Positions 1 through 64,000 of a DNA stretch of 64,000 nt are shown piece by piece; the stretch's first letter is position 1; the number at the start of each line of letters is the position of its first letter. Both the position numbers and the translations under genes were made by a program. This DNA is from Clostridiales bacterium. Lineage in GTDB: Bacteria > Bacillota > Dehalobacteriia > UBA4068. The DNA lies in the NCBI GenBank assembly GCA_040767605.1, contig JAXGOI010000001.1, positions 1,720,610 through 1,784,609 of the forward strand, in the 5' to 3' direction. The notes below the pieces were generated by a model. The model did no database searches, had not been told where the DNA came from, and was given only the letters and a program-made list of their open reading frames with translations.

Positions 1-141
1 CCTCTTTAAGTATTTATTAGTACTTAAAGAGGCCTTTGGTCTATTTTCTTATTTTAGCAACATAGGCTTTAGGGAATCCAATGGCATATATCCTGCTACC
101 TTTGCCTCCCTATTCCTAAATCTTTTTCTGGGAAACATAAA

Positions 142-1578
142 TTACGCGTCTGTAACCATATTTTCCTCAAGAAATTGGAAAAACTCATTAATATTTTTCT
201 CTTCTTCTTCAGTAGATTTCAGTGTTAAAGAGCCAATAATCACAACAATCAATGTAAATGCGGGGACCGCAATACCTGTATAGGGCAGTGTGGCAAATTT
301 CCAAATAATAAAGATTATGTAGGAACCAACCAAGGCAATCCAGGCTACCCGAGTATTGGTCTTCCTCCATAAAAATCCGGCTGCTAGAATAATGGAAATT
401 GGCGCCACCAGTGGCATGAGCCAGGTCAGCACCATATTAAAAATACCAGACATGGCGGTGAAGGAAGATGTGCCTAAGAAGCCACAAATCACTAAGGCAA
501 CTACGGCCCGGGATAAACGAAGCAGGAATTTGTCAGAAGCCTTGGGATTTTTGGCCATATAAATATCCGAAACAATCCAACCGGTAATATTATGAGCCTG
601 ACTATCAATGGTAGAGAGGGTGGCCGCCAAGGCGCCAGCTAAGAATAATCCCATAAGACCCGTGGGTAGGATCATCTTTAGGTATTCGGTAAAACCGGCC
701 TCCGGTCTTTCCAAACCGGGCATGGCGGATGCCAGTAATAGGGATGCTACCACCACGAGGCCGCCAAAGAATAGCGTAGATATGGCGTAAGCAATATTGG
801 CCTTTTTCGCTTCCCGAATAGTTCGCACCGCTAAAAGCCTGTTTCCGTGGAAAGCAAAGTTCATAAAGTGGGTTACCATTGAAGGTATGGCAATGGCCAG
901 TCCGGTCATTAGTGGATATTCTAAGCTGACAATTTTGTAGAAACGCGGATCCAAATGCCCCAGAGCCCCAATACCCCCGAGTTTAGTAATACCCACAATG
1001 ATAGCTAAAAAGAACACCGCAAACATCACCAATCCTTGCAATACGTCAGTCATCACTACCGAACGCATACCACCCAGGACTGTATAGACGATACAGACAG
1101 CAAATAAGGCAAGCACCGTTGTTTCAGGCTCCCACCCCAGAAAAACCGAGGGAATGATCGCCGTCGCATATAGGCGCATCCCGCCGTCCATAAAATAAAT
1201 TAAACTATTTGTACCGGCCACAAAATAACGAAAGTTCTGAGAGAAGCGTTTTTCCAAAAAGCCAAAAATAGTTAGGGCCCGAGTAGCCCGAATTTTAGCT
1301 GCCAAAAGGTAGGTTTGCCCTAAGGTACCAATAATTGCGCCGATATAGAAAAAAATGACGGCTACACCAAACCTATATCCATATCCAACGGCGCCTGTGA
1401 AGGCCCAAACACTGTTATAGGTAGCAAACATTGAAACAGAGGCCGCAAACCATTTGAATTCCCGATTGGCTACAAAAAAATCTAGCGGATTATTAACTTT
1501 GTCCTTGACAAAGACCCCAATTGCCACCATGGCTAATAAAAAGAAAGCTACAATAATAGTGTCTAATATAGTCCACAT
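142..1578 (-). CDS. Sodium:solute symporter (SSS) family transporter
   Basis: 478 aa, multi-TM protein with the SSS-family pattern (PutP/PanF-like). Complete ORF. Confidence 0.8.
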   Translation of the reverse strand: MWTILDTIIVAFFLLAMVAIGVFVKDKVNNPLDFFVANREFKWFAASVSMFATYNSVWAFTGAVGYGYRFGVAVIFFYIGAIIGTLGQTYLLAAKIRATRALTIFGFLEKRFSQNFRYFVAGTNSLIYFMDGGMRLYATAIIPSVFLGWEPETTVLALFAVCIVYTVLGGMRSVVMTDVLQGLVMFAVFFLAIIVGITKLGGIGALGHLDPRFYKIVSLEYPLMTGLAIAIPSMVTHFMNFAFHGNRLLAVRTIREAKKANIAYAISTLFFGGLVVVASLLLASAMPGLERPEAGFTEYLKMILPTGLMGLFLAGALAATLSTIDSQAHNITGWIVSDIYMAKNPKASDKFLLRLSRAVVALVICGFLGTSSFTAMSGIFNMVLTWLMPLVAPISIILAAGFLWRKTNTRVAWIALVGSYIIFIIWKFATLPYTGIAVPAFTLIVVIIGSLTLKSTEEEEKNINEFFQFLEENMVTDA

Positions 1579-1748
1579 AGTTATTCCCTCCCTTTTTTTT
1601 AATTTTATTGAGCTATTATTAGACCTTGCATACGGGGTTTCAATTGATAAATTAAACTAATGCTTTGATTATGTCTTTAGCCGCACAAAGATGCGGCTAA
1701 AGACATCTTTTAAATTTCCGCTAATTAAATTGCTCTATTAAACCTGTA

Positions 1749-1973
1749 TTAACCTGTTATCATATCTTCTATCCAGTAACCGCCTTCCATAATTACAGCT
1801 CCGGTAGCACAAACATCAATACATTGCCGGCAAATTAAGCACTGGGTAATATCATGGACATAGGCCCTATTCCTTTCCGGATCAAAATCCAATGCCAGAA
1901 TAGGGCATACCTCGGCACATAAACCACAGCCATTACATTTTTCTTCATCTATTTCCAAACGATAATCAAACAT
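1749..1973 (-). CDS. 4Fe-4S dicluster ferredoxin
   Basis: 74 aa with two CxxCxxCxxxCP motifs (CNGCGLCAEVCP and CLICRQCIDVCA). Confidence 0.8.
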   Translation of the reverse strand: MFDYRLEIDEEKCNGCGLCAEVCPILALDFDPERNRAYVHDITQCLICRQCIDVCATGAVIMEGGYWIEDMITG

Positions 1974-2024
1974 TCTATCCTACTCCTTTCTTTACTCCTT
2001 AATACAGTTTGTATACACTATTAC

Positions 2025-3784
2025 TTATTTTTGGGGTGGCTTAGACCAGATAAGATTCACCGGGCGTGTGTAAAACTGCATTTGTCCATGTTTATCCGCC
2101 TTTAGGAGTAAATTCTTCAACCAATTCTGATTATCTTCTTTGGGGAAATCAAGCCGCTGATGCAAACCACGGCTTTCATTTCGTGCCAAAGCGCTTTTAG
2201 CAATCATTCGCGATACCAAAATCATATTCTGGGCTTCATGGGCTTCCCTTAACTCATAGGTGTTCTTGGCGAGCATTCCAGGTAAAATCTCCGCCTCAAT
2301 CCGGTCTAATTCCTGAATCGCTATATTTAACTCTTCTTCCGTCCGAATCGGCCCTACATAATCCCACATAGTATCCTTCACCGCTTTTTTAATTTGGCGC
2401 GGATGTTTGGTATCTGCAGCTTCGTTTGCATAAGGCGCAAACGCCTGGGCCTTCTTCTCATCGATCCATTTTTCTGTAAACTCATCAAGAACAATAGGGG
2501 CGGTTTCTCTGGCTTCCCAGGCCGCATACCTGCCTGCGCACGCACCGGATACAATGCAGAAGGGGATAGACATACCCGTAGCCGCTTCCCCGGCTGCATA
2601 CAAACCACCTAAATTGCTTTTAAAGTATTCATCTGTCCAGATGCCGCCTGCTTGTTTTTCCGCTGCAGGCCCCATATGAAGCATCTTTTTCTTCCAGTCA
2701 AAGCTGCGCATCTCATTCATGGCTGTAATGCCATCATTTTCATAGAACCATCTTTCTTCCGGTACGTGGCGGAAATCCATAAAACATGAGCCTTCATCGC
2801 CCCGGCCCGCGCGTACTTCCATAGAAACGGCCCGCCAAAAATAGTGATCCAATTCCGTGAGTGGTTTATCATAACGCACATCCATAACGTCATTGGGATC
2901 TAAGGTGGCATTTGGCCCTAACCAACCATGTTCTTTTGCATACCTCTCAAAAAATTCCTCACCCAAAGCATTTTTTAGTATTCCGGAAACCCGGCCGTAG
3001 GAAAAGGGCATCCACCACTGAGGCAGACCTTTTTCACAAATGGTCCAATTGCAAAAACCCACTAATTCCATTTCCCATAATTCTACCCCGGCTCGATAGG
3101 CTAAAGCATAGCCATCTCCCGTAATACGGGTGGGGGAATATGTTCTTTTGTAGCATTGAGCGGAACCGCCGGTAGCGATAATTGTAGTTTTGGCCGTAAT
3201 AACGACAAATTTACCGCTGGACATTTCAAAACCAATGGCCCCAACTATGTTATCATCCTGACGGATCAAATCAATCAAAACCGTCTTAATCATGGTGCGC
3301 CCGCCAATTTTCTTAAAATGATTTACCATAGGCATAATAATGGGCACAGCCATAGAAACCGGGCGACCGATAAAATGCTGTGAGTATGGGTCTTCCACCC
3401 CAAAATCACGTAGTTCCTCTTGACGAAGTTTATAGTCCGTAGCCACCGTCATCAGGATCCGTTGATTGTCAATATAGGGGTAGCCCCAACCGATTGACAC
3501 CCCTTCTGTAACCGTCTTCTCAAATATTTCTTCTATCGTGCCATTATAATAATCCGCATATTTCTTCCCATCCCCGGCCCCATGATAAGGTAAGTGTTCG
3601 GGGATAATTTCCAAACCCAGACCACCTGCATAAATGGAGCTGGAGGCCCTGCCTAAAACGCTTTTATCAACTAAAAGAACATCCTGTCCGGCCCGTTTGG
3701 CTTCAATGGCTGCCCTTAAGCCGGCCATACCGCTGCCAATTACCAATACATCCACATCAACCCGTTTGCTCTCAATCTTCATTA
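2025..3784 (-). CDS. FAD-dependent oxidoreductase, fumarate reductase/succinate dehydrogenase flavoprotein-like
   Basis: N-terminal dinucleotide-binding motif VLVIGSGMAGLRAAIEA. About 586 aa from the Met after an AGGGGTG RBS; the ORF track gives a longer 601-aa version. Co-oriented with the adjacent ferredoxin. Exact subfamily (Sdh/Frd/AprA-like) cannot be resolved by eye. Confidence 0.65.
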
Positions 3785-4140
3785 TTGTAATCACCCCTTC
3801 TGTTCTGTTGACGGCCAGGCGGGCCGCCACATAAATTTTTCTTAACCGTTTTTATGCATAATCTAGAATTAAAAATTTTCGACCCTCCTTTCACCGGCAA
3901 TAAAAAGAAATGAGGTTCCGATAAAACCTTTGGGGGACTGCACCAGCTTTATTTATAATGCAAAAAACTCATGAGAAAATTAGGTGATGTTAACTGAATT
4001 GCAATTAGCAATTTGCAAAAAGCATTCGATCTTACTTAAGCATATAAATAATTCTGATCCGATATAGAAGGATTATTATTTTATTTGTTTAATTCATTAT
4101 GTAAATTATGTAAAATTTTTTAAACGGGGGGGGCTGTATC

Positions 4141-4566
4141 ATGATTACTATAACCTCAGATTCCCTGTCAATTGGTCGTGCTGCAATGCTGCTTGCCATG
4201 TCCAGAACCCTTGAAGAAGAGAATGAACTAAAAAGACTGGTTAGTTTATCTGGTATGAAATATTGTGTAACCGAGGTAAAGGGAGTTGACCAGGACTTTA
4301 AGAACAAATTCACCCGTAATTTACTTGGATCGGCCCTGTCTAACGGAGTTATTAATAAGGATTCCCACTCAATGCATGCTCTTCTTCATGCTTCCTTGGA
4401 GGCAAAAAGGTCTTTATTCCCCGATGAACCAATACATATTAGCTCCTCGATGAAAATATCTATTGTAAAAGATGAAAAATGGATATGTGTAGCAATATTT
4501 GGTGTTTGCGGTATGCATCCCCTAACAAATCACGATAGAGTCGGCCTGGGAATGTCACATATTTAG
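4141..4566 (+). CDS. hutP: HutP-family RNA-binding antiterminator-like protein
   Basis: 141 aa. Matches remembered B. subtilis HutP at GRxxxLLxx, DSHSMHALLHASLEA (cf. ESHALYHATMEAL) and the C-terminal GLGMSHI (cf. GVGINHI). RBS GGGGGGG upstream. Confidence 0.65.
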   Translation: MITITSDSLSIGRAAMLLAMSRTLEEENELKRLVSLSGMKYCVTEVKGVDQDFKNKFTRNLLGSALSNGVINKDSHSMHALLHASLEAKRSLFPDEPIHISSSMKISIVKDEKWICVAIFGVCGMHPLTNHDRVGLGMSHI

Positions 4567-5051
4567 GGTTAATTAACTAATTTTCATTAATAATCCATAT
4601 AAAAAAAGTAAACCCCCATCAAAACATAAGTTTAGATGAAGGCTTACACATTAAACATATTATCACTCGAGCGATACCGCTCTCACCTTATATGCCCAAT
4701 TATAACTTCTTTTATCTAAGGTGTCAAACATTATTTTTGTCAATTAAAGCATTAAATGCGATTATTCTGATTTCTTAAATAAATCATTAATTATAAATCC
4801 TGGATAATCCTTGGTCTTATTAATACGGAGTATTGGTTTAATGAAATGTGTATTCTTGGGAGGGCAAAAGAGTGGAGTCCATCTTAAACTTTCTCCTTTA
4901 ATATCAGGAAGATATTGCCCTGCGGCAAAAAAATACCTCACTTTTTGGGGTTTTTTTCTATTTAAATAATTCCGCTGAATAATTTTTTCGGTATAATTTT
5001 ACCGGTTTAATTTTATCATGTATTTTTATCAAGATAATTTTATTAAATTAA

Positions 5052-6494
5052 TTAATTTTCAGGCCGTAAATCCCCATTTGCCGGGGAATCCAAGAGGCGC
5101 CCCTTATAATCAAAGCGGGAGCCATGGCAGGGGCAATCCCAGCTTTTTTCATCCGGGTTCCATTCTAATTGGCAGCCTAAATGAGGGCAGGCCGTAGGCA
5201 CCAAATGCACTTCTCCTTTTTCATCTTTATAGGCCCCGATTTTGTGCCCCTCATATTCCACAATGCCCCCATGGCCCAAGGGTAAAGTGGCTGTATATTC
5301 CTTAGGCAGAGCAAAAATTTGCCTGGCTAAGCCCTTTAAAGCCTGGCCGCCGTCATAGGCTAAATTTTTGCCGGCGGCGGAAAGCTTAAAGCGCCAGGGG
5401 GAAAAGATTTCCCCAAAGGGATTATTTTTTCCTGTAATTAAATCCGCCAAAATCAGGGCCGCCGCCATGGAAGTTGTCATGCCCCATTTATTAAAGCCCG
5501 TTGCCACATACCAATTAGGAGTGGCGGCGGAAAACTCCCCAATATAGGGGATTTTATCTAAAGTCATGCAATCCTGTGCAGACCAAAAGGCCTTCTCCCG
5601 GCTTTGGGGGTAAAATTTAGCCGCCGCTTTTCTTAAAGCGGCATATTTATTTCCAGCGGAATTTTCTCCCGTCCGGTGGCCGCCCCCGCCTAAAAGGAGT
5701 AAATCACCGCTGTTGCGGAAGGAATAACCCCCTCGGTCAACGGAAAGGTACATGCCGTCTAAGGCGGCGGCCTGCTCTAAGGCCAGCACATAGGAGTGCT
5801 CCTGATGCATTCGGGCAAAATACAGGCCGTGGCTTTTAATAAAGGGATAATGGGCGGCAAAAATGATTTTTTCCGCCCGCAGCGCCCCGTGGGGGGTTAG
5901 GATATCCTGCCCCTTCACAGCCACCGCCCGGCTTTCTTCATAAATATTTAAGGTTTTAATAATTGCCTGTAAAAATTTTAAGGGGTGAAATTGCCCCTGC
6001 TTTTCAAAGCGCAGAGCCCCCGCCACGGCAAAAGGCAGGGCTGTTTTTTTTGTAAGGCTAGCCGGGATGCCCAGGTTGCGGGCTGCCTCCGCCTCTTTTT
6101 CCAATGGCTCCGCATTTAGGGTGGAATATAAATAAGCGGGCAGCTCCTGAAACTGGCAATTAATTTGCTCCTTTTTAATAAGCCACCGATATTCCTGAAT
6201 GGCCTGTTGATTAGCCTCAGCATATTGGGCAGCCTTATCCATGCCAAAATCCTCAACCAGCCCGGCATAAATTAAATTGTGCTGGGAGGTAATTTTAGCC
6301 GTTGTGTTTTGGGTTTGGCCGCAGCCGATTCTTCCTGCCTCTAAAACAATGGTATTAAGCCCCCGTTTTTGCAAAAAGTAGGCGCTTAAAGCCCCGGCTA
6401 AACCGCAGCCGATAATAGCCGCATCGCATTTAAGGTTTTCTTCCAGGCGGGGGCGCCGGGGGATTTTGGTATCCATGCGCCAAATAGATGTCAT
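5052..6494 (-). CDS. FAD-dependent oxidoreductase fused to a C-terminal Rieske [2Fe-2S] domain (B. subtilis YhfW-like)
   Basis: N-terminal GCGLAGALSAYFL Rossmann motif (DAO-like). C-terminal CPHLGC...CPCHGSRF Rieske CxH/CxxH boxes. Confidence 0.8.
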   Translation of the reverse strand: MTSIWRMDTKIPRRPRLEENLKCDAAIIGCGLAGALSAYFLQKRGLNTIVLEAGRIGCGQTQNTTAKITSQHNLIYAGLVEDFGMDKAAQYAEANQQAIQEYRWLIKKEQINCQFQELPAYLYSTLNAEPLEKEAEAARNLGIPASLTKKTALPFAVAGALRFEKQGQFHPLKFLQAIIKTLNIYEESRAVAVKGQDILTPHGALRAEKIIFAAHYPFIKSHGLYFARMHQEHSYVLALEQAAALDGMYLSVDRGGYSFRNSGDLLLLGGGGHRTGENSAGNKYAALRKAAAKFYPQSREKAFWSAQDCMTLDKIPYIGEFSAATPNWYVATGFNKWGMTTSMAAALILADLITGKNNPFGEIFSPWRFKLSAAGKNLAYDGGQALKGLARQIFALPKEYTATLPLGHGGIVEYEGHKIGAYKDEKGEVHLVPTACPHLGCQLEWNPDEKSWDCPCHGSRFDYKGRLLDSPANGDLRPEN

Positions 6495-6751
6495 ACATTC
6501 ACCCCGTTTTTTATAATTCTTTCTTTATCCTGCCCAGCCCGGCTCTCTTTATGCTTTGGCTTTGGCCTAATAAATTTTTTCGCCCTGCATATAAAAAGCA
6601 TAAAAACCTCTTAAGGGGGGGAGGAACATTTTCTTCCGCCACCCCGTCATTATAATGTGGTTTGTGAGCATTTTAAGGCTAAGTCTTAAGATTTTTCTAG
6701 ACTAATGCTTAAACAAGGGCGGTGCAAGGAGGAGCCATATTCTTTCGTATC

Positions 6752-6779
6752 TTGCTTTGTCTGCCGATTATTGTATAAT
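6752..6779 (+). promoter_or_regulatory. Sigma-A-type promoter (TTGCTT-N16-TGnTATAAT) for the MBOAT/DHHW operon
   Basis: -35 TTGCTT at 6752-6757. Extended -10 TGTATAAT at 6772-6779. Lies ~60 nt upstream of the RBS AGGAGG. Confidence 0.4.
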
Positions 6780-6841
6780 TGAATCATTGTGCATTATAAT
6801 AATTGTCTCTGTATGGGGGAAGGCCGCAGCAGGAGGTTTGT

Positions 6842-8248
6842 ATGCTTTTTTCTACCAATATATTTCTATTTGGTTTTTTACCGCTGGTTTTGAGCGTTTA
6901 TTTTTTGTTTTTGGGTAAAGCGGATATAAGGATTAAGAATATCTTTCTCTTTTTAGTCAGCCTATTTTTTTATGCCTGGGGTGAGCCAAAATTTGTCTTA
7001 GTTTTAATTGCCACCATTTTATTTAATTGGTTTTGCGGCCTTTTGATGGGGAAATACAGGTGTCAAAAAAGGCCTGCTCTTTTTCTTACCGTTTTTATGC
7101 TGATTGCTAATTTCGGCCTTCTTTTTGTATATAAATACTTAACTTTTGCCCTAACAAACCTTAACCACCTGGGGATGAATTTTACTATTCCAAGGATTCT
7201 GTTGCCTATTGGAATTTCCTTTTTTATATTTCAGGCTGTTTCCTATGTACTGGATATAAAAAAAGGCAATGCGGCGCCGCAAAAAAACCCGCTTAATGTG
7301 GGGCTTTATATTGCTCTTTTTCCCCAATTAGTGGCCGGGCCTATTGTGCGGTATAGTACCATTGCTCTGCAGATAGATAATCGCAAGACCACCTGGGAGG
7401 ATTTTTCCACAGGGTTTTGCCGTTTTATTCTGGGCCTAGGCAAAAAAGTTTTGATTGCCGATAATATTGCCGTGGTGGCGGATGCCGCTTTTAAGATGCA
7501 AACCGGCCAGCTTTCTGTAAGCTTTGCCTGGCTGGGTGCTTTGGCCTTTGCCTTACAGATCTATTTTGATTTCTCCAGTTATTCTGATATGGCCATTGGT
7601 CTGGCGCGAATTTTTGGTTTCCGTCTTTTGGAGAACTTTAATTATCCTTATATATCTGCAAGCGTCAGCGAATTTTGGCGTCGCTGGCATATTTCTCTTT
7701 CCTCCTGGTTTCGGGATTATATTTACTTTGCTATGGGGGGCAGCCGGGTAAATAGCAAAGGCCGCCTGGCCTTTAATCTCTTTGTGGTTTGGCTGGCAAC
7801 CGGCATTTGGCATGGCGCTAACTGGACTTTTATCTTTTGGGGGCTTTTTTACTTCGCTTTTGTGGCAGGGGAAAAGCTCCTGCCCCAGGCCTATAAGCCC
7901 CGGGGCATAGCAGGGCATTTTTACACTCTGGCGGTAGTTCTGGTAGGCTGGGTTTTTTTCCGCAGCGCGGATATGAATCAGGCCTGGTCTTATTTGGCAA
8001 TAATGAGCGGCCTAAGCGGGCAGGCTTTTATCAGCCCCGAAACCCTTTTCCATTTAAAGGAAAGCTGGTTTTTCTATTCCCTAGGCATACTTTTTTCTAT
8101 ACCTGTTTGGCCCCGCCTAAAGGGTTGGCTGGCAGATAAACCTCAAGCCCGCTGGATTGTGGTAGCCGGATTTGCCTGCGTTTTTCTTTTCAGCGTCAGC
8201 TATATTGTAAAGGGGAATTTTAATCCCTTTATTTACTTTAATTTTTAA
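6842..8248 (+). CDS. MBOAT family membrane-bound O-acyltransferase (AlgI/DltB-like)
   Basis: Polytopic membrane protein with MBOAT-like hydrophobic pattern and a conserved His region (WRRWHISL, WHGANW). Start chosen after the AGGAGG RBS. Confidence 0.8.
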   Translation: MLFSTNIFLFGFLPLVLSVYFLFLGKADIRIKNIFLFLVSLFFYAWGEPKFVLVLIATILFNWFCGLLMGKYRCQKRPALFLTVFMLIANFGLLFVYKYLTFALTNLNHLGMNFTIPRILLPIGISFFIFQAVSYVLDIKKGNAAPQKNPLNVGLYIALFPQLVAGPIVRYSTIALQIDNRKTTWEDFSTGFCRFILGLGKKVLIADNIAVVADAAFKMQTGQLSVSFAWLGALAFALQIYFDFSSYSDMAIGLARIFGFRLLENFNYPYISASVSEFWRRWHISLSSWFRDYIYFAMGGSRVNSKGRLAFNLFVVWLATGIWHGANWTFIFWGLFYFAFVAGEKLLPQAYKPRGIAGHFYTLAVVLVGWVFFRSADMNQAWSYLAIMSGLSGQAFISPETLFHLKESWFFYSLGILFSIPVWPRLKGWLADKPQARWIVVAGFACVFLFSVSYIVKGNFNPFIYFNF

Positions 8249-8257
8249 GGAGCCATT

Positions 8258-9463
8258 ATGGAGAAAACTTCGAAAATCATTACCATTCTGTTGTTGGGAT
8301 GCATATTCATTATCTCCCTTTTTACTTATGCAAACCTATATACCTCCCTAAAAAGCGAAAGACCTGCCCTAGAAGGGGATATGGCTTTTTTTGCCGAAGT
8401 ACAGGCCGCTATTGATTTTACTGATGCCCAATTCAGTGCAGCTATTCCCGGAGAAACATATTTTATTGAGGCTCATGGGCTTTTCCAGCGTCTGGCGGGG
8501 AAAAACTATGTGCAGGATGCCGCCTATGATCGCTCTATTATAAAGGATAACCATGGCTTATTGCACTTTAAGGGCTGGATGTACTCGGCCTCACAATTTC
8601 AGCCTGACCCCTTATTAGAGAGCTATGGCGCTTTTCAGTCTCATTTAAATCAGGCCGGATTACCGCTGCTTTATATTGCCACCCCGGAAAAATATATAAA
8701 TGGTTATACCGAATTTCCACCCACTTTGGAGAATTTTTCCAATCAGAATTTAGAGGTTTTTTTAGGCGGGCTGAGGGAGGCCGGCCTGCCTTATTGGGAT
8801 TTGCGGCGGATAATTTCCGAGCCCGCTCCGGATAAAACAGGGCTTTTCTATATTACGGATCATCATTGGACTAATGACGGAGCTTTTTTAGGTTTTGTTT
8901 CCATTCTGGAGGCTCTGGAGGAAATAGGCCTGAATTTGGATAGCAATCATTTTTACCGCAACCCCGAAAATTATAGCCGGGAGGATTATCCTCATTCCTT
9001 CATTGGTTCACAGGGACGCAGGGTAGGGAGGTTTTATACGGCTTTAGATAACTTTACTCTGATTTACCCCAATTTTCCCACAGAGTTCAGTTTTTTTGTA
9101 AATGATAATCCCCCGCGAGAGGGAGATTTCCGCTCCGCCTTTATATACGGGGAGCATTTAGAACCCAAAGATATTTATGCCAATAAATACGCCGCCTATT
9201 TAGGGGGAGATTATGCCCTGGCAACCTTAAAGAATCATCTCCAGCCCCGGTATAAGCTGTTAATTATTAAGGATTCCTTTGCCAACCCTGCCGTGACCTT
9301 TCTTTCTGCCTGTGTGGGGGAAATTAAGCTGGTAGATTTACGCTATTATTGCGGCTCTCTCTATGAGCTGGCTTACGAATATCAACCTGACGCGGTGCTT
9401 GTCCTTTATAATTCCAGCTCCCTCTCCCGCAACACCTTTGGTTTTGACGGCCCCCTGGAATAA
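8258..9463 (+). CDS. DHHW-motif protein, partner of the MBOAT acyltransferase (AlgX/AlgJ/DltD-like role)
   Basis: N-terminal signal/TM anchor and the ITDHHWTNDGAF motif. Conserved gene pairing with AlgI-like MBOATs. Confidence 0.7.
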   Translation: MEKTSKIITILLLGCIFIISLFTYANLYTSLKSERPALEGDMAFFAEVQAAIDFTDAQFSAAIPGETYFIEAHGLFQRLAGKNYVQDAAYDRSIIKDNHGLLHFKGWMYSASQFQPDPLLESYGAFQSHLNQAGLPLLYIATPEKYINGYTEFPPTLENFSNQNLEVFLGGLREAGLPYWDLRRIISEPAPDKTGLFYITDHHWTNDGAFLGFVSILEALEEIGLNLDSNHFYRNPENYSREDYPHSFIGSQGRRVGRFYTALDNFTLIYPNFPTEFSFFVNDNPPREGDFRSAFIYGEHLEPKDIYANKYAAYLGGDYALATLKNHLQPRYKLLIIKDSFANPAVTFLSACVGEIKLVDLRYYCGSLYELAYEYQPDAVLVLYNSSSLSRNTFGFDGPLE

Positions 9464-9492
9464 AGAAGACCAAAAAGCGGATTTTCCAGCTT

Positions 9493-9522
9493 AAAAAAAC
9501 CCGGCAAAAGCCGGGTTTTTTC
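9493..9522 (+). terminator. Rho-independent terminator
   Basis: AAAAAACCCGGC-aaaa-GCCGGGTTTTTT hairpin followed by a T-run. Confidence 0.8.
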
Positions 9523-9620
9523 TGTTTAAAGTTTTTACATATATTCTATGCAAAATGGCAAATACTTAAGGGTGAAAGCTTTACTGAAAGTTTAATAAAA
9601 GTTTAATAAAAGTACTATTA

Positions 9621-9649
9621 TTGACAAATATATTAAATTATGGTTAAAT
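9621..9649 (+). promoter_or_regulatory. Sigma-A-type promoter TTGACA-N17-TTAAAT upstream of the SDR gene
   Basis: Consensus -35 and a near-consensus -10 about 50 nt upstream of the start. Confidence 0.4.
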
Positions 9650-9701
9650 TTAGTAATTAGTAATCTTTTGCATTTAGATATTAATTCAGGAGGCGGATAA
9701 A

Positions 9702-10463
9702 ATGAGGTTTGAAGGAAAAACAGTTCTCGTTACCGGAGCAAGTTCCGGCATGGGCTATTCTATTGCTTTAGATTTTGCCAAAGAAGGCGCTACGGTAATT
9801 GCGGTTGCCAGACGCAAGGAAAGATTAGAAGAATTAGCTGAAGAGGCTAAGGCCATGGCCGGGAGAATCCTTCCTTATAGCGGAGATATCTCTTCTAAGG
9901 AAACAGCGGAAGGCATGATTGATTTTGCCCTTAAAGAATGCGGTAAAATTGATATTTTGGTAAATAATGCCGGCATTATGGATGAATTTAAGCCCATTGA
10001 CGAAGTGACGGACGAGTTTTGGGATAATATTATGGCCGTTAATCTTAATGGGCCCTTTATGGCTATGCGTAAAGCGGTTCAAATTATGTTAAAGCAGGAA
10101 ACCGGCGGTAATATTATTAATATATCTTCTATCGGCGGAGTATGCGGGGCCCGAGCAGGCGCGGCTTATACGGCATCTAAACATGCCATAGTCGGCATTA
10201 CAAAAAATATAGCTTTTATGTATGCCAAGCGGGGTATTCGCTGTAATGCTATTTGCCCGGGGGGTGTTGAAACAGAAGTTATGAATTCCCAGACAGATAT
10301 CAGCAAGTTCGGTTTATCCCGTGTTATGGAGGGTTTAGATGCCTCAATTACCCCGGGGAAATCGGAAGATATTTCAGCCGCGGTGCTTTTTATCGCAAGT
10401 GATGAATCCAAGTTTACAAACGGTGCCGCAATTGTTATAGACGGCGGTGTTTCCTGCAATTAA
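9702..10463 (+). CDS. SDR family oxidoreductase (FabG-like)
   Basis: TGASSGMG cofactor motif, NNAG, and the YTASKHA catalytic YxxxK. Confidence 0.9.
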   Translation: MRFEGKTVLVTGASSGMGYSIALDFAKEGATVIAVARRKERLEELAEEAKAMAGRILPYSGDISSKETAEGMIDFALKECGKIDILVNNAGIMDEFKPIDEVTDEFWDNIMAVNLNGPFMAMRKAVQIMLKQETGGNIINISSIGGVCGARAGAAYTASKHAIVGITKNIAFMYAKRGIRCNAICPGGVETEVMNSQTDISKFGLSRVMEGLDASITPGKSEDISAAVLFIASDESKFTNGAAIVIDGGVSCN

Positions 10464-10519
10464 TTTTTTACTGTATTTAGCCCTAATACGGGGTTAAGCC
10501 TTATTTTTAAGGCTAAAAA

Positions 10520-10566
10520 AGACTGCATTAAGGGGTTTATTCCCAATGCAGTCTTTGTTTTTTTTA
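10520..10566 (+). terminator. Rho-independent terminator
   Basis: AGACTGCATT...AATGCAGTCT stem followed by T8. Confidence 0.75.
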
Positions 10567-10644
10567 AGCAGCCCAAGGGCTTTATTTAAATTTGCTTTTT
10601 GTGCAAGGCCCTGGTTAAACCTGCTCTAGGATATTTAAACTTAT

Positions 10645-11310
10645 TTAATGAATATCTATACCCCCAAAAACGCAGGTGGCATTTATGGTTATAGTGGGCT
10701 CTTCATGGTTTGTTTCCCGGCGGATATTATTATCCACCCCGCCGAATATAGGCAAAGAATTTACTACTATATTAACATTATCCGGCATAAATAAATCTAT
10801 GCCGCCAAATACGGCCAGGGCATTAATTTCTATATTTTCTTTAATCAGGGCTTTTTTACAATCTAATTCAATTCCGCCGAAAATTGCGGTAATATTACTG
10901 CCCTCAAAAACATCCTCCGATAATTTTACCTCCTGCCCCCCAAAAACGGCGGTTAGGGATTTGCCGGAGGCGGAGTTGAAAATATGCTTAGGCTTCCAGA
11001 TATTTTTAAAAATAAGATTTAAGCCGATTAAAACAAGAATAACCGGGAAAATCAGCTTAGCCGAAGCATTTTTAGGTAAAATATCTCGGGCAATTAAAAG
11101 TAAAAAAATACCTATTATAAGCGTGGTAAAAGAGCCAAGCTTATTTTGATTTTTTATAATACCGATAATGCTCGGAACAATAATAAATAAAGTCCACCAG
11201 CCTTTAAAGAAAATCTCAAAATTCCAAAGGTTAAAAGCATTTCCGGCAAAAATTACCCCTAAAGCAATAAGAATAAGCCCCCAAATAAGGTTATTTGATT
11301 TTCCTGTCAT
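10645..11310 (-). CDS. Membrane protein, LiaF/DUF2154-like (cell-envelope stress family)
   Basis: N-terminal TM helices plus C-terminal repeated FGGI(D/E)L / FGGVDN beta-repeats. Family assignment is tentative. Confidence 0.45.
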   Translation of the reverse strand: MTGKSNNLIWGLILIALGVIFAGNAFNLWNFEIFFKGWWTLFIIVPSIIGIIKNQNKLGSFTTLIIGIFLLLIARDILPKNASAKLIFPVILVLIGLNLIFKNIWKPKHIFNSASGKSLTAVFGGQEVKLSEDVFEGSNITAIFGGIELDCKKALIKENIEINALAVFGGIDLFMPDNVNIVVNSLPIFGGVDNNIRRETNHEEPTITINATCVFGGIDIH

Positions 11311-11384
11311 ATTTAGCCCCCCAAAAAACAATTATGGTTTAAGCTTAACACAGAGAATAAATTAAAACAATAATTTATTTACAC

Positions 11385-12167
11385 TTAAGGCATATTGCAG
11401 CAATGGTTAAGGGGCCCATTACCTTTGCCTAGGGCTAACCCCGCCTTTAAGGCGCAGTTAATATATTCTTTACCCTTTAATACCCCAAGCTTTAAATCAA
11501 GCCCCAAGGCAAGGTTAGCCGCAATTGCGGAAGATAAGGTGCAGCCGGTGCCATGAGTATTTTCGGTTTCTATATGCCGCCCCGGGAACCAATGGTATTC
11601 CCCTTTATAATAGAGAAGGTCATCACTGTCTTTTTGGCGGTGGCCGCCTTTAATTAAAATAGCCCCGCCGCAAAAGGAGCTTATTTCCCGGGCGGCCTTT
11701 TGCATATCTTCTCTTGTGCTTATTTTAAGCCCCGTTAAAACCTCAGCCTCAGGGATATTGGGGGTAATCAGGCAGGCCAGAGGAATAAGCATATTTTTAA
11801 GAGCCGTAAGGGAGGCCTCCTCCATAAGGGAGTGGCCGCTTGTGGAGACCATTACAGGGTCTAAAACAATATTTTCGGCCTTATAAAAGGCCAGTTTTTG
11901 GCTGATTATTTTAATTGTTTCCGGCAGATGAACCATGCCTATTTTTACCGCATCGGGGGGAATATCGCTAAAAACGGCATCTAATTGAGCCCCTACCATT
12001 TCAAGGGGAATATCTAAAACAGAATATACTCCGCAGGTATTTTGAGCTGTTAAGGCTGTAATTACACTCATCCCATAAACCTTATGAGCGGCAAATGTTT
12101 TTAAATCCGCCTGGATTCCGGCGCCGCCGCTGCAATCGGAGCCGGCAATTGTTAATGCTGTTTTCAT
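11385..12167 (-). CDS. thiD: Hydroxymethylpyrimidine/phosphomethylpyrimidine kinase ThiD
   Basis: N-terminus LTIAGSDCSGGAGIQADLKTF is the ThiD/PdxK ribokinase-fold signature. Confidence 0.9.
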   Translation of the reverse strand: MKTALTIAGSDCSGGAGIQADLKTFAAHKVYGMSVITALTAQNTCGVYSVLDIPLEMVGAQLDAVFSDIPPDAVKIGMVHLPETIKIISQKLAFYKAENIVLDPVMVSTSGHSLMEEASLTALKNMLIPLACLITPNIPEAEVLTGLKISTREDMQKAAREISSFCGGAILIKGGHRQKDSDDLLYYKGEYHWFPGRHIETENTHGTGCTLSSAIAANLALGLDLKLGVLKGKEYINCALKAGLALGKGNGPLNHCCNMP

Positions 12168-12168
12168 T

Positions 12169-12819
12169 TTATACCCCTTTATTAATTAATTCCTGAAAAC
12201 CGGAAATATAATGATGGCAATTTTCTTTAAGAGATGAACATATTGCCTCCCAAGCCTCATCATAAATGCCGTAAACGATAAACCCCGCCTCTTTGGCGGT
12301 TTTAGCGGCATAGGGAGAATCTTCAAAAACCGCGCATTTTTGCGGGGGAAGGCCCAGATTATGGGCGGCCTGCAAATAAATATCCGGGCTGTTTTTATCT
12401 TTCCCGGCCTCCTGTACCGTTAGTATAACCTTAAAAAAACAATCTATTTCAAGCCTTTTAAGAGCGGCTAAAGCCAGAGGTTTAGGGGTGGCTGTAGCTA
12501 TTGCCATAGGAATATTTTTAGCCTTTAAACAGTCTAAAAATTCCCTGGTATAAGCCTTAAGCTCCACAGAGTTTTCATAGCCCTTCTGAAGCTGCAGCTT
12601 CCATTCCTCCAAAATTTCCTTTAGTGTAAGCTCCGGGGTAAAATTATCTGAAAAATACTGGGCGCTTTGCTCCAGAGTAAAATTTTCCACCCTTTTTACA
12701 AGCCCCTCGGGGATGGGGATTCCCCTTTTAAGGAGGAAATCCCGGCCGATATTCTTATAAATACCCATAGAATCTAAAATTGTGCCGTCCATATCAAAAA
12801 TTGCGCCTTCAAAATCCAT
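12169..12819 (-). CDS. HAD superfamily hydrolase
   Basis: Motif I FDMDGTILDS. Sits inside the thi operon. Confidence 0.75.
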   Translation of the reverse strand: MDFEGAIFDMDGTILDSMGIYKNIGRDFLLKRGIPIPEGLVKRVENFTLEQSAQYFSDNFTPELTLKEILEEWKLQLQKGYENSVELKAYTREFLDCLKAKNIPMAIATATPKPLALAALKRLEIDCFFKVILTVQEAGKDKNSPDIYLQAAHNLGLPPQKCAVFEDSPYAAKTAKEAGFIVYGIYDEAWEAICSSLKENCHHYISGFQELINKGV

Positions 12820-13457
12820 TATTTCACAACCTTTGCTAGAATTTCCGCAAGTTCTCCGGCGGCTTGCTCAATATCAGGGGCGGCAAGTATTGCCGATATT
12901 ACCGCAATTCCGGCAATCCCCGTGCCGGCAAGCTCTTTAAGATTATCTTTATTTATGCCCCCAATTGCCACAACGGGGAGCTTGGTATTTTTACAAATTG
13001 CCTTTAAGGTTTCATGGCTTACCGGGGAGGCATCATCCTTTGAGGAGGTAGGAAAGACAGCCCCCACGCCTAAATAATCCGCTCCGTCTCCGGCGGCAAT
13101 TAAAGCCTCCTCCGGGGTGGAGGCAGAAACCCCTATAATTTTTTTGGGGCCCAGGGCTTCCCGGGCTTTTTTACAGTTTAAATCCCCCTGGCCAATATGG
13201 ATGCCGGCGGCATCCACCGCCTGGGCAACCTCTAAATTATCATTTACGATTAAAGGTACGGAGTATTTATCCGTCAGCTTTTTTATTTCTTTGGCTAAAG
13301 CTATAAATTCATTTTTGGGGAGGGTTTTTTCTCTGATTTGTACCATGGTTACGCCGTTTTTTAAAGCCACCTCAACCTGCTGGGCAAGGGTTTTACCCTT
13401 TAGCCAGCTTCTATCTGTTACAAGGTAAAGCAGGCATTGTTTCTTAGAGCAATTCAA
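12819..13457 (-). CDS. thiE: Thiamine-phosphate synthase ThiE
   Basis: LYLVTDR start and the GADYLGVGAVFPT region typical of ThiE. Confidence 0.9.
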   Translation of the reverse strand: MNCSKKQCLLYLVTDRSWLKGKTLAQQVEVALKNGVTMVQIREKTLPKNEFIALAKEIKKLTDKYSVPLIVNDNLEVAQAVDAAGIHIGQGDLNCKKAREALGPKKIIGVSASTPEEALIAAGDGADYLGVGAVFPTSSKDDASPVSHETLKAICKNTKLPVVAIGGINKDNLKELAGTGIAGIAVISAILAAPDIEQAAGELAEILAKVVK

Positions 13458-14256
13458 TTTTCATACCTCTTTCTAAAATATTTGCATTCATATTGCTTAC
13501 GGCATCTATAAGCTTTATACGAAGGCTGCCTGTGCCAAGCCGGTTTTTTTCTACTTCTGCCTGGGCCGATTCACCGGCTAAACCCATAATTGTTACGGCT
13601 GTGGCGGCGGCCTCTAAAAAATTGCCTGTTATGCCGCAAAAGCACCCCACAAGGCAGGAGCACATACAGCCTGTGCCGGTTATTTTACTCATAAGGGGGT
13701 GGCCGTTTTTTATGCCGTAGGCCGTATTGCCGTCGCTTATAATATCCGTTTCCCCGGTAATGGCAATTACAGATTTTGTGGTTTTGGCAAAATCTTTGGC
13801 TAATTTGGCGGCGGCTTTAATATTTAAAGCGTCCCCCAGGCCGGCATCTACCCCCCGGGTTTTGCCAAAGCCTGAGGCGGCCACTTTAATTTCAGATATA
13901 TTCCCCCGAATAACCGCAAAATTTACTTCCTCAAGCAGGCGGTTTGTGGTTTTAGTGCGTAGGGGGGAGGCCCCATTACCCACAGGGTCTAAAATTACCG
14001 GCTTATTTAAGCTATTCGCTTTTTTGCCGGCTAAAACCATAGCCTCAATGGTTTTTTGATTAAGAGTACCTATATTCAGCACAAGGCTGTCGCAAATGGA
14101 GATTATATCTTCAACCTCATCAATATCATCCGCCATAATAGGGGAGCCCCCGATAGCTAAAATAATATTTGCGCAATCGTTTACGGTTACATAATTGGTA
14201 ATATTGTGTACTAAAGGGTGTTTATCTTTTAATTCTGTAATCAGCGCGGGGTTCAT
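13444..14256 (-). CDS. thiM: Hydroxyethylthiazole kinase ThiM
   Basis: HNITNYVTVNDCAN...AIGGSPIMADD signature. Confidence 0.9.
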   Translation of the reverse strand: MNPALITELKDKHPLVHNITNYVTVNDCANIILAIGGSPIMADDIDEVEDIISICDSLVLNIGTLNQKTIEAMVLAGKKANSLNKPVILDPVGNGASPLRTKTTNRLLEEVNFAVIRGNISEIKVAASGFGKTRGVDAGLGDALNIKAAAKLAKDFAKTTKSVIAITGETDIISDGNTAYGIKNGHPLMSKITGTGCMCSCLVGCFCGITGNFLEAAATAVTIMGLAGESAQAEVEKNRLGTGSLRIKLIDAVSNMNANILERGMKIELL

Positions 14257-14351
14257 TAAATATCCTCCTGTTTTTTTAAAATTTGCCTTAATTTATTTAA
14301 ACAGCCCGAATTTAAAATCTATGCCCTAGGGCGGGTATGCCTGTATTTTGG

Positions 14352-14480
14352 CGTTAAAAAAACCACATTCTGTGAATGCAGCCTAAAAGTATCTTCCCTA
14401 CGTTGGCATTATCCACATCAGGTTTTAAGGGTCAAAGCTTTTTAGCTTACTCTCAGTCCTAAAAAAGAACTCCCCATTTT
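14352..14480 (-). promoter_or_regulatory. TPP (THI-box) riboswitch with terminator-type expression platform, in the 5' leader of thiM-thiE-thiD
   Basis: Minus-strand RNA reads GGGGAG...GGACUGAGAG...ACCCUUAAAACCUGAUGUGGAUAAUGCCAACGUAGGGAAG, the classic CUGAGA / ACCUGAUCUGGAUAAUGCCAGCGUAGGGAA core. A CCACAUUC...GAAUGUGG hairpin plus U7 follows (plus coords 14355-14377). Confidence 0.85.
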
Positions 14481-14675
14481 GATTCACTTATATATTCAGT
14501 ATATAGTATGAGGTAGGCAATAGTCAATATTGGCGTTTATATTTGCAAAAAGGCAGGCAATTATTATTTTATTTAATAGCCGGTTTAAAAGCCGATGAAT
14601 ATTTGTCCAAAACAATATTTTTGGAGGTTTTAAGCTAAAATTAGCGAAACACTTCATATTCAGGGGGGTGGGAAT

Positions 14676-16049
14676 ATGGAATATAATTCAGGGTTAAAAG
14701 GCAAAATTCCTCAAACAGGGGATGAAATATGCCTGGAAATTAGCGGCCTTAATCATCAGGGTATGGGTATTGGCCGCTTTCACGGCCCGGCAATTTTTAT
14801 TAAGGGAGCCTTGCCCCGGGAGATTGTAAAAGCAAAAATTATTAAAACCCATAAAAAATATGCCATTGGGAAGCTTTTGGAGATAATTAAAGAGAGCCCT
14901 GATAGAATCAGCCCGCCCTGTCCGTATTTTGGCGCCTGCGGAGGCTGCAGCCTGCAGCATATTTTATATAAGGAACAATTAAAATTTAAAAAGCAAAGGC
15001 TAAAAGACAGCCTCGAAAGAATTGGAGGTATAAAAAACCCCAATATTGAGGATGTTATGGCATCCCCCAAAGAGTTTTATTATCGCAATCGGGGGCGCTT
15101 TCATATCTTTTGGGAAGAAAATGGGCTTAAGCTGGGGTATTTTGAGTATAATGCCCAAAATATAATAAATATAAAAAAATGCCTTATTGTTGATGAAGAG
15201 ATTAATAAAATTCTTTTCTATCTTCAAAAACATTTGCCAGAATATAGAAAGGGCCTTGGGGGTTTATATCAGATTGCAATCCAAAGTAATAGCCGGGGCG
15301 AGATTGGCCTGATTTTTATGACAAAAGAAGATAACCCGGCTTACCGGGAATTAGCCCTGGCTTTATTAAAAAACTTCCCTAAAATTATTTATATTGCGGC
15401 AAATATCAGAAAAGCTAAAGCCCCTGCAAGAAGCATTACCTCCGGAGGGGAATGGAGGCATTTGGCAGGAGATAAAGCCCTTAATGAAAGCTATAACGGC
15501 CTGAGCTTTGCCCTTAGCCCAGGCTCCTTCAGCCAGGTGAACAGGGGGCAAACCTTAAATTTATATGCCAAAATTAAAGAATATGCCGCTTTAGGGGGAG
15601 AGGAAACGGTTTTGGATATATACTGCGGAGTCGGCGCCATTGCCTTATATCTCGCACCGTTTTGCAGGCGAGTAATGGGGGTTGAGGAATCAAAAACGGC
15701 AATAATAAACGCAAAAAGCAATGCTTTGGCAAACGGAATAGAAAACGCGGAGTTTTTTGCCGCCCCCGCTGAAGAAATTTTGCCCCTATGGGCTGAACAG
15801 GGCCTTAAACCCCAGGTAATTGTGGTTGACCCCCCCAGGCAGGGCTGTAATGAGGCTGTAATTTCTGCAATTGCAGCCATGGAGCCGGGGAAAATTATTT
15901 ATGTATCCTGCGACCCGGCAACCCTGGCAAGAGATTTGCGTATTTTAAACACAGCGGGCTATAAAATTAAAAAAACCCTGCCTTTTGATATGTTTCCCCA
16001 GACGGGGCATGTGGAGACGGTAGTATTGATGTCAAGGGCGGATAAGTAA
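14676..16049 (+). CDS. rlmD: 23S rRNA (uracil-C5)-methyltransferase RlmD/RumA
   Basis: N-terminal TRAM domain, the 4-Cys cluster CPYFGACGGCSLQH, SAM motif VLDIYCGVGAIAL, and VVDPPRQG. Confidence 0.9.
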   Translation: MEYNSGLKGKIPQTGDEICLEISGLNHQGMGIGRFHGPAIFIKGALPREIVKAKIIKTHKKYAIGKLLEIIKESPDRISPPCPYFGACGGCSLQHILYKEQLKFKKQRLKDSLERIGGIKNPNIEDVMASPKEFYYRNRGRFHIFWEENGLKLGYFEYNAQNIINIKKCLIVDEEINKILFYLQKHLPEYRKGLGGLYQIAIQSNSRGEIGLIFMTKEDNPAYRELALALLKNFPKIIYIAANIRKAKAPARSITSGGEWRHLAGDKALNESYNGLSFALSPGSFSQVNRGQTLNLYAKIKEYAALGGEETVLDIYCGVGAIALYLAPFCRRVMGVEESKTAIINAKSNALANGIENAEFFAAPAEEILPLWAEQGLKPQVIVVDPPRQGCNEAVISAIAAMEPGKIIYVSCDPATLARDLRILNTAGYKIKKTLPFDMFPQTGHVETVVLMSRADK

Positions 16050-16077
16050 GGATGTAATAAGATAAGCAAATAAAGGC

Positions 16078-16148
16078 TTTCCGTGATTTGAGATCTGGTT
16101 TCAATCCGGCAGGATGATCACGGAAATTTGTTTTGCGGGAACTTGCCC
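16078..16148 (+). terminator. Terminator-like hairpin after rlmD (long loop)
   Basis: TTTCCGTGAT...ATCACGGAAA 10-bp inverted repeat followed by TTTGTTTTG. The loop of ~38 nt is unusually long. Confidence 0.4.
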
Positions 16149-16646
16149 AAGATAGGCAGGTTAGATGATCAAGAAGGTGATATGGATATTGACGTGGTGA
16201 GTTGATAGGATTACTGGCAAAAACGTGGTGAGTTGACAAAATAGTTATTACTTTTATTAATCCTATTCAGGATGCCAGATTCAATTTATATTTCCTTAGA
16301 GAATACACTTGAAATCTTCTGACTGCTGACAAAATAATAGATGTATGAGCCCTTGAAGATGGCGTATTTTAGTGTTGTGAGGGGGTTCTTTGTTTAATGA
16401 TGGCGGGTAAAGTTGTAGATTATGAGTGTGTTTTAAGGGAATATGGTTTAGTTGATGAATTGAGCTTAACCATGCAAATGAAGTTTTGCTTTAAGGGTTC
16501 AACTGTTTAGCAAAATAAAAAATTAAGGTTGGAAGATTAGGTATCAGTACCTAACTATTCATGCTAAAAACAACTAATACCTATTAAAATCAAATAGCAT
16601 ATGTTATTATGTTAGTAGACTATAATTCATTATGGAGGTGTTCAAT

Positions 16647-16829
16647 ATGTCTGATCCCAAAATTGAAAGATGGTATTCATTAGAAGAAACTGCTGACTAT
16701 CTTGGGGTGAGTAAAGATACAATTTACAGATGGATTTCAGACAAGAAAATGCCAGCAACAAAAATTGGACGTCAATGGAAATTTAAACTGACTGAAGTTG
16801 ATGAGTGGATTAAACAAAGAAATCTATAA
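16647..16829 (+). CDS. Excisionase/AlpA-family HTH DNA-binding protein
   Basis: YSLEETADYLGVSKDTIYRWISDKKMPATKIGRQWKF is the Xis/AlpA-type (MerR-like) HTH. GGAGGTG RBS. 60 aa. Confidence 0.75.
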   Translation: MSDPKIERWYSLEETADYLGVSKDTIYRWISDKKMPATKIGRQWKFKLTEVDEWIKQRNL

Positions 16830-16859
16830 TATTAAGATTAGAATATTGGAGGAGATACT

Positions 16860-18974
16860 ATGAATAGTATAAAGTACAAAGATCTCATAACTGAATTATT
16901 ATTACAAGATGAGCGACTATGGAATGAAGGGAAAACTGAGTTTAATCAAGTACTTCTTTTTGATTTACTAGATAAAGTTGATGAAAAAATTATTGATTTA
17001 CTTTTACAAAACGAAGAAATTAGAAATAAGTTTTTCATTAAAATCAAAGATGTATATGTTTTTAAATCTAATGATTTCAAATTTTTTATGGAAGAAAATA
17101 AAATTAACAACTCATATACGGCATTTGAAAATATCATAGGCTTATCTGATGGTGATAGATTCATAAAGAATAGAGATGAAGTTGTTATTAATTTTCCTTT
17201 TAAAGATTGTGTTTTGGAAGGTGGACAATCAACAGAGGAAGGCGAAGATCAATACTATGAGTATACAGAAGAAAAAACTAAAACAGTAAATGGAGAAAAG
17301 GTGGTTGAGCCTGCAGGATTTAAAAGAAAAAATTCGAAAAGATCTGAGATATTTTTTAATGAAGTATTAGCTAATGATGAGCTTGACAGACTTAGAGATG
17401 AGAAAGCATTCGTAAACTGGAAAAGATACACAAGAAATTCCGAGGAAACAATAGGTCAAATTAAGAGAAATTCGGAAGGACTTATTAATGAAAATATTAT
17501 TATAAAGGGTAATAACTTATTAGCATTATATAGCTTAGAGAGTCAGTTTTCGAATTCAATAAAAATGGTATATATTGATCCACCTTATTATTTTTCAAGT
17601 ACGTCTAAGAGTAATGACTCATTTGTTTATAACACAAATTTTAAGCTTTCTACTTGGCTAGTGTTTATGAAGAACCGATTGGAGATTGCTTATAGATTAC
17701 TGCGAAATGATGGAGTTATTTTCGTAAGTATAGATGACGGGGGGCAAGCGTATCTTAAGGTATTAATGGATGAGATATTTGGAAAAGAAAACTTTATTTC
17801 AACACTACCAACAATTATGAATTTAAAAGGGAATAATGATGAATTTGGATTTTCTGGAACTCATGAATATACTCTTGTGTATGCTAAAAATAAGAGTAGT
17901 GCGTTAATTAATGAATTTCCTCTCGATGAAGAAGAACTTTTGAAGGAGTGGGAGGAAGATGAAATAGGTTATTACAAACGAGGGGCAACTCTCAAAAGAA
18001 CAGGAACCGATGCGCCAAGGGAAAAGCGACCATATGCATACTACCCAATACTAGTTAAAAATGGTGAAATAAATTCTATTGAAAAAGAAGAATTCGAGAG
18101 AATATTTAACAAAAACACAAAAACTTTTGATGACGATTTTGTGAGTGAGTTAAAAATAAAATATGAAAGCTTAGGATTTGAGTTCATACTCCCAACAATC
18201 TCAGATAATAAAACATCTTGGAGATGGCAATATTCTAAGGTGAAAAATGAGAGTAATGAAATTATTATTTCATTTTCTGGGGAGACTTCGTTTTATAAAA
18301 AACAGAGACCTCAATTAGGTGAAATTCCAACTAAAAAGCCTAAATCTATTTTTTATAAACCAGAATATAGTAGTGGCAATGGTACTAGACAAATTAAGGA
18401 TTATTTTGGCGAAAAAGTGTTTAACAATCCTAAACCTTTAGAACTCATCAGAGATTTTATTTTGCTAGCTACTAATGAGAATGACATCATATTAGATTTT
18501 CATGCTGGATCAGGAACAACCGGAGATGCTACAGTAAGACTTGGTGAAAACAGGAAGTTTATCCTGATTGAACAAATGGATTACGTAAAAGATGTTACGG
18601 TAGAGAGAGTTAGAAAAGCACTAGAATCAGAAAACAGTGACGATTCATTCATATATTTCGAACTTGCAGAGTTTAATGAAAAAGCTAAAAGAGAAATACT
18701 GCAATGCAAAAACCTACAAGAATTAGAGAAACTATTTGAGGAACTATATGAACACTATTTTTTAAACTACAACGTTAAAGTAGAAGAGTTTAAAAATAAT
18801 GTAATGAAAGATAAGAGATTCATTGAGTTATCTCTTGAAGAACAGCAAAATATGTTTCTTGCAATGTTAGATTTAAATCAGATGTATGTAAATAAGTCAG
18901 AGATGGAAGATAAAAGATATGGTATAAATGATGAAGAACAAGAATTGATAAAACGTTTTTATGAGGGGGTGTAA
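16860..18974 (+). CDS. mod: Type III restriction-modification system methyltransferase (Mod)
   Basis: 704 aa. Catalytic VYIDPPYYF (DPPY) before the C-terminal FxGxG motif LDFHAGSGTTG, the beta-class order typical of Type III Mod. Very AT-rich gene. Confidence 0.85.
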   Translation: MNSIKYKDLITELLLQDERLWNEGKTEFNQVLLFDLLDKVDEKIIDLLLQNEEIRNKFFIKIKDVYVFKSNDFKFFMEENKINNSYTAFENIIGLSDGDRFIKNRDEVVINFPFKDCVLEGGQSTEEGEDQYYEYTEEKTKTVNGEKVVEPAGFKRKNSKRSEIFFNEVLANDELDRLRDEKAFVNWKRYTRNSEETIGQIKRNSEGLINENIIIKGNNLLALYSLESQFSNSIKMVYIDPPYYFSSTSKSNDSFVYNTNFKLSTWLVFMKNRLEIAYRLLRNDGVIFVSIDDGGQAYLKVLMDEIFGKENFISTLPTIMNLKGNNDEFGFSGTHEYTLVYAKNKSSALINEFPLDEEELLKEWEEDEIGYYKRGATLKRTGTDAPREKRPYAYYPILVKNGEINSIEKEEFERIFNKNTKTFDDDFVSELKIKYESLGFEFILPTISDNKTSWRWQYSKVKNESNEIIISFSGETSFYKKQRPQLGEIPTKKPKSIFYKPEYSSGNGTRQIKDYFGEKVFNNPKPLELIRDFILLATNENDIILDFHAGSGTTGDATVRLGENRKFILIEQMDYVKDVTVERVRKALESENSDDSFIYFELAEFNEKAKREILQCKNLQELEKLFEELYEHYFLNYNVKVEEFKNNVMKDKRFIELSLEEQQNMFLAMLDLNQMYVNKSEMEDKRYGINDEEQELIKRFYEGV

Positions 18975-18977
18975 TGA

Positions 18978-21722
18978 GTGTCCGAGAAAAAGAATTTATA
19001 CGAAATTATTGGTTCAAAAGCGTGGGAACTTAAACTACAATTCCCTGAAATCCCTAAATATGTAACAGACAACTTGAAATATTCATTTTATGAATGGCAA
19101 AAGAAAGCTTTTGAGAATTTCTTAACCTATCAAGAAATCAAGAAAATTGAATCTCCAAATGATCCAACTCATCTAATGTTTAATATGGCTACTGGAACCG
19201 GAAAAACATTGCTTATGGCTGCAACAATTTTGTATTATTATAAGCAGGGCTACAATCATTTTCTATTTTTTGTGAATCAAAATAATATTGTTGATAAGAC
19301 AGAAAACAACTTTATTAATGTGAACCATAATAAATACTTATTTAATAAAAGAATTGTAATTGACGACAGCGATGTAATAATAAAAAAAGTAGAAACATTT
19401 AGTGAGGGAACAAAAGATATTGAAATTAAGTTCACTACAGTACAAAAACTATATAATGATATTCACACAGAAAAAGAAAACCAGGTATTATTGGATGATT
19501 TGATAAAAATGGATATAGTGATGCTTGCCGATGAAGCACATCACCTTAACACAAATACGCAAAAGCAAGAGACACAATTAGAACTTGATTTAGCGACAGA
19601 GTTAACTAGCAGAACTAGTGACGTTGAAGTAGAGCGCAAAGGGTGGGAGCACACGGTTATAGAGTTAATTTTAAGAAAGAAAAGTAAGAAAATTCAAAAT
19701 AAGAATGTATTGTTGGAATTCACTGCAACAATACCTGATAATCTTCAGGTGTCAGAAAAGTATAGCAATAAAATAATTCATAAATTTGGCTTGAAGGAGT
19801 TTTTAAGTGCTGGATATACAAAAGAAATTAATTTGATATCTTCTACCTTCAATAAGAAAGAGAGAATACTTCAAGCTCTATTATTTAGCTGGTATCGTGA
19901 AAAAATCGCTTTAAAATACTATAGCTTAGGTAATGATAGCCTTGCTAATTTTAAACCGGTTATTCTATTTAGGAGTAAATCAATAGATGATTCTAGATCG
20001 GATTTCGAAGAGTTTCAAGATATAATAAATAAACTAAATCCCAATGATTTTGAGTTTTTGAAGGATATTGATAGCAAGGTCAATGAAAATGGTACTGTTT
20101 ACGAACAAGGGAAATCTAGAACAAGGGATGTTATCGAGTTTATTAAGAAGGAAAATATTTCATTTTCGCAAATCGTTGAGAATTTGAAATATAAGTTTGC
20201 GCAGAAAAATTGTATAATCACTAACTCGAAAGATAATACCACAAAAACAGAAAAAACTGATGATCATCAAGATAGATTACTTAATAGTTTAGAAGATAAG
20301 AATAATCACATTAGAGCTATTTTCACAGTAGAGAGACTTACAGAAGGTTGGGATGTATTAAATCTGTTTGATATAGTAAGACTCTATCAAGGGCAGAATA
20401 CAGGAGGTAGTACTAAAAAAACTCCAGAAGTAACAACTAAAGAAAAACAGCTTATCGGAAGAGGGGTTAGGTATTATCCTTTTAATTATGGTAATAAGCA
20501 AAATAACTGTCGGAAATTTGATGAGGACATGAAAAATGAATTAAGAGTATTGGAAGAATTGTACTACTATACTTACGACGAAGAATCCAGATATATTTCC
20601 CACCTTAAAGAAGAGTTGAGAAAAGATGGATATATCAAGGACAATAAAATAATCAAAACCTTTAAGATAAAAAAAGAGTTCCAAGATAAAGATTTCTATA
20701 AAGACGTAAAAATATGGCACAACAACCAAATTGATAATCCTGATAGAAAGAAAAAAACGCTCACCGATATATCAAAGGACTTCTATAAAGGATACAGAAT
20801 TAGAAGTATAAGTTTTAATGAAGAGCAGTTTGGGTTTGAAGATAAAGAGGACATTAACAGACTAAAAGTAACTGATAATAATTATCAAACATTAAATACT
20901 AAATTCAAAGAATTCGAAAAACATATAATCCAAAAAGCAATAAATATTAAAGCGAAGCCAAGTTCTTCACTATTTCATTTTTATAGAATGAAAAAAGAGT
21001 TGGAGATTGATAGTATTGATGATCTAATGAGCGATAATTTTCTAGGGGATTTCGATATTCCTATCATTGTAAATGGTGAAGTTAAGTTTCGAGATCTCTC
21101 AAATAAAGATAAACTTGATGTTTTACTAAGTTTCCTGGATGCTTTTTTGATTGAATTTAAGAAAGTGATTGACCCTAAAAAAGGAACAGAATTTATTGCA
21201 TCTAGTTTCAGCGAATTATTTGGTGAGCCTAAAGTTAAGAGTATTGAAAAAGATGAAGACTCTATACGTATAGAGAAGAATTTAAAAAATGAAGATTGGT
21301 ATGTTTTAGATTCTTTTCATGGCACTGACCAAGAGAAAGAATTACTTGAAGAAATTAAGAGTACTATAGCTAATCTACAGTCTAAATATGATGAAGTGTA
21401 TCTTTTAAGAAATGAAGAAGTGTATAAAATATATGACTTCGATAAAGGCAGAGGGTTCCAGCCTGATTTCTTATTGTTTTTGAAATCAAAAGATACTATT
21501 AATAAATATTATCAAATATTTATTGAGCCTAAAGGCGAATATTTGTTAGAACGTGATGGTTGGAAAAATGACTTCTTAAAAGAGATAACCTCGAAATATG
21601 GGAATGAAGGTAAAGATATACTAACTTTGGATAGTAAAAGTTATAAACTAATAGGTTTGCCATTGTTCAACACAAATGAAAATGAATTTAAAGAAGAATA
21701 TAAAAAGATTTGGAACGGTTAA
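18978..21722 (+). CDS. res: Type III restriction enzyme Res subunit (SF2 helicase plus PD-(D/E)xK endonuclease)
   Basis: 914 aa. Walker A MATGTGKTL and the DEAHH box. C-terminal GFQPDF...IFIEPKGEYL nuclease motif. Directly downstream of mod. Confidence 0.85.
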   Translation: MSEKKNLYEIIGSKAWELKLQFPEIPKYVTDNLKYSFYEWQKKAFENFLTYQEIKKIESPNDPTHLMFNMATGTGKTLLMAATILYYYKQGYNHFLFFVNQNNIVDKTENNFINVNHNKYLFNKRIVIDDSDVIIKKVETFSEGTKDIEIKFTTVQKLYNDIHTEKENQVLLDDLIKMDIVMLADEAHHLNTNTQKQETQLELDLATELTSRTSDVEVERKGWEHTVIELILRKKSKKIQNKNVLLEFTATIPDNLQVSEKYSNKIIHKFGLKEFLSAGYTKEINLISSTFNKKERILQALLFSWYREKIALKYYSLGNDSLANFKPVILFRSKSIDDSRSDFEEFQDIINKLNPNDFEFLKDIDSKVNENGTVYEQGKSRTRDVIEFIKKENISFSQIVENLKYKFAQKNCIITNSKDNTTKTEKTDDHQDRLLNSLEDKNNHIRAIFTVERLTEGWDVLNLFDIVRLYQGQNTGGSTKKTPEVTTKEKQLIGRGVRYYPFNYGNKQNNCRKFDEDMKNELRVLEELYYYTYDEESRYISHLKEELRKDGYIKDNKIIKTFKIKKEFQDKDFYKDVKIWHNNQIDNPDRKKKTLTDISKDFYKGYRIRSISFNEEQFGFEDKEDINRLKVTDNNYQTLNTKFKEFEKHIIQKAINIKAKPSSSLFHFYRMKKELEIDSIDDLMSDNFLGDFDIPIIVNGEVKFRDLSNKDKLDVLLSFLDAFLIEFKKVIDPKKGTEFIASSFSELFGEPKVKSIEKDEDSIRIEKNLKNEDWYVLDSFHGTDQEKELLEEIKSTIANLQSKYDEVYLLRNEEVYKIYDFDKGRGFQPDFLLFLKSKDTINKYYQIFIEPKGEYLLERDGWKNDFLKEITSKYGNEGKDILTLDSKSYKLIGLPLFNTNENEFKEEYKKIWNG

Positions 21723-21899
21723 AATTGAATTGATCATTGATGGAAAAAATGAGCTGTGAAATTGATAAAGCGTAGATAATAATCTTTTTTGTACATGAGA
21801 TGGTTGAATATAAATTATGAATGGGATTTTAATCATCTCATGACATTTAATTTACTCAGTTAAAAGTTATGCTGGGGACCGAAAGAGGCGAGGTAGAGT

Positions 21900-22394
21900 A
21901 TGTACACTATTAAAGGAAAGCAAGCTTCAAGGATTGAACCGGTCACTTTTTCAGAGTTAAATATGACTGAAAATGATATAAAAGAGATTCTAAGAAACAG
22001 CATTGATATGATCTGTGATGAAGAAGAATCCATGCTTATTGTTGGCAGGTAGGTCAGAAATAAATGGATAAGTCACTCATTACAACAGCATCTGGAGAAA
22101 AGAAAATTAAACGGAGGTCTCTACCGAAAATAGATTTAATGCTTGAAGGGTGTTGTTAAAGAAGGAGACATTATAGTTGCTAAAGGGATAGGAGATGAAG
22201 GAATGCTTCTTTCTAATGGCAGTGCAATGGTCAACGGAGAAGAAAAGTCTATGCAAGCATGGCTAAAAGAGATTTATGGATGGTTTAGCGTTCAGACTTA
22301 TGTTTTTGCTGTACATAAAGAAACAGGTAAAACTTTGTCTCAGATTCGTGAAGAATATATGGAAAAGAAAGTTACTGAAAGCACTGAATTATAA
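21900..22394 (+). pseudogene. Disrupted ~165-codon ORF of unknown function (three in-frame stop codons)
   Basis: One continuous reading frame opens with RBS GAGGCGAGG and ATG at 21900 (MYTIKGKQASRIEPVTFSELNMTENDIKEIL...). It is interrupted by TAG at 22050, TAG at 22134 and TAA at 22140, then continues in the same frame as the TTG-start 83-aa ORF 22143-22394. Confidence 0.4.
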
Positions 22395-22467
22395 AAAATA
22401 AGCAGTTGAGCTAATAGACTGAGTTTAATTATTTGTGGTCATTTCAAGAAATGGGGGGAGATTTCTT

Positions 22468-24354
22468 ATGTCAGGTAATCGTTCATTTACTGAATATGTA
22501 AAAAACTCATTTGATAATCAATTTTGGTCTGTTGCAGAAGAATATCTGTGTGAGAATGTCGATCCCTTGAATATCAAGCTTTTTAAAGTACATAAAGCTG
22601 GAGAGCCAGAAATTACAGATGTGCAAGTGGAACATGTTTGGGTTGAAGATTTACCAGAAAAGAAAATACAATTTGATGTGGCCTTATCCGTAATATTTGA
22701 AATCCCAGAAGCTGATTATCATTATGATGATTCAGAAGAAAAGAGAATATGGCTAATGGTTCGTTGTCGAGGAGATCTTAGTTGTAATCTCCAGGATTTC
22801 GAGATTTTTGAAGTTTCCGATTACACTGGGAAAAACCGTGTTAAAAATCCATTGGACGATTCGCTTGTTCCCTATATTCCATATGAAAAGCTAGATGAAG
22901 TGGCTACATCGTTTCTTAAAGAATATTACCCTGAAGCTCTTAAAATTACTCAATATAAGCAGGACCCTGTTTGGGTTGACCCCAATATCCTTACAGAAAG
23001 ACTTGGATTAACAATAAATACTCAACGCATAAGGGAAGATGCATCAGTATTCGGTCAGATATACTTTGTTGATACTGATGTAGAAATGTATGATTCCAAC
23101 ACTCAAAGTAATGTAGCTATGCAGATTGAAGGGAAAACTATTGTTGTCGATCCCTATATGTACTTACTTAGGAATCTAGGTTCTGTTAATAATACAATAA
23201 TACATGAGTGTGTACATTGGGTTAAGCATAGAAAAGTATTTGAACTGGAAAAACTATATAATGCAGCAGCCTCTCATATAAGCTGTGAAGTAAAAGGTGG
23301 GGCAATCTCAACGCTATCTAAGAAATCTACAGAATGGATGGAAAAGCAAGCTAACCAATTGACACCACGGATACAAATGCCAGCAGAACCTTTTAGAGTA
23401 AAGGCAAATCAATATATAGCACAATTTATGCGTGAATCGAATGCTAGGCACACGGTAGATGTGATGGAAAAAGTTATTACTGCATTGGAGACTAAATTTG
23501 CGGTATCTAAGCAAGCAGCAAAGATTCGACTTGTAGAGTTAGGCTTTGAGGAAGCTATTGGCACATTCACATATCTTGATGGTCGTTATGTAAAACCACA
23601 CGGTTTTCGTAAAGGGACAATCAAGGTAAATCAGACATTTTCTTTAAGTGCTCAGGACGCAGCTATTGAACGCTTTCTCAATCCTGAACTTCGTGCTCTA
23701 ACTGAAAATGGAGATTATCTCTTTGTAGATAACCATTATGTATACAATGCACCACTTTATGTAGAGCGTGATGAAAACGGAAAGTTAGAATTAACTGGAT
23801 ATGCCCGTTCTCATATGGACGAGTGTTGTCTTGTATTTGATATGAGAATCACTAGCAAGGTAGAGAACATATATCACACAGCATGCTTTTTAAATCGTGA
23901 ACTGAGTGACATCACATTTGAAATTAAGTATCATAATGGGTTTGAAAATGCACCGCAAGAACGTCAAGTCGCTATGCGAAAAAAAATTCAAGCTGAAGAA
24001 TTAGAGATTCGAAAACAGATGACTGACGATCCGGAACAGTGCCTGGAACTTCTTCTTAAATGGAGAGGTATGAATTATACTGACCTTGGTCTTGAAATTG
24101 ACCGTGATCCAAAGACTATTAGTCGTACGGTTAAGGGTAAAACTGCCCCTACAGTGGAGACCGCAGCACTTATATGCTTTGGTCTTCATCTCTCGCCTAC
24201 GATCAGTATGAAGTTGATGGACGTGTTTGGCTGCAAGCTGAACCCTATGAAATATCCTAATCATCAATGGATAAATGAGGCTTTATACATAAAATATCCA
24301 GAGCCAATATGGGCTATCCGGGAGTATTTAAGCCCATACGGAGTAGAAATTTAA
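22468..24354 (+). CDS. Large uncharacterised protein with an ImmA/IrrE-type (M78) HExxH metallopeptidase signature and a C-terminal HTH
   Basis: 628 aa from ATG 22468 after the RBS GGGGGGAG. Internal motif RNLGSVNNTIIHECVHWVKH resembles the ImmA/IrrE r.nFTiaHElgH signature. The C-terminal region LLKWRGMNYTDLGLEIDRDPKTISRTVKGKTAPTVETAALICFGLHL is HTH-like. The ~190-aa N-terminal domain and the middle domain are not recognised. Confidence 0.55.
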   Translation: MSGNRSFTEYVKNSFDNQFWSVAEEYLCENVDPLNIKLFKVHKAGEPEITDVQVEHVWVEDLPEKKIQFDVALSVIFEIPEADYHYDDSEEKRIWLMVRCRGDLSCNLQDFEIFEVSDYTGKNRVKNPLDDSLVPYIPYEKLDEVATSFLKEYYPEALKITQYKQDPVWVDPNILTERLGLTINTQRIREDASVFGQIYFVDTDVEMYDSNTQSNVAMQIEGKTIVVDPYMYLLRNLGSVNNTIIHECVHWVKHRKVFELEKLYNAAASHISCEVKGGAISTLSKKSTEWMEKQANQLTPRIQMPAEPFRVKANQYIAQFMRESNARHTVDVMEKVITALETKFAVSKQAAKIRLVELGFEEAIGTFTYLDGRYVKPHGFRKGTIKVNQTFSLSAQDAAIERFLNPELRALTENGDYLFVDNHYVYNAPLYVERDENGKLELTGYARSHMDECCLVFDMRITSKVENIYHTACFLNRELSDITFEIKYHNGFENAPQERQVAMRKKIQAEELEIRKQMTDDPEQCLELLLKWRGMNYTDLGLEIDRDPKTISRTVKGKTAPTVETAALICFGLHLSPTISMKLMDVFGCKLNPMKYPNHQWINEALYIKYPEPIWAIREYLSPYGVEI

Positions 24355-24371
24355 TTTTTTTCTTAAAAAAA

Positions 24372-24388
24372 TGGACAAGGTATGTCCA
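24372..24388. promoter_or_regulatory. Operator-like palindrome TGGACA-N5-TGTCCA
   Basis: Perfect 6-bp inverted arms. A second, related copy lies at 24611-24625. Confidence 0.35.
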
Positions 24389-24533
24389 CTATAAAGTTGA
24401 AAAAGTGACCTTCGACACAAAGATTTGGTCTCTTTTTTATTGGTAAGCATGATAAGCAATTGTCACCAACATTATATTAGTCAGTAAACTATGACTAATT
24501 AAAGAAACAACCGCAAATCAATTCATAAATAAT

Positions 24534-24592
24534 CGCCGGAGTTATCAAAGTAAGCCATTAAAGGCTGAAATAGATAACTCCGGCTTTTTTTA
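24534..24592 (+). terminator. Rho-independent terminator (long-loop)
   Basis: GCCGGAGTTATC...GATAACTCCGGC 12-bp inverted repeat followed by T7. Confidence 0.6.
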
Positions 24593-24610
24593 TTTTCATG
24601 GGTTTTGACA

Positions 24611-24625
24611 GGACATGGCATGTCC
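24611..24625. promoter_or_regulatory. Operator-like palindrome GGACAT-ggc-ATGTCC
   Basis: Perfect inverted repeat. Same GGACA-N5-TGTCC architecture as the site at 24372. Confidence 0.35.
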
Positions 24626-24814
24626 ATTTTCAAAAAAAAATCCGTGTTACATTTAGTTTATAGATAAGCAATATTGCTTTCTAAATAAATCTCAAAGTCC
24701 TAGTGCGCATACGGACGGCGGGATGCATAAGAGTTCAGAACACAGTGATAAAGACTGTGTTTGGAATGAAGATGCACCCACCGTTATTTCGTGTGCCCTT
24801 TTTTAGGACAAGCG

Positions 24815-24849
24815 GAGTCTGTGGTCATCTTCACCGCAGGCTCTTTTTG
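24815..24849 (+). terminator. Terminator/attenuator-like hairpin just upstream of the first phage regulatory gene
   Basis: GAGUCUGUGG-ucaucuuca-CCGCAGGCUC: a 10-bp stem with two G-U pairs, followed by U5. Confidence 0.5.
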
Positions 24850-24888
24850 TATTCCGCCGCCCAATGACTAGGCGGAAAGGAATACTTT

Positions 24889-25437
24889 ATGAAGATTCGA
24901 GTTTTATATGAAGACAACATCAAAAATGGTCACAAGAACTACACCACAATTGAAATTCCAGATGGAGATTACAGTGTTATGCTGGACATTGACTATGAGC
25001 AACGTCTTGCAGAGGCAAAGCCTGAAAAGAAAGCAGAAGTTAAGCGTTGTGAGACTTTGCAGGAAATGTTCGACCTTATGAATGCCAAAGAATACAACCA
25101 CTGGCGCCGCTATCATAGGCATCTTGGCAATCCGAAGACTCCATATCGTAAAGATGATCAGGCTGAAGATGAAACAGATGTTATGGATACATTTGCAGAT
25201 AACTCTCAAGAAATAGAGCGCTCTAACCAATACGAGTACGAGGATGTTTGTAAATGGATACGCAAGGTACTCGGTAAAAAAGAAGATTGGGCGGATATGT
25301 TTATCGCAGTTCGTATGGAAGGTATGTCGATTCGAGAATATGCCAGTTCCATAGGTGTTAATGAAAACAATATTACTCAGAAATTAAAGCGAGCAACCAA
25401 GAAATTAGAACAAGAATATAAAAACCATCAGATTTGA
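24889..25437 (+). CDS. Phage protein with C-terminal sigma-70 region-4-like HTH
   Basis: 182 aa. C-terminus MSIREYASSIGVNENNITQKLKRATKKL is HTH-like. RBS AAAGGAA. Confidence 0.5.
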   Translation: MKIRVLYEDNIKNGHKNYTTIEIPDGDYSVMLDIDYEQRLAEAKPEKKAEVKRCETLQEMFDLMNAKEYNHWRRYHRHLGNPKTPYRKDDQAEDETDVMDTFADNSQEIERSNQYEYEDVCKWIRKVLGKKEDWADMFIAVRMEGMSIREYASSIGVNENNITQKLKRATKKLEQEYKNHQI

Positions 25438-25501
25438 CCTTCTCTCAAGGCTACCAGTTAGGAGGTCAAGTCCTCCAAAAAATTATAAGGAGGTAATTCT
25501 G

Positions 25502-26170
25502 ATGAGAGAATTAATACCTAAAGACAAATATGGTGTATTTGCCGACACCAAGGATACGGCAAGAGTAGATAGCTTGTTTGTTGCTGAGTTCTTTGAAAAG
25601 GAGCATAAAAATGTTCTGCGTGATATTGCTAAAATCACTGACCCCAATTCTGGGTTAAGCAGAGAATTTGCTCAGCTCAATTTTGAGCCGACCTCATACA
25701 CTGATGGTTGGAACAGAAAACAAAAGGCTTATGCCATGACTCGTGACGGTTTCACTATGTTAGTCATGGGATATACGGGACAAAAAGCAATGAAGTTCAA
25801 AGAGTTATACATCAAACGCTTTAATGAAATGGAGCAGTTTATTAAGACGCTTGTTTCAGCCCGTAAAGAGTTCCCTTTACTGACGGACAACATTAAGCTA
25901 CTTCACGAAAATCCCAAGCCATATCACTTCAGTAATGAATGCGACATGATTAACCGCATTGTTACAGGGATGTCGGCAAAGCAATTTAGAATTGCTAACG
26001 GTATTGAAAAAGGTAAAAGTATCCGTCCGTATCTTTCAGATGAGCAGATTACCATGCTGGAAACTCTGCAAAAAGTAGATGTGGGTTTATTAGTGGCTGT
26101 TCCAGATTATCAGCAGCGTAAGCGTCATCTGGAATGGTACAAGCTGAAGATGGAAGAGAACAAAAATTAA
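25502..26170 (+). CDS. Phage regulatory protein, Rha family
   Basis: N-terminal domain matches the Rha/ORF6N pattern (VFADTKDTARVDSLFVAEFFEKEHKNVLRDI...GFTMLVMGYTGQKAMKFKELYIKRFNEME). RBS AAGGAGG. Confidence 0.75.
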   Translation: MRELIPKDKYGVFADTKDTARVDSLFVAEFFEKEHKNVLRDIAKITDPNSGLSREFAQLNFEPTSYTDGWNRKQKAYAMTRDGFTMLVMGYTGQKAMKFKELYIKRFNEMEQFIKTLVSARKEFPLLTDNIKLLHENPKPYHFSNECDMINRIVTGMSAKQFRIANGIEKGKSIRPYLSDEQITMLETLQKVDVGLLVAVPDYQQRKRHLEWYKLKMEENKN

Positions 26171-26184
26171 GGAGGATAATCATT

Positions 26185-26412
26185 ATGTTTTATGTGAAAG
26201 AGAGATTGAACGATACCATGGAGGTATCTATTGAAATAACAGATGAGAATGTATTTTGCCATTGCCCGATGTGTGGTGCCCAGGTAATGGTGGATATTGC
26301 AGAAATTTTAAGTGACGGAGAGAGCGATCTATTTGGTACGGCAGTATTTTGTGATGAATGTGGAAAGAAGGTTAGAGCTGGAGGTAGACATTATGAGCAT
26401 AAACAAATTTAA
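26185..26412 (+). CDS. Small zinc-ribbon protein
   Basis: CHCPMCG...CDECGKK four-Cys pattern. RBS AAGGAGG at the internal Met. Confidence 0.45.
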   Translation: MFYVKERLNDTMEVSIEITDENVFCHCPMCGAQVMVDIAEILSDGESDLFGTAVFCDECGKKVRAGGRHYEHKQI

Positions 26413-26827
26413 TTCAGAAGGATATCATGATCCGACTCCACATGAAGCACTTAGAAATATCACTCGTGAGGAAAAGGCAGCAGCAAAAGCTGCCTTCAAG
26501 CCTCTTGTCTATATTTGCTCCCCCTTTAGTGGCGATATAGAAAACAATAATAAGCGGACACGGGAGTTCTGCCGTTTCGCATTAGAAAAAGGAAATATCC
26601 CTCTTGCTCCCCACCTTCTGTTTCCGCAGTTTATGGATGACAACAATGAAAAAGAACGTGACCTGGCTATTTTCATGGATATTATCCTGATGGGTAAATG
26701 CCAAGAGGTCTGGGTGCTAGGAGATGTGATTTCAAGAGGTATGAGCATTGAAATTGAAAAGGCAAAGAAACGCAGACAGCCGGTCAGATATTTTAATAAG
26801 GATTTTGAGGAGGTAGAGGCTTTATGA
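26393..26827 (+). CDS. DUF4406-like (nucleoside deoxyribosyltransferase-fold) phage protein
   Basis: VYICSPFSGD...PLAPHLLFPQ pattern. RBS GGAGGT. Confidence 0.45.
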   Translation: MSINKFNSEGYHDPTPHEALRNITREEKAAAKAAFKPLVYICSPFSGDIENNNKRTREFCRFALEKGNIPLAPHLLFPQFMDDNNEKERDLAIFMDIILMGKCQEVWVLGDVISRGMSIEIEKAKKRRQPVRYFNKDFEEVEAL

Positions 26828-29181
26828 AAATAGCATACGGCAACAGCCGAAAAGCTTTGAAGTGGAAGAACAGCGACATTAGTTGGGAGGATTTCTGCTC
26901 CCGTGTTAAGATCACACAGCGTACCACCGAAACCGTAGAAGAATATCGAAAATTGAGGAAAGATGCTCGGGATGACATCAAAGATGTGGGTGGTTTTGTT
27001 GGGGGGCACTTAAAAGAAGGGAGACGCGGTAAAGGAAAAGTGCTGTCGCGCTCTATGCTAACCCTTGATATGGATTATGGAACAAGTGGTATTTGGGAAG
27101 AAATCTCTACCTTCTTCCCTTACCAATGTTGTATCTATTCTACCCATAAACATACCCCAGAAAATCCAAGACTAAGGCTGATCATTCCTCTCTTTCGTGA
27201 TGTGGGAGAGGAAGAGTATGCAGCTGTTAGTCGCATGGTCGCAAAAGAAATAGGCATAGACCTTTTTGATGACACTACCTATGAACCAGAACGATTAATG
27301 TATTGGCCGTCTACTTCAATAAACGGCATTTTTGTGTATGAAGAGAAAGATGGCTCCATTCTTGATCCTGATGAATTTCTAAATAAATACGATGATTGGC
27401 GAGACACCAGTACTTGGCCCGTATCCTCTAGGCAGTCAGAAGTACTTGATCGCTCATTAAAGGAACAAGCCGATCCACTTTCAAAAGAGGGAGTTATCGG
27501 TACTTTTTGTCGTAGCTACTCAGTAAGCACTGCAATCGATATGTTCTTAAAGGATATATACGAGCCTTCAGCAATAACTGGTCGCTATGATTATATCCCG
27601 GCTGATTCCAGTGCTGGTGTCATACTCTATGATGATAAGTTTGCCTATTCCCACCACGCAACAGACCCTGCAAGTGGGAGACTGCTTAATGCTTTTGACC
27701 TTGTTCGTATTCATAAGTTTGGTCATTTAGATGATAGAGCATCAGAGAATACTCCACCAAGTAAGCTACCATCCTTTGTCAACATGTGCGAATTTGCCAT
27801 TCAAGATGATGAAGTAAAAGCACAGTTTACGAAAGAGCGGATGGAACAGGCTACGATTGATTTTACTGAAGATAACTGGCAGACAGCACTTGAACTAGAT
27901 AAGCAAGGAAAGATTAAGGACACCTTGGATAATATCGTTCTTATCATCCGCAACGATTCAGAACTAGAATCCATTGCCTTTAATAAGCACCGTGATGGAA
28001 TCGATGCTAGAGATGGATTGCCTTGGGAACAGATGAAGGGTGGCTGGAATGATTCAGATAATGCAGCCCTTAAAGTTTATCTATCTAATAAATATGGCAT
28101 CTACTCCCCAACCAAAACAAAGGACGCAATACTAGCAGTCGCAGCAGAGCGATCCTATCATCCTATAAAAGAATACCTGGATCATCTACCAGAGTGGGAT
28201 GGAACCGATCGCGTTGAGACCTTACTGATTGATTATTTTAATGCAACAGATAATTCCTATACCAGAGCCGTTACTAGAAAAATGATGGTGGCAGCAGTCG
28301 CTAGAATTGTTCAACCTGGTACGAAATTCGACAGCGTTTTAATTCTGAATGGACCACAAGGCATCGGTAAGTCTACCTTCTTTGCAAAGCTTGCAGGCGA
28401 TTGGTTTTCCGATAGTTTAACCCTCACCGATATGAAAGACAAAGCAGGCCCTGAAAAACTTCAAGGGTACTGGATCTTAGAACTGGGCGAACTAGCTGGC
28501 ATGCGAAAAACCGATGTGGAGGTTGTGAAATCCTTTATTTCAAGGTCGGATGATAAATACCGTGCCAGTTATGGGGTGAATGTTGAAAGCCACCCACGTC
28601 AATGTATCATTGTCGGCTCTACCAATGCAGAAAGTGGATTTTTGCGAGACATCACGGGTAACCGAAGATTCTGGCCAGTGCGTATTAGTGGTGATGGTAA
28701 AAGAAAAGCATGGCAGATGTCCGTATACGATGTAGAGCAGATTTGGGCAGAAACTTTGGTGCTTTATGCCAAAGGTGAAAAGCTCTATTTAGAGGGCAGT
28801 GATGTAGAGTTGGCAACGAATGAGCAGGCAGATGCCATGGAGAGTGATGAGCGAGAAGGGCTTGTTCGCACTTACCTCGATACGCTTTTACCCGATGATT
28901 GGAATGCCTTGTCCTTATACGAGCGAAGAAACTACCTAAACGGTAGTGAATTTGGTGGGGAATCCCGTGTTGGCACGGTTGAACGCACGCTTGTTTGCAA
29001 TATGGAAATTTGGTGTGAATGCTTTGGAAGGGATGCCTCCGCCATGAAACCTGCGGACTCCTATGCCATTGCAGGCATTATGAAAAAGATTAATGGCTGG
29101 AACAAGTACCAAGGGAACAAGAACGGAACAAGTAATTTTCCCATTTACGGTAGGCAACGTTGTTACGAGAAGAATGAGTAA
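26824..29181 (+). CDS. Phage primase/helicase: AEP prim-pol N-domain fused to VirE/DUF5906 P-loop NTPase
   Basis: 785 aa. Acidic LTLDMDYG primase motif and Walker A GPQGIGKST. Typical VirE-family replication protein of Firmicutes phages. Confidence 0.75.
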   Translation: MKIAYGNSRKALKWKNSDISWEDFCSRVKITQRTTETVEEYRKLRKDARDDIKDVGGFVGGHLKEGRRGKGKVLSRSMLTLDMDYGTSGIWEEISTFFPYQCCIYSTHKHTPENPRLRLIIPLFRDVGEEEYAAVSRMVAKEIGIDLFDDTTYEPERLMYWPSTSINGIFVYEEKDGSILDPDEFLNKYDDWRDTSTWPVSSRQSEVLDRSLKEQADPLSKEGVIGTFCRSYSVSTAIDMFLKDIYEPSAITGRYDYIPADSSAGVILYDDKFAYSHHATDPASGRLLNAFDLVRIHKFGHLDDRASENTPPSKLPSFVNMCEFAIQDDEVKAQFTKERMEQATIDFTEDNWQTALELDKQGKIKDTLDNIVLIIRNDSELESIAFNKHRDGIDARDGLPWEQMKGGWNDSDNAALKVYLSNKYGIYSPTKTKDAILAVAAERSYHPIKEYLDHLPEWDGTDRVETLLIDYFNATDNSYTRAVTRKMMVAAVARIVQPGTKFDSVLILNGPQGIGKSTFFAKLAGDWFSDSLTLTDMKDKAGPEKLQGYWILELGELAGMRKTDVEVVKSFISRSDDKYRASYGVNVESHPRQCIIVGSTNAESGFLRDITGNRRFWPVRISGDGKRKAWQMSVYDVEQIWAETLVLYAKGEKLYLEGSDVELATNEQADAMESDEREGLVRTYLDTLLPDDWNALSLYERRNYLNGSEFGGESRVGTVERTLVCNMEIWCECFGRDASAMKPADSYAIAGIMKKINGWNKYQGNKNGTSNFPIYGRQRCYEKNE

Positions 29182-29405
29182 GGTCGTTCCTTGTTCTTTA
29201 GTTGTTCCTTATGCTTGTTCTCTTAAAAACCCAGTCATTACCGATGTTCTGGCTTTACTGGAATGAGTGGAACAAGAGTTTTACTACTTAGTAATAAATT
29301 AATAAATAGTAGTAGTAAAGCATCGTGAGCGTATGTATGCGCGCGTATAGGAAAAAACGTTAAAAGTTGTGCTTGTTGTTCCTGATGAATTTATGGAGGT
29401 CATTT

Positions 29406-29687
29406 ATGCAAGAAAAATATATAGAACAAAAAATGGTAGCAGCAGTAAAAAGCCTGGGAGGTATGGCACCGAAATTTGTGAGTCCTGGAATAGATGGCAT
29501 GCCCGATCGCATTGTATTACTTCCCATGGGGAGAATCGCCTTTGTCGAATGTAAAGCAACAGGAAAAAAGATGAGACCTTTACAGAATAAAAGAAAGAAG
29601 CAATTAGAGGCATTAGGCTTTTTGGTTTATTGCCTTGATGATGTAGAACAGATTGGAGGGATACTTAGTGAAATACAAGCCACATGA
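29406..29687 (+). CDS. VRR-NUC domain nuclease
   Basis: PDRIVLLPMGRIAFVECKATGKKMRPLQ contains the (D)...E.K motif of the VRR-NUC family. Confidence 0.7.
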   Translation: MQEKYIEQKMVAAVKSLGGMAPKFVSPGIDGMPDRIVLLPMGRIAFVECKATGKKMRPLQNKRKKQLEALGFLVYCLDDVEQIGGILSEIQAT

Positions 29688-31020
29688 ATACCAAAGTTAT
29701 GCCACTGATTTTATTTTATCCCATCCCATATCGGCTGTATTTCTTGAAATGGGCTTAGGTAAAAGTGTGATTACCTTATCCGCCATATTTGATTTGTGTT
29801 TAGACAGCTTTCTCGTATGTAAAGTGCTAGTCATTGCTCCACTTAGAGTAGCAAGGGATACATGGCCTGCCGAAATCAATAAGTGGGATCATCTAAAAGG
29901 ACTCTCTTATTCAGTGGCAGTGGGAACGGAAAAAGAAAGAATCGATGCCCTCAAGAAACAATCAACGCTATACATCATCAACCGTGAGAACGTGGATTGG
30001 CTGGTTCATAAAAGTGGTATTCCTTTTCATTTTGATATGGTGGTCATTGATGAGTTATCGTCCTTTAAGTCATATGGGGCAAAACGATTCAAAAGCCTTT
30101 TAAAAGTCAGACCTTCTGTAAAAAGAATAGTCGGTCTTACCGGTACTCCCTCCAGTAATGGAATGATGGATTTATGGGCAGAGTTTCGAATTCTAGATTT
30201 GGGTCAAAGGCTTGGTCGGTACATTAGTCATTATCGAAACACCTACTTTACACCGGATAAAAGAAACGCACAGATTGTTTTTAGTTACAAACCTCTGCCC
30301 AGTGCTGAAGAGGAAATCTACAAACAAATATCGGACATCACCATTTCTATGAAATCTACTGATTATCTCAAGATGCCTGAATATGTCAGCAATGAAGTGT
30401 TTGTCATTTTAAGCGATAAGGAATGGAAGATTTATTCGGAATTTAAGGAAGAAATGGTTGCTAACTTAGGTGATGAGGAGATTGATGCGGTTAATGCGGC
30501 TGTCCTTTCTGGAAAACTTCTGCAGATGGCAAATGGTGCTGTCTATGATGATAAAAACAAGGCACATTTGATTCATGACAGAAAGCTTGATGCACTGGAG
30601 GACTTGATTGAAGGAGCAAACGGTAAACCGGTGCTTGTTGCTTATTGGTATAAGCATGACCTGGAGCGTATTCGGAAGAGATTTCCCGTTAGGCAGATTA
30701 TCACATCTAAAGATATTGAAGATTGGAATAACGGCGGTATTCCTATCGCTGTTATTCACCCGGCAAGTGCAGGACACGGTCTTAATCTTCAAAGTGGTGG
30801 TTCTACCCTTATATGGTTTGGACTTACCTGGTCTTTGGAGTTGTATCAGCAAACCAATGCCCGCCTTTACAGGCAAGGTCAAAATGAAACGGTTGTTATT
30901 CACCACATTATTGCCAAAGATACCATAGATGAAGATGTAATTATAGCACTCACCAGAAAAGAAAAAACGCAAGCCTCTTTAATCGATGCTGTAAAGGCTA
31001 AATTGGAGGTGGTGCAATGA
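29653..31020 (+). CDS. SNF2-family DNA helicase (phage)
   Basis: Motif I FLEMGLGKSV, motif II VVIDELSSFKS, and C-terminal helicase motifs. The true start may be the GTG at 29668 after the GGAGGG RBS. Confidence 0.8.
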   Translation: MEGYLVKYKPHEYQSYATDFILSHPISAVFLEMGLGKSVITLSAIFDLCLDSFLVCKVLVIAPLRVARDTWPAEINKWDHLKGLSYSVAVGTEKERIDALKKQSTLYIINRENVDWLVHKSGIPFHFDMVVIDELSSFKSYGAKRFKSLLKVRPSVKRIVGLTGTPSSNGMMDLWAEFRILDLGQRLGRYISHYRNTYFTPDKRNAQIVFSYKPLPSAEEEIYKQISDITISMKSTDYLKMPEYVSNEVFVILSDKEWKIYSEFKEEMVANLGDEEIDAVNAAVLSGKLLQMANGAVYDDKNKAHLIHDRKLDALEDLIEGANGKPVLVAYWYKHDLERIRKRFPVRQIITSKDIEDWNNGGIPIAVIHPASAGHGLNLQSGGSTLIWFGLTWSLELYQQTNARLYRQGQNETVVIHHIIAKDTIDEDVIIALTRKEKTQASLIDAVKAKLEVVQ

Positions 31021-31241
31021 CCGACCCTTATGAGCAACTTGCAAATGCTATTATCCTGCAAGCTGTTAAGGATTACAGAGATGCATTAAAGAAACTGAAA
31101 AAACGTCCCCGCTATGATCCTGCGAAGGACACAATAGCCGAGGTGGAGAGGTTCTTCCACTCAGATTGGTATAGAGAACTTACCTCTGTTGATGGGAATT
31201 TCCTAATAAAAAATTTAAGATCGGAGGTAAGAGAAGGATGA
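31017..31241 (+). CDS. Hypothetical phage protein
   Basis: 74-aa ORF translationally coupled to the helicase. Confidence 0.4.
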   Translation: MTDPYEQLANAIILQAVKDYRDALKKLKKRPRYDPAKDTIAEVERFFHSDWYRELTSVDGNFLIKNLRSEVREG

Positions 31242-31663
31242 AAGTAAAGGAATATTTACACCAAGCATATAGGCTTGATAAAAGAATACAGTCAGACATC
31301 GAGGAAATGGAGTGCCTTAGAGAAATGGCAACTAATGTATCCTCGCCAAGCTGGGATGAAAAGGTGCAAACCTCACGAAATACAGACGCCAAGTTTGTAA
31401 GATGTTTAGAGCGAATTATAGATTTGGAAAGTAAGATAAACGCGGAAGTGGATAACCTTGTAGCACTCAAAGAGCAGATAAGGAGTGTAATCAACGAGGT
31501 TGTAGACACGGATGAACGCATGGTTTTACGGTATCGGTATGTGCATAACTTCACTTGGGAACAAATCGGTGATGAACTCAATGCCGACAGAACGACAGTT
31601 TATAGGTGGCACAATGTAGCTCTTAACCATGTGACCCTTCCTGAAAATCCTATTAAAATATAG
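31238..31663 (+). CDS. ArpU-family/sigma-region-4-like phage late transcriptional regulator
   Basis: C-terminal ERMVLRYRYVHNFTWEQIGDELNADRTTVYRWHNVAL HTH. Sits immediately before the packaging genes. Confidence 0.6.
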   Translation: MKVKEYLHQAYRLDKRIQSDIEEMECLREMATNVSSPSWDEKVQTSRNTDAKFVRCLERIIDLESKINAEVDNLVALKEQIRSVINEVVDTDERMVLRYRYVHNFTWEQIGDELNADRTTVYRWHNVALNHVTLPENPIKI

Positions 31664-31798
31664 TTTGCACATTCTGCAACACTTTGCAACAAGATACCAC
31701 AGTTGCAGTTATGTTATTATATAATCAGCAAAATAGATTCCAAGCCTTGAGGGAGCAATCCTGCGAGGCTTTCTTTATGTGCGAACGGAGGTGAAACC

Positions 31799-32158
31799 AT
31801 GCCAAGAAGTCCAAAGAAACCCTGTTCTTATCCAAACTGCCCCAACCTAACTGACAGTCGATTTTGTGAGAAACACGAATCACAAGACCGCAAACAATAC
31901 AACAAACACTCACGCAACCCCGATACCAATCGTAAATACGGCAGAGCGTGGAAAAGAATTCGTGACAGTTACATCGCCATACACCCGCTGTGTGAACGCT
32001 GTCAACGTGACGGCAATCTCACTCCTGCTGAAGAAGTACACCATAAGCTACCAGTTTCTCAAGGCGGACAGCATAATAGAGATAACTTGATGTCACTTTG
32101 TCGCTCTTGTCACAACAAGATGCATCTTGAAATTGGTGATAGGCAGATAAGACGGTAG
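31799..32158 (+). CDS. HNH endonuclease
   Basis: Cys-rich N-terminus and the HHKLPVSQGGQHNRDNLMSLCRSCHNKMH HNH motif. Precedes the small terminase. Confidence 0.85.
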   Translation: MPRSPKKPCSYPNCPNLTDSRFCEKHESQDRKQYNKHSRNPDTNRKYGRAWKRIRDSYIAIHPLCERCQRDGNLTPAEEVHHKLPVSQGGQHNRDNLMSLCRSCHNKMHLEIGDRQIRR

Positions 32159-32269
32159 GGGGATTGCTATCTCTACAACTTATAAAACGGACAGCGGCCT
32201 GGGGCTTCGCGTGTAAAAATCAGAAATCAAAGGGGGTATTAAAGACTTTTAGGAAAGTGGGGTGAAAAA

Positions 32270-32810
32270 CATGGCAAAAGACGGTACAGCAAGAGGCGGT
32301 CAGCGTGTTGGTGCTGGAAGAAAATCAAAGGCTCTAACCGACAAAATTGCTGACGGCAGATTAAATGGTGCCATGGTACTGCCAGAGCCAACGGATATAG
32401 AAGGTGCAGATGTGCCGGCTGTAAAAGACTATTTAAGGGCTACTCAAAAAAATGGCAAAGACCTCTGTGCAGGAGATATTTATATCGAAACTTACAAGTG
32501 GCTGAAAGATCGTAGCTGCGAAATGTTAGTAAACAACCAGCTAATCGAGCAGTATGCCATGAGTGTTTCTCGTTGGATTCAGTGTGAAGAGTGTATTTCA
32601 GAATATGGCTTTCTTGCAAAGCATCCAACCACTTCAGCAGCCATTGCGTCACCTTATGTTGCGATGAGTCGTGAATACATGAAACAGGTTAACCAGTGTT
32701 GGTATCAGATTTACCAAATTGTAAAAGAAAACTGCTCTGTGGAGTTCGGTGGAAGAAGTCCACAAGACGATTTGATGGAGCGCTTATTATCTGCTCGGAA
32801 AGGAAAATAA
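32270..32810 (+). CDS. Phage terminase small subunit (P27 family)
   Basis: N-terminus MAKDGTARGGQRVGAGRKSK is characteristic of P27-family TerS. Confidence 0.7.
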
Positions 32811-32811
32811 A

Positions 32812-33975
32812 ATGAAAAAATATAGAACGTGTGAAAGTGTATGTAAAGGTCATCCAGATAAATTATGTGACCTAATTTCAGATAGCATTTTAGATGCATG
32901 TTTAAGAAAAGATAAATCCTCTCGTGTTGCTTGCGAGGTGATGGCAACCAAAGGACACATCATTGTTGCCGGTGAGATCACCTGCTCAAAGAGAATTGAC
33001 ATTAGAGGTGTTGTCCGCCGTGTTCTTACGGATGTGGGCTACAATCCTAGAAAGTTTTTAGTCTTTGTCTATGTCCATCAACAAAGTAAAGATATTGCAG
33101 GCGGTGTGGATAGAGCTTTGGAATCTCGTGAAGGCGATACATCATGGTATTCCATGTTAGGTGCTGGTGACCAAGGTACAGTCTATGGCTATGCCACTAA
33201 CGAAACCAGTGAGAAGTTACCTCTCCCCTTAGTCTTATCTCATGCCATTTGCGAAAAGCTGGATAAAGTGATGAAGAATGGTGTGATTAAGGATATTGGT
33301 CCCGATGGTAAGGCTCAAGTGACGGTGGAATATGAAGGTGACAAACCAAAACGAATTAAGACCATCGTTGTCTCTGTTCAACACGGTGAAGATAAAGATT
33401 TAGATGTTTTGCGAAAGGAGGTCATCGCTCAGGTGCTGTGGCCAGTTTTTGAAAAATATCCATTTGATGATGAGACTGAGATCCTCATTAATCCTAGTGG
33501 ACGATTTGTCGAAGGCGGACCAGCAGCAGATACAGGGCTTACGGGAAGAAAAATCATGGTTGATACCTATGGTGGACTCGCCGCTCATGGTGGCGGTGCA
33601 TTTTCAGGAAAAGACCCGACAAAAGTTGACCGCAGTGGTGCCTATATGGCAAGGGCGATTGCAAAGAATATCGTTCGATGTGGCTTTGCTAAGCGATGCC
33701 AGGTAGCGATTTCCTATGCAATTGGAAAAGCAGATCCTGTTGCTCTTGAGATTGATACCTTTGGAACAGGGACGATTGAGGAAAGTACCCTTTGCCGTGC
33801 TGTGTTAGATGTATTCAATCTAAGACCTGCAGCCATTATCGAAAAGCTAAAACTGACGGATGTCATTTATGCAGATACGGCCACTTACGGCCATTTCAGG
33901 TATGGATTAAGCACTTGGGAGTTTTTGGATTGTTATACAGAACTAAGGGAGGCGGTAAACAAATATGTTGATTGA
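32812..33975 (+). CDS. metK: S-adenosylmethionine synthetase (MetK), phage-encoded
   Basis: 387 aa. ESVCKGHPDKLCDLISDSILDACL (cf. [21 protein letters not shown]), GAGDQG, and GGGAFSGKDPTKVDRSGAYMAR signature motifs. Confidence 0.9.
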   Translation: MKKYRTCESVCKGHPDKLCDLISDSILDACLRKDKSSRVACEVMATKGHIIVAGEITCSKRIDIRGVVRRVLTDVGYNPRKFLVFVYVHQQSKDIAGGVDRALESREGDTSWYSMLGAGDQGTVYGYATNETSEKLPLPLVLSHAICEKLDKVMKNGVIKDIGPDGKAQVTVEYEGDKPKRIKTIVVSVQHGEDKDLDVLRKEVIAQVLWPVFEKYPFDDETEILINPSGRFVEGGPAADTGLTGRKIMVDTYGGLAAHGGGAFSGKDPTKVDRSGAYMARAIAKNIVRCGFAKRCQVAISYAIGKADPVALEIDTFGTGTIEESTLCRAVLDVFNLRPAAIIEKLKLTDVIYADTATYGHFRYGLSTWEFLDCYTELREAVNKYVD

Positions 33976-35200
33976 AAAGAAGAATACAAAAGACCTCATC
34001 CCTGCAACATACAATCCTCGTAAAGATTTGAAACCTGGTGATGCAGAATACGAAAAGCTAAAACGATCCATTGAACAATTTGGTTATGTAGAGCCAGCTA
34101 TCTGGAATAAGGTGACCGGCCATGTTGTTGGTGGACACCAAAGACTGAAGGTTCTCATGGATATGGGTATTTCTGAAGTTGAGTGTGTTGTTATCGAAAT
34201 GGACGAAGAGAAAGAGAAAGCACTCAATATCGCACTCAATAAAATTAGCGGTGATTGGGATAAGGATAAATTAGCTCTTTTAATTGCAGATTTACAAGGT
34301 GTAGATTTTGATGTTTCCCTAACTGGATTTGACCCTAAAGAACTAGATGACTTATTTAAAGACACGCTGAAAGAGGGGATCCACGATGATGACTTTGATG
34401 TGGAGGAAGAACTAAAAAAACCAGCAATCAGTAAGTTTGGTGACATCTGGACGCTTGGCAGACACAGGCTTATCTGTGGTGACTCCACCCAGAAAGAAAC
34501 CTATGATCTGCTGATGAATAAAAAGAAGGCAAACTTGTGTGTAACAGATCCTCCCTACAATGTGAATTATGAAGGTGCTGCAGGTAAAATCAAAAATGAC
34601 CATATGGCAAATGATGCCTTCTACCAGTTCCTCTTAGACGCCTTTATCAATATCGAAGATGTTCTGGCAGACGATGCCTCCATCTATGTATTCCATGCCG
34701 ACACTGAAGGGTTTAATTTCAGAAAAGCCTTCTCGGATGCCGGTTTTTATTTGTCCGGCTGTTGTATCTGGAAAAAGGACTCCCTTGTACTGGGTCGCTC
34801 CCCTTATCAATGGCAGCACGAACCAGTGCTGTTTGGCTGGAAAAAGAAGGGCAAGCATCAGTGGTATACAGGCAGGAAAGAAACCACCATCTGGGAATTT
34901 GATAAGCCAAAGAGAAATGGTGACCATCCTACGATGAAGCCTATCCCTCTGCTCGCCTATCCAATTTTAAATTCCTCGATGACTAACACCATTGTGATAG
35001 ATCCTTTTGGTGGCAGTGGTAGTACCTTAATTGCTTGTGAACAATCAGAGCGCATTTGCTACACGGCAGAATTAGATGAGAAGTTTTGCGATGTCATCAT
35101 TAAACGCTACATTGAACAGGTCGGAACTTCTACTGATGTCAGCGTCCAAAGGGATGGGTTGAGCTACAACTATGATGAACTGGAGGTTGCTGATGGTTAA
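33965..35200 (+). CDS. ParB-like nuclease domain fused to an N6-adenine/N4-cytosine DNA methyltransferase
   Basis: N-terminal ParB/Srx-like motif (VGGHQRL). Catalytic TDPPYNV and a C-terminal FGGSGST SAM motif. Confidence 0.8.
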   Translation: MLIEKKNTKDLIPATYNPRKDLKPGDAEYEKLKRSIEQFGYVEPAIWNKVTGHVVGGHQRLKVLMDMGISEVECVVIEMDEEKEKALNIALNKISGDWDKDKLALLIADLQGVDFDVSLTGFDPKELDDLFKDTLKEGIHDDDFDVEEELKKPAISKFGDIWTLGRHRLICGDSTQKETYDLLMNKKKANLCVTDPPYNVNYEGAAGKIKNDHMANDAFYQFLLDAFINIEDVLADDASIYVFHADTEGFNFRKAFSDAGFYLSGCCIWKKDSLVLGRSPYQWQHEPVLFGWKKKGKHQWYTGRKETTIWEFDKPKRNGDHPTMKPIPLLAYPILNSSMTNTIVIDPFGGSGSTLIACEQSERICYTAELDEKFCDVIIKRYIEQVGTSTDVSVQRDGLSYNYDELEVADG

Positions 35201-36956
35201 TCTAACCCTTGGCAGTCTTTTTGATGGTTCAGGTGGTTTTCCTTTAGGCGGTTTAATTTCTGGTATTACCCCAGTATGGGCATCGGAGATTGAACCGTTT
35301 CCTATTAGGGTCACAACGAAAAGGCTGCCTTTTATAAAACATTACGGCGATATTTCTTACATGGATGGCAGTAAGATAGAACCGGTAGATATTATTACTT
35401 TTGGCTCACCTTGTCAGGATTTATCCATAGCAGGTAAGCGTGATGGCTTGGATGGTAAACGTTCAAGTCTTTTTTATGAAGCCATCCGAATTATAAAAGA
35501 AATGAGGTGTGCTACAGATGGCAAAAAACCAAGATATATTGTCTGGGAAAACGTCCCTGGGGCCTTCTCATCAAACAAAGGAGAAGATTTCAGATGTGTC
35601 CTTGAAGGCATCTGCCACATCAAGGATGAAACCTTATCAGTTCCTAAGATTGATAAATGGAAACAAGCAGGAACTATTGTGGGAGATCATTTTTCCCTTG
35701 CCTGGCGAGTACTTGACGCTCAATACTGGGGAGTTCCCCAACGAAGAAAACGCATCTTCCTTGTCGCAGATTTTGCAGGTGGGGGTGCCGGAGAAATACT
35801 ATTTAAGTCAGAAGGCTTGTCTGGGTATTCTAAAAAGAGCATCCGCTCGTGGCAAGGAACTGCCAGCAACTTTGCAGACAGCACTGGAGAGACAGGCACA
35901 ATCTGCTTAAATGACCAAGGCGGAGAACGCATGGATGTGACAACCGATATCACTTGCACTTTAAGAGCGAAATCAAATCATCCTCCTTGCATCATGGACT
36001 CTGCAGTTTTTGATAATCACGGAAAGGATACACGTTTTACTGGACCGATAGATGTTGCTCCTACGATTTCAGCGACCTATGGAACAGGAGGCAACAACCA
36101 ACCATTTGTTGTGGAGAATTCTAAGACTTATGATGTGCGATTTACCTCGGAAGGAACTGTAAATGCCCGTTCCAATGTTTACGAAAGTGATACGGCAAGA
36201 ACGATTGATACGTCGGGTAATGCACCGGACAGCAATCAAGGTGGTATTGCAGTGGTGGAATCTTATGGTTTACAAGGTTCTATGATAGGACGGGCAGACA
36301 AGAATGGACCTCAAGGTGCTGGTGTGAATGAAGAGCTTAGCTTTACTCTAAATACCGTAGATAAACACGCTGTGGTCTATGCAATTGATAGAGAGTCATT
36401 TAATTGCGGTCAAAACTATGCTAGAAACCTAGGAATTACTGAAGACGGAATTAATTCAACACTGAAGGCACAAGGCCCCAGTGCTGTTGCAACTCCTACC
36501 TATTCATCCAGTAAGGCATCGTTTTTTACAGATGCCAAAGAGGAACTGGCCAATACACTGGTTGCTACCGACTACAAGGATCCGCCACTTATCAATGATA
36601 ATGACGGGATAGATTATACGGTGAGAAGACTAACACCAACTGAGTGTGCAAGACTGCAAGGTTTTCCAGATTGGTGGTGCAGTGATTTAGGCATAGAGAC
36701 CCCAACGATGGATGACCTTCGGATTTGGTATGACATTTTTGAAACATTCCGTAAAGCAACGGGAGCGTACACCAAAACTAAGACACTGAAGCAAATCACG
36801 AAGTGGCTTAAAAACCCTCATTCGGATTCTGCAGAATATAAGATGTGGGGTAATGGATTAGCCCTGCCCAATGTATGTTTTGTCCTATCGGGCATTGTTT
36901 GGTTTACACAATTAGAAGAGAAATCTAAAGTCTCTTTTCTACACCTTAAAAGTTAG
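35193..36956 (+). CDS. DNA (cytosine-5)-methyltransferase
   Basis: Motif I FDGSGG, motif IV GSPCQDLS, motif VI ENV, and QRRKRIF. Long TRD/C-terminal extension. Confidence 0.85.
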   Translation: MVNLTLGSLFDGSGGFPLGGLISGITPVWASEIEPFPIRVTTKRLPFIKHYGDISYMDGSKIEPVDIITFGSPCQDLSIAGKRDGLDGKRSSLFYEAIRIIKEMRCATDGKKPRYIVWENVPGAFSSNKGEDFRCVLEGICHIKDETLSVPKIDKWKQAGTIVGDHFSLAWRVLDAQYWGVPQRRKRIFLVADFAGGGAGEILFKSEGLSGYSKKSIRSWQGTASNFADSTGETGTICLNDQGGERMDVTTDITCTLRAKSNHPPCIMDSAVFDNHGKDTRFTGPIDVAPTISATYGTGGNNQPFVVENSKTYDVRFTSEGTVNARSNVYESDTARTIDTSGNAPDSNQGGIAVVESYGLQGSMIGRADKNGPQGAGVNEELSFTLNTVDKHAVVYAIDRESFNCGQNYARNLGITEDGINSTLKAQGPSAVATPTYSSSKASFFTDAKEELANTLVATDYKDPPLINDNDGIDYTVRRLTPTECARLQGFPDWWCSDLGIETPTMDDLRIWYDIFETFRKATGAYTKTKTLKQITKWLKNPHSDSAEYKMWGNGLALPNVCFVLSGIVWFTQLEEKSKVSFLHLKS

Positions 36957-37023
36957 AAATAGCTTGCTATAGTAGTGGTTTAGAGTGATATATGTACATA
37001 CCAAAACAAAGGAGGTTTTGTAC

Positions 37024-37713
37024 ATGGTTATTAAATATAACGTAACAGGAGCAGACCGAAAAAGGCTAGTTACAACACTGAGCAAGATTACAGGTGTGAA
37101 AGCAAAGTATCTAGGAATGCCTAGCATGGCTTATGAGGTGGGGGATTTTATCATCGACAAGAATGGAACACTTGAACTGACTGGCAAGGCAGAAGGCGAA
37201 AAAATCGAACGTGTGGCAGGACATTTAGCCAGCGAGGGTTTTATTGCTGAGGAAGAGACGAGCGCCACAGAGGGCAAACAAAGGGCAGACAGCGAGGAGT
37301 TTGGTCTTACAGTTTCCATGCCAAGGAGCAACTTTTCTGAAGGCGCACTTGAAAACTTACAAGCACTTGTTGAGGCAAAAGGAGAACTAATTCGTCATGC
37401 ACTTGATGTAGAAGAATTGCCGATTGAAATTTCTGAAGATGAAGTTTCATTTCCTTGGTTTGAAGAGTTACCAACACCAGAAGAGATTAAAGCATATACC
37501 CACTTCATTTCAGCCTTATCAGAGATGGCGATAAATCAGAAACGCATCACGGTGAAAGAGAAAGAAGTAGAGAATGAAAAATACGCCTTCAGATGCTTTT
37601 TACTCCGCCTTGGCTTTATTGGAAAAGACTATAAAGATGAGCGAAAAATACTGCTTAGAAACCTGACAGGTTCATCGGCATTTAAAGGAGGAGCAAAAAA
37701 TGAGGATAATTAG
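37024..37713 (+). CDS. Hypothetical MGE-associated protein
   Basis: 230 aa. The conserved-looking block YAFRCFLLRLGFIGKDY appears in Firmicutes ICE/phage cargo. RBS AAAGGAGG. Confidence 0.45.
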   Translation: MVIKYNVTGADRKRLVTTLSKITGVKAKYLGMPSMAYEVGDFIIDKNGTLELTGKAEGEKIERVAGHLASEGFIAEEETSATEGKQRADSEEFGLTVSMPRSNFSEGALENLQALVEAKGELIRHALDVEELPIEISEDEVSFPWFEELPTPEEIKAYTHFISALSEMAINQKRITVKEKEVENEKYAFRCFLLRLGFIGKDYKDERKILLRNLTGSSAFKGGAKNEDN

Positions 37714-37930
37714 TAAAGAACGGTTACAAAATCTTCGTGAGAAGTACCCTGTAGGCTGCCGAGTAGAATTACTAAGAATGGATGATATTCAAGCTCCAAT
37801 GATTGGCACAAAAGGAACAGTCATAGGTGTTGATGACATCGGCTCCATAATGGTGTCTTGGGATACAGGCTCCAGTTTATCCGTAGTCTTTGGAGAAGAC
37901 CTTTGCAGGAGGGTTGAAGATGACAAGTAA
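37700..37930 (+). CDS. DUF4314-like protein
   Basis: VGCRVELLRMDDIQAPMIGTKGTVIGVDDIGSIMVSWDTGSSLSVVFGED pattern. Confidence 0.45.
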   Translation: MRIISKERLQNLREKYPVGCRVELLRMDDIQAPMIGTKGTVIGVDDIGSIMVSWDTGSSLSVVFGEDLCRRVEDDK

Positions 37931-38099
37931 GATAAAAGAGCAGATTCTTGCCATTCGAGATTCTGGTGAAACCAATATGTTTGATGTGCGAAAAGTACAG
38001 GAAATCGCTCTGAGGGAAGGATATGACGAGCTACTTGTTTACCTTGCAGATAACGTGGGGGCCTATTCCAGATTCATTCTGACAGGCAAGGAGGAATAA
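37920..38099 (+). CDS. Hypothetical small phage protein
   Basis: 59 aa after the GGAGGG RBS. Confidence 0.35.
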   Translation: MTSKIKEQILAIRDSGETNMFDVRKVQEIALREGYDELLVYLADNVGAYSRFILTGKEE

Positions 38100-38103
38100 A
38101 ACC

Positions 38104-38328
38104 GTGTGGAAAGAAGGTAGCATTAAAGTTCATGATAGCATTATCCATTATTGGGTAAAGTGCTATGAGAAAAGCTCGAAACTTGGCATTGACAAAGGAC
38201 GCATCTCAAAGCTGATGCTTAAGCGCAAGGAAGAGATTATTGCAAATTATGACCGAGGCTGGGACATTGAGCCTGTGGATGAGGATGCAGAAATTGCACT
38301 TGCAATCTTATTATTAGAACACAACTAA
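38104..38328 (+). CDS. Hypothetical small phage protein
   Basis: 74 aa, GTG start. Confidence 0.35.
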   Translation: MWKEGSIKVHDSIIHYWVKCYEKSSKLGIDKGRISKLMLKRKEEIIANYDRGWDIEPVDEDAEIALAILLLEHN

Positions 38329-38431
38329 ATAGCAATAGAGAACAGTGCCAACATTGGCTCTGTTTCTCGTATAGAAAGAGTAATAAGGCTTGCTTGATGC
38401 GGGTCTATTTTTATGCTCATTTTGAAGGGAG

Positions 38432-40042
38432 GTGACCGCAATTAGAAAACTAAAGAAATATAAACCGACACCTTTTATGGCTAAGGACTCTATCTACGAT
38501 AAAGACGCTGCAGATTATGCGGTCAACTTTATTGAGTGTTTAAGTCATACCAAGGGGAAATGGTCTGGAAAACCATTTGAACTGATTGATTGGCAAGAAC
38601 AAATTATTAGAGACCTCTTTGGCACACTGAAACCAGATGGCTATCGGCAGTTTAATACGGCCTATATTGAGATTCCTAAGAAAATGGGGAAATCTGAATT
38701 AGCGGCAGCTGTCGCACTACTGCTTACTTGTGGTGATGGTGAAGAAAGAGCCGAGGTTTATGGTTGCGCCGCAGACAGGCAACAGGCATCCATTGTTTTT
38801 GAAGTGGCTGCTGACATGGTGCGTATGAGTCCGGCACTGAGTAAACGAGTCAAAATCTTATCGGCAACAAAACGGATCATTTTCCAACCGACTAATAGTT
38901 TTTATCAAGTGCTTTCAGCAGAGGCCTATTCAAAGCATGGATTTAATATTCATGGTGTTGTTTTTGATGAGCTGCATACTCAGCCCAATAGAAAACTCTT
39001 TGATGTCATGACCAAAGGTTCTGGTGATGCCAGAACACAGCCCCTATATTTTCTGATCACCACGGCAGGATCTGATACAAAATCAATCTGCTATGAAACC
39101 CATCAGAAAGCCAAAGATCTCATGGAGAAAAGAAAGATTGACCCTACTTTTTATCCGGTTATTTATGGAGCAGATGAGTCAGATGATTGGACCGATCCGA
39201 AGGTGTGGAAAAAAGCTAATCCAAGCCTTGGCATAACGGTAGGGATTGATAAGGTAAAAGCCGCTTGTGAATCAGCCAAGCAAAACCCTGCAGAAGAGAA
39301 TGCCTTTAGACAGTTACGACTTAATCAGTGGGTCAAACAGGCGGTTCGCTGGATGCCAATGGACAGGTGGGATAAATGTGCCTTTGCCGTAAATGAAGAG
39401 GATTTACTTGGAAGGGTATGCTATGGCGGACTAGACCTTTCCAGCTCCATTGATATTACTGCCTTTGTATTGGTGTTTCCTCCCCTAGATGAGGATGATA
39501 AATACATCATTCTTCCCTACTTTTGGCTGCCAGAAGAAACTCTAAGTGCCAGGGTCAACCGTGACCATGTTCCCTATGATGTCTGGGAAAAGCAAGGACA
39601 GCTTAAAACAACGGAAGGCAATGTGGTCCATTACGGTTTTATTGAGAAGTTCATCGAAGAACTTGGCGAAAAGTACAATATTCGTGAGATTGCCTTTGAC
39701 CGTTGGGGAGCCGTACAAATGGTTCAAAACCTAGAAGGCATGGGTTTTACCGTAGTCCCCTTTGGTCAGGGATTTAAGGATATGAGTCCACCGACTAAGG
39801 AACTGATGAAACTAACGCTAGAGGAAAAGGTTGCTCATGGTGGGCATCCAGTACTTCGTTGGATGATGGATAACATTTTTGTTCGAACGGACCCGGCAGG
39901 AAACATCAAGCCAGATAAGGAAAAATCATCAGAAAAAATTGATGGTGCAGTGGCAACGATTATGGCTCTTGATCGAGCGATTCGTTGTGGCAATGATACG
40001 AGTGCTTCGGTTTATGACAACCGAGGCATTCTCTTTATATGA
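38432..40042 (+). CDS. Phage terminase large subunit
   Basis: 536 aa. N-terminal ATPase region (IEIPKKMGKSELAAAVALLLT...VFDELH) and a C-terminal nuclease. GTG start after the GAAGGGAGG RBS. Confidence 0.85.
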   Translation: MTAIRKLKKYKPTPFMAKDSIYDKDAADYAVNFIECLSHTKGKWSGKPFELIDWQEQIIRDLFGTLKPDGYRQFNTAYIEIPKKMGKSELAAAVALLLTCGDGEERAEVYGCAADRQQASIVFEVAADMVRMSPALSKRVKILSATKRIIFQPTNSFYQVLSAEAYSKHGFNIHGVVFDELHTQPNRKLFDVMTKGSGDARTQPLYFLITTAGSDTKSICYETHQKAKDLMEKRKIDPTFYPVIYGADESDDWTDPKVWKKANPSLGITVGIDKVKAACESAKQNPAEENAFRQLRLNQWVKQAVRWMPMDRWDKCAFAVNEEDLLGRVCYGGLDLSSSIDITAFVLVFPPLDEDDKYIILPYFWLPEETLSARVNRDHVPYDVWEKQGQLKTTEGNVVHYGFIEKFIEELGEKYNIREIAFDRWGAVQMVQNLEGMGFTVVPFGQGFKDMSPPTKELMKLTLEEKVAHGGHPVLRWMMDNIFVRTDPAGNIKPDKEKSSEKIDGAVATIMALDRAIRCGNDTSASVYDNRGILFI

Positions 40043-40050
40043 GGAGGTGA

Positions 40051-41379
40051 TTGATTTTGGGATTTTTATCATCCATTTTTAAGGCGAGAGATAAGCCTAC
40101 TGATAGAGCTGTGAGTTCCAACTATACCTTTTTAATGGGTTCAAGCACAGCAGGTAAAACAGTGACCGAGCGGTCGGCACTTCAAATGACGGCCGTATAC
40201 TCTTGTGTTCGAATATTAGCTGAAGCAGTAGCAGGGCTTCCTCTGCACCTTTATCGTTATACAGATGATGGTGGCAAGGAAAAAGCAATTGACCACTCCT
40301 TGTATCGACTTTTGCATGATGAACCGAATCCTGAGATGAGTTCTTTTGTGTTTAGAGAAACATTGATGACTCATCTTTTATTATGGGGGAATTGTTATGC
40401 GCAGATTATTCGCAATGGCAAAGGTGAAGTTGTAGGACTCTACCCCTTGATGCCAAATCGGATGTCAGTTCATCGAGATGAGAGTGGGCAGCTCTATTAC
40501 TTATATACCAGAGGTGCAGATGATGTGAACAGTACGAAGGGTATGACAGTAAAACTTAGTACCTCCGATGTACTTCATATTCCCGGACTCGGGTTTGATG
40601 GACTGGTTGGCTACTCCCCGATTGCGATGGCTAAAAATGCGATTGGTCTAGCCATTGCAACAGAGGAATATGGAGCCAAGTTCTTTGCTAACGGTGCTGC
40701 TCCAAGTGGTGTGTTGGAGCATCCGGGAACGATTAAAGAACCTGGGAAAGTCAGAGAGGCTTGGCAGTCACAATTTGGTGGCAGTGCCAATTCCAATAAA
40801 ATAGCCGTGCTTGAAGAAGGAATGAAATATACACCGATTTCCATTTCACCAGAACAAGCACAATTCCTTGAAACAAGGAAGTTTCAAATCAATGAAATTG
40901 CTCGGATTTTTAGAGTCCCTCCTCACATGGTAGGCGACCTTGAGAAGTCGAGCTTTTCTAATATTGAGCAACAATCCCTTGAGTTTGTGAAATACACCTT
41001 AGACCCGTGGGTAGTGCGTTGGGAGCAAACCTTAGCCCGTACCCTTTTTACACCGGAAGAAAAGAAAAAGTACTTCTTTCGCTTCAATGTGGAAGGTCTG
41101 CTTAGAGGGGATTATGTTAGTCGCATGAGCGGGTATGCCACAGCAAGGCAGAACGGTTGGATGAGTGCAAATGATATTAGGGAACTTGAAAACCTAGACC
41201 GTATCCCTTCAGAGGATGGCGGTGACATGTACCTTGTCAACGGCAATATGCTCCCTCTTACAAAGGCAGGTGCATTCGCAAATACAAACGAGGATGGAAA
41301 GGAGGAAGACTTGGATGAAGAACAAGATGTTTTGGCGATGGAAGAACCAAGCAAGCGAACAAGAAGAACGAGTTCTTGA
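40051..41379 (+). CDS. Phage portal protein (HK97 family)
   Basis: 442 aa, in portal position between TerL and the prohead protease. Acidic C-terminus. Confidence 0.8.
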   Translation: MILGFLSSIFKARDKPTDRAVSSNYTFLMGSSTAGKTVTERSALQMTAVYSCVRILAEAVAGLPLHLYRYTDDGGKEKAIDHSLYRLLHDEPNPEMSSFVFRETLMTHLLLWGNCYAQIIRNGKGEVVGLYPLMPNRMSVHRDESGQLYYLYTRGADDVNSTKGMTVKLSTSDVLHIPGLGFDGLVGYSPIAMAKNAIGLAIATEEYGAKFFANGAAPSGVLEHPGTIKEPGKVREAWQSQFGGSANSNKIAVLEEGMKYTPISISPEQAQFLETRKFQINEIARIFRVPPHMVGDLEKSSFSNIEQQSLEFVKYTLDPWVVRWEQTLARTLFTPEEKKKYFFRFNVEGLLRGDYVSRMSGYATARQNGWMSANDIRELENLDRIPSEDGGDMYLVNGNMLPLTKAGAFANTNEDGKEEDLDEEQDVLAMEEPSKRTRRTSS

Positions 41380-42046
41380 GCTTTATGGAACAATCGCTGA
41401 AGAAAGCTGGTTTGATGATGATGTGACCCCACAGATGTTTAGAAATGAACTCTTTAGCGAAAAAGGACCCATCACCTTATGGATTAACTCACCGGGTGGA
41501 GATTGCATTGCCGCAAGTCAGATTTATACCATGTTGATGGATTATCCAGATGAGGTAACCGTCAAGATTGATGGGATTGCAGCATCTGCCGCCTCTGTCA
41601 TTGCCATGGCAGGAACAAAGGTACTAATGGCTCCGACAGCACTCATGATGATTCATAACCCAGCAACCATCACGATGGGTGATCATGAAGACATGAAACG
41701 AGCGATTGAGATGTTAGATGAGGTGAAAGAAAGCATTATCAATGCCTATGAGATTAAGACTGGAATATCTCGCATCAAACTATCTCATCTGATGGATGCT
41801 GAAACCTGGATGAATGCCAACAAAGCCATAGAACTTGGCTTTGCAGACGATGTGCTAAAGGATGAGAAACAATCCGAACCCACTTTTTCTGCCTATGCGT
41901 TTTCTAGAAAAGCAGTGGCAACTAACCTACTTAACAAAATGGCAGAAAAGAATAAACCAATTCAGGCGGAGGAATCTGCCAAACCCCAAGGGCGCTCAAT
42001 TGATGAACTCAAGGAGCGTCTTTTGATTATCAAAAAATATATGTAA
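41315..42046 (+). CDS. ClpP-family prohead (head maturation) protease
   Basis: LWINSPGGDCIAASQIYTMLMDY...IDGIAASAASVIAMAG is the ClpP/S14 catalytic Ser region. Confidence 0.85.
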   Translation: MKNKMFWRWKNQASEQEERVLELYGTIAEESWFDDDVTPQMFRNELFSEKGPITLWINSPGGDCIAASQIYTMLMDYPDEVTVKIDGIAASAASVIAMAGTKVLMAPTALMMIHNPATITMGDHEDMKRAIEMLDEVKESIINAYEIKTGISRIKLSHLMDAETWMNANKAIELGFADDVLKDEKQSEPTFSAYAFSRKAVATNLLNKMAEKNKPIQAEESAKPQGRSIDELKERLLIIKKYM

Positions 42047-42062
42047 ATGGAGGAATTTTACT

Positions 42063-43259
42063 ATGACGATTACAGAAATGCGTAATAAACGCAAAAAGCT
42101 TATTGAAACGATGGATGGGTTCTTGGACACTCATAAAACCAAGAATGGCACATTATCCGCAGAAGATGATGCTACCTATAAAACCATGGAAGATGAAATT
42201 TCTGAACTTACCAATGAAATCCATCGCATGGAAAGACGTGAAGCAATCGAGGCTGAACTTGAAAAACCTGTCAGCAAGCCAATCATTGAAAATCCGATGA
42301 ATGGTCGACTGGATAACAGTGAAATTAAAACTGGCCGAGCAGCTGATTCTTATAAGACTGCCATGCTTTCAGCCCTTCGCTCAAACTTCCGTAATGTATC
42401 CAATGTCCTACAAGAAGGGGTAGACGCAGATGGTGGCTATCTCGTACCCGAAGAATACGACAGCAGATTGATTGATGGTCTGGAAGAAGAGAATATCATT
42501 CGTAAGCTGGGTCACAGAATTACCACATCAGGTGAGCGAAAAATCAATATTGCAGCTACAAAACCTGCAGCTGCATGGATTGATGAAGGTGAAGCACTGA
42601 CCTTTAGCGATGCTACATTCTCCCAGATTAATCTGGATGCCCATAAACTTCATGTGGCAGTCAAGGTGACTGAAGAGCTGCTTTATGATAATGCCTTCCA
42701 GCTTGAGAATTACATTATTAAGGAGTTTTATAAGGCTCTGGCTAATGCGGAAGAAGATGCCTTTATCAATGGTGATGGCACAGGAAAACCTCTAGGCATT
42801 CTTGCTGCTAGTGGTGGTGCTGAAGTAGGGGTGACTGCTGCCTCTGCCACAGCAATTACGGCCGATGAAGTGATTAATTTAGTGTATTCACTGAAACGTC
42901 CATACCGTAAGAATGCAGTCTTTATTTTAAATGACCAGACGATTGCGGCACTTAGAAAACTCAAGGATGGAAACGGAGCGTATATGTGGCAAGCAGCTCT
43001 TGTTGCGGGTGAACCAGATAAACTACTTGGCTATCCTGTTTATACATCTGCTTATATGCCTACCATTGAGGCAGGTGCTAAGACCATTATCTTTGGCGAT
43101 TTGTCTTATTACAACATTGGAGATCGTGGTTCTCGTTCCTTTGCAGAACTTCGTGAGCTGTTTGCAGGTAATGGCATGGTCGGGTTTGTAGCTAAAGAAC
43201 GTGTGGATGGCAAGTTAGTATTACCTGAAGCAATCAAGGTTCTTCAGCAGAAAGCCTAA
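42063..43259 (+). CDS. Phage major capsid protein (HK97 family)
   Basis: 398 aa following the protease. N-terminal coiled-coil delta-like region, then the capsid fold. Confidence 0.8.
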   Translation: MTITEMRNKRKKLIETMDGFLDTHKTKNGTLSAEDDATYKTMEDEISELTNEIHRMERREAIEAELEKPVSKPIIENPMNGRLDNSEIKTGRAADSYKTAMLSALRSNFRNVSNVLQEGVDADGGYLVPEEYDSRLIDGLEEENIIRKLGHRITTSGERKINIAATKPAAAWIDEGEALTFSDATFSQINLDAHKLHVAVKVTEELLYDNAFQLENYIIKEFYKALANAEEDAFINGDGTGKPLGILAASGGAEVGVTAASATAITADEVINLVYSLKRPYRKNAVFILNDQTIAALRKLKDGNGAYMWQAALVAGEPDKLLGYPVYTSAYMPTIEAGAKTIIFGDLSYYNIGDRGSRSFAELRELFAGNGMVGFVAKERVDGKLVLPEAIKVLQQKA

Positions 43260-43271
43260 CGGAGGTGCGAT

Positions 43272-43496
43272 ATGGATTACAACACAAAAAACTACACCGA
43301 ACAAGGCGGAGATAAAACCGTCATCGCAGGAACGTTAGAGATTAAGGAGGGAGCAACCATAACTGGTCTCCCTTCTTCTTTTACTCCTGCAGAGAACCAA
43401 GCACCTAGTGTGGCAGAAGATATTACGAGTTTAGTTGCTGATTTTAATGCCTTGCTTCTAAAGCTTAAAACAGCTGGACTCATGGAAACTGATTAA
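43272..43496 (+). CDS. Hypothetical head-associated protein
   Basis: 74 aa following the MCP. Confidence 0.35.
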   Translation: MDYNTKNYTEQGGDKTVIAGTLEIKEGATITGLPSSFTPAENQAPSVAEDITSLVADFNALLLKLKTAGLMETD

Positions 43497-43518
43497 TAAA
43501 GGAAAGGATGGTAGCGGT

Positions 43519-43827
43519 ATGACACTGATTCAAAATGTAAAGGCAAACTTGATTTTAGAGCATGATGCTGATGACGAACTCTTAGAGATGTTCATCGCCG
43601 CTGCTGTCAGTTATGCCGAGAGTTATCAGCATGTACCAGAAAACTACTACATCGATCACCCCATGCCACCGACTACAGAGCAAGCCATTATTATGCTTTC
43701 CTCTCACTTTTACGAAAGTAGAGATGGCAGTACAGGTGGCTTTTTTGCAGATAATGTGCAGGCAAGTCAGCAGGTTTGGAATACGGTCAACCTACTATTA
43801 AGACTTGATCGGGATTGGAAGGTGTAA
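43519..43827 (+). CDS. Head-tail connector (gp6-like) protein
   Basis: DELLEMFIAAAVSYAESY pattern of gp6-like head-tail adaptors. Confidence 0.6.
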   Translation: MTLIQNVKANLILEHDADDELLEMFIAAAVSYAESYQHVPENYYIDHPMPPTTEQAIIMLSSHFYESRDGSTGGFFADNVQASQQVWNTVNLLLRLDRDWKV

Positions 43828-43829
43828 AC

Positions 43830-44174
43830 ATGAGTTTTGGGAAAATGAATACATTTATTGATATTATCACAACCGATCCGACTAAGGATCCAGAAGGTTT
43901 CGTTACAAAAGGCGATACTGTACTTGCTTCGGTTCGTGCCCATAAGGAAACCCGTAATACAAGTGCAAAATGGGAGCGAATTATTGGTAATACTGCCTTT
44001 GTAAGTGTATCGGCACTATTTCGTTTCCGTAAGATACCTAATTTATCAATCACAACTTCACATTATATTTCTGATGTGGACGGTCGTTACAATATCGTTA
44101 GTGCAGAGGATGTTTGTGGACGAGGAATGTATGTTGAGGTATTGGCAGAAAAGCTAGAAGGGACGGTGAAGTGA
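43830..44174 (+). CDS. Phage head closure/head-tail joining protein
   Basis: 115 aa. Position and size match SPP1 gp16-like proteins. Confidence 0.5.
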   Translation: MSFGKMNTFIDIITTDPTKDPEGFVTKGDTVLASVRAHKETRNTSAKWERIIGNTAFVSVSALFRFRKIPNLSITTSHYISDVDGRYNIVSAEDVCGRGMYVEVLAEKLEGTVK

Positions 44175-44608
44175 TGGCAAAAATCCAAATGAAGATACCA
44201 GAGGATTTCCTTCTAAAACTGTCTCGACTAGAAGAACAGACGGATATAATCATACCTAAGGTGCTAGAAGAAGGTGGGCAGGTTGTGCTTGCCAAAGTAA
44301 AGAGCAATCTCTCTTCAGTGATTGGCAAAAATATGGCAGAGAAGAGTCGGTCTACTGGAGAGTTGGAACAAGCTCTTGGTCTTTCCCCAGCCAAACAAAA
44401 GCGTGATGGTTCTGGTTGGGATATTAAAGTGGGTTTTTCAGAACCTCGGTCCGATGGCGGATCCAATGCTAAAATTGCAAATATTTTAGAGTATGGCAAA
44501 CATGGCCAACCACCGAAGCCCTTCTTGAAACCTGCCCGATCGCAATCGAGAAGAATTGCAGTGGAAGCAATGAAGGAAAAATTTGAACAGGAGGTGGAAA
44601 GACTATGA
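44171..44608 (+). CDS. HK97 gp10-family tail component
   Basis: Synteny and size. Confidence 0.5.
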   Translation: MMAKIQMKIPEDFLLKLSRLEEQTDIIIPKVLEEGGQVVLAKVKSNLSSVIGKNMAEKSRSTGELEQALGLSPAKQKRDGSGWDIKVGFSEPRSDGGSNAKIANILEYGKHGQPPKPFLKPARSQSRRIAVEAMKEKFEQEVERL

Positions 44609-44943
44609 GTATTTTGCAGGAGCTTAATAGTCTTTTCTCTTCTATTCTGCCTGTGGAAACAGGGATATTCAGTGCGGCTGCACCTGATGAATATCTTGTT
44701 CTTACACCAATGACGGATACATTTGTCTTGTATGGCGATAACAGGCCAGTCATTGATGTATCCGATGTTCGGATATCTCTTTATTCCAAGGGCAACTATA
44801 TCAAACGAAAAAACCAACTACTTGCTACTCTGCTTGGAGCAGAGTTCACTATAACCGGACGCCGATATATGGGTCATGAAGACGATACTGGTTACCATCA
44901 CTACGTCATTGACGTAGCAAAACACTATGAAATGGAGGAATAA
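44605..44943 (+). CDS. Tail completion/tail-terminator-like protein
   Basis: Synteny immediately before the major tail protein. Confidence 0.45.
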   Translation: MSILQELNSLFSSILPVETGIFSAAAPDEYLVLTPMTDTFVLYGDNRPVIDVSDVRISLYSKGNYIKRKNQLLATLLGAEFTITGRRYMGHEDDTGYHHYVIDVAKHYEMEE

Positions 44944-44946
44944 GCT

Positions 44947-45549
44947 ATGGCAACAATTGGGCTAGATAAGCTCTACTATTCAAAAATCACAGAGGATGCA
45001 AATGGTGATGAAACTTACGGCATTCCTGTACAACTGGCAAAAGCGATGAAGGCGGATCTATCCGTCGAACTTGCGGAAGCGACTCTTTACGCAGACGATG
45101 GACCTGCAGAAATTGTAAAAGAATTTAAAAGCGGAAAACTCTCACTTGGAATTGATGACATTGGAGTTACTGCTGCTGAGGATTTGACAGGAGCAAAAAT
45201 TGACGATAACCATGTGGTTGTGTCTGGCAGTGACGATGGCGGCTTTGCTGTCGCTGTGGGTTTTCGGGCTAAGAAGGCAAATGGAAAGTACAGATATTTT
45301 TGGCTTTATCGTGTGGTCTTTGGCATACCTGCTACTAACCTAGCTACAAAGGGAGATAGCATCACTTTCTCTACACCAACTATTGAAGGAACAGTTCTGC
45401 GTAGAAATAAACTGGATGGCAACGGAAAACATCCTTGGAAAGTAGAAGCTAATGAGGATGATACAAATGTTCCGACATCCGTTATCTCGGGCTGGTACAC
45501 GCAGGTTTACGAACCTGCTTTTAATACTTCCGGCGGAGGTGAGGATTAA
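44947..45549 (+). CDS. Phage major tail protein
   Basis: 200 aa. N-terminus MATIGLDKLYYSKITEDANGDETYG is typical of phi13/TP901-type major tail proteins. Confidence 0.75.
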   Translation: MATIGLDKLYYSKITEDANGDETYGIPVQLAKAMKADLSVELAEATLYADDGPAEIVKEFKSGKLSLGIDDIGVTAAEDLTGAKIDDNHVVVSGSDDGGFAVAVGFRAKKANGKYRYFWLYRVVFGIPATNLATKGDSITFSTPTIEGTVLRRNKLDGNGKHPWKVEANEDDTNVPTSVISGWYTQVYEPAFNTSGGGED

Positions 45550-46123
45550 TGGCAAGTGAAAGAAGCGCTATGATACAAATCGGTGAAAAGAAGTATGAAA
45601 TGCTTCTCACCACCAGGGCGACCAAAGAGATTGCGAAACGGTATGGTGGTCTTTCCAACTTAGGGGAGAAACTGATGAAATCAGAAAATTTTGAGATGGC
45701 TCTTGATGAAATTGTCTGGCTAATTACACTTCTTGCCAATCAGTCAGTGATGATCCATAACCTTCAAAACCCTTCTAAAAAAGGGGAACTACTTACAGAA
45801 GAAGCAGTTGAATTGCTTACTTCACCTCTTGAACTGGGTGAATACAAAAATGCCATTATGGAAGCCATGGTTAAAGGTACAAAGCGCCATGTGGAAAGTG
45901 AGGAAGCACCCTCAAAAAACTCACAGGTCGAGTAAGTGATGAAGAGTCCTTTGCTCGATTGATATTTTATGGTGTCTCTCTCCTTCAGCGATCTGAGCAG
46001 GAGGTTTGGCTAATGCCTATCGGACACTTGCTCGACCAGTGGGAAGTTTATAAACAGTATCATGGTTTATCAAGACCAAAGCGTGAATATGGGATTGATG
46101 AAATCATTCCATATGGAATATAG
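45549..46123 (+). CDS. Tail assembly chaperone G (45549-45935) and -1 frameshift fusion GT (to 46123)
   Basis: Slippery heptamer A_AAA_AAC at 45914-45920, in the zero-frame register, six codons before the G stop. The -1 frame stays open for ~68 codons to TAG 46121-46123. Located between the major tail protein and the tape measure. Confidence 0.75.
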
Positions 46124-46195
46124 ACAATTGTTATTTATGGCACTCGAGAAGAGTGTCTTTTCTTATGCCCGTTTTAGCTGGAAGGAGGTGGCTTT

Positions 46196-48382
46196 GTGGC
46201 GGATAATTTTGGACTCAAGATTGGTATTGAAGGAGAAAAAGAATTTAAAAATTCCCTTCGTGACATTAACCAGTCCTTCAAGGTATTAGGGAGTGAAATG
46301 AAACTTGTTTCTTCGGAGTTTGATAAGCAGGATAAGTCTGTAGCGGCTGTTACAGCACGTAATGAAGTTTTAAATAAGGCCATCGAAGCACAGAAAGATA
46401 AAATCTCTACCCTTGAATCTGCCTTAAAAAATGCTGCTGATAGCTTCGGTGAAAATGACCGCCGTACCCAGAACTGGGCAGTTCAGCTTAACAATGCCAA
46501 AGCCGAACTCAACGGTATGGAGCGTGAACTGGATGAAACAACTGACAGCACTGAAGACCTCGGTGATGAACTGAAAGAAACAGGCGATGAAGCTGAGAAA
46601 TCTGGGGATAAGTTTGAAAAGCTAGGCGGTGTACTAAAAGGTGTCGGTGCCGCAATGGGTGCAGTCGCTATTGCGGCAGGAGCTGCTGCTGTCAAGTTAG
46701 GTAAAGAAGTCATTGCCGCATATGCTGATTATGAGCAATTGGTTGGTGGTGTGGATACCCTCTTTGGTGATTCATCTCAAACTGTGCAGAATTATGCAGC
46801 GAATGCTTTCAAAACAGCAGGGATGTCTGCTAATGAATATATGGAAACTGTTACGGGATTTTCGGCTAGCTTGATTCAATCCCTAGGTGGCGATACAGCT
46901 AAGGCAGCGGAAGTTGCGGATATGGCCATCACGGACATGGCGGACAATGCTAATAAAATGGGTACAGATCTGTCCTCCATTCAAACGGCCTACCAGGGTT
47001 TTGCAAAGCAGAATTACACTATGTTGGACAACCTCAAGTTAGGGTATGGCGGTACGAAATCTGAAATGGAACGGCTACTTGCTGATGCCGAGAAAATCTC
47101 AGGTATTAAGTATGACCTCACTTCTTTTTCAGATTTGACCGAAGCCATCCATGTTATTCAAACCGAAATGGGCATTACTGGTACCACTGCTTTGGAAGCC
47201 ACTGAGACTATTAGCGGCTCTATATCTGGGATGCAGTCAGCAATCGATAACCTGATGGCAGGACTAGGTAATGCTGACGCAGATATTGAAATGCTCATTG
47301 GGAATGTAGTCGAATCATTCCAGCATGTTGTAAAAAATGTTGTACCTATTATTGAAAATATCGTTAAAGCTCTTCCGGCTGCTCTTGATGGAATACTTAT
47401 AGCAATCGGCGACTTGTTACCGACTCTGCTCTCAACAGTGGTCAACTTATTTACGCAGATACTTGAAACAATTCTTAGCCTTTTGCCTGAACTCATCCCC
47501 GCCGCTGTGGATGCAGTGCTAACCATTGTGGGAGCACTGATTGATAACTTGCCTTTACTCATTGATGCAGCAGTACAGTTAATCACGGCTCTTGTAGAAG
47601 GGCTAGGATTGGCTCTTCCTGAATTGATCCCTGCGGCAGTAGAAGCGATCATAACCATCGTGCAGGGTCTTTTGGACAGTATGGATCAAATCCTTGAAGC
47701 AGCTTTTGCCATTATACAAGGATTAGCTCAGGGCTTATTGAACGCCCTGCCTCAGTTAATCGATGCACTTCCCGAAGTAATCATGACTATCATTAACTTT
47801 ATTACAAATAACCTGCCCCTCATCATTGAGATGGGTGTTAAACTCACTGTTCAGCTTGCCTTTGGGCTCATAAAAGCCATCCCACAGCTTGTGGCAAGGT
47901 TACCGGAAATAATTGCAGCAATTGTAACTGGACTCGGTAAAGCGGTGAGTGCGGTATTTGAAATTGGGCAAAACATTGTGACTGGACTGTGGAACGGGAT
48001 TAAATCCCTCGGATCTTGGATTTCTGATAAAGTAGGTGGATTCTTTTCTGGCATTGTGGACGGAGCAAAAAACCTACTAGGTATCCGTTCTCCCTCTCTG
48101 GTATTTGCGGGGATTGGTGAAAACATGGGTTTGGGAATTGGTGAAGGATTCACCTCTGCCATGAAGGGTGTGGAAAAAGATATCACCGATTCTATACCTA
48201 CCGATTTTGACCTTGATATGAATGCCAATATCCATCGGTCAATGAATGATACAGCAATGAACACGAAAAGACTCGTGGAGCATACGGGCATTATTCGCGT
48301 GGAAGGAATCAATTCTAGTGGTGAAATGTCTTCAGTAGTGGATATCATCATCAACCAGCTTAGACAGGAGGTGCGTGTATGA
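46196..48382 (+). CDS. Tail tape measure protein
   Basis: 728 aa. Coiled-coil N-terminus, Ala/Gly-rich hydrophobic central repeats, position downstream of G/GT. Confidence 0.85.
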   Translation: MADNFGLKIGIEGEKEFKNSLRDINQSFKVLGSEMKLVSSEFDKQDKSVAAVTARNEVLNKAIEAQKDKISTLESALKNAADSFGENDRRTQNWAVQLNNAKAELNGMERELDETTDSTEDLGDELKETGDEAEKSGDKFEKLGGVLKGVGAAMGAVAIAAGAAAVKLGKEVIAAYADYEQLVGGVDTLFGDSSQTVQNYAANAFKTAGMSANEYMETVTGFSASLIQSLGGDTAKAAEVADMAITDMADNANKMGTDLSSIQTAYQGFAKQNYTMLDNLKLGYGGTKSEMERLLADAEKISGIKYDLTSFSDLTEAIHVIQTEMGITGTTALEATETISGSISGMQSAIDNLMAGLGNADADIEMLIGNVVESFQHVVKNVVPIIENIVKALPAALDGILIAIGDLLPTLLSTVVNLFTQILETILSLLPELIPAAVDAVLTIVGALIDNLPLLIDAAVQLITALVEGLGLALPELIPAAVEAIITIVQGLLDSMDQILEAAFAIIQGLAQGLLNALPQLIDALPEVIMTIINFITNNLPLIIEMGVKLTVQLAFGLIKAIPQLVARLPEIIAAIVTGLGKAVSAVFEIGQNIVTGLWNGIKSLGSWISDKVGGFFSGIVDGAKNLLGIRSPSLVFAGIGENMGLGIGEGFTSAMKGVEKDITDSIPTDFDLDMNANIHRSMNDTAMNTKRLVEHTGIIRVEGINSSGEMSSVVDIIINQLRQEVRV

Positions 48383-48726
48383 CATACTTAAAGTATAAGG
48401 ATACGAATATGTTCATCACGCGCTTTGTTAGCTTTCGTAAAACGCAGGATGTAATCCGTACGGTGCAGGTTGCCCTTGACGGCACAGAATATCTGACTCG
48501 TTTTGGCTCACCTACCGTACATTATGAACTGACTCTCTATGTAGATGAGAAAGGAAAAACATTACTGATGGAAGCTGAGAATATTGTTTCTTTACTTGAA
48601 TGCTCTGTCAAACAGGGTATTTTCACCGGTCGAATCATTGAACTTGGCTCTTTCGAGTATCTTGCCGCAGGCTGGTATAAGGTTATAGCCACTCTAGCAG
48701 CAACTAGCGAGGTGAGAGGTCCATGA
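48379..48726 (+). CDS. Hypothetical tail protein
   Basis: 115 aa between the TMP and Dit. Confidence 0.35.
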   Translation: MTYLKYKDTNMFITRFVSFRKTQDVIRTVQVALDGTEYLTRFGSPTVHYELTLYVDEKGKTLLMEAENIVSLLECSVKQGIFTGRIIELGSFEYLAAGWYKVIATLAATSEVRGP

Positions 48727-50126
48727 GAAGCATTCCCGTTGCGTTAAAGGAAAAGTTATTTAATCGGTTTAAGGTTGAAAACACGGACAGCATGACGAAG
48801 CTTCGGGTTGTAGCGACACAGACCTCTATCAACTCCCTTCTTTCTGAACCGATTCATGAGGATATTGCTTCAGGCTTTGGAGATGTAGCTGTACGTCAAA
48901 TGGCAGGAGAAGTTGATTTATCTCTTGCCTATGCCATTTGCCTAGATGATGGCATAGCCAACATATACAAACGAAAATTCCCTGCAGGACTGGAGTACCC
49001 TTGGGAACACCAATGGACTCTTGGTCCAGCAACTGATGTAGCAATTGAATTTAACGGTATGTGGAAAATGAATGCCGAAAAAGAATGGTATTACCTACAA
49101 ACTGAGGAACACCCATATATATTCTATGTAAGAAACGGGAACCTCTATGTTCAGTTCTGGAAAGATAATAAGACAGTGACTCTTCTTGCTACTGGTGTTT
49201 GTCAAATATCGGCCTGCAAGGGCTGGCAGTCCAGTGTTGACCAGGATTTAGATCAGGGGCTAATCATCGGATACCTAAAAGGAGGTTTGGTGTATTACCG
49301 TGCCTTTTGCTGTCAGAACAATGGCACTTATGTATGGGAGCCAGAGCATGAAGTATCTGCACTTGGTACGGGAAATGTAACCCTATCGGTTTTCCGCACC
49401 AATGATTTTCGTATTGGATTTCTGACACAAAACAACGGCAGGATGCGTCTTGCATTAACGCACCGTAATTATGCTGGGATGAGTGTCCGGCCTGAGACTG
49501 TTCACGTCAATGCAAGCAATATGAGGATGTGGATGTCGGACATTCATGAAATGGATGTACTGAAGAAGGAATATTCATCTATAAGGAATACACACCCTTA
49601 CCTACTTTTGGATGAGCCTGGATCGGAGGAATTATCTGTTATCTCTGTTGAAAAGTTGAACAGAACCGATACTTTTTATTGTTATGGTTTTAAGATGCGA
49701 CTTTCAAAGCCCTTGTTTGGAAGTGTTGACGCAGGGTTTCCTGTAAAATGTGCACTTTCCGTTTCCGGAGTGAAGATTACCGAAGCGCTCTATGACAGCG
49801 TGGAGCAGTCAATTGTCCTCTATACAAATGCCGATATTCGCAGAACAACTCCGGTAACCATTACCATGCCAGAATACCGTTCACTCTGGTATCACAAGCT
49901 GGGTGAACAGAGGTGGTTTCTGCCCGCGTTGAGTGCAATTGCTGAGGCGGAAACTTTTGATTATTACACTAATGAAAACGAAACAGCGAACATCTCGACC
50001 ATTTCATCAGCTGCATGGATTGATGAGGCAGTTTTCTCTTGGTATGACCAAGAACCGTGTGCAGCGTTGATTGAAATTTCATCAACGACAGTACAACTAC
50101 AGCCTGTTTCAACATTACCGATTTAG
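48723..50126 (+). CDS. Distal tail protein (Dit)-like
   Basis: 467 aa directly after the TMP. Synteny. Confidence 0.55.
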   Translation: MRSIPVALKEKLFNRFKVENTDSMTKLRVVATQTSINSLLSEPIHEDIASGFGDVAVRQMAGEVDLSLAYAICLDDGIANIYKRKFPAGLEYPWEHQWTLGPATDVAIEFNGMWKMNAEKEWYYLQTEEHPYIFYVRNGNLYVQFWKDNKTVTLLATGVCQISACKGWQSSVDQDLDQGLIIGYLKGGLVYYRAFCCQNNGTYVWEPEHEVSALGTGNVTLSVFRTNDFRIGFLTQNNGRMRLALTHRNYAGMSVRPETVHVNASNMRMWMSDIHEMDVLKKEYSSIRNTHPYLLLDEPGSEELSVISVEKLNRTDTFYCYGFKMRLSKPLFGSVDAGFPVKCALSVSGVKITEALYDSVEQSIVLYTNADIRRTTPVTITMPEYRSLWYHKLGEQRWFLPALSAIAEAETFDYYTNENETANISTISSAAWIDEAVFSWYDQEPCAALIEISSTTVQLQPVSTLPI

Positions 50127-50137
50127 GAGGTTTCTAA

Positions 50138-52426
50138 ATGAAGATACAAGAAAAGACCACACTTCACAATCGCTTTGACGTGAAAGTGGTGGATGCAAAC
50201 AGTGGCAAAGTGAAGCAGACCGCCGTGGCATACAATGTTATTACAAACTACTATTTTAATTGTAGGTTGACGGGTTCACCTTTAAGTAAGACGTCAGACC
50301 TTTTTAGATATATTGCTATTGGTACAGGAACAGGCACTCCAGCCATTACAGATACAGCGCTGTTTAACCACTTGGCACGAAAAAGCGTAACCACACTTGA
50401 AACAGTTTATGATTATCCGACTTCGTACACGACTAAACAAATCAAGTTGGAAGCAACTGAATGCAATGGGTCCACCATTACCGAAGTGGCACTTGAAGGT
50501 TATTACAAAGGGACATTCAATACCAATTACTACATCATGTCCCATGCCATGCTTCAAGATTCGGAAGGGAATCAAATTGCTATTGCCAAAACCGACACAG
50601 ATGTGGTGTATATTACGGCTACCTTTTATGCCACCTATACTCCTTCCGGTTTTGGTACAAACGGAATCTACCCTAAACCAGAAAACAATTATCTGGTAAG
50701 GTGGCTACTCACTGGCAGTACGGATAGTGATGTACGCTTCTCCCGTTTCCCAGCAGAGTATTCCTCAGATATGATTTTAAAGTATCATGGGAGTAAAAGT
50801 TATACTTTCAGTAATGGTGTGGGTAATACTGAAACCTATCAATACGATTTGCCCATTGTGACATTCCTAGATAATGAGGGCAATAATCGCCTTGTGAAAC
50901 ATTTAGGGATAGCTGGTGTTGGGGCATTTACCTTCCCGAATCACGAAGTTTTCCCTCCATATCAAGTAAATCAAATTGTAATTGGTGAAGGGGATGGAGA
51001 AACAGTGGAGTTTGATATCAAAGCTCCTCTAATACAGGCAGGCACAGCAAGGGTGTTTTTAGATGGAGAGGAACTGACCGAAGGAATCGACTTCGTTTTG
51101 GATTATGAAAACAACTGCGGTGACTGGTATGAGAATTACCATTCGGCGGCGCTGACTTGCAAGGATGCGGGGATATCCTTTGGAGACCTTGCATCAAAAA
51201 CTCCATACTCAGGCCGTAATTATCGAGACCCTATCGCTTGGTGGAATTGCTATGACGATGCATTGTATCCTTCCTCCTGTACTGTTAACGATGAAAATCC
51301 GATAAAGATTGATTTTGGAACTGCTAAAGCTTGTAACACACTAAAGATTGATATTCTAACCGTTCCTTCTGCAAGGCTTGATACACTTAAAATCCAGTAT
51401 TCAACAAACGACTCTGTCTGGACAGATGTAGAGAGCCTTTCAAGGACAGGTCAAGTTTGGAAATTTAAAGAAGTAGCTGCAAGGTACTGGAGAGTATTTT
51501 TAAGTGGCGAAGGGAATGCCACTGTTGTAGTGACTTCAAGCGGGATGTCAGGTTCTCCGATTACCTTATCTGTTCCCGTTGAGTCATCTGATACGGCTGA
51601 TGTCGTGGCAGAAAAGATAAAAACGACCATTGAAAATAATGAAAGTATTACAGCTATGTATGATGTATCAGTTATGGATGCGGATGTAATCTTAACAGCA
51701 AAAGAATCTGTTGCTAATGTGTCCAATCTCAATATCGCATTATCAAGTGGCACCAGCACAGGGCTTACCACCGTTTCAAACTCGGCAAACACAGTTGCTG
51801 GTGTAGCTCCTGTAAAACAGCAGGAGCATATTTATGTGACAGGTACCATTGGAACGGCGGGAAATGCGACGGTTGTGGTTACGGCTGAGGGGATAGAAAA
51901 CTCACCGATCACTCTTTTGGTGCCAGTTGCAAGTGGGGATTCAGCTGCAACGGTTGCTGATAAGGTCAATTTGGCACTTGCGGAAAGCAATGATATCACC
52001 AACTTCTTTACCATCAGTCCTACCAATGGCAGATATGTTCGTCTGACCGCCAAAGTGGCTGAGGCTAATGATCCCACCTTCAACATCAGCATTGCAAACG
52101 ACACCTGTACTGGTCTGACTGCCATACCAAACTCCACGGTTGACAAAGTAGGAAATCCTGGAACAAAGCAGGTAGAAACATTAACCGTGGCAGGCAGGGT
52201 CAGCTACAACTGGACATATAATTTGTATTATCAGAGTTTTCCCTTAAGAGACGGACAAAGTTTCGGCACGACATTATTTTTAGGTAAAACCGTTCAGGGT
52301 CTTAAGTTTATCGAACCTCCTTCGACAGGTGCGGCAATCACTGCCAGTTATGCCCTGGAGTACCCCTTTAAAACTGAAAACAATCTACTTCGCTTTACCT
52401 GCTCGATTCAGTTGCAAAGAGGGTGA
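50138..52426 (+). CDS. Tail-associated/receptor-binding protein with internal tandem repeats
   Basis: 762 aa. Two ~115-aa tandem repeats (GNATVVVTxxG...SPITLxVPV...). Position after Dit. Confidence 0.55.
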   Translation: MKIQEKTTLHNRFDVKVVDANSGKVKQTAVAYNVITNYYFNCRLTGSPLSKTSDLFRYIAIGTGTGTPAITDTALFNHLARKSVTTLETVYDYPTSYTTKQIKLEATECNGSTITEVALEGYYKGTFNTNYYIMSHAMLQDSEGNQIAIAKTDTDVVYITATFYATYTPSGFGTNGIYPKPENNYLVRWLLTGSTDSDVRFSRFPAEYSSDMILKYHGSKSYTFSNGVGNTETYQYDLPIVTFLDNEGNNRLVKHLGIAGVGAFTFPNHEVFPPYQVNQIVIGEGDGETVEFDIKAPLIQAGTARVFLDGEELTEGIDFVLDYENNCGDWYENYHSAALTCKDAGISFGDLASKTPYSGRNYRDPIAWWNCYDDALYPSSCTVNDENPIKIDFGTAKACNTLKIDILTVPSARLDTLKIQYSTNDSVWTDVESLSRTGQVWKFKEVAARYWRVFLSGEGNATVVVTSSGMSGSPITLSVPVESSDTADVVAEKIKTTIENNESITAMYDVSVMDADVILTAKESVANVSNLNIALSSGTSTGLTTVSNSANTVAGVAPVKQQEHIYVTGTIGTAGNATVVVTAEGIENSPITLLVPVASGDSAATVADKVNLALAESNDITNFFTISPTNGRYVRLTAKVAEANDPTFNISIANDTCTGLTAIPNSTVDKVGNPGTKQVETLTVAGRVSYNWTYNLYYQSFPLRDGQSFGTTLFLGKTVQGLKFIEPPSTGAAITASYALEYPFKTENNLLRFTCSIQLQRG

Positions 52427-52430
52427 TACC

Positions 52431-53759
52431 ATGGAGTTAACATTTGAATATACCCTTGATGCCGGAGCAGGATTATTTCCCCAGGTGATTCACACCTCAG
52501 ATAATATGCTCCGTTTTATATATCTTACTCCTGACGGAACGGTTGAAGGCACGACCACTGACCCTGTATTGGGTCTATATGGAGATTTGAACTATAAGGG
52601 TTCAGGTAGGATTTCACCTGATGAAGAGGTGTCCTATCCGAGCATAAAAAAAGTGGCGCACTATGGAGCATATGGGTTCTGGAGTGCTGAGGGCGATCAT
52701 CGTTTTGTGATGTATATGTTGCCTACTGATATCAGTAATTCCTTTGTGGATGGCTCGATAAAATATGGTGTTGGCAGTGAGGTCTCTCATCTGTCTTGTA
52801 CACTATTGAATATCAAAGGAACAGTACTCAATCGCTATCGTGCATTGGTTACCCCCGGAACGAAGATGGAATTATATTTTTCTCTTGGCAACAGCGGTGA
52901 AATACCTCTTGGTATTTTTTATATCGATAGAGCTTCAATTTCTTATCCAGAGGAAAAAGTATCGATATCTGCCCGCAATGCCATCGGGAAATTACTGAAG
53001 GAGCAGACTTTTGACGAGTACAACAACTTCGATGAAACAACGCTCCAATTAAACTTTAATGAAGTTCTCCGTCTAGCAGAGGTGGAGAATTTTTTTGTTG
53101 GCGAAAATGATAAAACATGGAAACTACGCTTCGAACCTGATGTTTCGATTCTTGATGGAATCAAGCAGGTCATCTCGCTACTTGATGGGTGGAAGGTTGA
53201 TGAAACGGCGGCAGGTGTAATTGGTGTAGCGAAGGTTAGTGATGTTCGTTTTGACCAGCCAGACGTGTATACCTTTGAGCGAGATAAAACATGTTGGAGC
53301 TACAGCGTAGAGTATGACGATTCAGAAGCAGTCAGCAGGGTCTGTGTCACCTGTTCTGAACCGAAAAACACGGTCTATGCCAATGTACCGAGAAGCAAAT
53401 GGTGGATACAGCCTTCTCATAGAACTATTTATATCACAGCTGCTGATGGAGCATCCCTTGCTGAAATTACAAATATGGCCGAGGAACTGGCTAAGATCAT
53501 CGCAATCTCTGGTAGGCAAGAGAGCTTTGTTGGTATCTTTACGCCTCAGCTTACCATTGGTGATGAAGTTGAACTCATCATCGATACTAAGACTGAAACA
53601 ATTGGAACAGTAGTGGATGTGACTCACAGCTTTGGTAGGGGTGGTTTTTATACAGCATTTACCGTAGATAGCGGCGGGCGAAAGGGTAAGTCGCGTCTTT
53701 CGGACTTGATTGGAGAAGTATCAAAGAAAAGTAATTTGTCCGGAGTGACAATTTATTAA
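52431..53759 (+). CDS. Tail fibre/baseplate protein
   Basis: 442 aa starting MELTFEYTLD after an AGAGGGTG RBS. Last structural gene before the holin. Confidence 0.5.
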   Translation: MELTFEYTLDAGAGLFPQVIHTSDNMLRFIYLTPDGTVEGTTTDPVLGLYGDLNYKGSGRISPDEEVSYPSIKKVAHYGAYGFWSAEGDHRFVMYMLPTDISNSFVDGSIKYGVGSEVSHLSCTLLNIKGTVLNRYRALVTPGTKMELYFSLGNSGEIPLGIFYIDRASISYPEEKVSISARNAIGKLLKEQTFDEYNNFDETTLQLNFNEVLRLAEVENFFVGENDKTWKLRFEPDVSILDGIKQVISLLDGWKVDETAAGVIGVAKVSDVRFDQPDVYTFERDKTCWSYSVEYDDSEAVSRVCVTCSEPKNTVYANVPRSKWWIQPSHRTIYITAADGASLAEITNMAEELAKIIAISGRQESFVGIFTPQLTIGDEVELIIDTKTETIGTVVDVTHSFGRGGFYTAFTVDSGGRKGKSRLSDLIGEVSKKSNLSGVTIY

Positions 53760-53773
53760 AGGAGGAATTATAA

Positions 53774-54181
53774 ATGAAAGAAATATGGAACTGGATCCAA
53801 GTTGTGATAACAGCAATCGGTGGATTCTTTGGATGGTTTTTAGGAGGAGCAGATGGCTTTTTATATGCGCTACTAGTCTTTGTAGTTATCGACTATCTAA
53901 CAGGTGTCTTATGTGCAATCGCTGATAAGACCCTATCAAGTGAAGTGGGATTTATTGGAATCAGCCGTAAAGTGCTGATTTTTGTTTTAGTGGGTGTAGC
54001 CAATATTTTAGACGTTTATGTGATTGGTGATGGGAGCGTACTAAGAACAGCGATTGTTTTCTTCTATCTATCAAATGAGGGAATTTCGCTGTTAGAAAAT
54101 TCAGCTCACCTTGGACTACCGATCCCAGAGAAACTAAAAGATGTATTAAAGCAGCTCCATAAAAAGAACGAGGAGGAATAA
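53774..54181 (+). CDS. Holin (TcdE/phage_holin_4-like)
   Basis: 135 aa with three TM segments and a charged C-terminus. Immediately upstream of the endolysin. Confidence 0.75.
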   Translation: MKEIWNWIQVVITAIGGFFGWFLGGADGFLYALLVFVVIDYLTGVLCAIADKTLSSEVGFIGISRKVLIFVLVGVANILDVYVIGDGSVLRTAIVFFYLSNEGISLLENSAHLGLPIPEKLKDVLKQLHKKNEEE

Positions 54182-54183
54182 TC

Positions 54184-55122
54184 ATGAAAACTACAGGAAT
54201 TGATATTAGTACGTGGCAAAAACCAAGTCAGATTAACTATGACCAACTTGCAAAAGAAGTTGATTTTGTCATCCTTCGAGCAGGATATACGGGCCACGGT
54301 ACAGGAGTAAGTTTGCACAAGGATGATGCCTTTGAACAACACTATAAAGCCTTTCACGAGAGAGGTATTCCTATCGGTGTTTACTGGTACAGCTGTGCCA
54401 ATACCAAAACCAAGGGCATAGCAGAAGCGAAGAAATGCCTGGAAATTATCAAAGGCAAGACCATCTCCTACCCTGTATTTATTGATACAGAGGATAATTA
54501 TCACCAGCGACCAAGTGGCAAGAAAGCCATTACCGATGCGTTAGTAGGCTTTTGTGAAACCGTAGAAAATGCTGGCTATTATGCCGGCATCTATGCGTCT
54601 AGTTCTTGGTTTCAAGATTTAACAGAACTGGATCGTCTAGAACCTTATGATTTCTGGGTCGCTCAGTGGTCCAGTAAAGAACCGACTCTTCGTCATGGTA
54701 TCTGGCAGTACACAAGCAAAGGTAAACTAAGTGGTTACTCAGGAAACTTAGACATGAACTATGCCTATAAAGATTACAAAGCGATTATCCAAAGTGCAGG
54801 GCTTAATCATCTTGGTAAAGAAGAAAATATACCTGCTCCTACAGAAAAGAAATCGGTTGAGACGCTGGCCAAGGAAGTCATTCAAGGCTTGTGGGGTAAT
54901 GGTGAAGAACGAAAGAAACGTTTAACGGATGCAGGCTATGATTATGTGGCAGTGCAATCAAAGGTCAATGAAATGCTATCTAGTAAAAAGTCTATTGATG
55001 CCATCGCAAAAGAAGTCATTCGTGGCGATTGGGGTAACGGACAAGATCGAAAAAACAAACTTACAAATGCCGGTTATGACTATATTTCAGTACAAAAAAG
55101 GGTCAATGAACTCTTGAAATAA
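54184..55122 (+). CDS. Endolysin: GH25 muramidase with two CW_7 cell-wall-binding repeats
   Basis: N-terminal GIDISTWQ...VDFVILRAGY GH25 signature. Two C-terminal repeats, GLWGNGEERKKRLTDAGYDYVAVQSKVNEML and GDWGNGQDRKNKLTNAGYDYISVQKRVNELL (Cpl-7-type). Confidence 0.85.
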   Translation: MKTTGIDISTWQKPSQINYDQLAKEVDFVILRAGYTGHGTGVSLHKDDAFEQHYKAFHERGIPIGVYWYSCANTKTKGIAEAKKCLEIIKGKTISYPVFIDTEDNYHQRPSGKKAITDALVGFCETVENAGYYAGIYASSSWFQDLTELDRLEPYDFWVAQWSSKEPTLRHGIWQYTSKGKLSGYSGNLDMNYAYKDYKAIIQSAGLNHLGKEENIPAPTEKKSVETLAKEVIQGLWGNGEERKKRLTDAGYDYVAVQSKVNEMLSSKKSIDAIAKEVIRGDWGNGQDRKNKLTNAGYDYISVQKRVNELLK

Positions 55123-55209
55123 GAAGTATCAAAAATGCTTATTGTACACTTTGCATATATTGAAAGTGACTAGAAATAAACTCAAAAATTCTATTTAATC
55201 TCAAAAAGA

Positions 55210-55262
55210 AAACCTGTGAAATCAATCTTTGTTATGGACTGATTTCACAGGTTTTAAATTAT
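55210..55262 (+). terminator. Rho-independent terminator after the lysis cassette
   Basis: AAAACCTGTGAAATCA...TGATTTCACAGGTTTT 16-bp stem followed by a T-run. Confidence 0.8.
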
Positions 55263-55564
55263 TTAGGGTTTATTTCCTAGTCCCAACCAATGAAATCAAT
55301 GAGTTTTTAACGACGTTCTTCAAGCTCTATCCTACAGCGACAGCCAGTGAACTTTCCTACTATGTGAATGACGGGATATTAAAACCAATCGGAAAAGAGT
55401 ACATCTTTCAAGAACTGGTAAATCCTATTCACAATCGTAAGGATAATCAAGTCACGGTATCGCTGACAGTGGAGTATATCGACCAGCAGACCAAAGCAAC
55501 GCAGGTATCTCAATTTGATTTGGTACTTGAAAAGAACGGGAGTAATTGGAAGATTATAGAATAA
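55229..55564 (+). pseudogene. Probable 3' remnant of Tn916 orf13
   Basis: The ORF begins inside the lysin terminator and lacks a credible start. Its position matches the gene upstream of orf12 in Tn916. Not verified by alignment. Confidence 0.3.
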
Positions 55565-55838
55565 CAAATATTGGTACATTATTACAGCTATTTTGTAATC
55601 ACGTACTCTCTTTGATAAAAAATTGGAGATTCCTTTACAAATATGCTCTTACGTGCTATTATTTAAGTATCTATTTAAAAGGAGTTAATAAATATGCGGC
55701 AAGGTATTCTTAAATAAACTGTCAATTTGATAGTGGGAACAAATAATTGGATGTCCTTTTTTAGGAGGGCTTAGTTTTTTGTACCCAGTTTAAGAATACC
55801 TTTATCATGTGATTCTAAAGTATCCGGAGAATATCTGT

Positions 55839-55925
55839 ATGCTTTGTATGCCTATGGTTATGCATAAAAATCCCAGTGATAAGAGTATTTATCACTGGGA
55901 TTTTTATGCCCTTTTGGGCTTTTGA
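55839..55925 (+). CDS. tet(M) leader peptide (Tn916 orf12, 28 aa)
   Basis: MLCMPMVMHKNPSDKSIYHWDFYALLGF, directly upstream of tet(M). It contains the attenuator hairpin CCCAGTGATAA-gagta-TTATCACTGGG plus T5 at 55872-55905. Confidence 0.8.
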   Translation: MLCMPMVMHKNPSDKSIYHWDFYALLGF

Positions 55926-55940
55926 ATGGAGGAAAATCAC

Positions 55941-64000: not shown

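Follow-up and report, generated by a model that had tools for sequence, protein, structure and literature searches.

The AT-rich block near the left end of a prophage in this 64,000-nt stretch of a Clostridiales bacterium contig (hereafter the window) is, judged by its sequence, an intact Type III restriction-modification (R-M) cassette. The best explanation, to which a probability of roughly 85% is given, is that the prophage, integrated at rlmD, has a slot that exchanges defence genes, and that the intact Type III cassette now in it protects the lysogen and the prophage. An R-M cassette in a variable prophage defence slot is a well-known kind of arrangement and is not new. The features of the locus are as follows, in window coordinates:

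14676–16049, + strand: host gene rlmD (rumA, 23S rRNA uracil-5 methyltransferase), the integration target (Pfam tRNA_U5-meth_tr and TRAM).
16008–16247, no strand: conserved left arm of the prophage, bounded on the left by the attL junction (column conservation, blastn).
16248–24682, no strand: variable accessory (defence) slot of 8.4 kb, bounded by family-conserved sequences.
16632–16829, + strand: small HTH_17/excisionase-domain DNA-binding protein, first gene of the cassette (PF12728, 3.5e-20; TIGR01764, 73 bits).
16860–18974, + strand: Mod, Type III methyltransferase, 704 aa (PADLOC MTase_III, 1.7e-185; PF12564 and PF01555).
17596–18285, + strand: target-recognition domain of Mod, replaced relative to the nearest relative, locus L063 (DNA comparison with L063).
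18978–21722, + strand: Res, Type III restriction subunit, 914 aa (PADLOC REase_III, 7.4e-103; PF04851; HI_1054_N and HI_1054).
21900–22394, + strand: pseudogene of a PDC-S11-like PD-(D/E)xK nuclease, intact in relatives.
22468–24354, + strand: 628-aa protein (phrog_4031, 3e-233).
24534–24592, + strand: intrinsic terminator of the 628-aa gene module (12-bp stem and U7, -28.7 kcal/mol).
24683–24888, + strand: structured leader RNA that precedes the early operon of the phage and borders the slot on the right (conservation, folding, covariation).
24889–25437, + strand: first conserved core gene, sigma-70 region 4- or Q-like (Sigma70_r4_2, 2.9e-5; phrog_11138, 5e-34).
63380–64000, + strand: N-terminal part of a large serine integrase (97% identity to the Javan630 integrase, aa 1–207).

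The host/phage junction lies at about position 16008, within the 3′-end of rlmD, and the final ~42 bp of this gene come from the prophage. Column conservation across 24 loci rises from ~0.5 to ~0.95 at 16008 and drops after ~16247. The left arm in between shares 72–91% blastn identity with 25 loci and holds two copies of GTGGTGAGTTGA. The first core gene is present in 57 species, and in about 20 related loci rlmD is found no more than 10 kb upstream of it. The prophage runs beyond the end of the window, and its right end and attR are located outside. ARAGORN found no tRNA, so the island is not tRNA-linked. The rlmD 3′-end junction, the serine integrase and the set of head, replication and lysis genes place the prophage in the Ca. 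Heliusviridae. Like Phi-m46.1, Phi1207.3, PhiSsUD.1, Javan630 and phi1605, it is integrated at the 3′-end of rum/rlmD and relies on serine recombinases, and with the Phi-m46.1-type prophages it shares its core genes and a resistance-gene cargo after the lysis genes; 66% of a 24.1-kb core query (24900–49000) aligns to Javan630 at 91.9% DNA identity. The left arm of Phi1207.3 carries the LlaJI-type R-M system SpyI (PMC4260502). The Type III system described here, in contrast, is found in no INPHARED phage record: in a megablast against 50,697 such records, the island gave hits solely in its final 200 bp, the leader portion, and the cassette was absent.

The slot is bordered on both sides by conserved sequence, the left arm being found in 26 loci and the leader in 50. 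It is 6.3–9.6 kb long in 26 other loci, from prophages that span many Bacillota genera. Together, the 27 slots contain about 90 unrelated protein clusters, and none of the slots lacks a recognised R-M, defence or defence-candidate gene. The R-M systems in the relatives include LlaJI-type, Type I, II, IIG, IIS and other Type III systems, while the non-R-M cargo comprises Lamassu, an ABC-3C-like module, PDC-S06 and PDC-S11. The mod/res pair of the window occurs in none of the 57 related loci. A fixed position between conserved borders and a variable content dominated by known defence systems characterise the slot as a defence hotspot. The initial annotation had taken the block for defence cargo that is variable and may lie within the prophage close to att, to be checked against related prophages at rlmD, and both the placement and the variability are borne out. 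Its single island, however, resolves into three modules of different history, namely the HTH-mod-res unit, the PDC-S11-like remnant and the 628-aa gene; the last two share 82–95% DNA identity with other family members and are only mildly AT-rich. In two loci without rlmD in the upstream neighbourhood (L061 and L062) the slot still carries R-M cargo, which suggests that the hotspot goes with the phage rather than with the site in the chromosome. As in the hotspots of P2 and P4 prophages (Rousset et al., 2022; PMC9122126), anti-phage systems dominate a slot that has a fixed position between conserved phage genes and a content that differs between close relatives. The present phage family differs from these in being siphovirus-like, in its serine integrase and its Bacillota hosts, and in having the slot directly adjoining attL. 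No published description of this rlmD-prophage hotspot was found in the literature searched.

Mod matches the MTase_III profile over its full length (aa 8–701), along with PF12564 (2e-14) and PF01555 (6.4e-36), and has its motifs in the order DPPY (aa 240), then DFHAGSGTTG downstream. Its relatives in PDB are Mbo45V, an H. pylori Mod and EcoP15I Mod. In exact-sequence look-ups, Mod placed the contig in Logan run SRR27558879, and the 639-aa, 628-aa and sigma-like proteins gave no hit. The res gene begins with a GTG start 3 nt past the mod stop on the same strand (18974 to 18978). The REase_III profile covers aa 21–908 of Res and PF04851 matches at 1.5e-26; the protein contains GTGKT at aa 73, DEAH(H) at aa 185 and PDx22EPK at aa 829–852. 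A sequence search of PDB with Res gave no match, so its nuclease is assigned by motif only. The Mod domains and motif order, the helicase and PD-(D/E)xK motifs of Res, and the position of mod directly upstream of res assign the pair to Type III; the complete system read from the same motifs in the initial annotation was recovered by profiles and motifs alike. The cassette resembles known Type III systems (EcoP15I/HI_1054-type Res, Mbo45V-type Mod) in its mod-res operon with a 3-nt gap, in the Type III N-terminal domain and beta-class motif order of Mod, in the SF2 helicase motifs and C-terminal PD-ExK motif of Res, and in a target-recognition domain that varies between otherwise identical alleles. 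It differs in the small HTH_17 gene that precedes it, which more distant relatives do not have, in the absence of phase-variable repeats (TRF found none in mod) and in being carried as prophage cargo. A promoter scan gave no enrichment over shuffles.

Res is 97% identical over 914 aa in the metagenomic relatives L063 and L064, where it occupies the same position, and the HTH protein is identical in L063. The DNA of the window and L063 is ~100% identical at 16600–17590 and 18285–20780, including near-100% identity across the first 1.8 kb of res, whereas identity falls to 25–82% within the target-recognition domain; Mod is 704 aa long in the window and 683 aa in L063. These comparisons predict that the specificity of Mod was recently altered by replacement of its target-recognition domain. 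The HTH-mod-res unit is also seen outside a phage context, in L065. The true start of the HTH gene is likely at 16647, giving a protein of 60 aa, and the protein scores 71 bits against MAD1, below the cut-off of 80.

The other two modules lie downstream, and both the decayed ORF and the 628-aa ORF are, as initially annotated, on the + strand. The PDC-S11-like nuclease gene is, as read from its sequence, dead through a 492-bp internal deletion at ~22063, which leaves fragments at 21900–22052 and 22143–22394 and is accompanied by a premature stop at 22050–22052. It is intact (327–343 aa) in L007, L013, L048 and L063, and an intact relative matches the PADLOC PDC-S11 profile at 6.8e-39. PDC-S11 was defined by an intact ORF of ~330–370 aa matching this profile, and the window's copy, consisting of fragments only, falls outside the definition. 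Given one decayed neighbour gene, function may have been lost elsewhere in the slot too.

The 628-aa protein has more than 1600 homologues of ~627 aa. It consists of an N-terminal alpha/beta domain, an ImmA/IrrE-like zincin domain with HECVH at aa 246 (invariant in 45 homologues) and a C-terminal XRE-type HTH. Its match to Peptidase_M78 (PF06114; 0.002, 18.4 bits) is below the gathering cut-off of 22, PF06114 is a precomputed match on many of its homologues, and it matches capP at 6.7e-7. Its AF2 model has a pLDDT of 74 with a poorly modelled middle region; Foldseek returned weak matches only, with no full-length structural analogue in PDB or BFVD, and the family profile had no match among PDB sequences. 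The protein resembles the protease-repressor pairs ImmA/IrrE-ImmR and CapP-CapH in its M78-type zincin HExxH and XRE-type HTH, and in a gene that adjoins mobile-element or defence genes. Unlike these pairs, it fuses both domains in one chain and has an additional N-terminal domain of 230 aa, a poorly modelled middle and a sub-threshold Pfam score. The 628-aa gene accompanies R-M cargo in 9/9 loci, but the idea of a link was dropped, since R-M is present in about three quarters of slots overall.

Both terminators previously placed before the first phage gene (24534 and 24815) were found. The first is common to loci carrying the 628-aa gene; the second turned out to be part of a conserved leader RNA. 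This 206-nt RNA is 76–99% identical in 50 loci and is predicted to fold into a terminator stem with a U-run (24814–24850) and a helix that sequesters the RBS (MFE -90.5 kcal/mol, z = -7.5). Compensatory changes occur in 22 of 45 pairs, against 10.0 ± 1.6 in shuffles. The leader had no match in Rfam and, as a strongly conserved structured RNA, is more novel than the cassette itself. A wider reading would treat the attL-proximal slot of this phage family, very widespread in Bacillota and the gut, as an undescribed general defence hotspot, its unannotated genes (the 628-aa phrog_4031 and a 407-aa phrog_30403) as new defence, counter-defence or defence-regulating genes, and its border as a new class of leader RNA gating the early operon; taken as a whole, this is tentative and rather doubtful.

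In composition, the HTH-mod-res unit (16632–21722) has 29.9% GC and the block at 16248–21892 has 30.0%, against 42.6% for host DNA (1–16007) and 42.5% for the phage core (24889–55122). Across 455 equal-sized windows outside the slot, GC is 42.1 ± 1.6% (minimum 36.6%), giving the unit a z of -7.8. The tetranucleotide L1 distance between the AT-rich block and the core is 0.50, whereas core windows differ from the core by no more than 0.156. GC3 is 0.23–0.27 in mod and res, against 0.35–0.42 in core and host genes, and K, N, I, F and Y make up 38–40% of residues in Mod and Res, compared with 25–27% in VapE and the capsid protein. The remainder of the block (21893–24354) is intermediate at 36.8% GC. 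The block of ~30% GC with Lys/Asn/Ile-rich proteins described from 16.6 kb onward is thus real, and its composition is not uniform with its surroundings, but the very AT-rich part ends at ~21.9 kb instead of 22.4 kb, and the core, richer in GC as claimed, has ~42.5% rather than 45%.

Acquisition from a lower-GC donor, as initially suggested, is plausible, but a higher AT content than in the core is seen for slot cargo of every kind: slots have 33–37% GC and cores 40–43% in 26 of 26 related loci. Low GC could therefore be a trait that defence cargo shows generally as it moves among many hosts, without pointing to a specific low-GC donor, and the chance of this is only somewhat below even. The HTH-mod-res cassette has 29–30% GC in every context seen, and Res homologues of 60–65% identity occur in Bacillota, Bacteroidota, Thermotogota, Campylobacterota, CPR and archaeal MAGs. 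The GC3 values and the strong tetranucleotide distance, in turn, fit long residence in a host of ~30% GC, and the flanks of the non-phage copy in L065 have 29–33% GC. As to how the block came to lie there, tandem insertions at rum/rlmD are on record (PMC13651849, PMC5053989), and in the phi1605 record rumA is separated from the left arm of the phage by a 14-kb element that encodes a Type III R-M system and serine recombinases of its own. A tandem arrangement, offered as an alternative in the initial annotation, would mean that site-specific accretion had added a small, separate integrative element between rlmD and the prophage. It is nonetheless extremely unlikely here: the family-conserved left arm (16008–16247) lies between rlmD and the block, no recombinase gene is present in the block, and neither the att site nor the left arm was found in a second copy.

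The label Xis/AlpA-like given to the small HTH gene holds as far as its domain is concerned (TIGR01764 'excisionase family'), and it also matches phrog_66 'excisionase and transcriptional regulator'. A role as the prophage excisionase is very unlikely, however. The gene occurs in only four of the 27 slots, each time as the first gene ahead of a methyltransferase-led cassette; it accompanies mod-res at 75% identity in the non-phage locus L065; and its AlpA Pfam score is under the cut-off. The integrase lies 47 kb away and is of the serine recombinase type, which is not known to use Xis-type factors. The gene thus does not fit a conserved, integrase-linked recombination directionality factor, and the protein is probably a regulator of cassette expression. 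As for the cassette itself, R-M systems can act as addiction modules, and the neighbouring PDC-S11-like gene is already a pseudogene. That the cassette is kept mainly as a selfish stabilisation module or an epigenetic regulator, or that Res is inactive, so that anti-phage restriction is not its role, is nevertheless improbable: Res is full length with intact helicase and nuclease motifs and 97% identity to its relative, the cassette has no simple-sequence repeats indicating phase variation, and relatives have non-R-M defence systems such as Lamassu in this slot, an argument for defence as the function under selection.

Under the preferred reading of an exchanging defence slot, a temperate phage of the Phi-m46.1/Phi1207.3/Javan630/Ca. 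Heliusviridae type has integrated in the 3′-end of rlmD by its large serine recombinase, and the cargo slot between its left arm and the early-operon leader would swap defence genes by recombination. In the present lysogen, the slot contains HTH_17-mod-res, the dead PDC-S11-like gene and the 628-aa putative ImmA/IrrE-like protease/HTH protein. By analogy with Type III enzymes such as EcoP15I, the cassette is inferred to be expressed in the lysogen, enzymatically active and protective. Its own promoter would drive transcription, most likely under the control of the small HTH protein. Mod would hemimethylate an asymmetric site set by its target-recognition domain, and Mod2Res with ATP would cleave incoming DNA with unmethylated, inversely oriented sites, guarding the lysogen, and hence the prophage, against other phages and mobile DNA.

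A temperate phage of broad host range, whose core shares 92% identity with a Streptococcus uberis phage and which has relatives across dozens of Bacillota genera, carries interchangeable immune systems together with antibiotic-resistance genes. The target-recognition domain swap offers a clean natural case of specificity change, and the conserved slot borders provide a simple handle to mine new defence genes in gut Bacillota. In its host, the R-M cassette would reshape the methylome and limit the uptake of competing phages and plasmids.

The AT-rich block carrying the Type III restriction-modification (R-M) genes is a defence cassette inside a prophage, in a variable slot (16248–24682) between the phage left arm and a conserved leader. 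The prophage lies downstream of the host gene rlmD (also called rumA or rum), its integration target, and belongs to the rum-integrating Phi-m46.1/Phi1207.3 group, alias Ca. Heliusviridae (PMC4260502; PMC5053989; bioRxiv 10.1101/2021.03.30.437683). It is of a complete siphovirus type, with genes for a sigma-region-4-like protein, Rha and a VapE primase downstream of the slot, followed by packaging, head and tail genes, a holin and a GH25 lysin, and then by a tet ribosomal-protection gene with a TcpC fragment and genes for DUF2800, ssDNA-binding and PolA proteins. The serine integrase shares 97% identity with its counterpart in Streptococcus phage Javan630 and runs beyond the window end, so the right prophage end is out of view. 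The phage core shares 91.9% DNA identity with Javan630 and 81% with Erysipelothrix phage phi1605.

Features of the window discussed in the text
14378–14486 (−), TPP riboswitch (RF00059, 61.5 bits), upstream of the thiamine salvage operon adjoining rlmD
16008–16247, phage left arm
16632–16829 (+), small HTH_17 gene
16860–18974 (+), mod
18978–21722 (+), res
24683–24888 (+), leader, candidate cis-regulatory RNA
24889–25437 (+), sigma/Q-like gene (phrog_11138), first conserved core gene
25428–25454 (+), TCAGATT-N14-GGCTAC, end of the sigma/Q-like gene
55229–58556, resistance cargo behind the lysin gene, 35% GC, including the TcpC fragment (a conjugative-transposon remnant) and a minus-strand HTH gene
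55721–55885, tet leader RNA sRNA_0030 (RF02864, 195 bits)
55926–57860, Tet ribosomal-protection protein, 644 aa
58762–58788 (+), TCAGATT-N14-GGCTAC, ahead of the replication module
58900–63047, DUF2800/ssDNA-binding/PolA replication module
63056–63082 (+), TCAGATT-N14-GGCTAC, behind PolA
63380 to beyond the window, serine integrase

The apparent host range of the phage core (24889–64000, compared with related loci L004–L060) is unusually broad. Its DNA is 92% identical to that of a Streptococcus uberis prophage, and its VapE primase reaches about 95–97% identity in genomes of Enterococcus, Heyndrickxia, Anaerotignum and Allofustis, as well as in assemblies of Christensenellaceae and Erysipelotrichaceae. 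A few matches are found in unlikely MAGs (Methanolobus, Thermotogaceae, Dissulfurispiraceae) and may be binning errors. The replication module follows the lysis genes in the window phage and in Javan630, and lies directly behind the sigma-like gene in Oscillibacter (L061) and Pseudobacteroides (L062) relatives, a module permutation within the phage family.

The borders of the slot were located by comparing 57 loci from 57 species, fetched with the first core gene as query. A 240-bp stretch beginning 42 bp ahead of the rlmD stop codon is kept in about 25 of the 57 loci at 72–91% identity. In a 24-sequence alignment, column conservation steps up precisely at 16008, from about 0.5 to about 0.95, and declines past 16247, which marks the host/phage junction and the left arm of the phage. 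On the other side, the non-coding 206-nt leader is found at 76–99% identity in 50 loci. The initial annotation had placed the island either inside the prophage near its att site or in a tandem element beside it; since family-conserved landmarks lie on both sides, the island is inside the prophage. A tandem integration is excluded here, because the island contains no recombinase and no second att site or left-arm copy was found. The phi1605 record (L002, MF172979; a 90-kb “phage” deposit) is apparently such a tandem: a 14-kb element (1696–16208 region) with a helicase, and with serine recombinases and a Type III R-M system of its own, separates rumA from the true phage left arm (15974–16208).

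The compositional distinctness initially reported for the block is real, but it applies to 5.6 kb rather than to the whole 8.2 kb from 16632 to 24860. A 1-kb profile of the window gives 29–31% GC in six successive bins (17–22 kb) and 33.5% in the 16–17 kb bin, with nearly all the rest at 40–48%, and a 300-nt profile bounds the drop at about 16.25 to 21.9 kb. The HTH-mod-res unit (16632–21722) has 29.9% GC, compared with 42.6% for host DNA and 42.5% for the phage core (z = −7.8 against 455 equal-length windows outside the slot, 42.1 ± 1.6%, minimum 36.6%). By tetranucleotide usage the unit lies at a distance of 0.50 from the core, where core windows reach at most 0.156; its GC3 is 0.23–0.27, and its proteins are enriched in K, N, I, F and Y. 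The segment 21893–24354 is only mildly low (36.8% GC).

Both Mod and Res have full-length Type III family matches with all catalytic motifs present, and no phase-variation repeats were found in mod. The nearest relatives are on JGI metagenome contigs L063 and L064, which share the layout of the window (left arm, HTH, Mod, Res, an intact 343-aa gene, the 628-aa gene and the sigma-like gene) and encode a Res 97% identical to that of the window. Window and L063 DNA are about 100% identical over 16600–17590 and 18285–20780, but only 25–82% identical over 17596–18285, the Mod target-recognition domain (Mod is 704 aa in the window and 683 aa in L063). Here the specificity has been exchanged by recombination. 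Going by what is known of Type III enzymes, Mod would hemimethylate an asymmetric site and Mod2Res would cut unmodified DNA with inversely oriented sites; restriction would protect the lysogen, and phage progeny would exit the cell modified.

The three-gene unit is also found in L065, in a defence-island-like, non-phage context (HTH 75% and Res 69% identical to the window; cassette 29% GC); remoter Res homologues (60–65% identity) occur in many phyla without the HTH gene. Domain searches label the small HTH gene “excisionase family”, and it had been described as Xis/AlpA-like. Despite this label, its distribution argues for a cassette regulator rather than a phage Xis: it is present in 4 of 27 slots, each time heading a methyltransferase-led cassette, it accompanies mod-res outside phages, and the prophage integrase is a distant serine recombinase. 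Promoter-like −35/−10 elements are visible ahead of these HTH genes in several loci; a formal promoter scan of the window gave no enrichment.

The decayed ORF behind res is, as suspected, a pseudogene, here of a PDC-S11-like nuclease. It has lost 492 bp internally, at about 22063, and contains a premature stop. The gene is whole in L007, L013, L048 and L063. The 628-aa protein belongs to a large family of ~627-aa proteins (>1600 matches; phrog_4031, no assigned function) in which HExxH is invariant and some members are annotated as ImmA/IrrE plus HTH_3. Its AF2 model (pLDDT 74) has an N-terminal alpha/beta domain, a zincin domain and a C-terminal XRE-type HTH, with a poorly modelled middle region (aa 367–496), and its structural neighbours are weak only (an M. 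tuberculosis PrpR-type regulator, C.Esp1396I, HigA and DdrO). We would tentatively read it as a sensor or regulator of a fused protease-repressor type. Near homologues (65–95% identity) occupy the same spot directly upstream of the leader in L005, L013, L041, L043, L046 and L063, and more distant ones (~26–31%) do so in L015, L023, L028 and L044; in L061 and L062 a family member lies 21–44 bp behind R-M cassettes. The gene is semi-conserved accessory content outside the AT-rich acquisition.

The proposal of a variable defence hotspot is borne out by 26 other loci having both landmarks, in which the slot is 6.3–9.6 kb long. Simple gene calls group its 183 proteins into about 90 clusters, arranged as shuffled cassettes. 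Cluster representatives scanned with PADLOC and Pfam include LlaJI-type R-M (two m5C methylases, a McrB-like ATPase and LlaJI nuclease), Lamassu LmuB/LmuA (also in Javan630), an ABC-3C-like module adjoining a different Type III R-M, Type I, Type IIG and Dam/Type IIS systems, another Type III R-M and PDC-S06; the window Mod and Res are singletons among the related loci compared. Beside LlaJI-type cassettes, the right-hand end of the slot repeatedly carries a 407-aa minus-strand gene (phrog_30403; L004:8361–9584 and five other loci) with no match in Pfam or PADLOC. In L061 and L062, the two relatives whose fetched upstream neighbourhood shows no rlmD, the slot also carries R-M cargo, an indication that the hotspot is a property of the phage rather than of its insertion site in the chromosome.

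A low-GC donor, as first proposed, is plausible for the cassette, which has 29–30% GC wherever seen and a very low GC3. However, the slot is AT-richer than the core in all 26 loci (33–37% against 40–43% GC), so the data are accounted for about as well if circulating defence genes are AT-rich in general. It is established that prophages carry R-M systems and have defence hotspots (PMC9122126), and R-M in the left arm of this phage family is known from Phi1207.3 (SpyI, LlaJI-type; PMC4260502). The cassette is absent from all deposited phage records compared, and no description of this particular hotspot was found in the literature searched.

The leader ahead of the first core gene is conserved above its flanking genes and strongly folded (MFE −90.5 kcal/mol, z = −7.5), with a consensus of a multi-helix domain, a terminator and an RBS-sequestering helix. 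The terminator annotated at 24815 is part of this leader. Of its 45 pairs, 10 show compensatory changes when close relatives are compared and 22 do so once Negativicutes members are added, though the larger figure comes from a model-fitted alignment and calls for caution; shuffled and slid controls give ≤10 pairs. There is no Rfam match. Searches with a covariance model recover the leader ahead of the sigma/Q-like gene in distant family members too, and Negativicutes relatives also have it. The leader is a candidate new cis-regulatory RNA of the phage early operon. In 45 of 69 loci the end of the sigma/Q-like gene is overlapped by another conserved motif, TCAGATT-N14-GGCTAC. Its three copies in the window (0.06 expected by chance), two of them at further module boundaries, recur at the same positions in Javan630, and the motif might serve the sigma/Q-like protein as a promoter or qut-like site. 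Together, the structured leader and the recurring motif suggest an uncharacterised early-gene switch, which would be more novel than the R-M island itself.

Follow-up and report, generated by a model that had tools for sequence, protein, structure and literature searches.

A fused M78 peptidase/XRE-HTH protein as candidate master regulator of Ca. Heliusvirales-type prophages

Introduction

ImmA/ImmR, IrrE/DdrO and CapP/CapH are regulatory switches composed of a protease and an XRE-type repressor; fused forms of such pairs and their analogy to LexA have been discussed (PMC2701414; 10.1101/2022.04.27.489752). In ImmA/ImmR of ICEBs1 and in the ImmAR-type regulators of phi105, of pneumococcal and clostridial prophages and of Listeria (MpaR), the two functions reside on two proteins, whereas the gene studied here codes for a single chain of 628 amino acids. 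In comparison with ImmA/ImmR, the peptidase of this phrog_4031 protein is located N-terminal to the HTH and is accompanied by two further domains; the gene points in the same direction as the lytic genes and not away from them, and its putative operators lie downstream of it. Unlike in the two-gene ImmA/ImmR switch, no separate small XRE gene adjoins the 628-aa gene in the window, i.e. the entire stretch of 64 kb that was analyzed. CapP/CapH differs from the present system in that no GAF-like C-terminal domain was recognized in the 628-aa protein, that the palindromes are found at a phage early promoter instead of a defence promoter, and that a core phage gene is concerned, which also occurs with non-defence cargo. 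IrrE (PprI)/DdrO of Deinococcus is a two-protein system that controls a chromosomal stress regulon through another operator (RDRM) and has no phage context.

In the rare CapH–CapP fusions, the CapH-like HTH usually comes first and the protease second. A class of Xre-COG2856 fusions, with M. tuberculosis Rv2515c as an example, was reportedly noted by Makarova and colleagues in 2009; these usually start with the HTH, continue with the peptidase and comprise approximately 350–400 amino acids overall. Compared with them and with PrpR of M. tuberculosis, phrog_4031 proteins show the reversed order, are larger (approximately 620–650 amino acids), contain extra N-terminal and middle domains, and form a family of their own. 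By a functional analogy that we propose here, the protein would resemble lambda CI and LexA in combining DNA binding and signal-dependent proteolysis in one chain, and the position of one of the palindromes (−42) equals that of lambda CI at OR2/PRM. The chemistry differs, being that of a metallopeptidase, and a family scan of the 628-aa protein revealed no S24 Ser-Lys autoprotease domain. The C proteins C.AhdI, C.BclI and C.Esp1396I comprise only ~70–100 amino acids and have C-boxes upstream of their own genes, whereas the HTH considered here is the tail of a 628-aa multidomain enzyme with sites downstream, at a phage promoter.

The Ca. Heliusvirales have been reported to rank with the most widespread lineages of temperate phages in the human gut (PMC11283538). 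Relatives in streptococci, namely phi1207.3, phi-m46.1 and phi-SsUD.1, disseminate mef(A)/msr(D), tet(O) and tet(W), and the window contains tet(M). For phi1207.3, an odd bias toward lysogeny with only 2-fold induction by mitomycin has been described (PMC9927172). In the literature, we found no account of the lysogeny-versus-induction decision in these phages, and no characterization of the phrog_4031 family or of its homologues in phi1207.3, phi-m46.1 and phi-SsUD.1.

Results and discussion

The gene (22,468–24,354, plus strand) is an unbroken 628-codon ORF running from the ATG at 22,468 to the stop codon at 24,352–24,354; a ribosome-binding site (GGGGGGAG) precedes the ATG, and the reading frame is already open from a GTG at 22,435. 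The translated protein matched the phrog_4031 profile over virtually its full length (E = 3.1e-233, aa 3–628 versus profile positions 3–625 of 626). Two word-indexed searches each retrieved >1,600 homologues, and 1,747 representatives of 50%-identity clusters were obtained, of which 524 had E ≤ 1e-30, with lengths of mostly 600–650 amino acids; relatives were present in 430 GTDB species genomes. The protein had initially been regarded as an orphan, which is contradicted by the full-length profile match and the >1,700 cluster representatives; the family so matched is, in turn, not a well-characterized one. An NCBIfam profile search gave only a spurious match to PsiE, a single-sequence search of the PDB gave no significant match, and viral contigs searched with the distant-clade proteins P0353 and P0345 yielded no matches. 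Cluster mates carry database names such as 'ImmA/IrrE family metallo-endopeptidase', 'XRE family transcriptional regulator' and 'HigA', the name 'HigA antitoxin' having been assigned to some of them by JGI. We discount the latter because it reflects the HTH only, the protein is not small and a toxin partner is missing: the ORFs flanking the gene contain no member of the HigB/RelE-type or other toxin families. By sequence comparison, phrog_4031 is a large, uncharacterized family found in prophages of the gut and of streptococci that together form a widespread group.

The AlphaFold2 model of the protein was obtained with a pLDDT of 90.3 and a pTM of 0.84. Its M78 (ImmA/IrrE/CapP-type) metallopeptidase domain spans aa ~139–365 (22,882–23,562, plus strand) and includes the two stretches on which the preliminary description relied, TERLGLTINT (aa 176–185) and NLGSVNNTIIHECVHWVKH (aa 236–254). 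In an alignment of 128 family sequences with 25–85% identity, H246, E247 and H250 of the zinc-binding and catalytic HExxH motif (H246-E247-C-V-H250; 23,203–23,217, plus strand) were invariant, and C248 and H254 were kept in ≥90%. The same alignment located the third zinc-ligand motif of M78 peptidases, E292-x-Q-A-N...M-P305 (23,341–23,382, plus strand), in which E292 was invariant, Q294, A295 and P305 were conserved in ≥90% and N296 in 85%; from what is known of IrrE and ImmA, we take E292 to be a zinc ligand. The protein itself scored below the cut-off of the Pfam family Peptidase M78 (PF06114; 18.4 bits versus a gathering cut-off of 22, E = 0.0019), and precomputed PF06114 matches exist for many homologues of 65–70% identity. 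The PADLOC capP HMM matched the protein at 6.7e-7, and the fold of the catalytic domain agreed with M78 (ImmA/IrrE; COG2856), with CapP as the best structural match.

At the C-terminus, profile and fold both identified a five-helix XRE/Cro-C1-type HTH (Pfam HTH_3) with the recognition helix PKTISRTVKG (24,025–24,225, plus strand). The HTH reported earlier is therefore present, though at aa ~520–586 instead of aa 540–600; in structure comparisons, it resembled C.AhdI and C.BclI. Both the HExxH motif and the HTH are conserved in the homologues, and the description of the protein as one large fusion of M78 peptidase, XRE HTH and extra domains was borne out. Among these extra domains, the N-terminal one (aa 1–135; 22,468–22,872, plus strand) consists of helices and then a curved sheet of four strands, with a cystatin/NTF2/VirB8-like fold, and is weakly conserved across the family. 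The conserved middle domain (aa 366–497; 23,563–23,958, plus strand) has a small alpha/beta fold with the near-invariant residues H423, Y431, T443, Y445, A446, H449, E452, C453, C454 and F457; being rich in His and Cys, it is a candidate sensor or metal site. A linker helix (aa 498–517; 23,959–24,018, plus strand) connects the body to the HTH. Its conservation is poor (0.23–0.27), the model reaches its lowest pLDDT outside loops over aa 461–510 (66–84), and the helix is a candidate cleavage region. The C-terminal helices (aa 597–628; 24,256–24,351, plus strand; modelled helices 597–608 and 614–624), in which L621 is 92% conserved, may be a dimerization element.

We assign the host element to the Ca. 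Heliusvirales-type prophages; its insertion beside a rumA-like methyltransferase gene matches that of the phi-m46.1/phi-SsUD.1 family of streptococci, and it extends past the right end of the window. Homologues of the gene were found at the equivalent place in Heliusvirales phages of Ruminococcus, Oscillospiraceae and Anaeroplasmataceae as well as in rum-integrated prophages of S. suis, S. pyogenes and S. gallolyticus. The order in these prophages is variable cargo, mostly restriction-modification (R-M) genes, followed by the phrog_4031 gene and then by sigma-like and replication genes. A divergent CI-like repressor had been reported as absent from the 48 kb inspected at first. This holds for the surroundings of the switch but not for the window as a whole, in which a minus-strand HTH_3 gene occurs at 58,203–58,556; we assign it to the cargo because it lies inside a Tn916 tet(M) fragment of 95% identity. 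It is the sole minus-strand HTH gene, and no other phage regulator gene was found near the switch in the window.

The two GGACA-N5-TGTCC palindromes noticed in the preliminary description are both exact matches and the only ones in the 64 kb (expected number 0.05; two or more in 0 of 100 shuffles). Palindrome 1 (GGACAaggtaTGTCC; 24,373–24,387, no strand assigned), a proposed operator or roadblock site, starts 18 nt past the stop codon, and palindrome 2 (GGACAtggcaTGTCC; 24,611–24,625, no strand assigned) is a proposed operator at the early promoter, covering positions of about −49 to −35. In nearly all relatives checked for which downstream sequence was available (46–95% identity), the 15-mer recurred 7–30 nt past the stop codon; the same palindrome also occurs in more distant clades, and most relatives of ≥50% identity possess a second copy. 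The site is kept although the loci show no conservation at all upstream of the gene. Such conservation of sequence and position in very divergent relatives, with one copy at a fixed distance from the −10 element, is operator-like and agrees with the role originally suggested. Sites of host global regulators (Cheo/LexA box GAAC-N4-GTTC, TnrA, Rex and others) were rejected as candidates, their sequences being different and the present site being tied to the stop codon of the gene.

Very improbable, in our view, is the explanation that the palindromes are nothing more than hairpins of terminators, or scars left by recombination where mosaic segments join, and that the protein does not bind them but has an unrelated function, e.g. 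as a toxin/antitoxin-like protein or defence effector. Palindrome 1 does form the stem of a terminator with U-run in several clades, which could account for some of its conservation, the two sites flank a variable slot, and 'HigA antitoxin' is in use as a name. In the present window, however, palindrome 1 folds as RNA with only −6.8 kcal/mol, has no U-run and is followed by separate terminators, while palindrome 2 comes after a terminator at a fixed distance of 22 nt from the −10 element. Terminator stems moreover do not hold their sequence across hosts at 25–95% protein identity. A defence effector or toxin, the former being one of the options originally raised, is unsupported: the only PADLOC match was to the regulator CapP, with no effector match, and the flanking ORFs offer no toxin partner.

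The 238 nt between the two sites harbor no gene in this window, whereas 36 of 47 two-site relatives (about three quarters) have one gene in this slot, which in 18 of the 36 codes for an HTH protein resembling CI (phrog_3 'transcriptional repressor' type). These slot genes are relevant to the possibility that the 628-aa protein is mainly an anti-repressor protease like ImmA/MpaR, which would cleave a separate repressor encoded in the slot or beyond the window and would use its own HTH for tethering or autoregulation. The phrog_3-type protein could be the true repressor where it is present, a protease-then-repressor gene order is common in lysogeny modules of Firmicutes (PMC11318856), and the prophage continues past the window. 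On the other hand, the palindromes persist irrespective of whether the slot is empty, as here, or occupied by a gene, at least six unrelated kinds of which occur; this disfavors the slot protein as their binder, and the window contains no further XRE repressor save that of the Tn916 tet(M) fragment. We therefore consider the anti-repressor improbable.

The HTH of the 628-aa protein itself would be the part that binds the GGACA-N5-TGTCC palindromes. Clades with a [KRQ]-[TQ]-[IV]-x-R recognition helix keep the GGACA sites, whereas clades with an altered helix (RYIQD, TQIER, DVVSR or RTLRK) lack them, one of these having a different palindrome. Since all genes of a phage co-diverge, this covariation is also compatible with another conserved phage-encoded binder, e.g. 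the sigma-like protein. Homologues of the phi-SsUD.1 type showed no recognizable operator pair.

Downstream of palindrome 2, a putative early promoter was identified by the extended −10 element TGtTACATT (24,645–24,653, plus strand), which has no −35 hexamer at 17 nt. Among 45 unique contexts of the second palindrome, 23 contained the motif TGnTAnnnT, in each case with an offset of 22 and never elsewhere. Palindrome 2 sits exactly 22 nt upstream of the −10 hexamer and is centred near −42. In relative L003 (40% identity), both palindrome copies are located 22–23 nt upstream of divergent −10 elements. The TTGACA at 24,605–24,610 was dismissed as a −35 element of the early promoter because its distance to the conserved −10 element is 37 nt and the six bases found 17 nt further downstream lack both conservation and resemblance to a −10 element; the promoter-proximal half-site was dismissed as a −35 for the phage sigma-like factor because a spacing of 22 nt is too long.

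Two hairpins separate palindrome 1 from the early promoter. The terminator-like T1 (24,398–24,439, plus strand; −12.5 kcal/mol) has an A-run and a U-run, and equivalent hairpins were seen in relatives. T2 (24,535–24,591, plus strand; GCCGGAGTTATC...GATAACTCCGGC followed by U7) is a strong intrinsic terminator (−28.7 kcal/mol, z −7.1) that is conserved in relatives approximately 20 nt upstream of palindrome 2, GATAACTCCGGCTTTTTT being kept in most loci. The early promoter is followed by a conserved structured leader RNA (24,697–24,875, plus strand), for which RNAalifold predicted 36 pairs, compensatory changes being present in 18; 89% of its cells were paired versus 41–52% in slid controls, a value reached by 0 of 500 shuffles. 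An Rfam search of 21,600–25,000 gave no credible family and no match for the leader RNA. It leads to the first gene of the early operon (24,889–25,437, plus strand), which codes for a sigma-70 region-4-containing protein identified by profile matches (phrog_11138); in the group with 46% identity, too, a member of this family comes after the regulator.

Its family occurrence in prophages, the M78/HTH fusion and the conserved sites at the early promoter make the 628-aa protein the best candidate for the lysis-lysogeny switch. With a probability of roughly 0.55, we consider it the master regulator of the prophage, a single-chain ImmA/ImmR-like switch that acts at the palindromes and likely represses the early promoter. 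Of the options first listed for this gene, that of a lysogeny switch or signal-sensing regulator is thus best supported by family, position and conserved sites. The protein joins an intact M78 zinc peptidase covalently to an XRE HTH of the kind that such peptidases normally cleave, and its cystatin/NTF2-like N-terminal and His/Cys-rich middle domains probably receive or gate a signal. In the lysogen, the gene would be transcribed from upstream, often together with R-M or other cargo, and a dimer of the protein would dock with its HTHs on both GGACA-N5-TGTCC sites. Site 1 together with T1 and T2 may shield the co-directional lytic genes from read-through, whereas at site 2, near −42 of the extended −10 promoter, the protein would tune the promoter, most likely by repression. 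This promoter would drive the early operon with leader RNA, sigma-like factor, Rha, primase/helicase and others. By analogy with ImmA, IrrE and CapP, the inducing signal could be DNA damage or single-stranded DNA, upon which the peptidase would cut its own protein in cis or in trans, at a site within the variable linker or close to the C-terminal helices. Cleavage would part the HTH from the dimerizing body, and the switch would flip.

We favor repression over activation of the early promoter, even though a site at −42 of a promoter without −35 hexamer is the classic activator position and weighs against settling on repression. This class II position is known from lambda CI at PRM, from CRP and from FNR. 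An unlikely alternative is accordingly that the 628-aa protein activates the early (lytic) promoter, its HTH being masked in the lysogen until self-processing frees it to recruit RNA polymerase from −42. The palindrome at about −49 to −35, its invariant spacing and the extended −10 without −35 hexamer would fit such a role, the pTM of 0.84 may suggest an HTH docked on the body, and both divergent promoters of L003 have the same geometry. The latter is awkward for an activator, however, as this geometry is shared by the operon of R-M cargo and regulator, which should be on in lysogens, and by the replication genes, which should be off. Furthermore, TGn extended −10 promoters are often active in Firmicutes without an activator, and the characterized XRE partners of M78 peptidases (ImmR, DdrO, CapH) are all repressors that are inactivated by cleavage.

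More elaborate, and likewise doubtful, is a unidirectional lysis-lysogeny switch without divergent CI/Cro, built on a sensor-protease-HTH protein that serves as a proteolytically controlled activator, or as roadblock plus activator, at −42, with a leader-RNA gate and a middle domain that senses a signal other than RecA-ssDNA. Here, the regulator would be expressed together with the defence cargo, and the two identical operators would bracket a swappable regulator slot. The novel leader RNA preceding the sigma-like factor would gate promoter output a second time, and the middle domain would sense, e.g., redox or metal status.

If the 628-aa protein is indeed a single-chain repressor switch, it would illustrate how a protease and its partner repressor can merge into a single polypeptide, with the order inverted and sensor domains added, and R-M cassettes would gather just upstream of the regulator because this region is transcribed in the lysogen. 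The one conserved protein, the two 15-bp sites, the promoter of fixed geometry and the leader RNA now make direct experiments possible.

As described before, a Type III R-M system is located directly upstream of the gene and co-directional with it (16,860–21,722, plus strand; mod 16,860–18,974, res 18,978–21,722; Pfam and PADLOC matches). A survey of homologue neighbours in 37 non-redundant relatives showed that R-M genes dominate the three ORFs upstream and that this adjacency is not due to chance: 19 C5 methylases, 17 AAA_5, seven LlaJI and seven McrBC proteins were counted, and N6_Mtase, ResIII, Eco57I, BpuSI, BrxL and nSTAND3 were further families. The upstream cargo of the relatives is mostly co-directional, with a median gap to the gene of approximately 38 nt. 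These data bear on the possibility that the protein is a CapH/CapP- or C-protein-like regulator of the adjacent defence cargo, which would tune the Type III R-M system upon DNA damage or infection. It could also appeal to the structural matches to CapP, C.AhdI and C.BclI, and to the sites of L003 heading an operon with R-M genes and regulator. Nevertheless, the gene is retained in combination with tet(W)/cadCA as cargo, and within the window no GGACA-N5-TGTCC palindrome is present at a cargo promoter, both copies being downstream of the gene; for these two reasons, a cargo hot spot is favored over an R-M regulator. In addition, site 2 is found at the early-gene promoter in dozens of relatives, and the loci share no similarity in the DNA just upstream of the gene, which is what a core gene flanked by a hot spot for cargo should show. 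A dedicated R-M regulator is therefore quite improbable, and the adjacency looks like a hot spot for cargo next to a core phage gene. The DNA between res and the gene (21,723–22,467), formerly taken for a decayed gene, does not bear this out: it contains only ORFs of 50 and 83 codons without match to a family or to phage DNA, and shows no similarity to the 182-aa ORF preceding the gene in a 95%-identical Lacrimispora locus. The cargo island is AT-rich as stated earlier, with a G+C content of 0.29–0.32 versus 0.40–0.45 elsewhere.

Putative regulator gene, family and domain architecture

The open reading frame of the preliminary description, encoding a fusion of an M78 (ImmA/IrrE-type) peptidase with an XRE helix-turn-helix (HTH) domain, was confirmed: it extends on the plus strand from ATG 22468 to the stop codon at 24352–24354, translates into 628 amino acids, is preceded by a strong ribosome-binding site and lies in a frame open from GTG 22435. 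Both quoted sequence strings were recovered, TERLGLTINT at amino acids 176–185 and NLGSVNNTIIHECVHWVKH at 236–254. The label "orphan" had to be abandoned. The gene product, a putative regulator and called the regulator below, matched family phrog_4031 over its whole length (E = 3e-233), two word-indexed searches each returned more than 1,600 homologues, and cluster mates already carried the names "ImmA/IrrE family metallo-endopeptidase" (Lacrimispora defluvii, WP_170821614.1), "XRE family transcriptional regulator" or "HigA". NCBI already contains the exact sequence. At the level of 50% identity clusters, 1,747 representatives were related to the regulator (524 at E ≤ 1e-30, mostly 600–650 amino acids), and relatives occurred in 430 species-representative genomes. 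A literature search found no paper characterising the family or its homologue in phi1207.3, phi-m46.1 and phi-SsUD.1.

An alignment of 128 family members (25–85% identity) revealed six invariant residues (G196, H246, E247, H250, E292, R354) and 14 that were conserved in ≥90% (C248, H254, Q294, A295, P305, G359, G365, Y431, T443, Y445, A446, E452, C453, F457). The succession HExxH … E-x-QAN … MP constitutes the M78 signature. In sequence and fold, the regulator shows the features that define M78 peptidases and XRE HTH domains; its Pfam M78 score is 18.4 bits, under the 22-bit cut-off, and the family profile matched the sequences of HipB (1.7e-6) and C.BclI (4.7e-6). The linker around amino acids 476–520 showed the lowest conservation in the protein and the lowest model confidence among the folded regions. 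The regulator falls outside the two-gene definition of ImmA/ImmR, differs from CapH/CapP in promoter placement and from C proteins in size and site placement, and lacks an S24 domain. Proteins that fuse Xre to COG2856 form a known class. The phrog_4031 family is set apart from it by the order of its domains, its size and its extra domains, by its status as a conserved gene in a phage order that is very widespread, and by a defined, conserved cis-regulatory architecture.

Conserved palindromes downstream of the regulator gene

The two GGACA-N5-TGTCC palindromes reported earlier as possible operators are present at 24373–24387 (palindrome 1) and 24611–24625 (palindrome 2), and are the only exact copies in the 64 kb (0.05 expected; two copies in 0 of 100 shuffles). 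Their conservation, the strongest new evidence of the analysis, was determined in 80 genomic loci from Clostridia to Bacilli with homologues of 46–95% identity. Nearly all loci having downstream sequence contained the 15-mer 7–30 nt past the stop codon, and a second copy followed 130–1,700 nt further on in most loci of ≥50% identity. The DNA 5′ of the gene was unrelated between loci as far as the ribosome-binding site, so that conservation is confined to the downstream side of the regulator. A strong terminator (GATAACTCCGGC followed by a U-run; 24535–24591 in the window, −28.7 kcal/mol, z = −7.1) precedes the second copy, and its sequence was kept in most loci.

On its 3′ side, the second copy is followed by an A-tract and then by an extended −10 element (24645–24653 in the window). 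A strict TGnTAnnnT was present in 23 of 45 distinct second-copy contexts; in all 23 the hexamer started exactly 22 nt after the palindrome, and the motif occurred at no other offset among the 45. No −35 hexamer was found at the proper distance from the extended −10 element. The fixed offset thus places the palindrome at approximately −49 to −35, with its centre near −42. In the group of 46% identity, the second site is degenerate (GGGCATGAGGTGTCC) and precedes TACAAT by 23 nt. L003, an Oscillospiraceae phage locus with a homologue of 40% identity, has a different gene order with both palindromes in a divergent intergenic region, each 22–23 nt upstream of a −10 element (positions counted by hand); one faces the replication genes, the other an operon of restriction-modification (R-M) cargo and the regulator. 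Both arrangements fit the geometry of palindrome 2 in the window.

As RNA, palindrome 1 of the window forms a weak hairpin (−6.8 kcal/mol) without a U-run, and a separate terminator-like hairpin comes next; in some other clades the palindrome itself is the terminator stem.

Candidate binder of the palindromes

The space between the palindromes contained exactly one plus-strand gene in 36 of 47 two-site relatives (for example at 11695–12840, 10162–11211 and 6815–7603 of relatives L001, L005 and L007) and was empty in the other 11 loci (134–298 nt), including the window (24388–24610). These genes span at least six unrelated families; 18 encode CI-like HTH proteins of phrog_3, the remainder DUF6076, HTH_17 or proteins of no known family. 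A protein encoded here is an unlikely binder, since the palindrome is constant across all these contents.

In the fused HTH of the regulator, the core of the recognition helix is [KRQ]-[TQ]-[IV]-x-R across most of the family. Covariation was tested in more distant clades taken from viral contigs, and in phi-SsUD.1. With the helix NERT[VI]RRY, the site after the stop codon was GGACA-N5-TGTC[CT]; with SEKQISRLF and DERTIRRLF it was GGACA-N6-TGTCC. No GGACA site followed the stop codon with SDRYIQDLR (a different palindrome was found there), TQTQIERIF, HPDVVSRII or DERTLRKYE (phi-SsUD.1). This covariation of helix and site fits a fused HTH that reads the palindrome, and it is no proof, because all phage genes diverge together.

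Proposed mode of regulation

Three M78 peptidase/XRE repressor pairs have been characterised, ImmA/ImmR, IrrE/DdrO and CapP/CapH, in which the peptidase cleaves the repressor on DNA damage; papers from 2009 and 2022 considered fused forms and a LexA-like reading (PMC2701414; 10.1101/2022.04.27.489752). The most economical explanation would be that the regulator is a single-chain version of this module and the prophage's master switch. It would act at the two palindromes, and self-proteolysis in the variable linker would inactivate or convert it. Palindrome 1 lies right behind the gene, with two terminators after it, and may contribute to keeping transcription from running on into the co-directional lytic genes. 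The geometry at palindrome 2 would suit an activator: lambda CI at PRM has the same −42 position at a promoter without a −35. The layout of L003 is easier to square with a repressor, because there the same geometry drives both a lysogen-active and a lytic operon. Precedent also points to a repressor, the sign that we tentatively favour.

Structured leader RNA

The leader of approximately 230 nt that separates the sigma-like gene (ATG 24889) from the putative early promoter contains a conserved structured RNA (24697–24875, plus strand) with strong covariation in 15 diverged phages. Compensatory changes were observed in 18 of 36 predicted pairs, 89% of cells were paired versus 41–52% with partners slid, and the covariation score was 0.41 versus ≤0.18 in slid controls; 0 of 500 shuffles came up to the values of the leader. 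G-U pairs agreed with the plus strand. An Rfam search of 21600–25000 gave no match for it. The closing helix pairs GGGATGCA (24720–24727) with TGTATTCC (24848–24855); internal hairpins lie at 24697–24716 and 24740–24761, and a terminator-like hairpin at 24814–24844 is followed by a U-run. The RNA may gate the phage sigma-like factor in the manner of an attenuator or a riboswitch.

Defence genes and other cargo upstream of the regulator

The adjacency to a Type III R-M system in an AT-rich island was borne out: genes for a methyltransferase (16860–18974; PADLOC MTase_III, 1.7e-185) and a restriction subunit (18978–21722; REase_III, 7e-103) lie upstream of the regulator in a stretch of 29–32% G+C versus 40–45% elsewhere. 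The 745 bp between the restriction subunit gene and the regulator (21723–22467), proposed earlier to be a decayed gene, contain only ORFs of 50 and 83 codons without family match; the interval had no phage DNA match and is unlike the 182-aa ORF at that position in a 95%-identical Lacrimispora locus.

When the three ORFs upstream of the regulator were scanned in 37 non-redundant relatives, most matches were to R-M and related defence genes, among them 19 C5 methylases, 17 AAA_5, seven LlaJI and seven McrBC components, besides N6_Mtase, ResIII, Eco57I, BpuSI, Vsr, BrxL and nSTAND3. The site is a defence hot spot for Type I, II and III systems (16860–21722 in the window, 3–9 kb upstream of the homologue in loci L001–L084), at which the C5 methylase pairs with LlaJI/McrBC-type systems. 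In 48 of 65 contexts the nearest upstream ORF pointed the same way as the regulator; the median gap was ~38 nt, and the regulator is therefore probably co-transcribed with the cargo. The mosaic boundary falls exactly at its ribosome-binding site; where the neighbour is on the opposite strand, the sequence before the gene resembles an ordinary promoter and contains no palindrome. In our reading, the site lies next to the regulator, is transcribed in the lysogen and collects cargo. A dedicated R-M controller is an unlikely reading: the regulator is also kept with cadCA and tet(W) as cargo, and no palindrome stands at the head of the cargo in the window.

Host prophage

The prophage begins directly after a rumA-like gene (14676–16049; TRAM and U5-methyltransferase domains) and extends past the right end of the window. 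The rumA-like product, a 23S rRNA (uracil-5) methyltransferase, is the neighbour type seen at the integration site of the "_rum" prophages phi-m46.1 and phi-SsUD.1. The first phage-side gene encodes a 65-aa HTH_17 (excisionase/AlpA-like) protein (16632–16829). In one direction follow the sigma-like gene (24889–25437), Rha, DUF7768, VapE primase/helicase and SNF2 helicase, and further along structural and lysis genes, a tet(M) insert and a DUF2800/SSB/PolA module. The closest annotated phages, of Ruminococcus (66–68% protein identity) and Oscillospiraceae (40%), are classified as Ca. Heliusvirales; the "rum" prophages of S. suis, S. pyogenes and S. gallolyticus (phi-SsUD.1, phi-m46.1) have homologues of ~28% identity over ~95% of the length. 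Every annotated relative has the order variable cargo, regulator, early/replication genes, which marks the regulator as a core phage gene bordering a hot spot for cargo.

A Tn916-type segment (55285–58606), 95% identical to enterococcal and other plasmids, lies within the prophage, flanked by the lysin gene on one side and the DUF2800/SSB/PolA module on the other. It contains a TcpC-like fragment, the tet(M) leader, tet(M) (55926–57860), a KTR protein and, on the minus strand, a helix-turn-helix regulator gene (58203–58556); the phage is thus a carrier of tetracycline resistance. A second sigma-region-4/DUF1492 protein (141 aa, 31238–31663), encoded downstream of the replication genes, is probably a late-gene activator, so that the phage would have two sigma-like regulators in series.

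What the first reader, a model, noticed from the sequence alone, without database searches (positions are those of the whole stretch)
32270..38431. Phage-encoded SAM synthetase (MetK) plus two orphan DNA methyltransferases inserted between the terminase small and large subunits
TerS (32270) and TerL (38432) are normally adjacent. Here they are separated by ~5.6 kb containing metK (full-length, with all signature motifs), a ParB-domain-N6/N4 MTase fusion, a 594-aa C5-cytosine MTase and four small MGE-type proteins (DUF4314 and others).

A virus carrying its own SAM synthetase next to two DNA MTases suggests an anti-restriction package that secures methyl-donor supply during replication. Alternatively MetK could modulate host SAM-dependent defences.

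The same element also carries a Type III restriction system, which raises the question of how its own DNA is protected after induction.
Basis: partly seen in the sequence, partly recalled or inferred. Interest (0 to 1): 0.6.

Follow-up and report, generated by a model that had tools for sequence, protein, structure and literature searches.

The report
Prophage methylation module with own MetK
A prophage of an already described, widely spread Gram-positive phage group carries a SAM synthetase and two DNA methyltransferases between its two packaging genes; the genes are real, but the layout is the group's normal one and has been reported before.

Summary
On the + strand, tightly packed, lie HNH, TerS, a full-length MetK, a ParB_N–N6/N4 methyltransferase, a 594-aa C5 methyltransferase, a 229/242-aa 'virulence protein', DUF4314, DUF5049, DUF7678 and TerL. 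TerS and TerL are 5.6 kb apart.

The 'cargo inserted between adjacent terminase genes' reading is not supported. In 39 of 39 relatives chosen by TerL alone, TerS is 1.6–9.4 kb from TerL. The ParB-methyltransferase (36/39), DUF4314 (35/39) and the 242-aa protein (33/39) fill most of the gap. Block GC (0.42–0.44) matches the rest of the phage.

Only two parts vary: the slot after TerS, which holds a MetK-like gene in 21/39, and the C5 methyltransferase (20/39), here a discrete 1.77-kb cassette.

The prophage is a close relative of Streptococcus phage Javan630 and Erysipelothrix phage phi1605 (φEr670-like, Ca. Heliusvirales), next to rlmD. MetK with methyltransferases is annotated in over 100 phage records, and the methyl-donor idea was published in 2014.

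MetK looks functional: metK equivalog score passed, catalytic residues kept, dN/dS about 0.04. Its role remains untested.

Verdict: new member of a known kind, modest interest.

The parts
31238..31663 (+). DUF1492 / sigma-70 region 4-like protein, the probable late-gene activator just upstream of the packaging operon
   Evidence: Pfam DUF1492 E=3.5e-11 and Sigma70_r4. NCBIfam sigma-70 superfamily hit is weak. A homologous DUF1492/DUF722 gene occupies the same position in relatives. The regulatory role is inferred.
31799..32158 (+). HNH endonuclease of the packaging-associated type
   Evidence: Pfam HNH E=3.9e-14; phrog_144 E=8.5e-32. It lies directly before TerS in all relatives examined.
32262..32810 (+). 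Terminase small subunit, Terminase_4/P27 family. The likely true start is the ATG at 32271.
   Evidence: Pfam Terminase_4 31.5 bits against a cut-off of 24.7; phrog_83 E=1.8e-30. No other TerS-like ORF lies next to TerL.
32812..33975 (+). Phage-encoded methionine adenosyltransferase (MetK, SAM synthetase), 387 aa
   Evidence: Three Pfam domains. TIGR01034 equivalog 472.7 bits against 309.4. PDB MetKs match at E=1e-117. Catalytic residues are conserved relative to E. coli. dN/dS is 0.036-0.048. It belongs to phrog_1569.
33965..35200 (+). ParB_N-domain / beta-class N6-adenine or N4-cytosine DNA methyltransferase fusion, orphan
   Evidence: N6_N4_Mtase 94 bits; phrog_498 E=1.4e-186; phrog_620 ParB-like E=2.5e-48. 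DPPY and FGGSGST motifs are present. PADLOC MTase_II PDLC03229 E=1.8e-200. Present in 36/39 relatives.
35172..36956 (+). C5-cytosine DNA methyltransferase, 594 aa, orphan. It is a discrete accessory cassette (35187-36956) relative to Javan630.
   Evidence: PF00145 E=4.5e-41. Motifs I, IV (PCQ), VI (ENV), VIII (QRR) and IX align to M.HhaI. PADLOC orphan MTase PDLC03715 E=2.9e-201. Present in 20/39 relatives.
36985..37713 (+). 242-aa protein (229 aa from the ATG at 37024), called 'virulence protein' in public annotation; function unknown
   Evidence: No Pfam, NCBIfam or PADLOC hit. It matches part of phrog_2443. Present in 33/39 relatives. Homologues at 92% identity or more occur in Listeria, Enterococcus and Erysipelothrix. 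The AF2 model was unusable.
37700..37930 (+). DUF4314 protein
   Evidence: Pfam E=2.2e-30. Present in 35/39 relatives.
37890..38099 (+). DUF5049 protein
   Evidence: Pfam E=1.5e-27. Present in 25/39 relatives.
38104..38328 (+). DUF7678 protein
   Evidence: Pfam E=2.5e-32. Present in 20/39 relatives.
38432..40042 (+). Terminase large subunit
   Evidence: TerL_ATPase and TerL_nuclease domains; phrog_9 E=9e-192. It is 99% identical to the Javan630 TerL.

Best explanation
The block is not an insertion. It is the standard front end of the late (packaging) operon in a known, widely spread group of rlmD-integrating prophages of Gram-positive bacteria: the Javan630, phi1605 and φEr670-like phages, within Ca. 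Heliusvirales.

In this group terS and terL are always split by a DNA self-methylation module. Its near-constant core is a ParB_N–N6A/N4C methyltransferase plus small proteins of unknown function. Two slots vary: a SAM-synthetase slot directly after terS, and a C5-methyltransferase cassette.

Most likely mechanism (inferred, not shown):
1. After induction, the DUF1492/sigma-like regulator switches on one long transcript running HNH–terS–metK–MTases–…–terL.
2. The two orphan methyltransferases modify the replicating phage DNA just before and during packaging. Virions therefore enter the next host pre-methylated against Type II-like restriction.
3. The phage MetK makes SAM locally. Methyl-donor supply, and relief from limits on the host's own MetK, then do not restrict full methylation of about a hundred genome copies.

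Shown: gene identities, conserved catalytic residues, purifying selection, conserved order, and which parts are variable. Inferred: co-transcription, timing, the methylation targets, and that SAM supply is limiting.
For: Gene identities.

MetK:
- It keeps H15, D17, K18, E43, D119, K166, D239, R245, K246, K266, K270 and D272 of E. coli MetK.
- It scores above the metK equivalog cut-off and matches solved MetKs at E=1e-117.
- dN/dS is 0.036-0.048 for MetK, 0.03-0.05 for the ParB-methyltransferase and 0.07 for the C5 methyltransferase.

Architecture:
- In 39/39 TerL-anchored IMG/VR relatives TerS and TerL are 1.6-9.4 kb apart (median 5.4 kb). ParB-methyltransferase is present in 36/39, DUF4314 in 35/39 and the 242-aa protein in 33/39.
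- A MetK-like gene sits immediately after TerS in 21/39.
- The same order is seen around MetKs that are 71-84% identical, in phages with other replication modules, and in phi1605 and Javan630.
- Genes abut or overlap, and no promoter or terminator signal exceeds chance.
- Block GC is 0.42-0.44, equal to the phage core. The Type III island is 0.30 and tet(M) 0.37.

Literature:
- The Φ1207.3 paper proposes MetK as methyl-donor source for the C5 methyltransferase (PMC4260502).
- MetK is in 58.9% and C5 methyltransferase in 67% of Ca. Heliusvirales genomes (PMC11283538).
- φEr670-like prophages lie next to rlmD in many genera (PMC12785378).
Against: - No expression, methylation or SAM measurement exists for any of these phages in the literature searched.
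- Presence of a MetK-like gene does not track the number of methyltransferases. The C5 methyltransferase is present in 9 of 21 MetK-like-positive loci and 11 of 18 MetK-like-negative loci (derived). About half of the relatives manage without any MetK.
- Many relatives carry a much reduced 218-261-aa MetK-like protein whose activity is unknown.
- Methylation targets are unknown, so the SAM demand cannot be computed.
- The TerS assignment rests on profile matches only.
Confidence: 0.6

Rival explanations
1. One reading: a one-off anti-restriction cargo island was inserted between terS and terL, which had been adjacent.
For: TerS and TerL are adjacent in most tailed phages, and in the related Φ1207.3. 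The C5 methyltransferase is a genuine 1.77-kb cassette absent from Javan630. MetK is present in only some relatives.
Against: 39/39 TerL-anchored relatives have split terminase genes with the same core occupants. The order is identical in MetK-anchored contigs. Block GC is indistinguishable from the phage core. Only two of the eight intervening genes behave as cassettes.
Confidence: 0.05
2. MetK is a counter-defence or takeover factor rather than a feeder for the methyltransferases. It would keep SAM synthesis going when the host enzyme is shut off, depleted or inhibited (for example by competing SAM-degrading elements or host responses). Alternatively it could form mixed oligomers with host MetK to change its regulation.
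For: Presence of a MetK-like gene is not correlated with the C5 methyltransferase. Phages are known to target host MetK and SAM in the opposite direction: T3 SAMase does so (PMC8406200 and bioRxiv 10.1101/2023.02.27.530186). MetK is an obligate oligomer with active sites at subunit interfaces (established knowledge).
Against: No SAM-depleting host defence was found in the literature searched. Raising SAM would, if anything, help SAM-dependent restriction (Type I, Type III, BREX). In the relatives examined MetK is directly followed by the ParB-methyltransferase in most cases (18 of 21 loci, all); one extra ORF intervenes in L024, L067 and phi1605.
Confidence: 0.15
3. MetK is an auxiliary metabolic gene that benefits the lysogen's or the infected cell's general methyl metabolism. 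It would be unrelated to DNA methylation.
For: Virome papers list it as an auxiliary metabolic gene of cysteine/methionine metabolism.
Against: It sits inside the late packaging operon, coupled 1 nt after terS. It is not at the prophage ends, where the real cargo lies (Type III R-M, tet(M)). No own promoter is detectable above chance. The host presumably has its own essential metK elsewhere (inference).
Confidence: 0.1
4. The MetK-like protein has a non-catalytic, structural or DNA-packaging-linked role together with TerS and HNH.
For: The MetK-like gene is next to HNH or TerS in both lineages: terS-metK here, metK-HNH in Φ1207.3. It also occurs in strongly reduced 218-261-aa forms.
Against: Every catalytic residue is conserved even in the mini forms. 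dN/dS of 0.04 across the whole enzyme is typical of an active enzyme. It passes the equivalog threshold.
Confidence: 0.05

Closest known systems
Streptococcus phage Javan630 (MK448997), Erysipelothrix phage phi1605 (MF172979) and the φEr670-like prophages (PMC12785378)
   Same: Nucleotide identity is 85-97% over the replication, packaging, structural and lysis modules. The order HNH–TerS–MetK–ParB-MTase–'virulence protein'–small DUFs–TerL is the same. Integration is next to the 23S rRNA m5U methyltransferase gene rlmD/rum. tet(M) follows the lysis genes, as in phi1605.
   Different: The window additionally carries the 1.77-kb C5 methyltransferase cassette, which Javan630 lacks and which was not seen in the annotated stretch of phi1605. 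Its left-end cargo is different: a Type III R-M in a 30%-GC island plus a 639-aa ORF. The host is an unnamed Bacillota lineage.
Φ1207.3 / Φm46.1 family of streptococcal rum-integrating prophages
   Same: They carry MetK, HNH, a ParB-methyltransferase and a C5 methyltransferase between the replication genes and TerL. The authors proposed MetK as methyl-donor source.
   Different: The order there is MetK–HNH–orf31–ParB-MTase–C5-MTase–small ORFs–TerS–TerL, so TerS is adjacent to TerL. MetK is a shorter form (353 aa, 46-47% identity). The two TerS proteins are only marginally similar.
Ca. Heliusvirales (de Jonge et al. 2022 and 2024)
   Same: The marker set is present: TerL, portal, SNF2 helicase, DUF2800 nuclease and family-A polymerase. 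phi1605 is listed as a member. MetK and C5 methyltransferase are reported as the commonest 'auxiliary' genes.
   Different: In the passages read, the papers do not describe the split-terminase layout or the three size classes of MetK. Membership of this exact window was not tested with their HMMs.
T3/T7-type SAM lyase (SAMase) anti-restriction
   Same: A phage manipulates the SAM pool in the context of restriction and BREX.
   Different: The direction is opposite: T3 destroys SAM and inhibits host MetK, whereas this phage makes SAM. There is no sequence relationship.
Orphan phage DNA methyltransferases used for self-protection (for example the Bacillus phage SPR/φ3T multispecific C5 methyltransferases; from general knowledge)
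   Same: Orphan C5 and N6/N4 methyltransferases with no partner nuclease, best matched by PADLOC's orphan-MTase model.
   Different: The long region between motifs VIII and IX (about 283 aa) shows no internal repeat. It is collinear across relatives of 530-770 aa. A multispecific architecture is therefore not supported.

Membership tests
Methionine adenosyltransferase (MetK, EC 2.5.1.6) | N-terminal, central and C-terminal S-AdoMet synthetase domains in order | tested here: met
   PF00438, PF02772 and PF02773, all far above their cut-offs. The N-domain match stops at 80 of 99 positions because of a 7-residue deletion before the gating loop.
Methionine adenosyltransferase (MetK, EC 2.5.1.6) | Score above NCBI's curated equivalog threshold | tested here: met
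   TIGR01034 scores 472.7 bits against a cut-off of 309.4.
Methionine adenosyltransferase (MetK, EC 2.5.1.6) | Catalytic and metal/phosphate-binding residues of E. coli MetK (His14, Asp16, Glu42, Asp118, Lys165, Asp238, Arg244, Lys245, Lys265, Lys269, Asp271 in mature numbering) | tested here: met
   All are invariant in the alignment with E. coli K-12 MetK taken from NC_000913.3. GAGDQG, DTGLTGRKI and GGGAFSGKD are read directly in the sequence.
Methionine adenosyltransferase (MetK, EC 2.5.1.6) | SAM synthesis activity and oligomeric assembly | not testable with these tools
   This needs an enzyme assay or metK complementation.
C5-cytosine DNA methyltransferase | Motifs I (FxGxG), IV (PCQ catalytic Cys), VI (ENV), VIII (QRR), IX and X | tested here: met
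   Alignment to M.HhaI covers motifs I-VI, VIII and IX. GNG near the C-terminus is read directly. PF00145 E=4.5e-41.
Orphan (solitary) methyltransferase | No cognate restriction endonuclease gene adjacent | tested here: met
   The neighbours are MetK, the other methyltransferase and small DUF proteins. The best PADLOC model for the C5 enzyme is 'oMTase'. The nearby HNH is of the terminase-associated kind by its position in all relatives; its function is inferred.
Beta-class N6A/N4C DNA methyltransferase fused to ParB_N | Motif IV (D/S)PP(Y/F) before motif I FxGxG; N6_N4_Mtase domain | tested here: met
   DPPY lies at about residue 195 and FGGSGST at about residue 350. PF01555 scores 94 bits against 26.7.
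Beta-class N6A/N4C DNA methyltransferase fused to ParB_N | ParB N-terminal domain | tested here: inconclusive
   Pfam ParB_N scores 22.5 bits, below its cut-off of 26.3. However phrog_620 'ParB-like' gives E=2.5e-48 over residues 1-158, and relatives are annotated ParB_N.
Terminase small subunit (Terminase_4 / P27 family) | Profile match above the curated threshold | tested here: met
   PF05119 scores 31.5 bits against 24.7; phrog_83 E=1.8e-30. DNA recognition is not testable here.
Javan630 / phi1605 / φEr670-like prophage group | High nucleotide identity across core modules | tested here: met
   85.6% and 96.1% over the two aligned pieces spanning 31-41.5 kb. 89% over the early region. 95-97% over the structural, lysis and polymerase region.
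Javan630 / phi1605 / φEr670-like prophage group | Integration next to the 23S rRNA (uracil-C5) methyltransferase gene rlmD/rum | tested here: met
   A TRAM + tRNA_U5-meth_tr gene at 14676-16049 is the last host gene before the element. The feature is described in PMC12785378. The right end, with its serine recombinases, lies outside the window.
Ca. Heliusvirales | Nine marker genes: TerL, portal, capsid, protease, polymerase/exonuclease, helicase, nuclease and two others | tested here: inconclusive
   TerL, portal, SNF2 helicase, DUF2800 nuclease and PolA are found. Capsid and protease are inferred from 95% identity to Javan630. The authors' HMMs and the TerL score of at least 700 bits were not available.
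Type III restriction-modification system (same element) | Mod and Res subunits together | tested here: met
   TypeIII_RM_meth + N6_N4_Mtase, and ResIII. PADLOC MTase_III E=1.7e-185 and REase_III E=7.4e-103.

The most novel reading that the evidence does not exclude
The slot directly behind terS may be a dedicated 'SAM-synthetase slot' of this phage lineage. It is filled by full-length (387-393 aa), medium (about 345 aa) or drastically reduced (218-261 aa) MetK-like enzymes that all keep the catalytic residues.

If the reduced forms are active, they would be the smallest known methionine adenosyltransferases. The conserved metK to ParB-methyltransferase adjacency next to terS could then reflect a physically coupled 'make SAM, methylate, package' unit. 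Such a unit might explain how near-identical prophages persist in hosts as far apart as Listeria, Enterococcus, Erysipelothrix, Streptococcus and Clostridia.
Probability: 0.15. Interest if true: 0.65.

Novelty: new member of a known kind. Interest (0 to 1): 0.3.

Why it matters
As found, this is an ordinary member of a described prophage group, and the idea attached to it is already in print.

What remains open is of general interest. More than half of a very common order of gut and animal-associated phages carry a SAM synthetase, and nobody has shown why. These prophages also carry resistance genes, here tet(M). They occur nearly unchanged in several bacterial classes. A self-sufficient methylation kit is therefore a plausible contributor to the spread of resistance genes across restriction barriers.

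The survey narrows the experiment. MetK and the C5 methyltransferase are the natural presence/absence variables. Close natural pairs such as this phage and Javan630 already differ by exactly one cassette.

Tried and rejected
1. Host identification.
- A GTDB-representative scan with the rlmD product found nothing above 41% identity.
- An exact look-up of the window's MetK found nothing on record.

2. Promoter and terminator scan of 31.0-40.2 kb. Counts were at chance level (16 against 17.6±3.9; 9 against 7.4±3.1). There is thus no sequence evidence for or against internal transcription units.

3. Structure of the 229-aa 'virulence protein'. The single-sequence AF2 model had pLDDT 51.5 and was unusable, so no fold search was run. 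The homologue search returned only sequences at least 91% identical, too shallow for an alignment.

4. Multispecific C5 methyltransferase idea. The long region between motifs VIII and IX has no internal repeat and is collinear in relatives, so the idea was rejected as unsupported.

5. Second TerS in Φ1207.3. orf31, which sits at the equivalent position, is not similar to the window's TerS.

6. Association of MetK with methyltransferase count. None is visible.

7. Literature searches for experimental work on phage-encoded MetK. They found only annotation-level mentions and the opposite strategy, T3 SAMase.

8. Rfam and tRNA scans. Nothing lies in the block.

Full report
**1. What is there**

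From 31.2 to 41.4 kb the + strand carries an uninterrupted run of genes. In order they are:
- a DUF1492/sigma-region-4 protein (31238-31663)
- an HNH endonuclease (31799-32158)
- a Terminase_4/P27-type small terminase subunit (32262-32810; the likely start is the ATG at 32271)
- MetK (32812-33975)
- a ParB_N–N6/N4 methyltransferase (33965-35200)
- a 594-aa C5 methyltransferase (35172-36956)
- a 242-aa protein with no Pfam family (36985-37713)
- DUF4314, DUF5049 and DUF7678
- TerL (38432-40042) and the portal gene

Spacing is tight. There is 1 nt between terS and metK, and overlaps of 11, 29, 14 and 41 nt elsewhere. The only gaps are 4, 28 and 103 nt. The distance between TerS and TerL is 5,621 bp.

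**2. Are the enzymes intact?**

MetK:
- It has all three S-AdoMet synthetase domains.
- It exceeds NCBI's metK equivalog threshold, 472.7 against 309.4 bits.
- It matches solved bacterial MetKs at E=1e-117.
- Aligned with E. coli K-12 MetK taken from NC_000913.3, it keeps His14, Asp16, Glu42, Asp118, Lys165, Asp238, Arg244, Lys245, Lys265, Lys269 and Asp271.
- The one visible difference is a 7-residue deletion before the gating loop.
- Against close relatives, dN/dS is 0.036-0.048.

C5 methyltransferase:
- It aligns to M.HhaI across motifs I, IV (PCQ), VI (ENV), VIII (QRR) and IX.
- About 283 residues lie between motifs VIII and IX. That stretch has no internal repeat and is collinear in relatives of 530-770 aa. 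I found no support for a multispecific enzyme.

ParB-methyltransferase:
- It has DPPY followed by FGGSGST, the beta-class order.

Neither methyltransferase has a nuclease partner. PADLOC's best model for the C5 enzyme is its 'orphan MTase'.

**3. Is it cargo inserted between adjacent terminase genes?**

No. I anchored a survey on TerL alone, so as not to select for MetK. More than 600 IMG/VR stretches matched, and the best 80 (TerL 83-99% identical) were kept.

Thirty-nine of these loci contain a complete TerS upstream of TerL. In all 39 the two genes are separated, by 1.6-9.4 kb with a median of 5.4 kb. The occupants of the gap are:

| Gene | Loci (of 39) |
|---|---|
| ParB-methyltransferase | 36 |
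| DUF4314 | 35 |
| 242-aa protein | 33 |
| DUF5049 | 25 |
| C5 methyltransferase | 20 |
| DUF7678 | 20 |

Contigs found through MetK relatives (71-84% identical) show the same order even where the replication module is different. That order is regulator–HNH–TerS–MetK–ParB-MTase–(C5 MTase)–245-aa protein–DUF4314–…–TerL. Erysipelothrix phage phi1605 and Streptococcus phage Javan630 show it too.

Composition agrees. The block has GC 0.42-0.44, like the rest of the phage (0.41-0.44). The genuine cargo stands out: the Type III R-M at 0.30 and tet(M) at 0.37.

**4. What is variable**

Two things vary.

(a) The C5 methyltransferase. Homology to Javan630 stops at 35186 and resumes at 36957. Javan630 has 49 bp where the window has 1.77 kb.

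(b) The slot directly after TerS. Among the 39 loci it holds:
- a long MetK of 387-393 aa, as in the window, in 5 loci
- a MetK of about 345 aa in 3 loci
- a 218-261-aa MetK-like protein in 13 loci
- a 52-56-aa ORF in 9 loci
- nothing, or only short ORFs, in 9 loci

That gives a MetK-like gene in 21/39, or 54%. This is close to the 58.9% reported for Ca. Heliusvirales. The mini form falls in the same PHROG as the long form (phrog_1569) and keeps all the catalytic residues listed above. No solved structure of such a short form exists.

In relatives the interval also collects other accessory genes: Nmad4, GGACT, Amidoligase_2, a PAPS-reductase-like gene, a SLOG domain, thioredoxin and an IS element.

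**5. What the element is**

The window's prophage is a close relative of Javan630 and phi1605:
- 85.6% and 96.1% identity over the two aligned pieces spanning 31-41.5 kb
- 89% over the early genes, starting at about 24,683
- 95-97% over the structural, lysis and polymerase genes

The last host gene before it is a TRAM/tRNA-U5-methyltransferase gene (14676-16049). This is the rlmD/rum site described for φEr670-like prophages, which occur in Erysipelothrix, Thomasclavelia, Streptococcus, Anaerotignum and Eubacterium (PMC12785378). phi1605 is listed among the founding members of Ca. Heliusviridae (PMC9226167).

MetK homologues are present in 138 deposited phage records, 90 of them streptococcal. 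The cluster of sequences at least 90% identical to the window's MetK has 760 members, including Listeria, Erysipelothrix and Christensenellaceae. The 242-aa protein is at least 92% identical in Enterococcus, Listeria, Erysipelothrix and a Negativicutes MAG.

In the related Φ1207.3 the same enzymes lie upstream of an adjacent TerS-TerL pair. [quoted passage not shown]

**6. Mechanism**

The best-supported reading is a self-methylation module built into the start of the late operon.

The regulator upstream, the absence of promoter or terminator signals above chance and the overlapping genes all suggest co-expression with the packaging genes. The orphan methyltransferases would then modify concatemeric DNA as it is packaged, and MetK would raise the local SAM supply.

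A rough plausibility argument follows; it is inference with textbook-order numbers, not a result. A methyltransferase with a 4-bp target needs a few hundred methyl groups per 50-kb genome. A burst of about 100 genomes with two enzymes could then consume a sizeable fraction of a SAM pool of the order of 10^5 molecules per cell.

Against a strict coupling, presence of a MetK-like gene does not correlate with having the second methyltransferase. About half of the relatives have no MetK at all. I put 0.6 on the overall model: about 0.9 on the architectural part and about 0.5 on the SAM-supply role.

The rivals are listed separately: counter-defence or host-MetK manipulation, a general metabolic gene, and a non-catalytic role.

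**7. The Type III system**

Mod (16860-18974) and Res (18978-21722) are complete. They lie in a 29.8%-GC island between rlmD and the start of homology to the related phages. This is the variable left-end region, where Φ1207.3 carries its SpyI R-M and Javan630 other genes.

One metagenome contig has the same rlmD–HTH–Mod–Res order, and another breaks at the end of rlmD. The right attachment site is outside the window. Whether the island is inside the prophage borders is therefore likely but not proven.

Self-protection needs no special explanation. From established knowledge, the system's own Mod methylates the lysogen's DNA, prophage included.

**8. Verdict**

This is a new member of a known kind, differing from published relatives by the C5 methyltransferase cassette and the left-end cargo. 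Interest is modest.

The most useful new points are:
- the quantified demonstration that split terminase genes are the lineage's norm
- the identification of the two cassette positions
- the side observation of a size series of MetK-like enzymes in the same slot

Noticed in passing
Related loci, e.g. L011:5856-6641, L021:5856-6641, L024:6014-6670, L029:3080-, L048:6845-; mid-size forms L049:3690-4727, L050:3060-4097, L067:577-1611: The slot right after TerS holds MetK-like proteins in three size classes: 387-393, about 345 and 218-261 aa. The 261-aa form keeps every catalytic residue of E. coli MetK and belongs to phrog_1569, but it lacks large parts of the central and C-terminal domains and the gating loop. 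No solved structure of such a short form was found.
   Followed up: partly
window 55285-58606 (tet(M) ORF 55926-57860; Rfam sRNA_0030 at 55721-55885): A Tn916-type tet(M) segment is inserted after the lysis genes. It includes the leader region and small regulator genes, has 37% GC and is 95% identical to enterococcal plasmid copies. The position is the same as in Erysipelothrix phage phi1605.
   Followed up: partly
window 16050-24680: This is the variable left-end region. It holds a small HTH_17 gene and a complete Type III R-M in a 29.8%-GC island. It also holds a 639-aa ORF (22435-24354) with no family except a weak CapP-like metallopeptidase hit (E=6.7e-07). Homology to Javan630 and phi1605 starts only at about 24683.
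   Followed up: partly
window 59322-63047 and beyond the right edge: DUF2800/PD-(D/E)XK nuclease, a 183-aa ORF and a family-A DNA polymerase follow the lysis/tet(M) region. In Javan630 three serine recombinases come next. The prophage therefore runs past the end of the window, and its replication genes are split across both ends of the integrated map.
   Followed up: partly
Protein clusters of window 32812-33975 and 36985-37713: Near-identical copies occur in genomes named Listeria monocytogenes/innocua, Enterococcus, Erysipelothrix rhusiopathiae, Streptococcus uberis, Christensenellaceae and Negativicutes. MetK copies are at least 90% identical and copies of the 242-aa protein at least 92%. 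This is an unusually wide host spread for one phage module.
   Followed up: partly
TerS-TerL interval of related loci (e.g. L166:13465-15820, L164:13554-15198, L007:4223-5068, L017:5266-8131): The interval is a collecting place for other accessory genes. Those seen are Amidoligase_2, GGACT, Nmad4 (16 of 39 loci), a PAPS-reductase-like gene, a SLOG domain, thioredoxin, an unassigned 363-aa protein and an IS element.
   Followed up: partly
window 32812-37930 compared with L003: Synonymous divergence to the closest IMG/VR relative differs strongly between adjacent genes: MetK 0.31, ParB-MTase 0.49, the 242-aa protein 0.23, DUF4314 0.02. This points to recombination mosaicism inside the block.
   Followed up: no
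window 14378-14486 (-): A TPP riboswitch lies upstream of the host thiM-thiE-thiD operon (genes).
   Followed up: no
window 1-16049 (host flank): The host could not be named. ThiD is 100% identical only to an unnamed 1.86-Mb NCBI contig and three sequencing runs, and the next relative is 71% identical. The rlmD product is at most 41% identical to any GTDB species representative found.
   Followed up: yes
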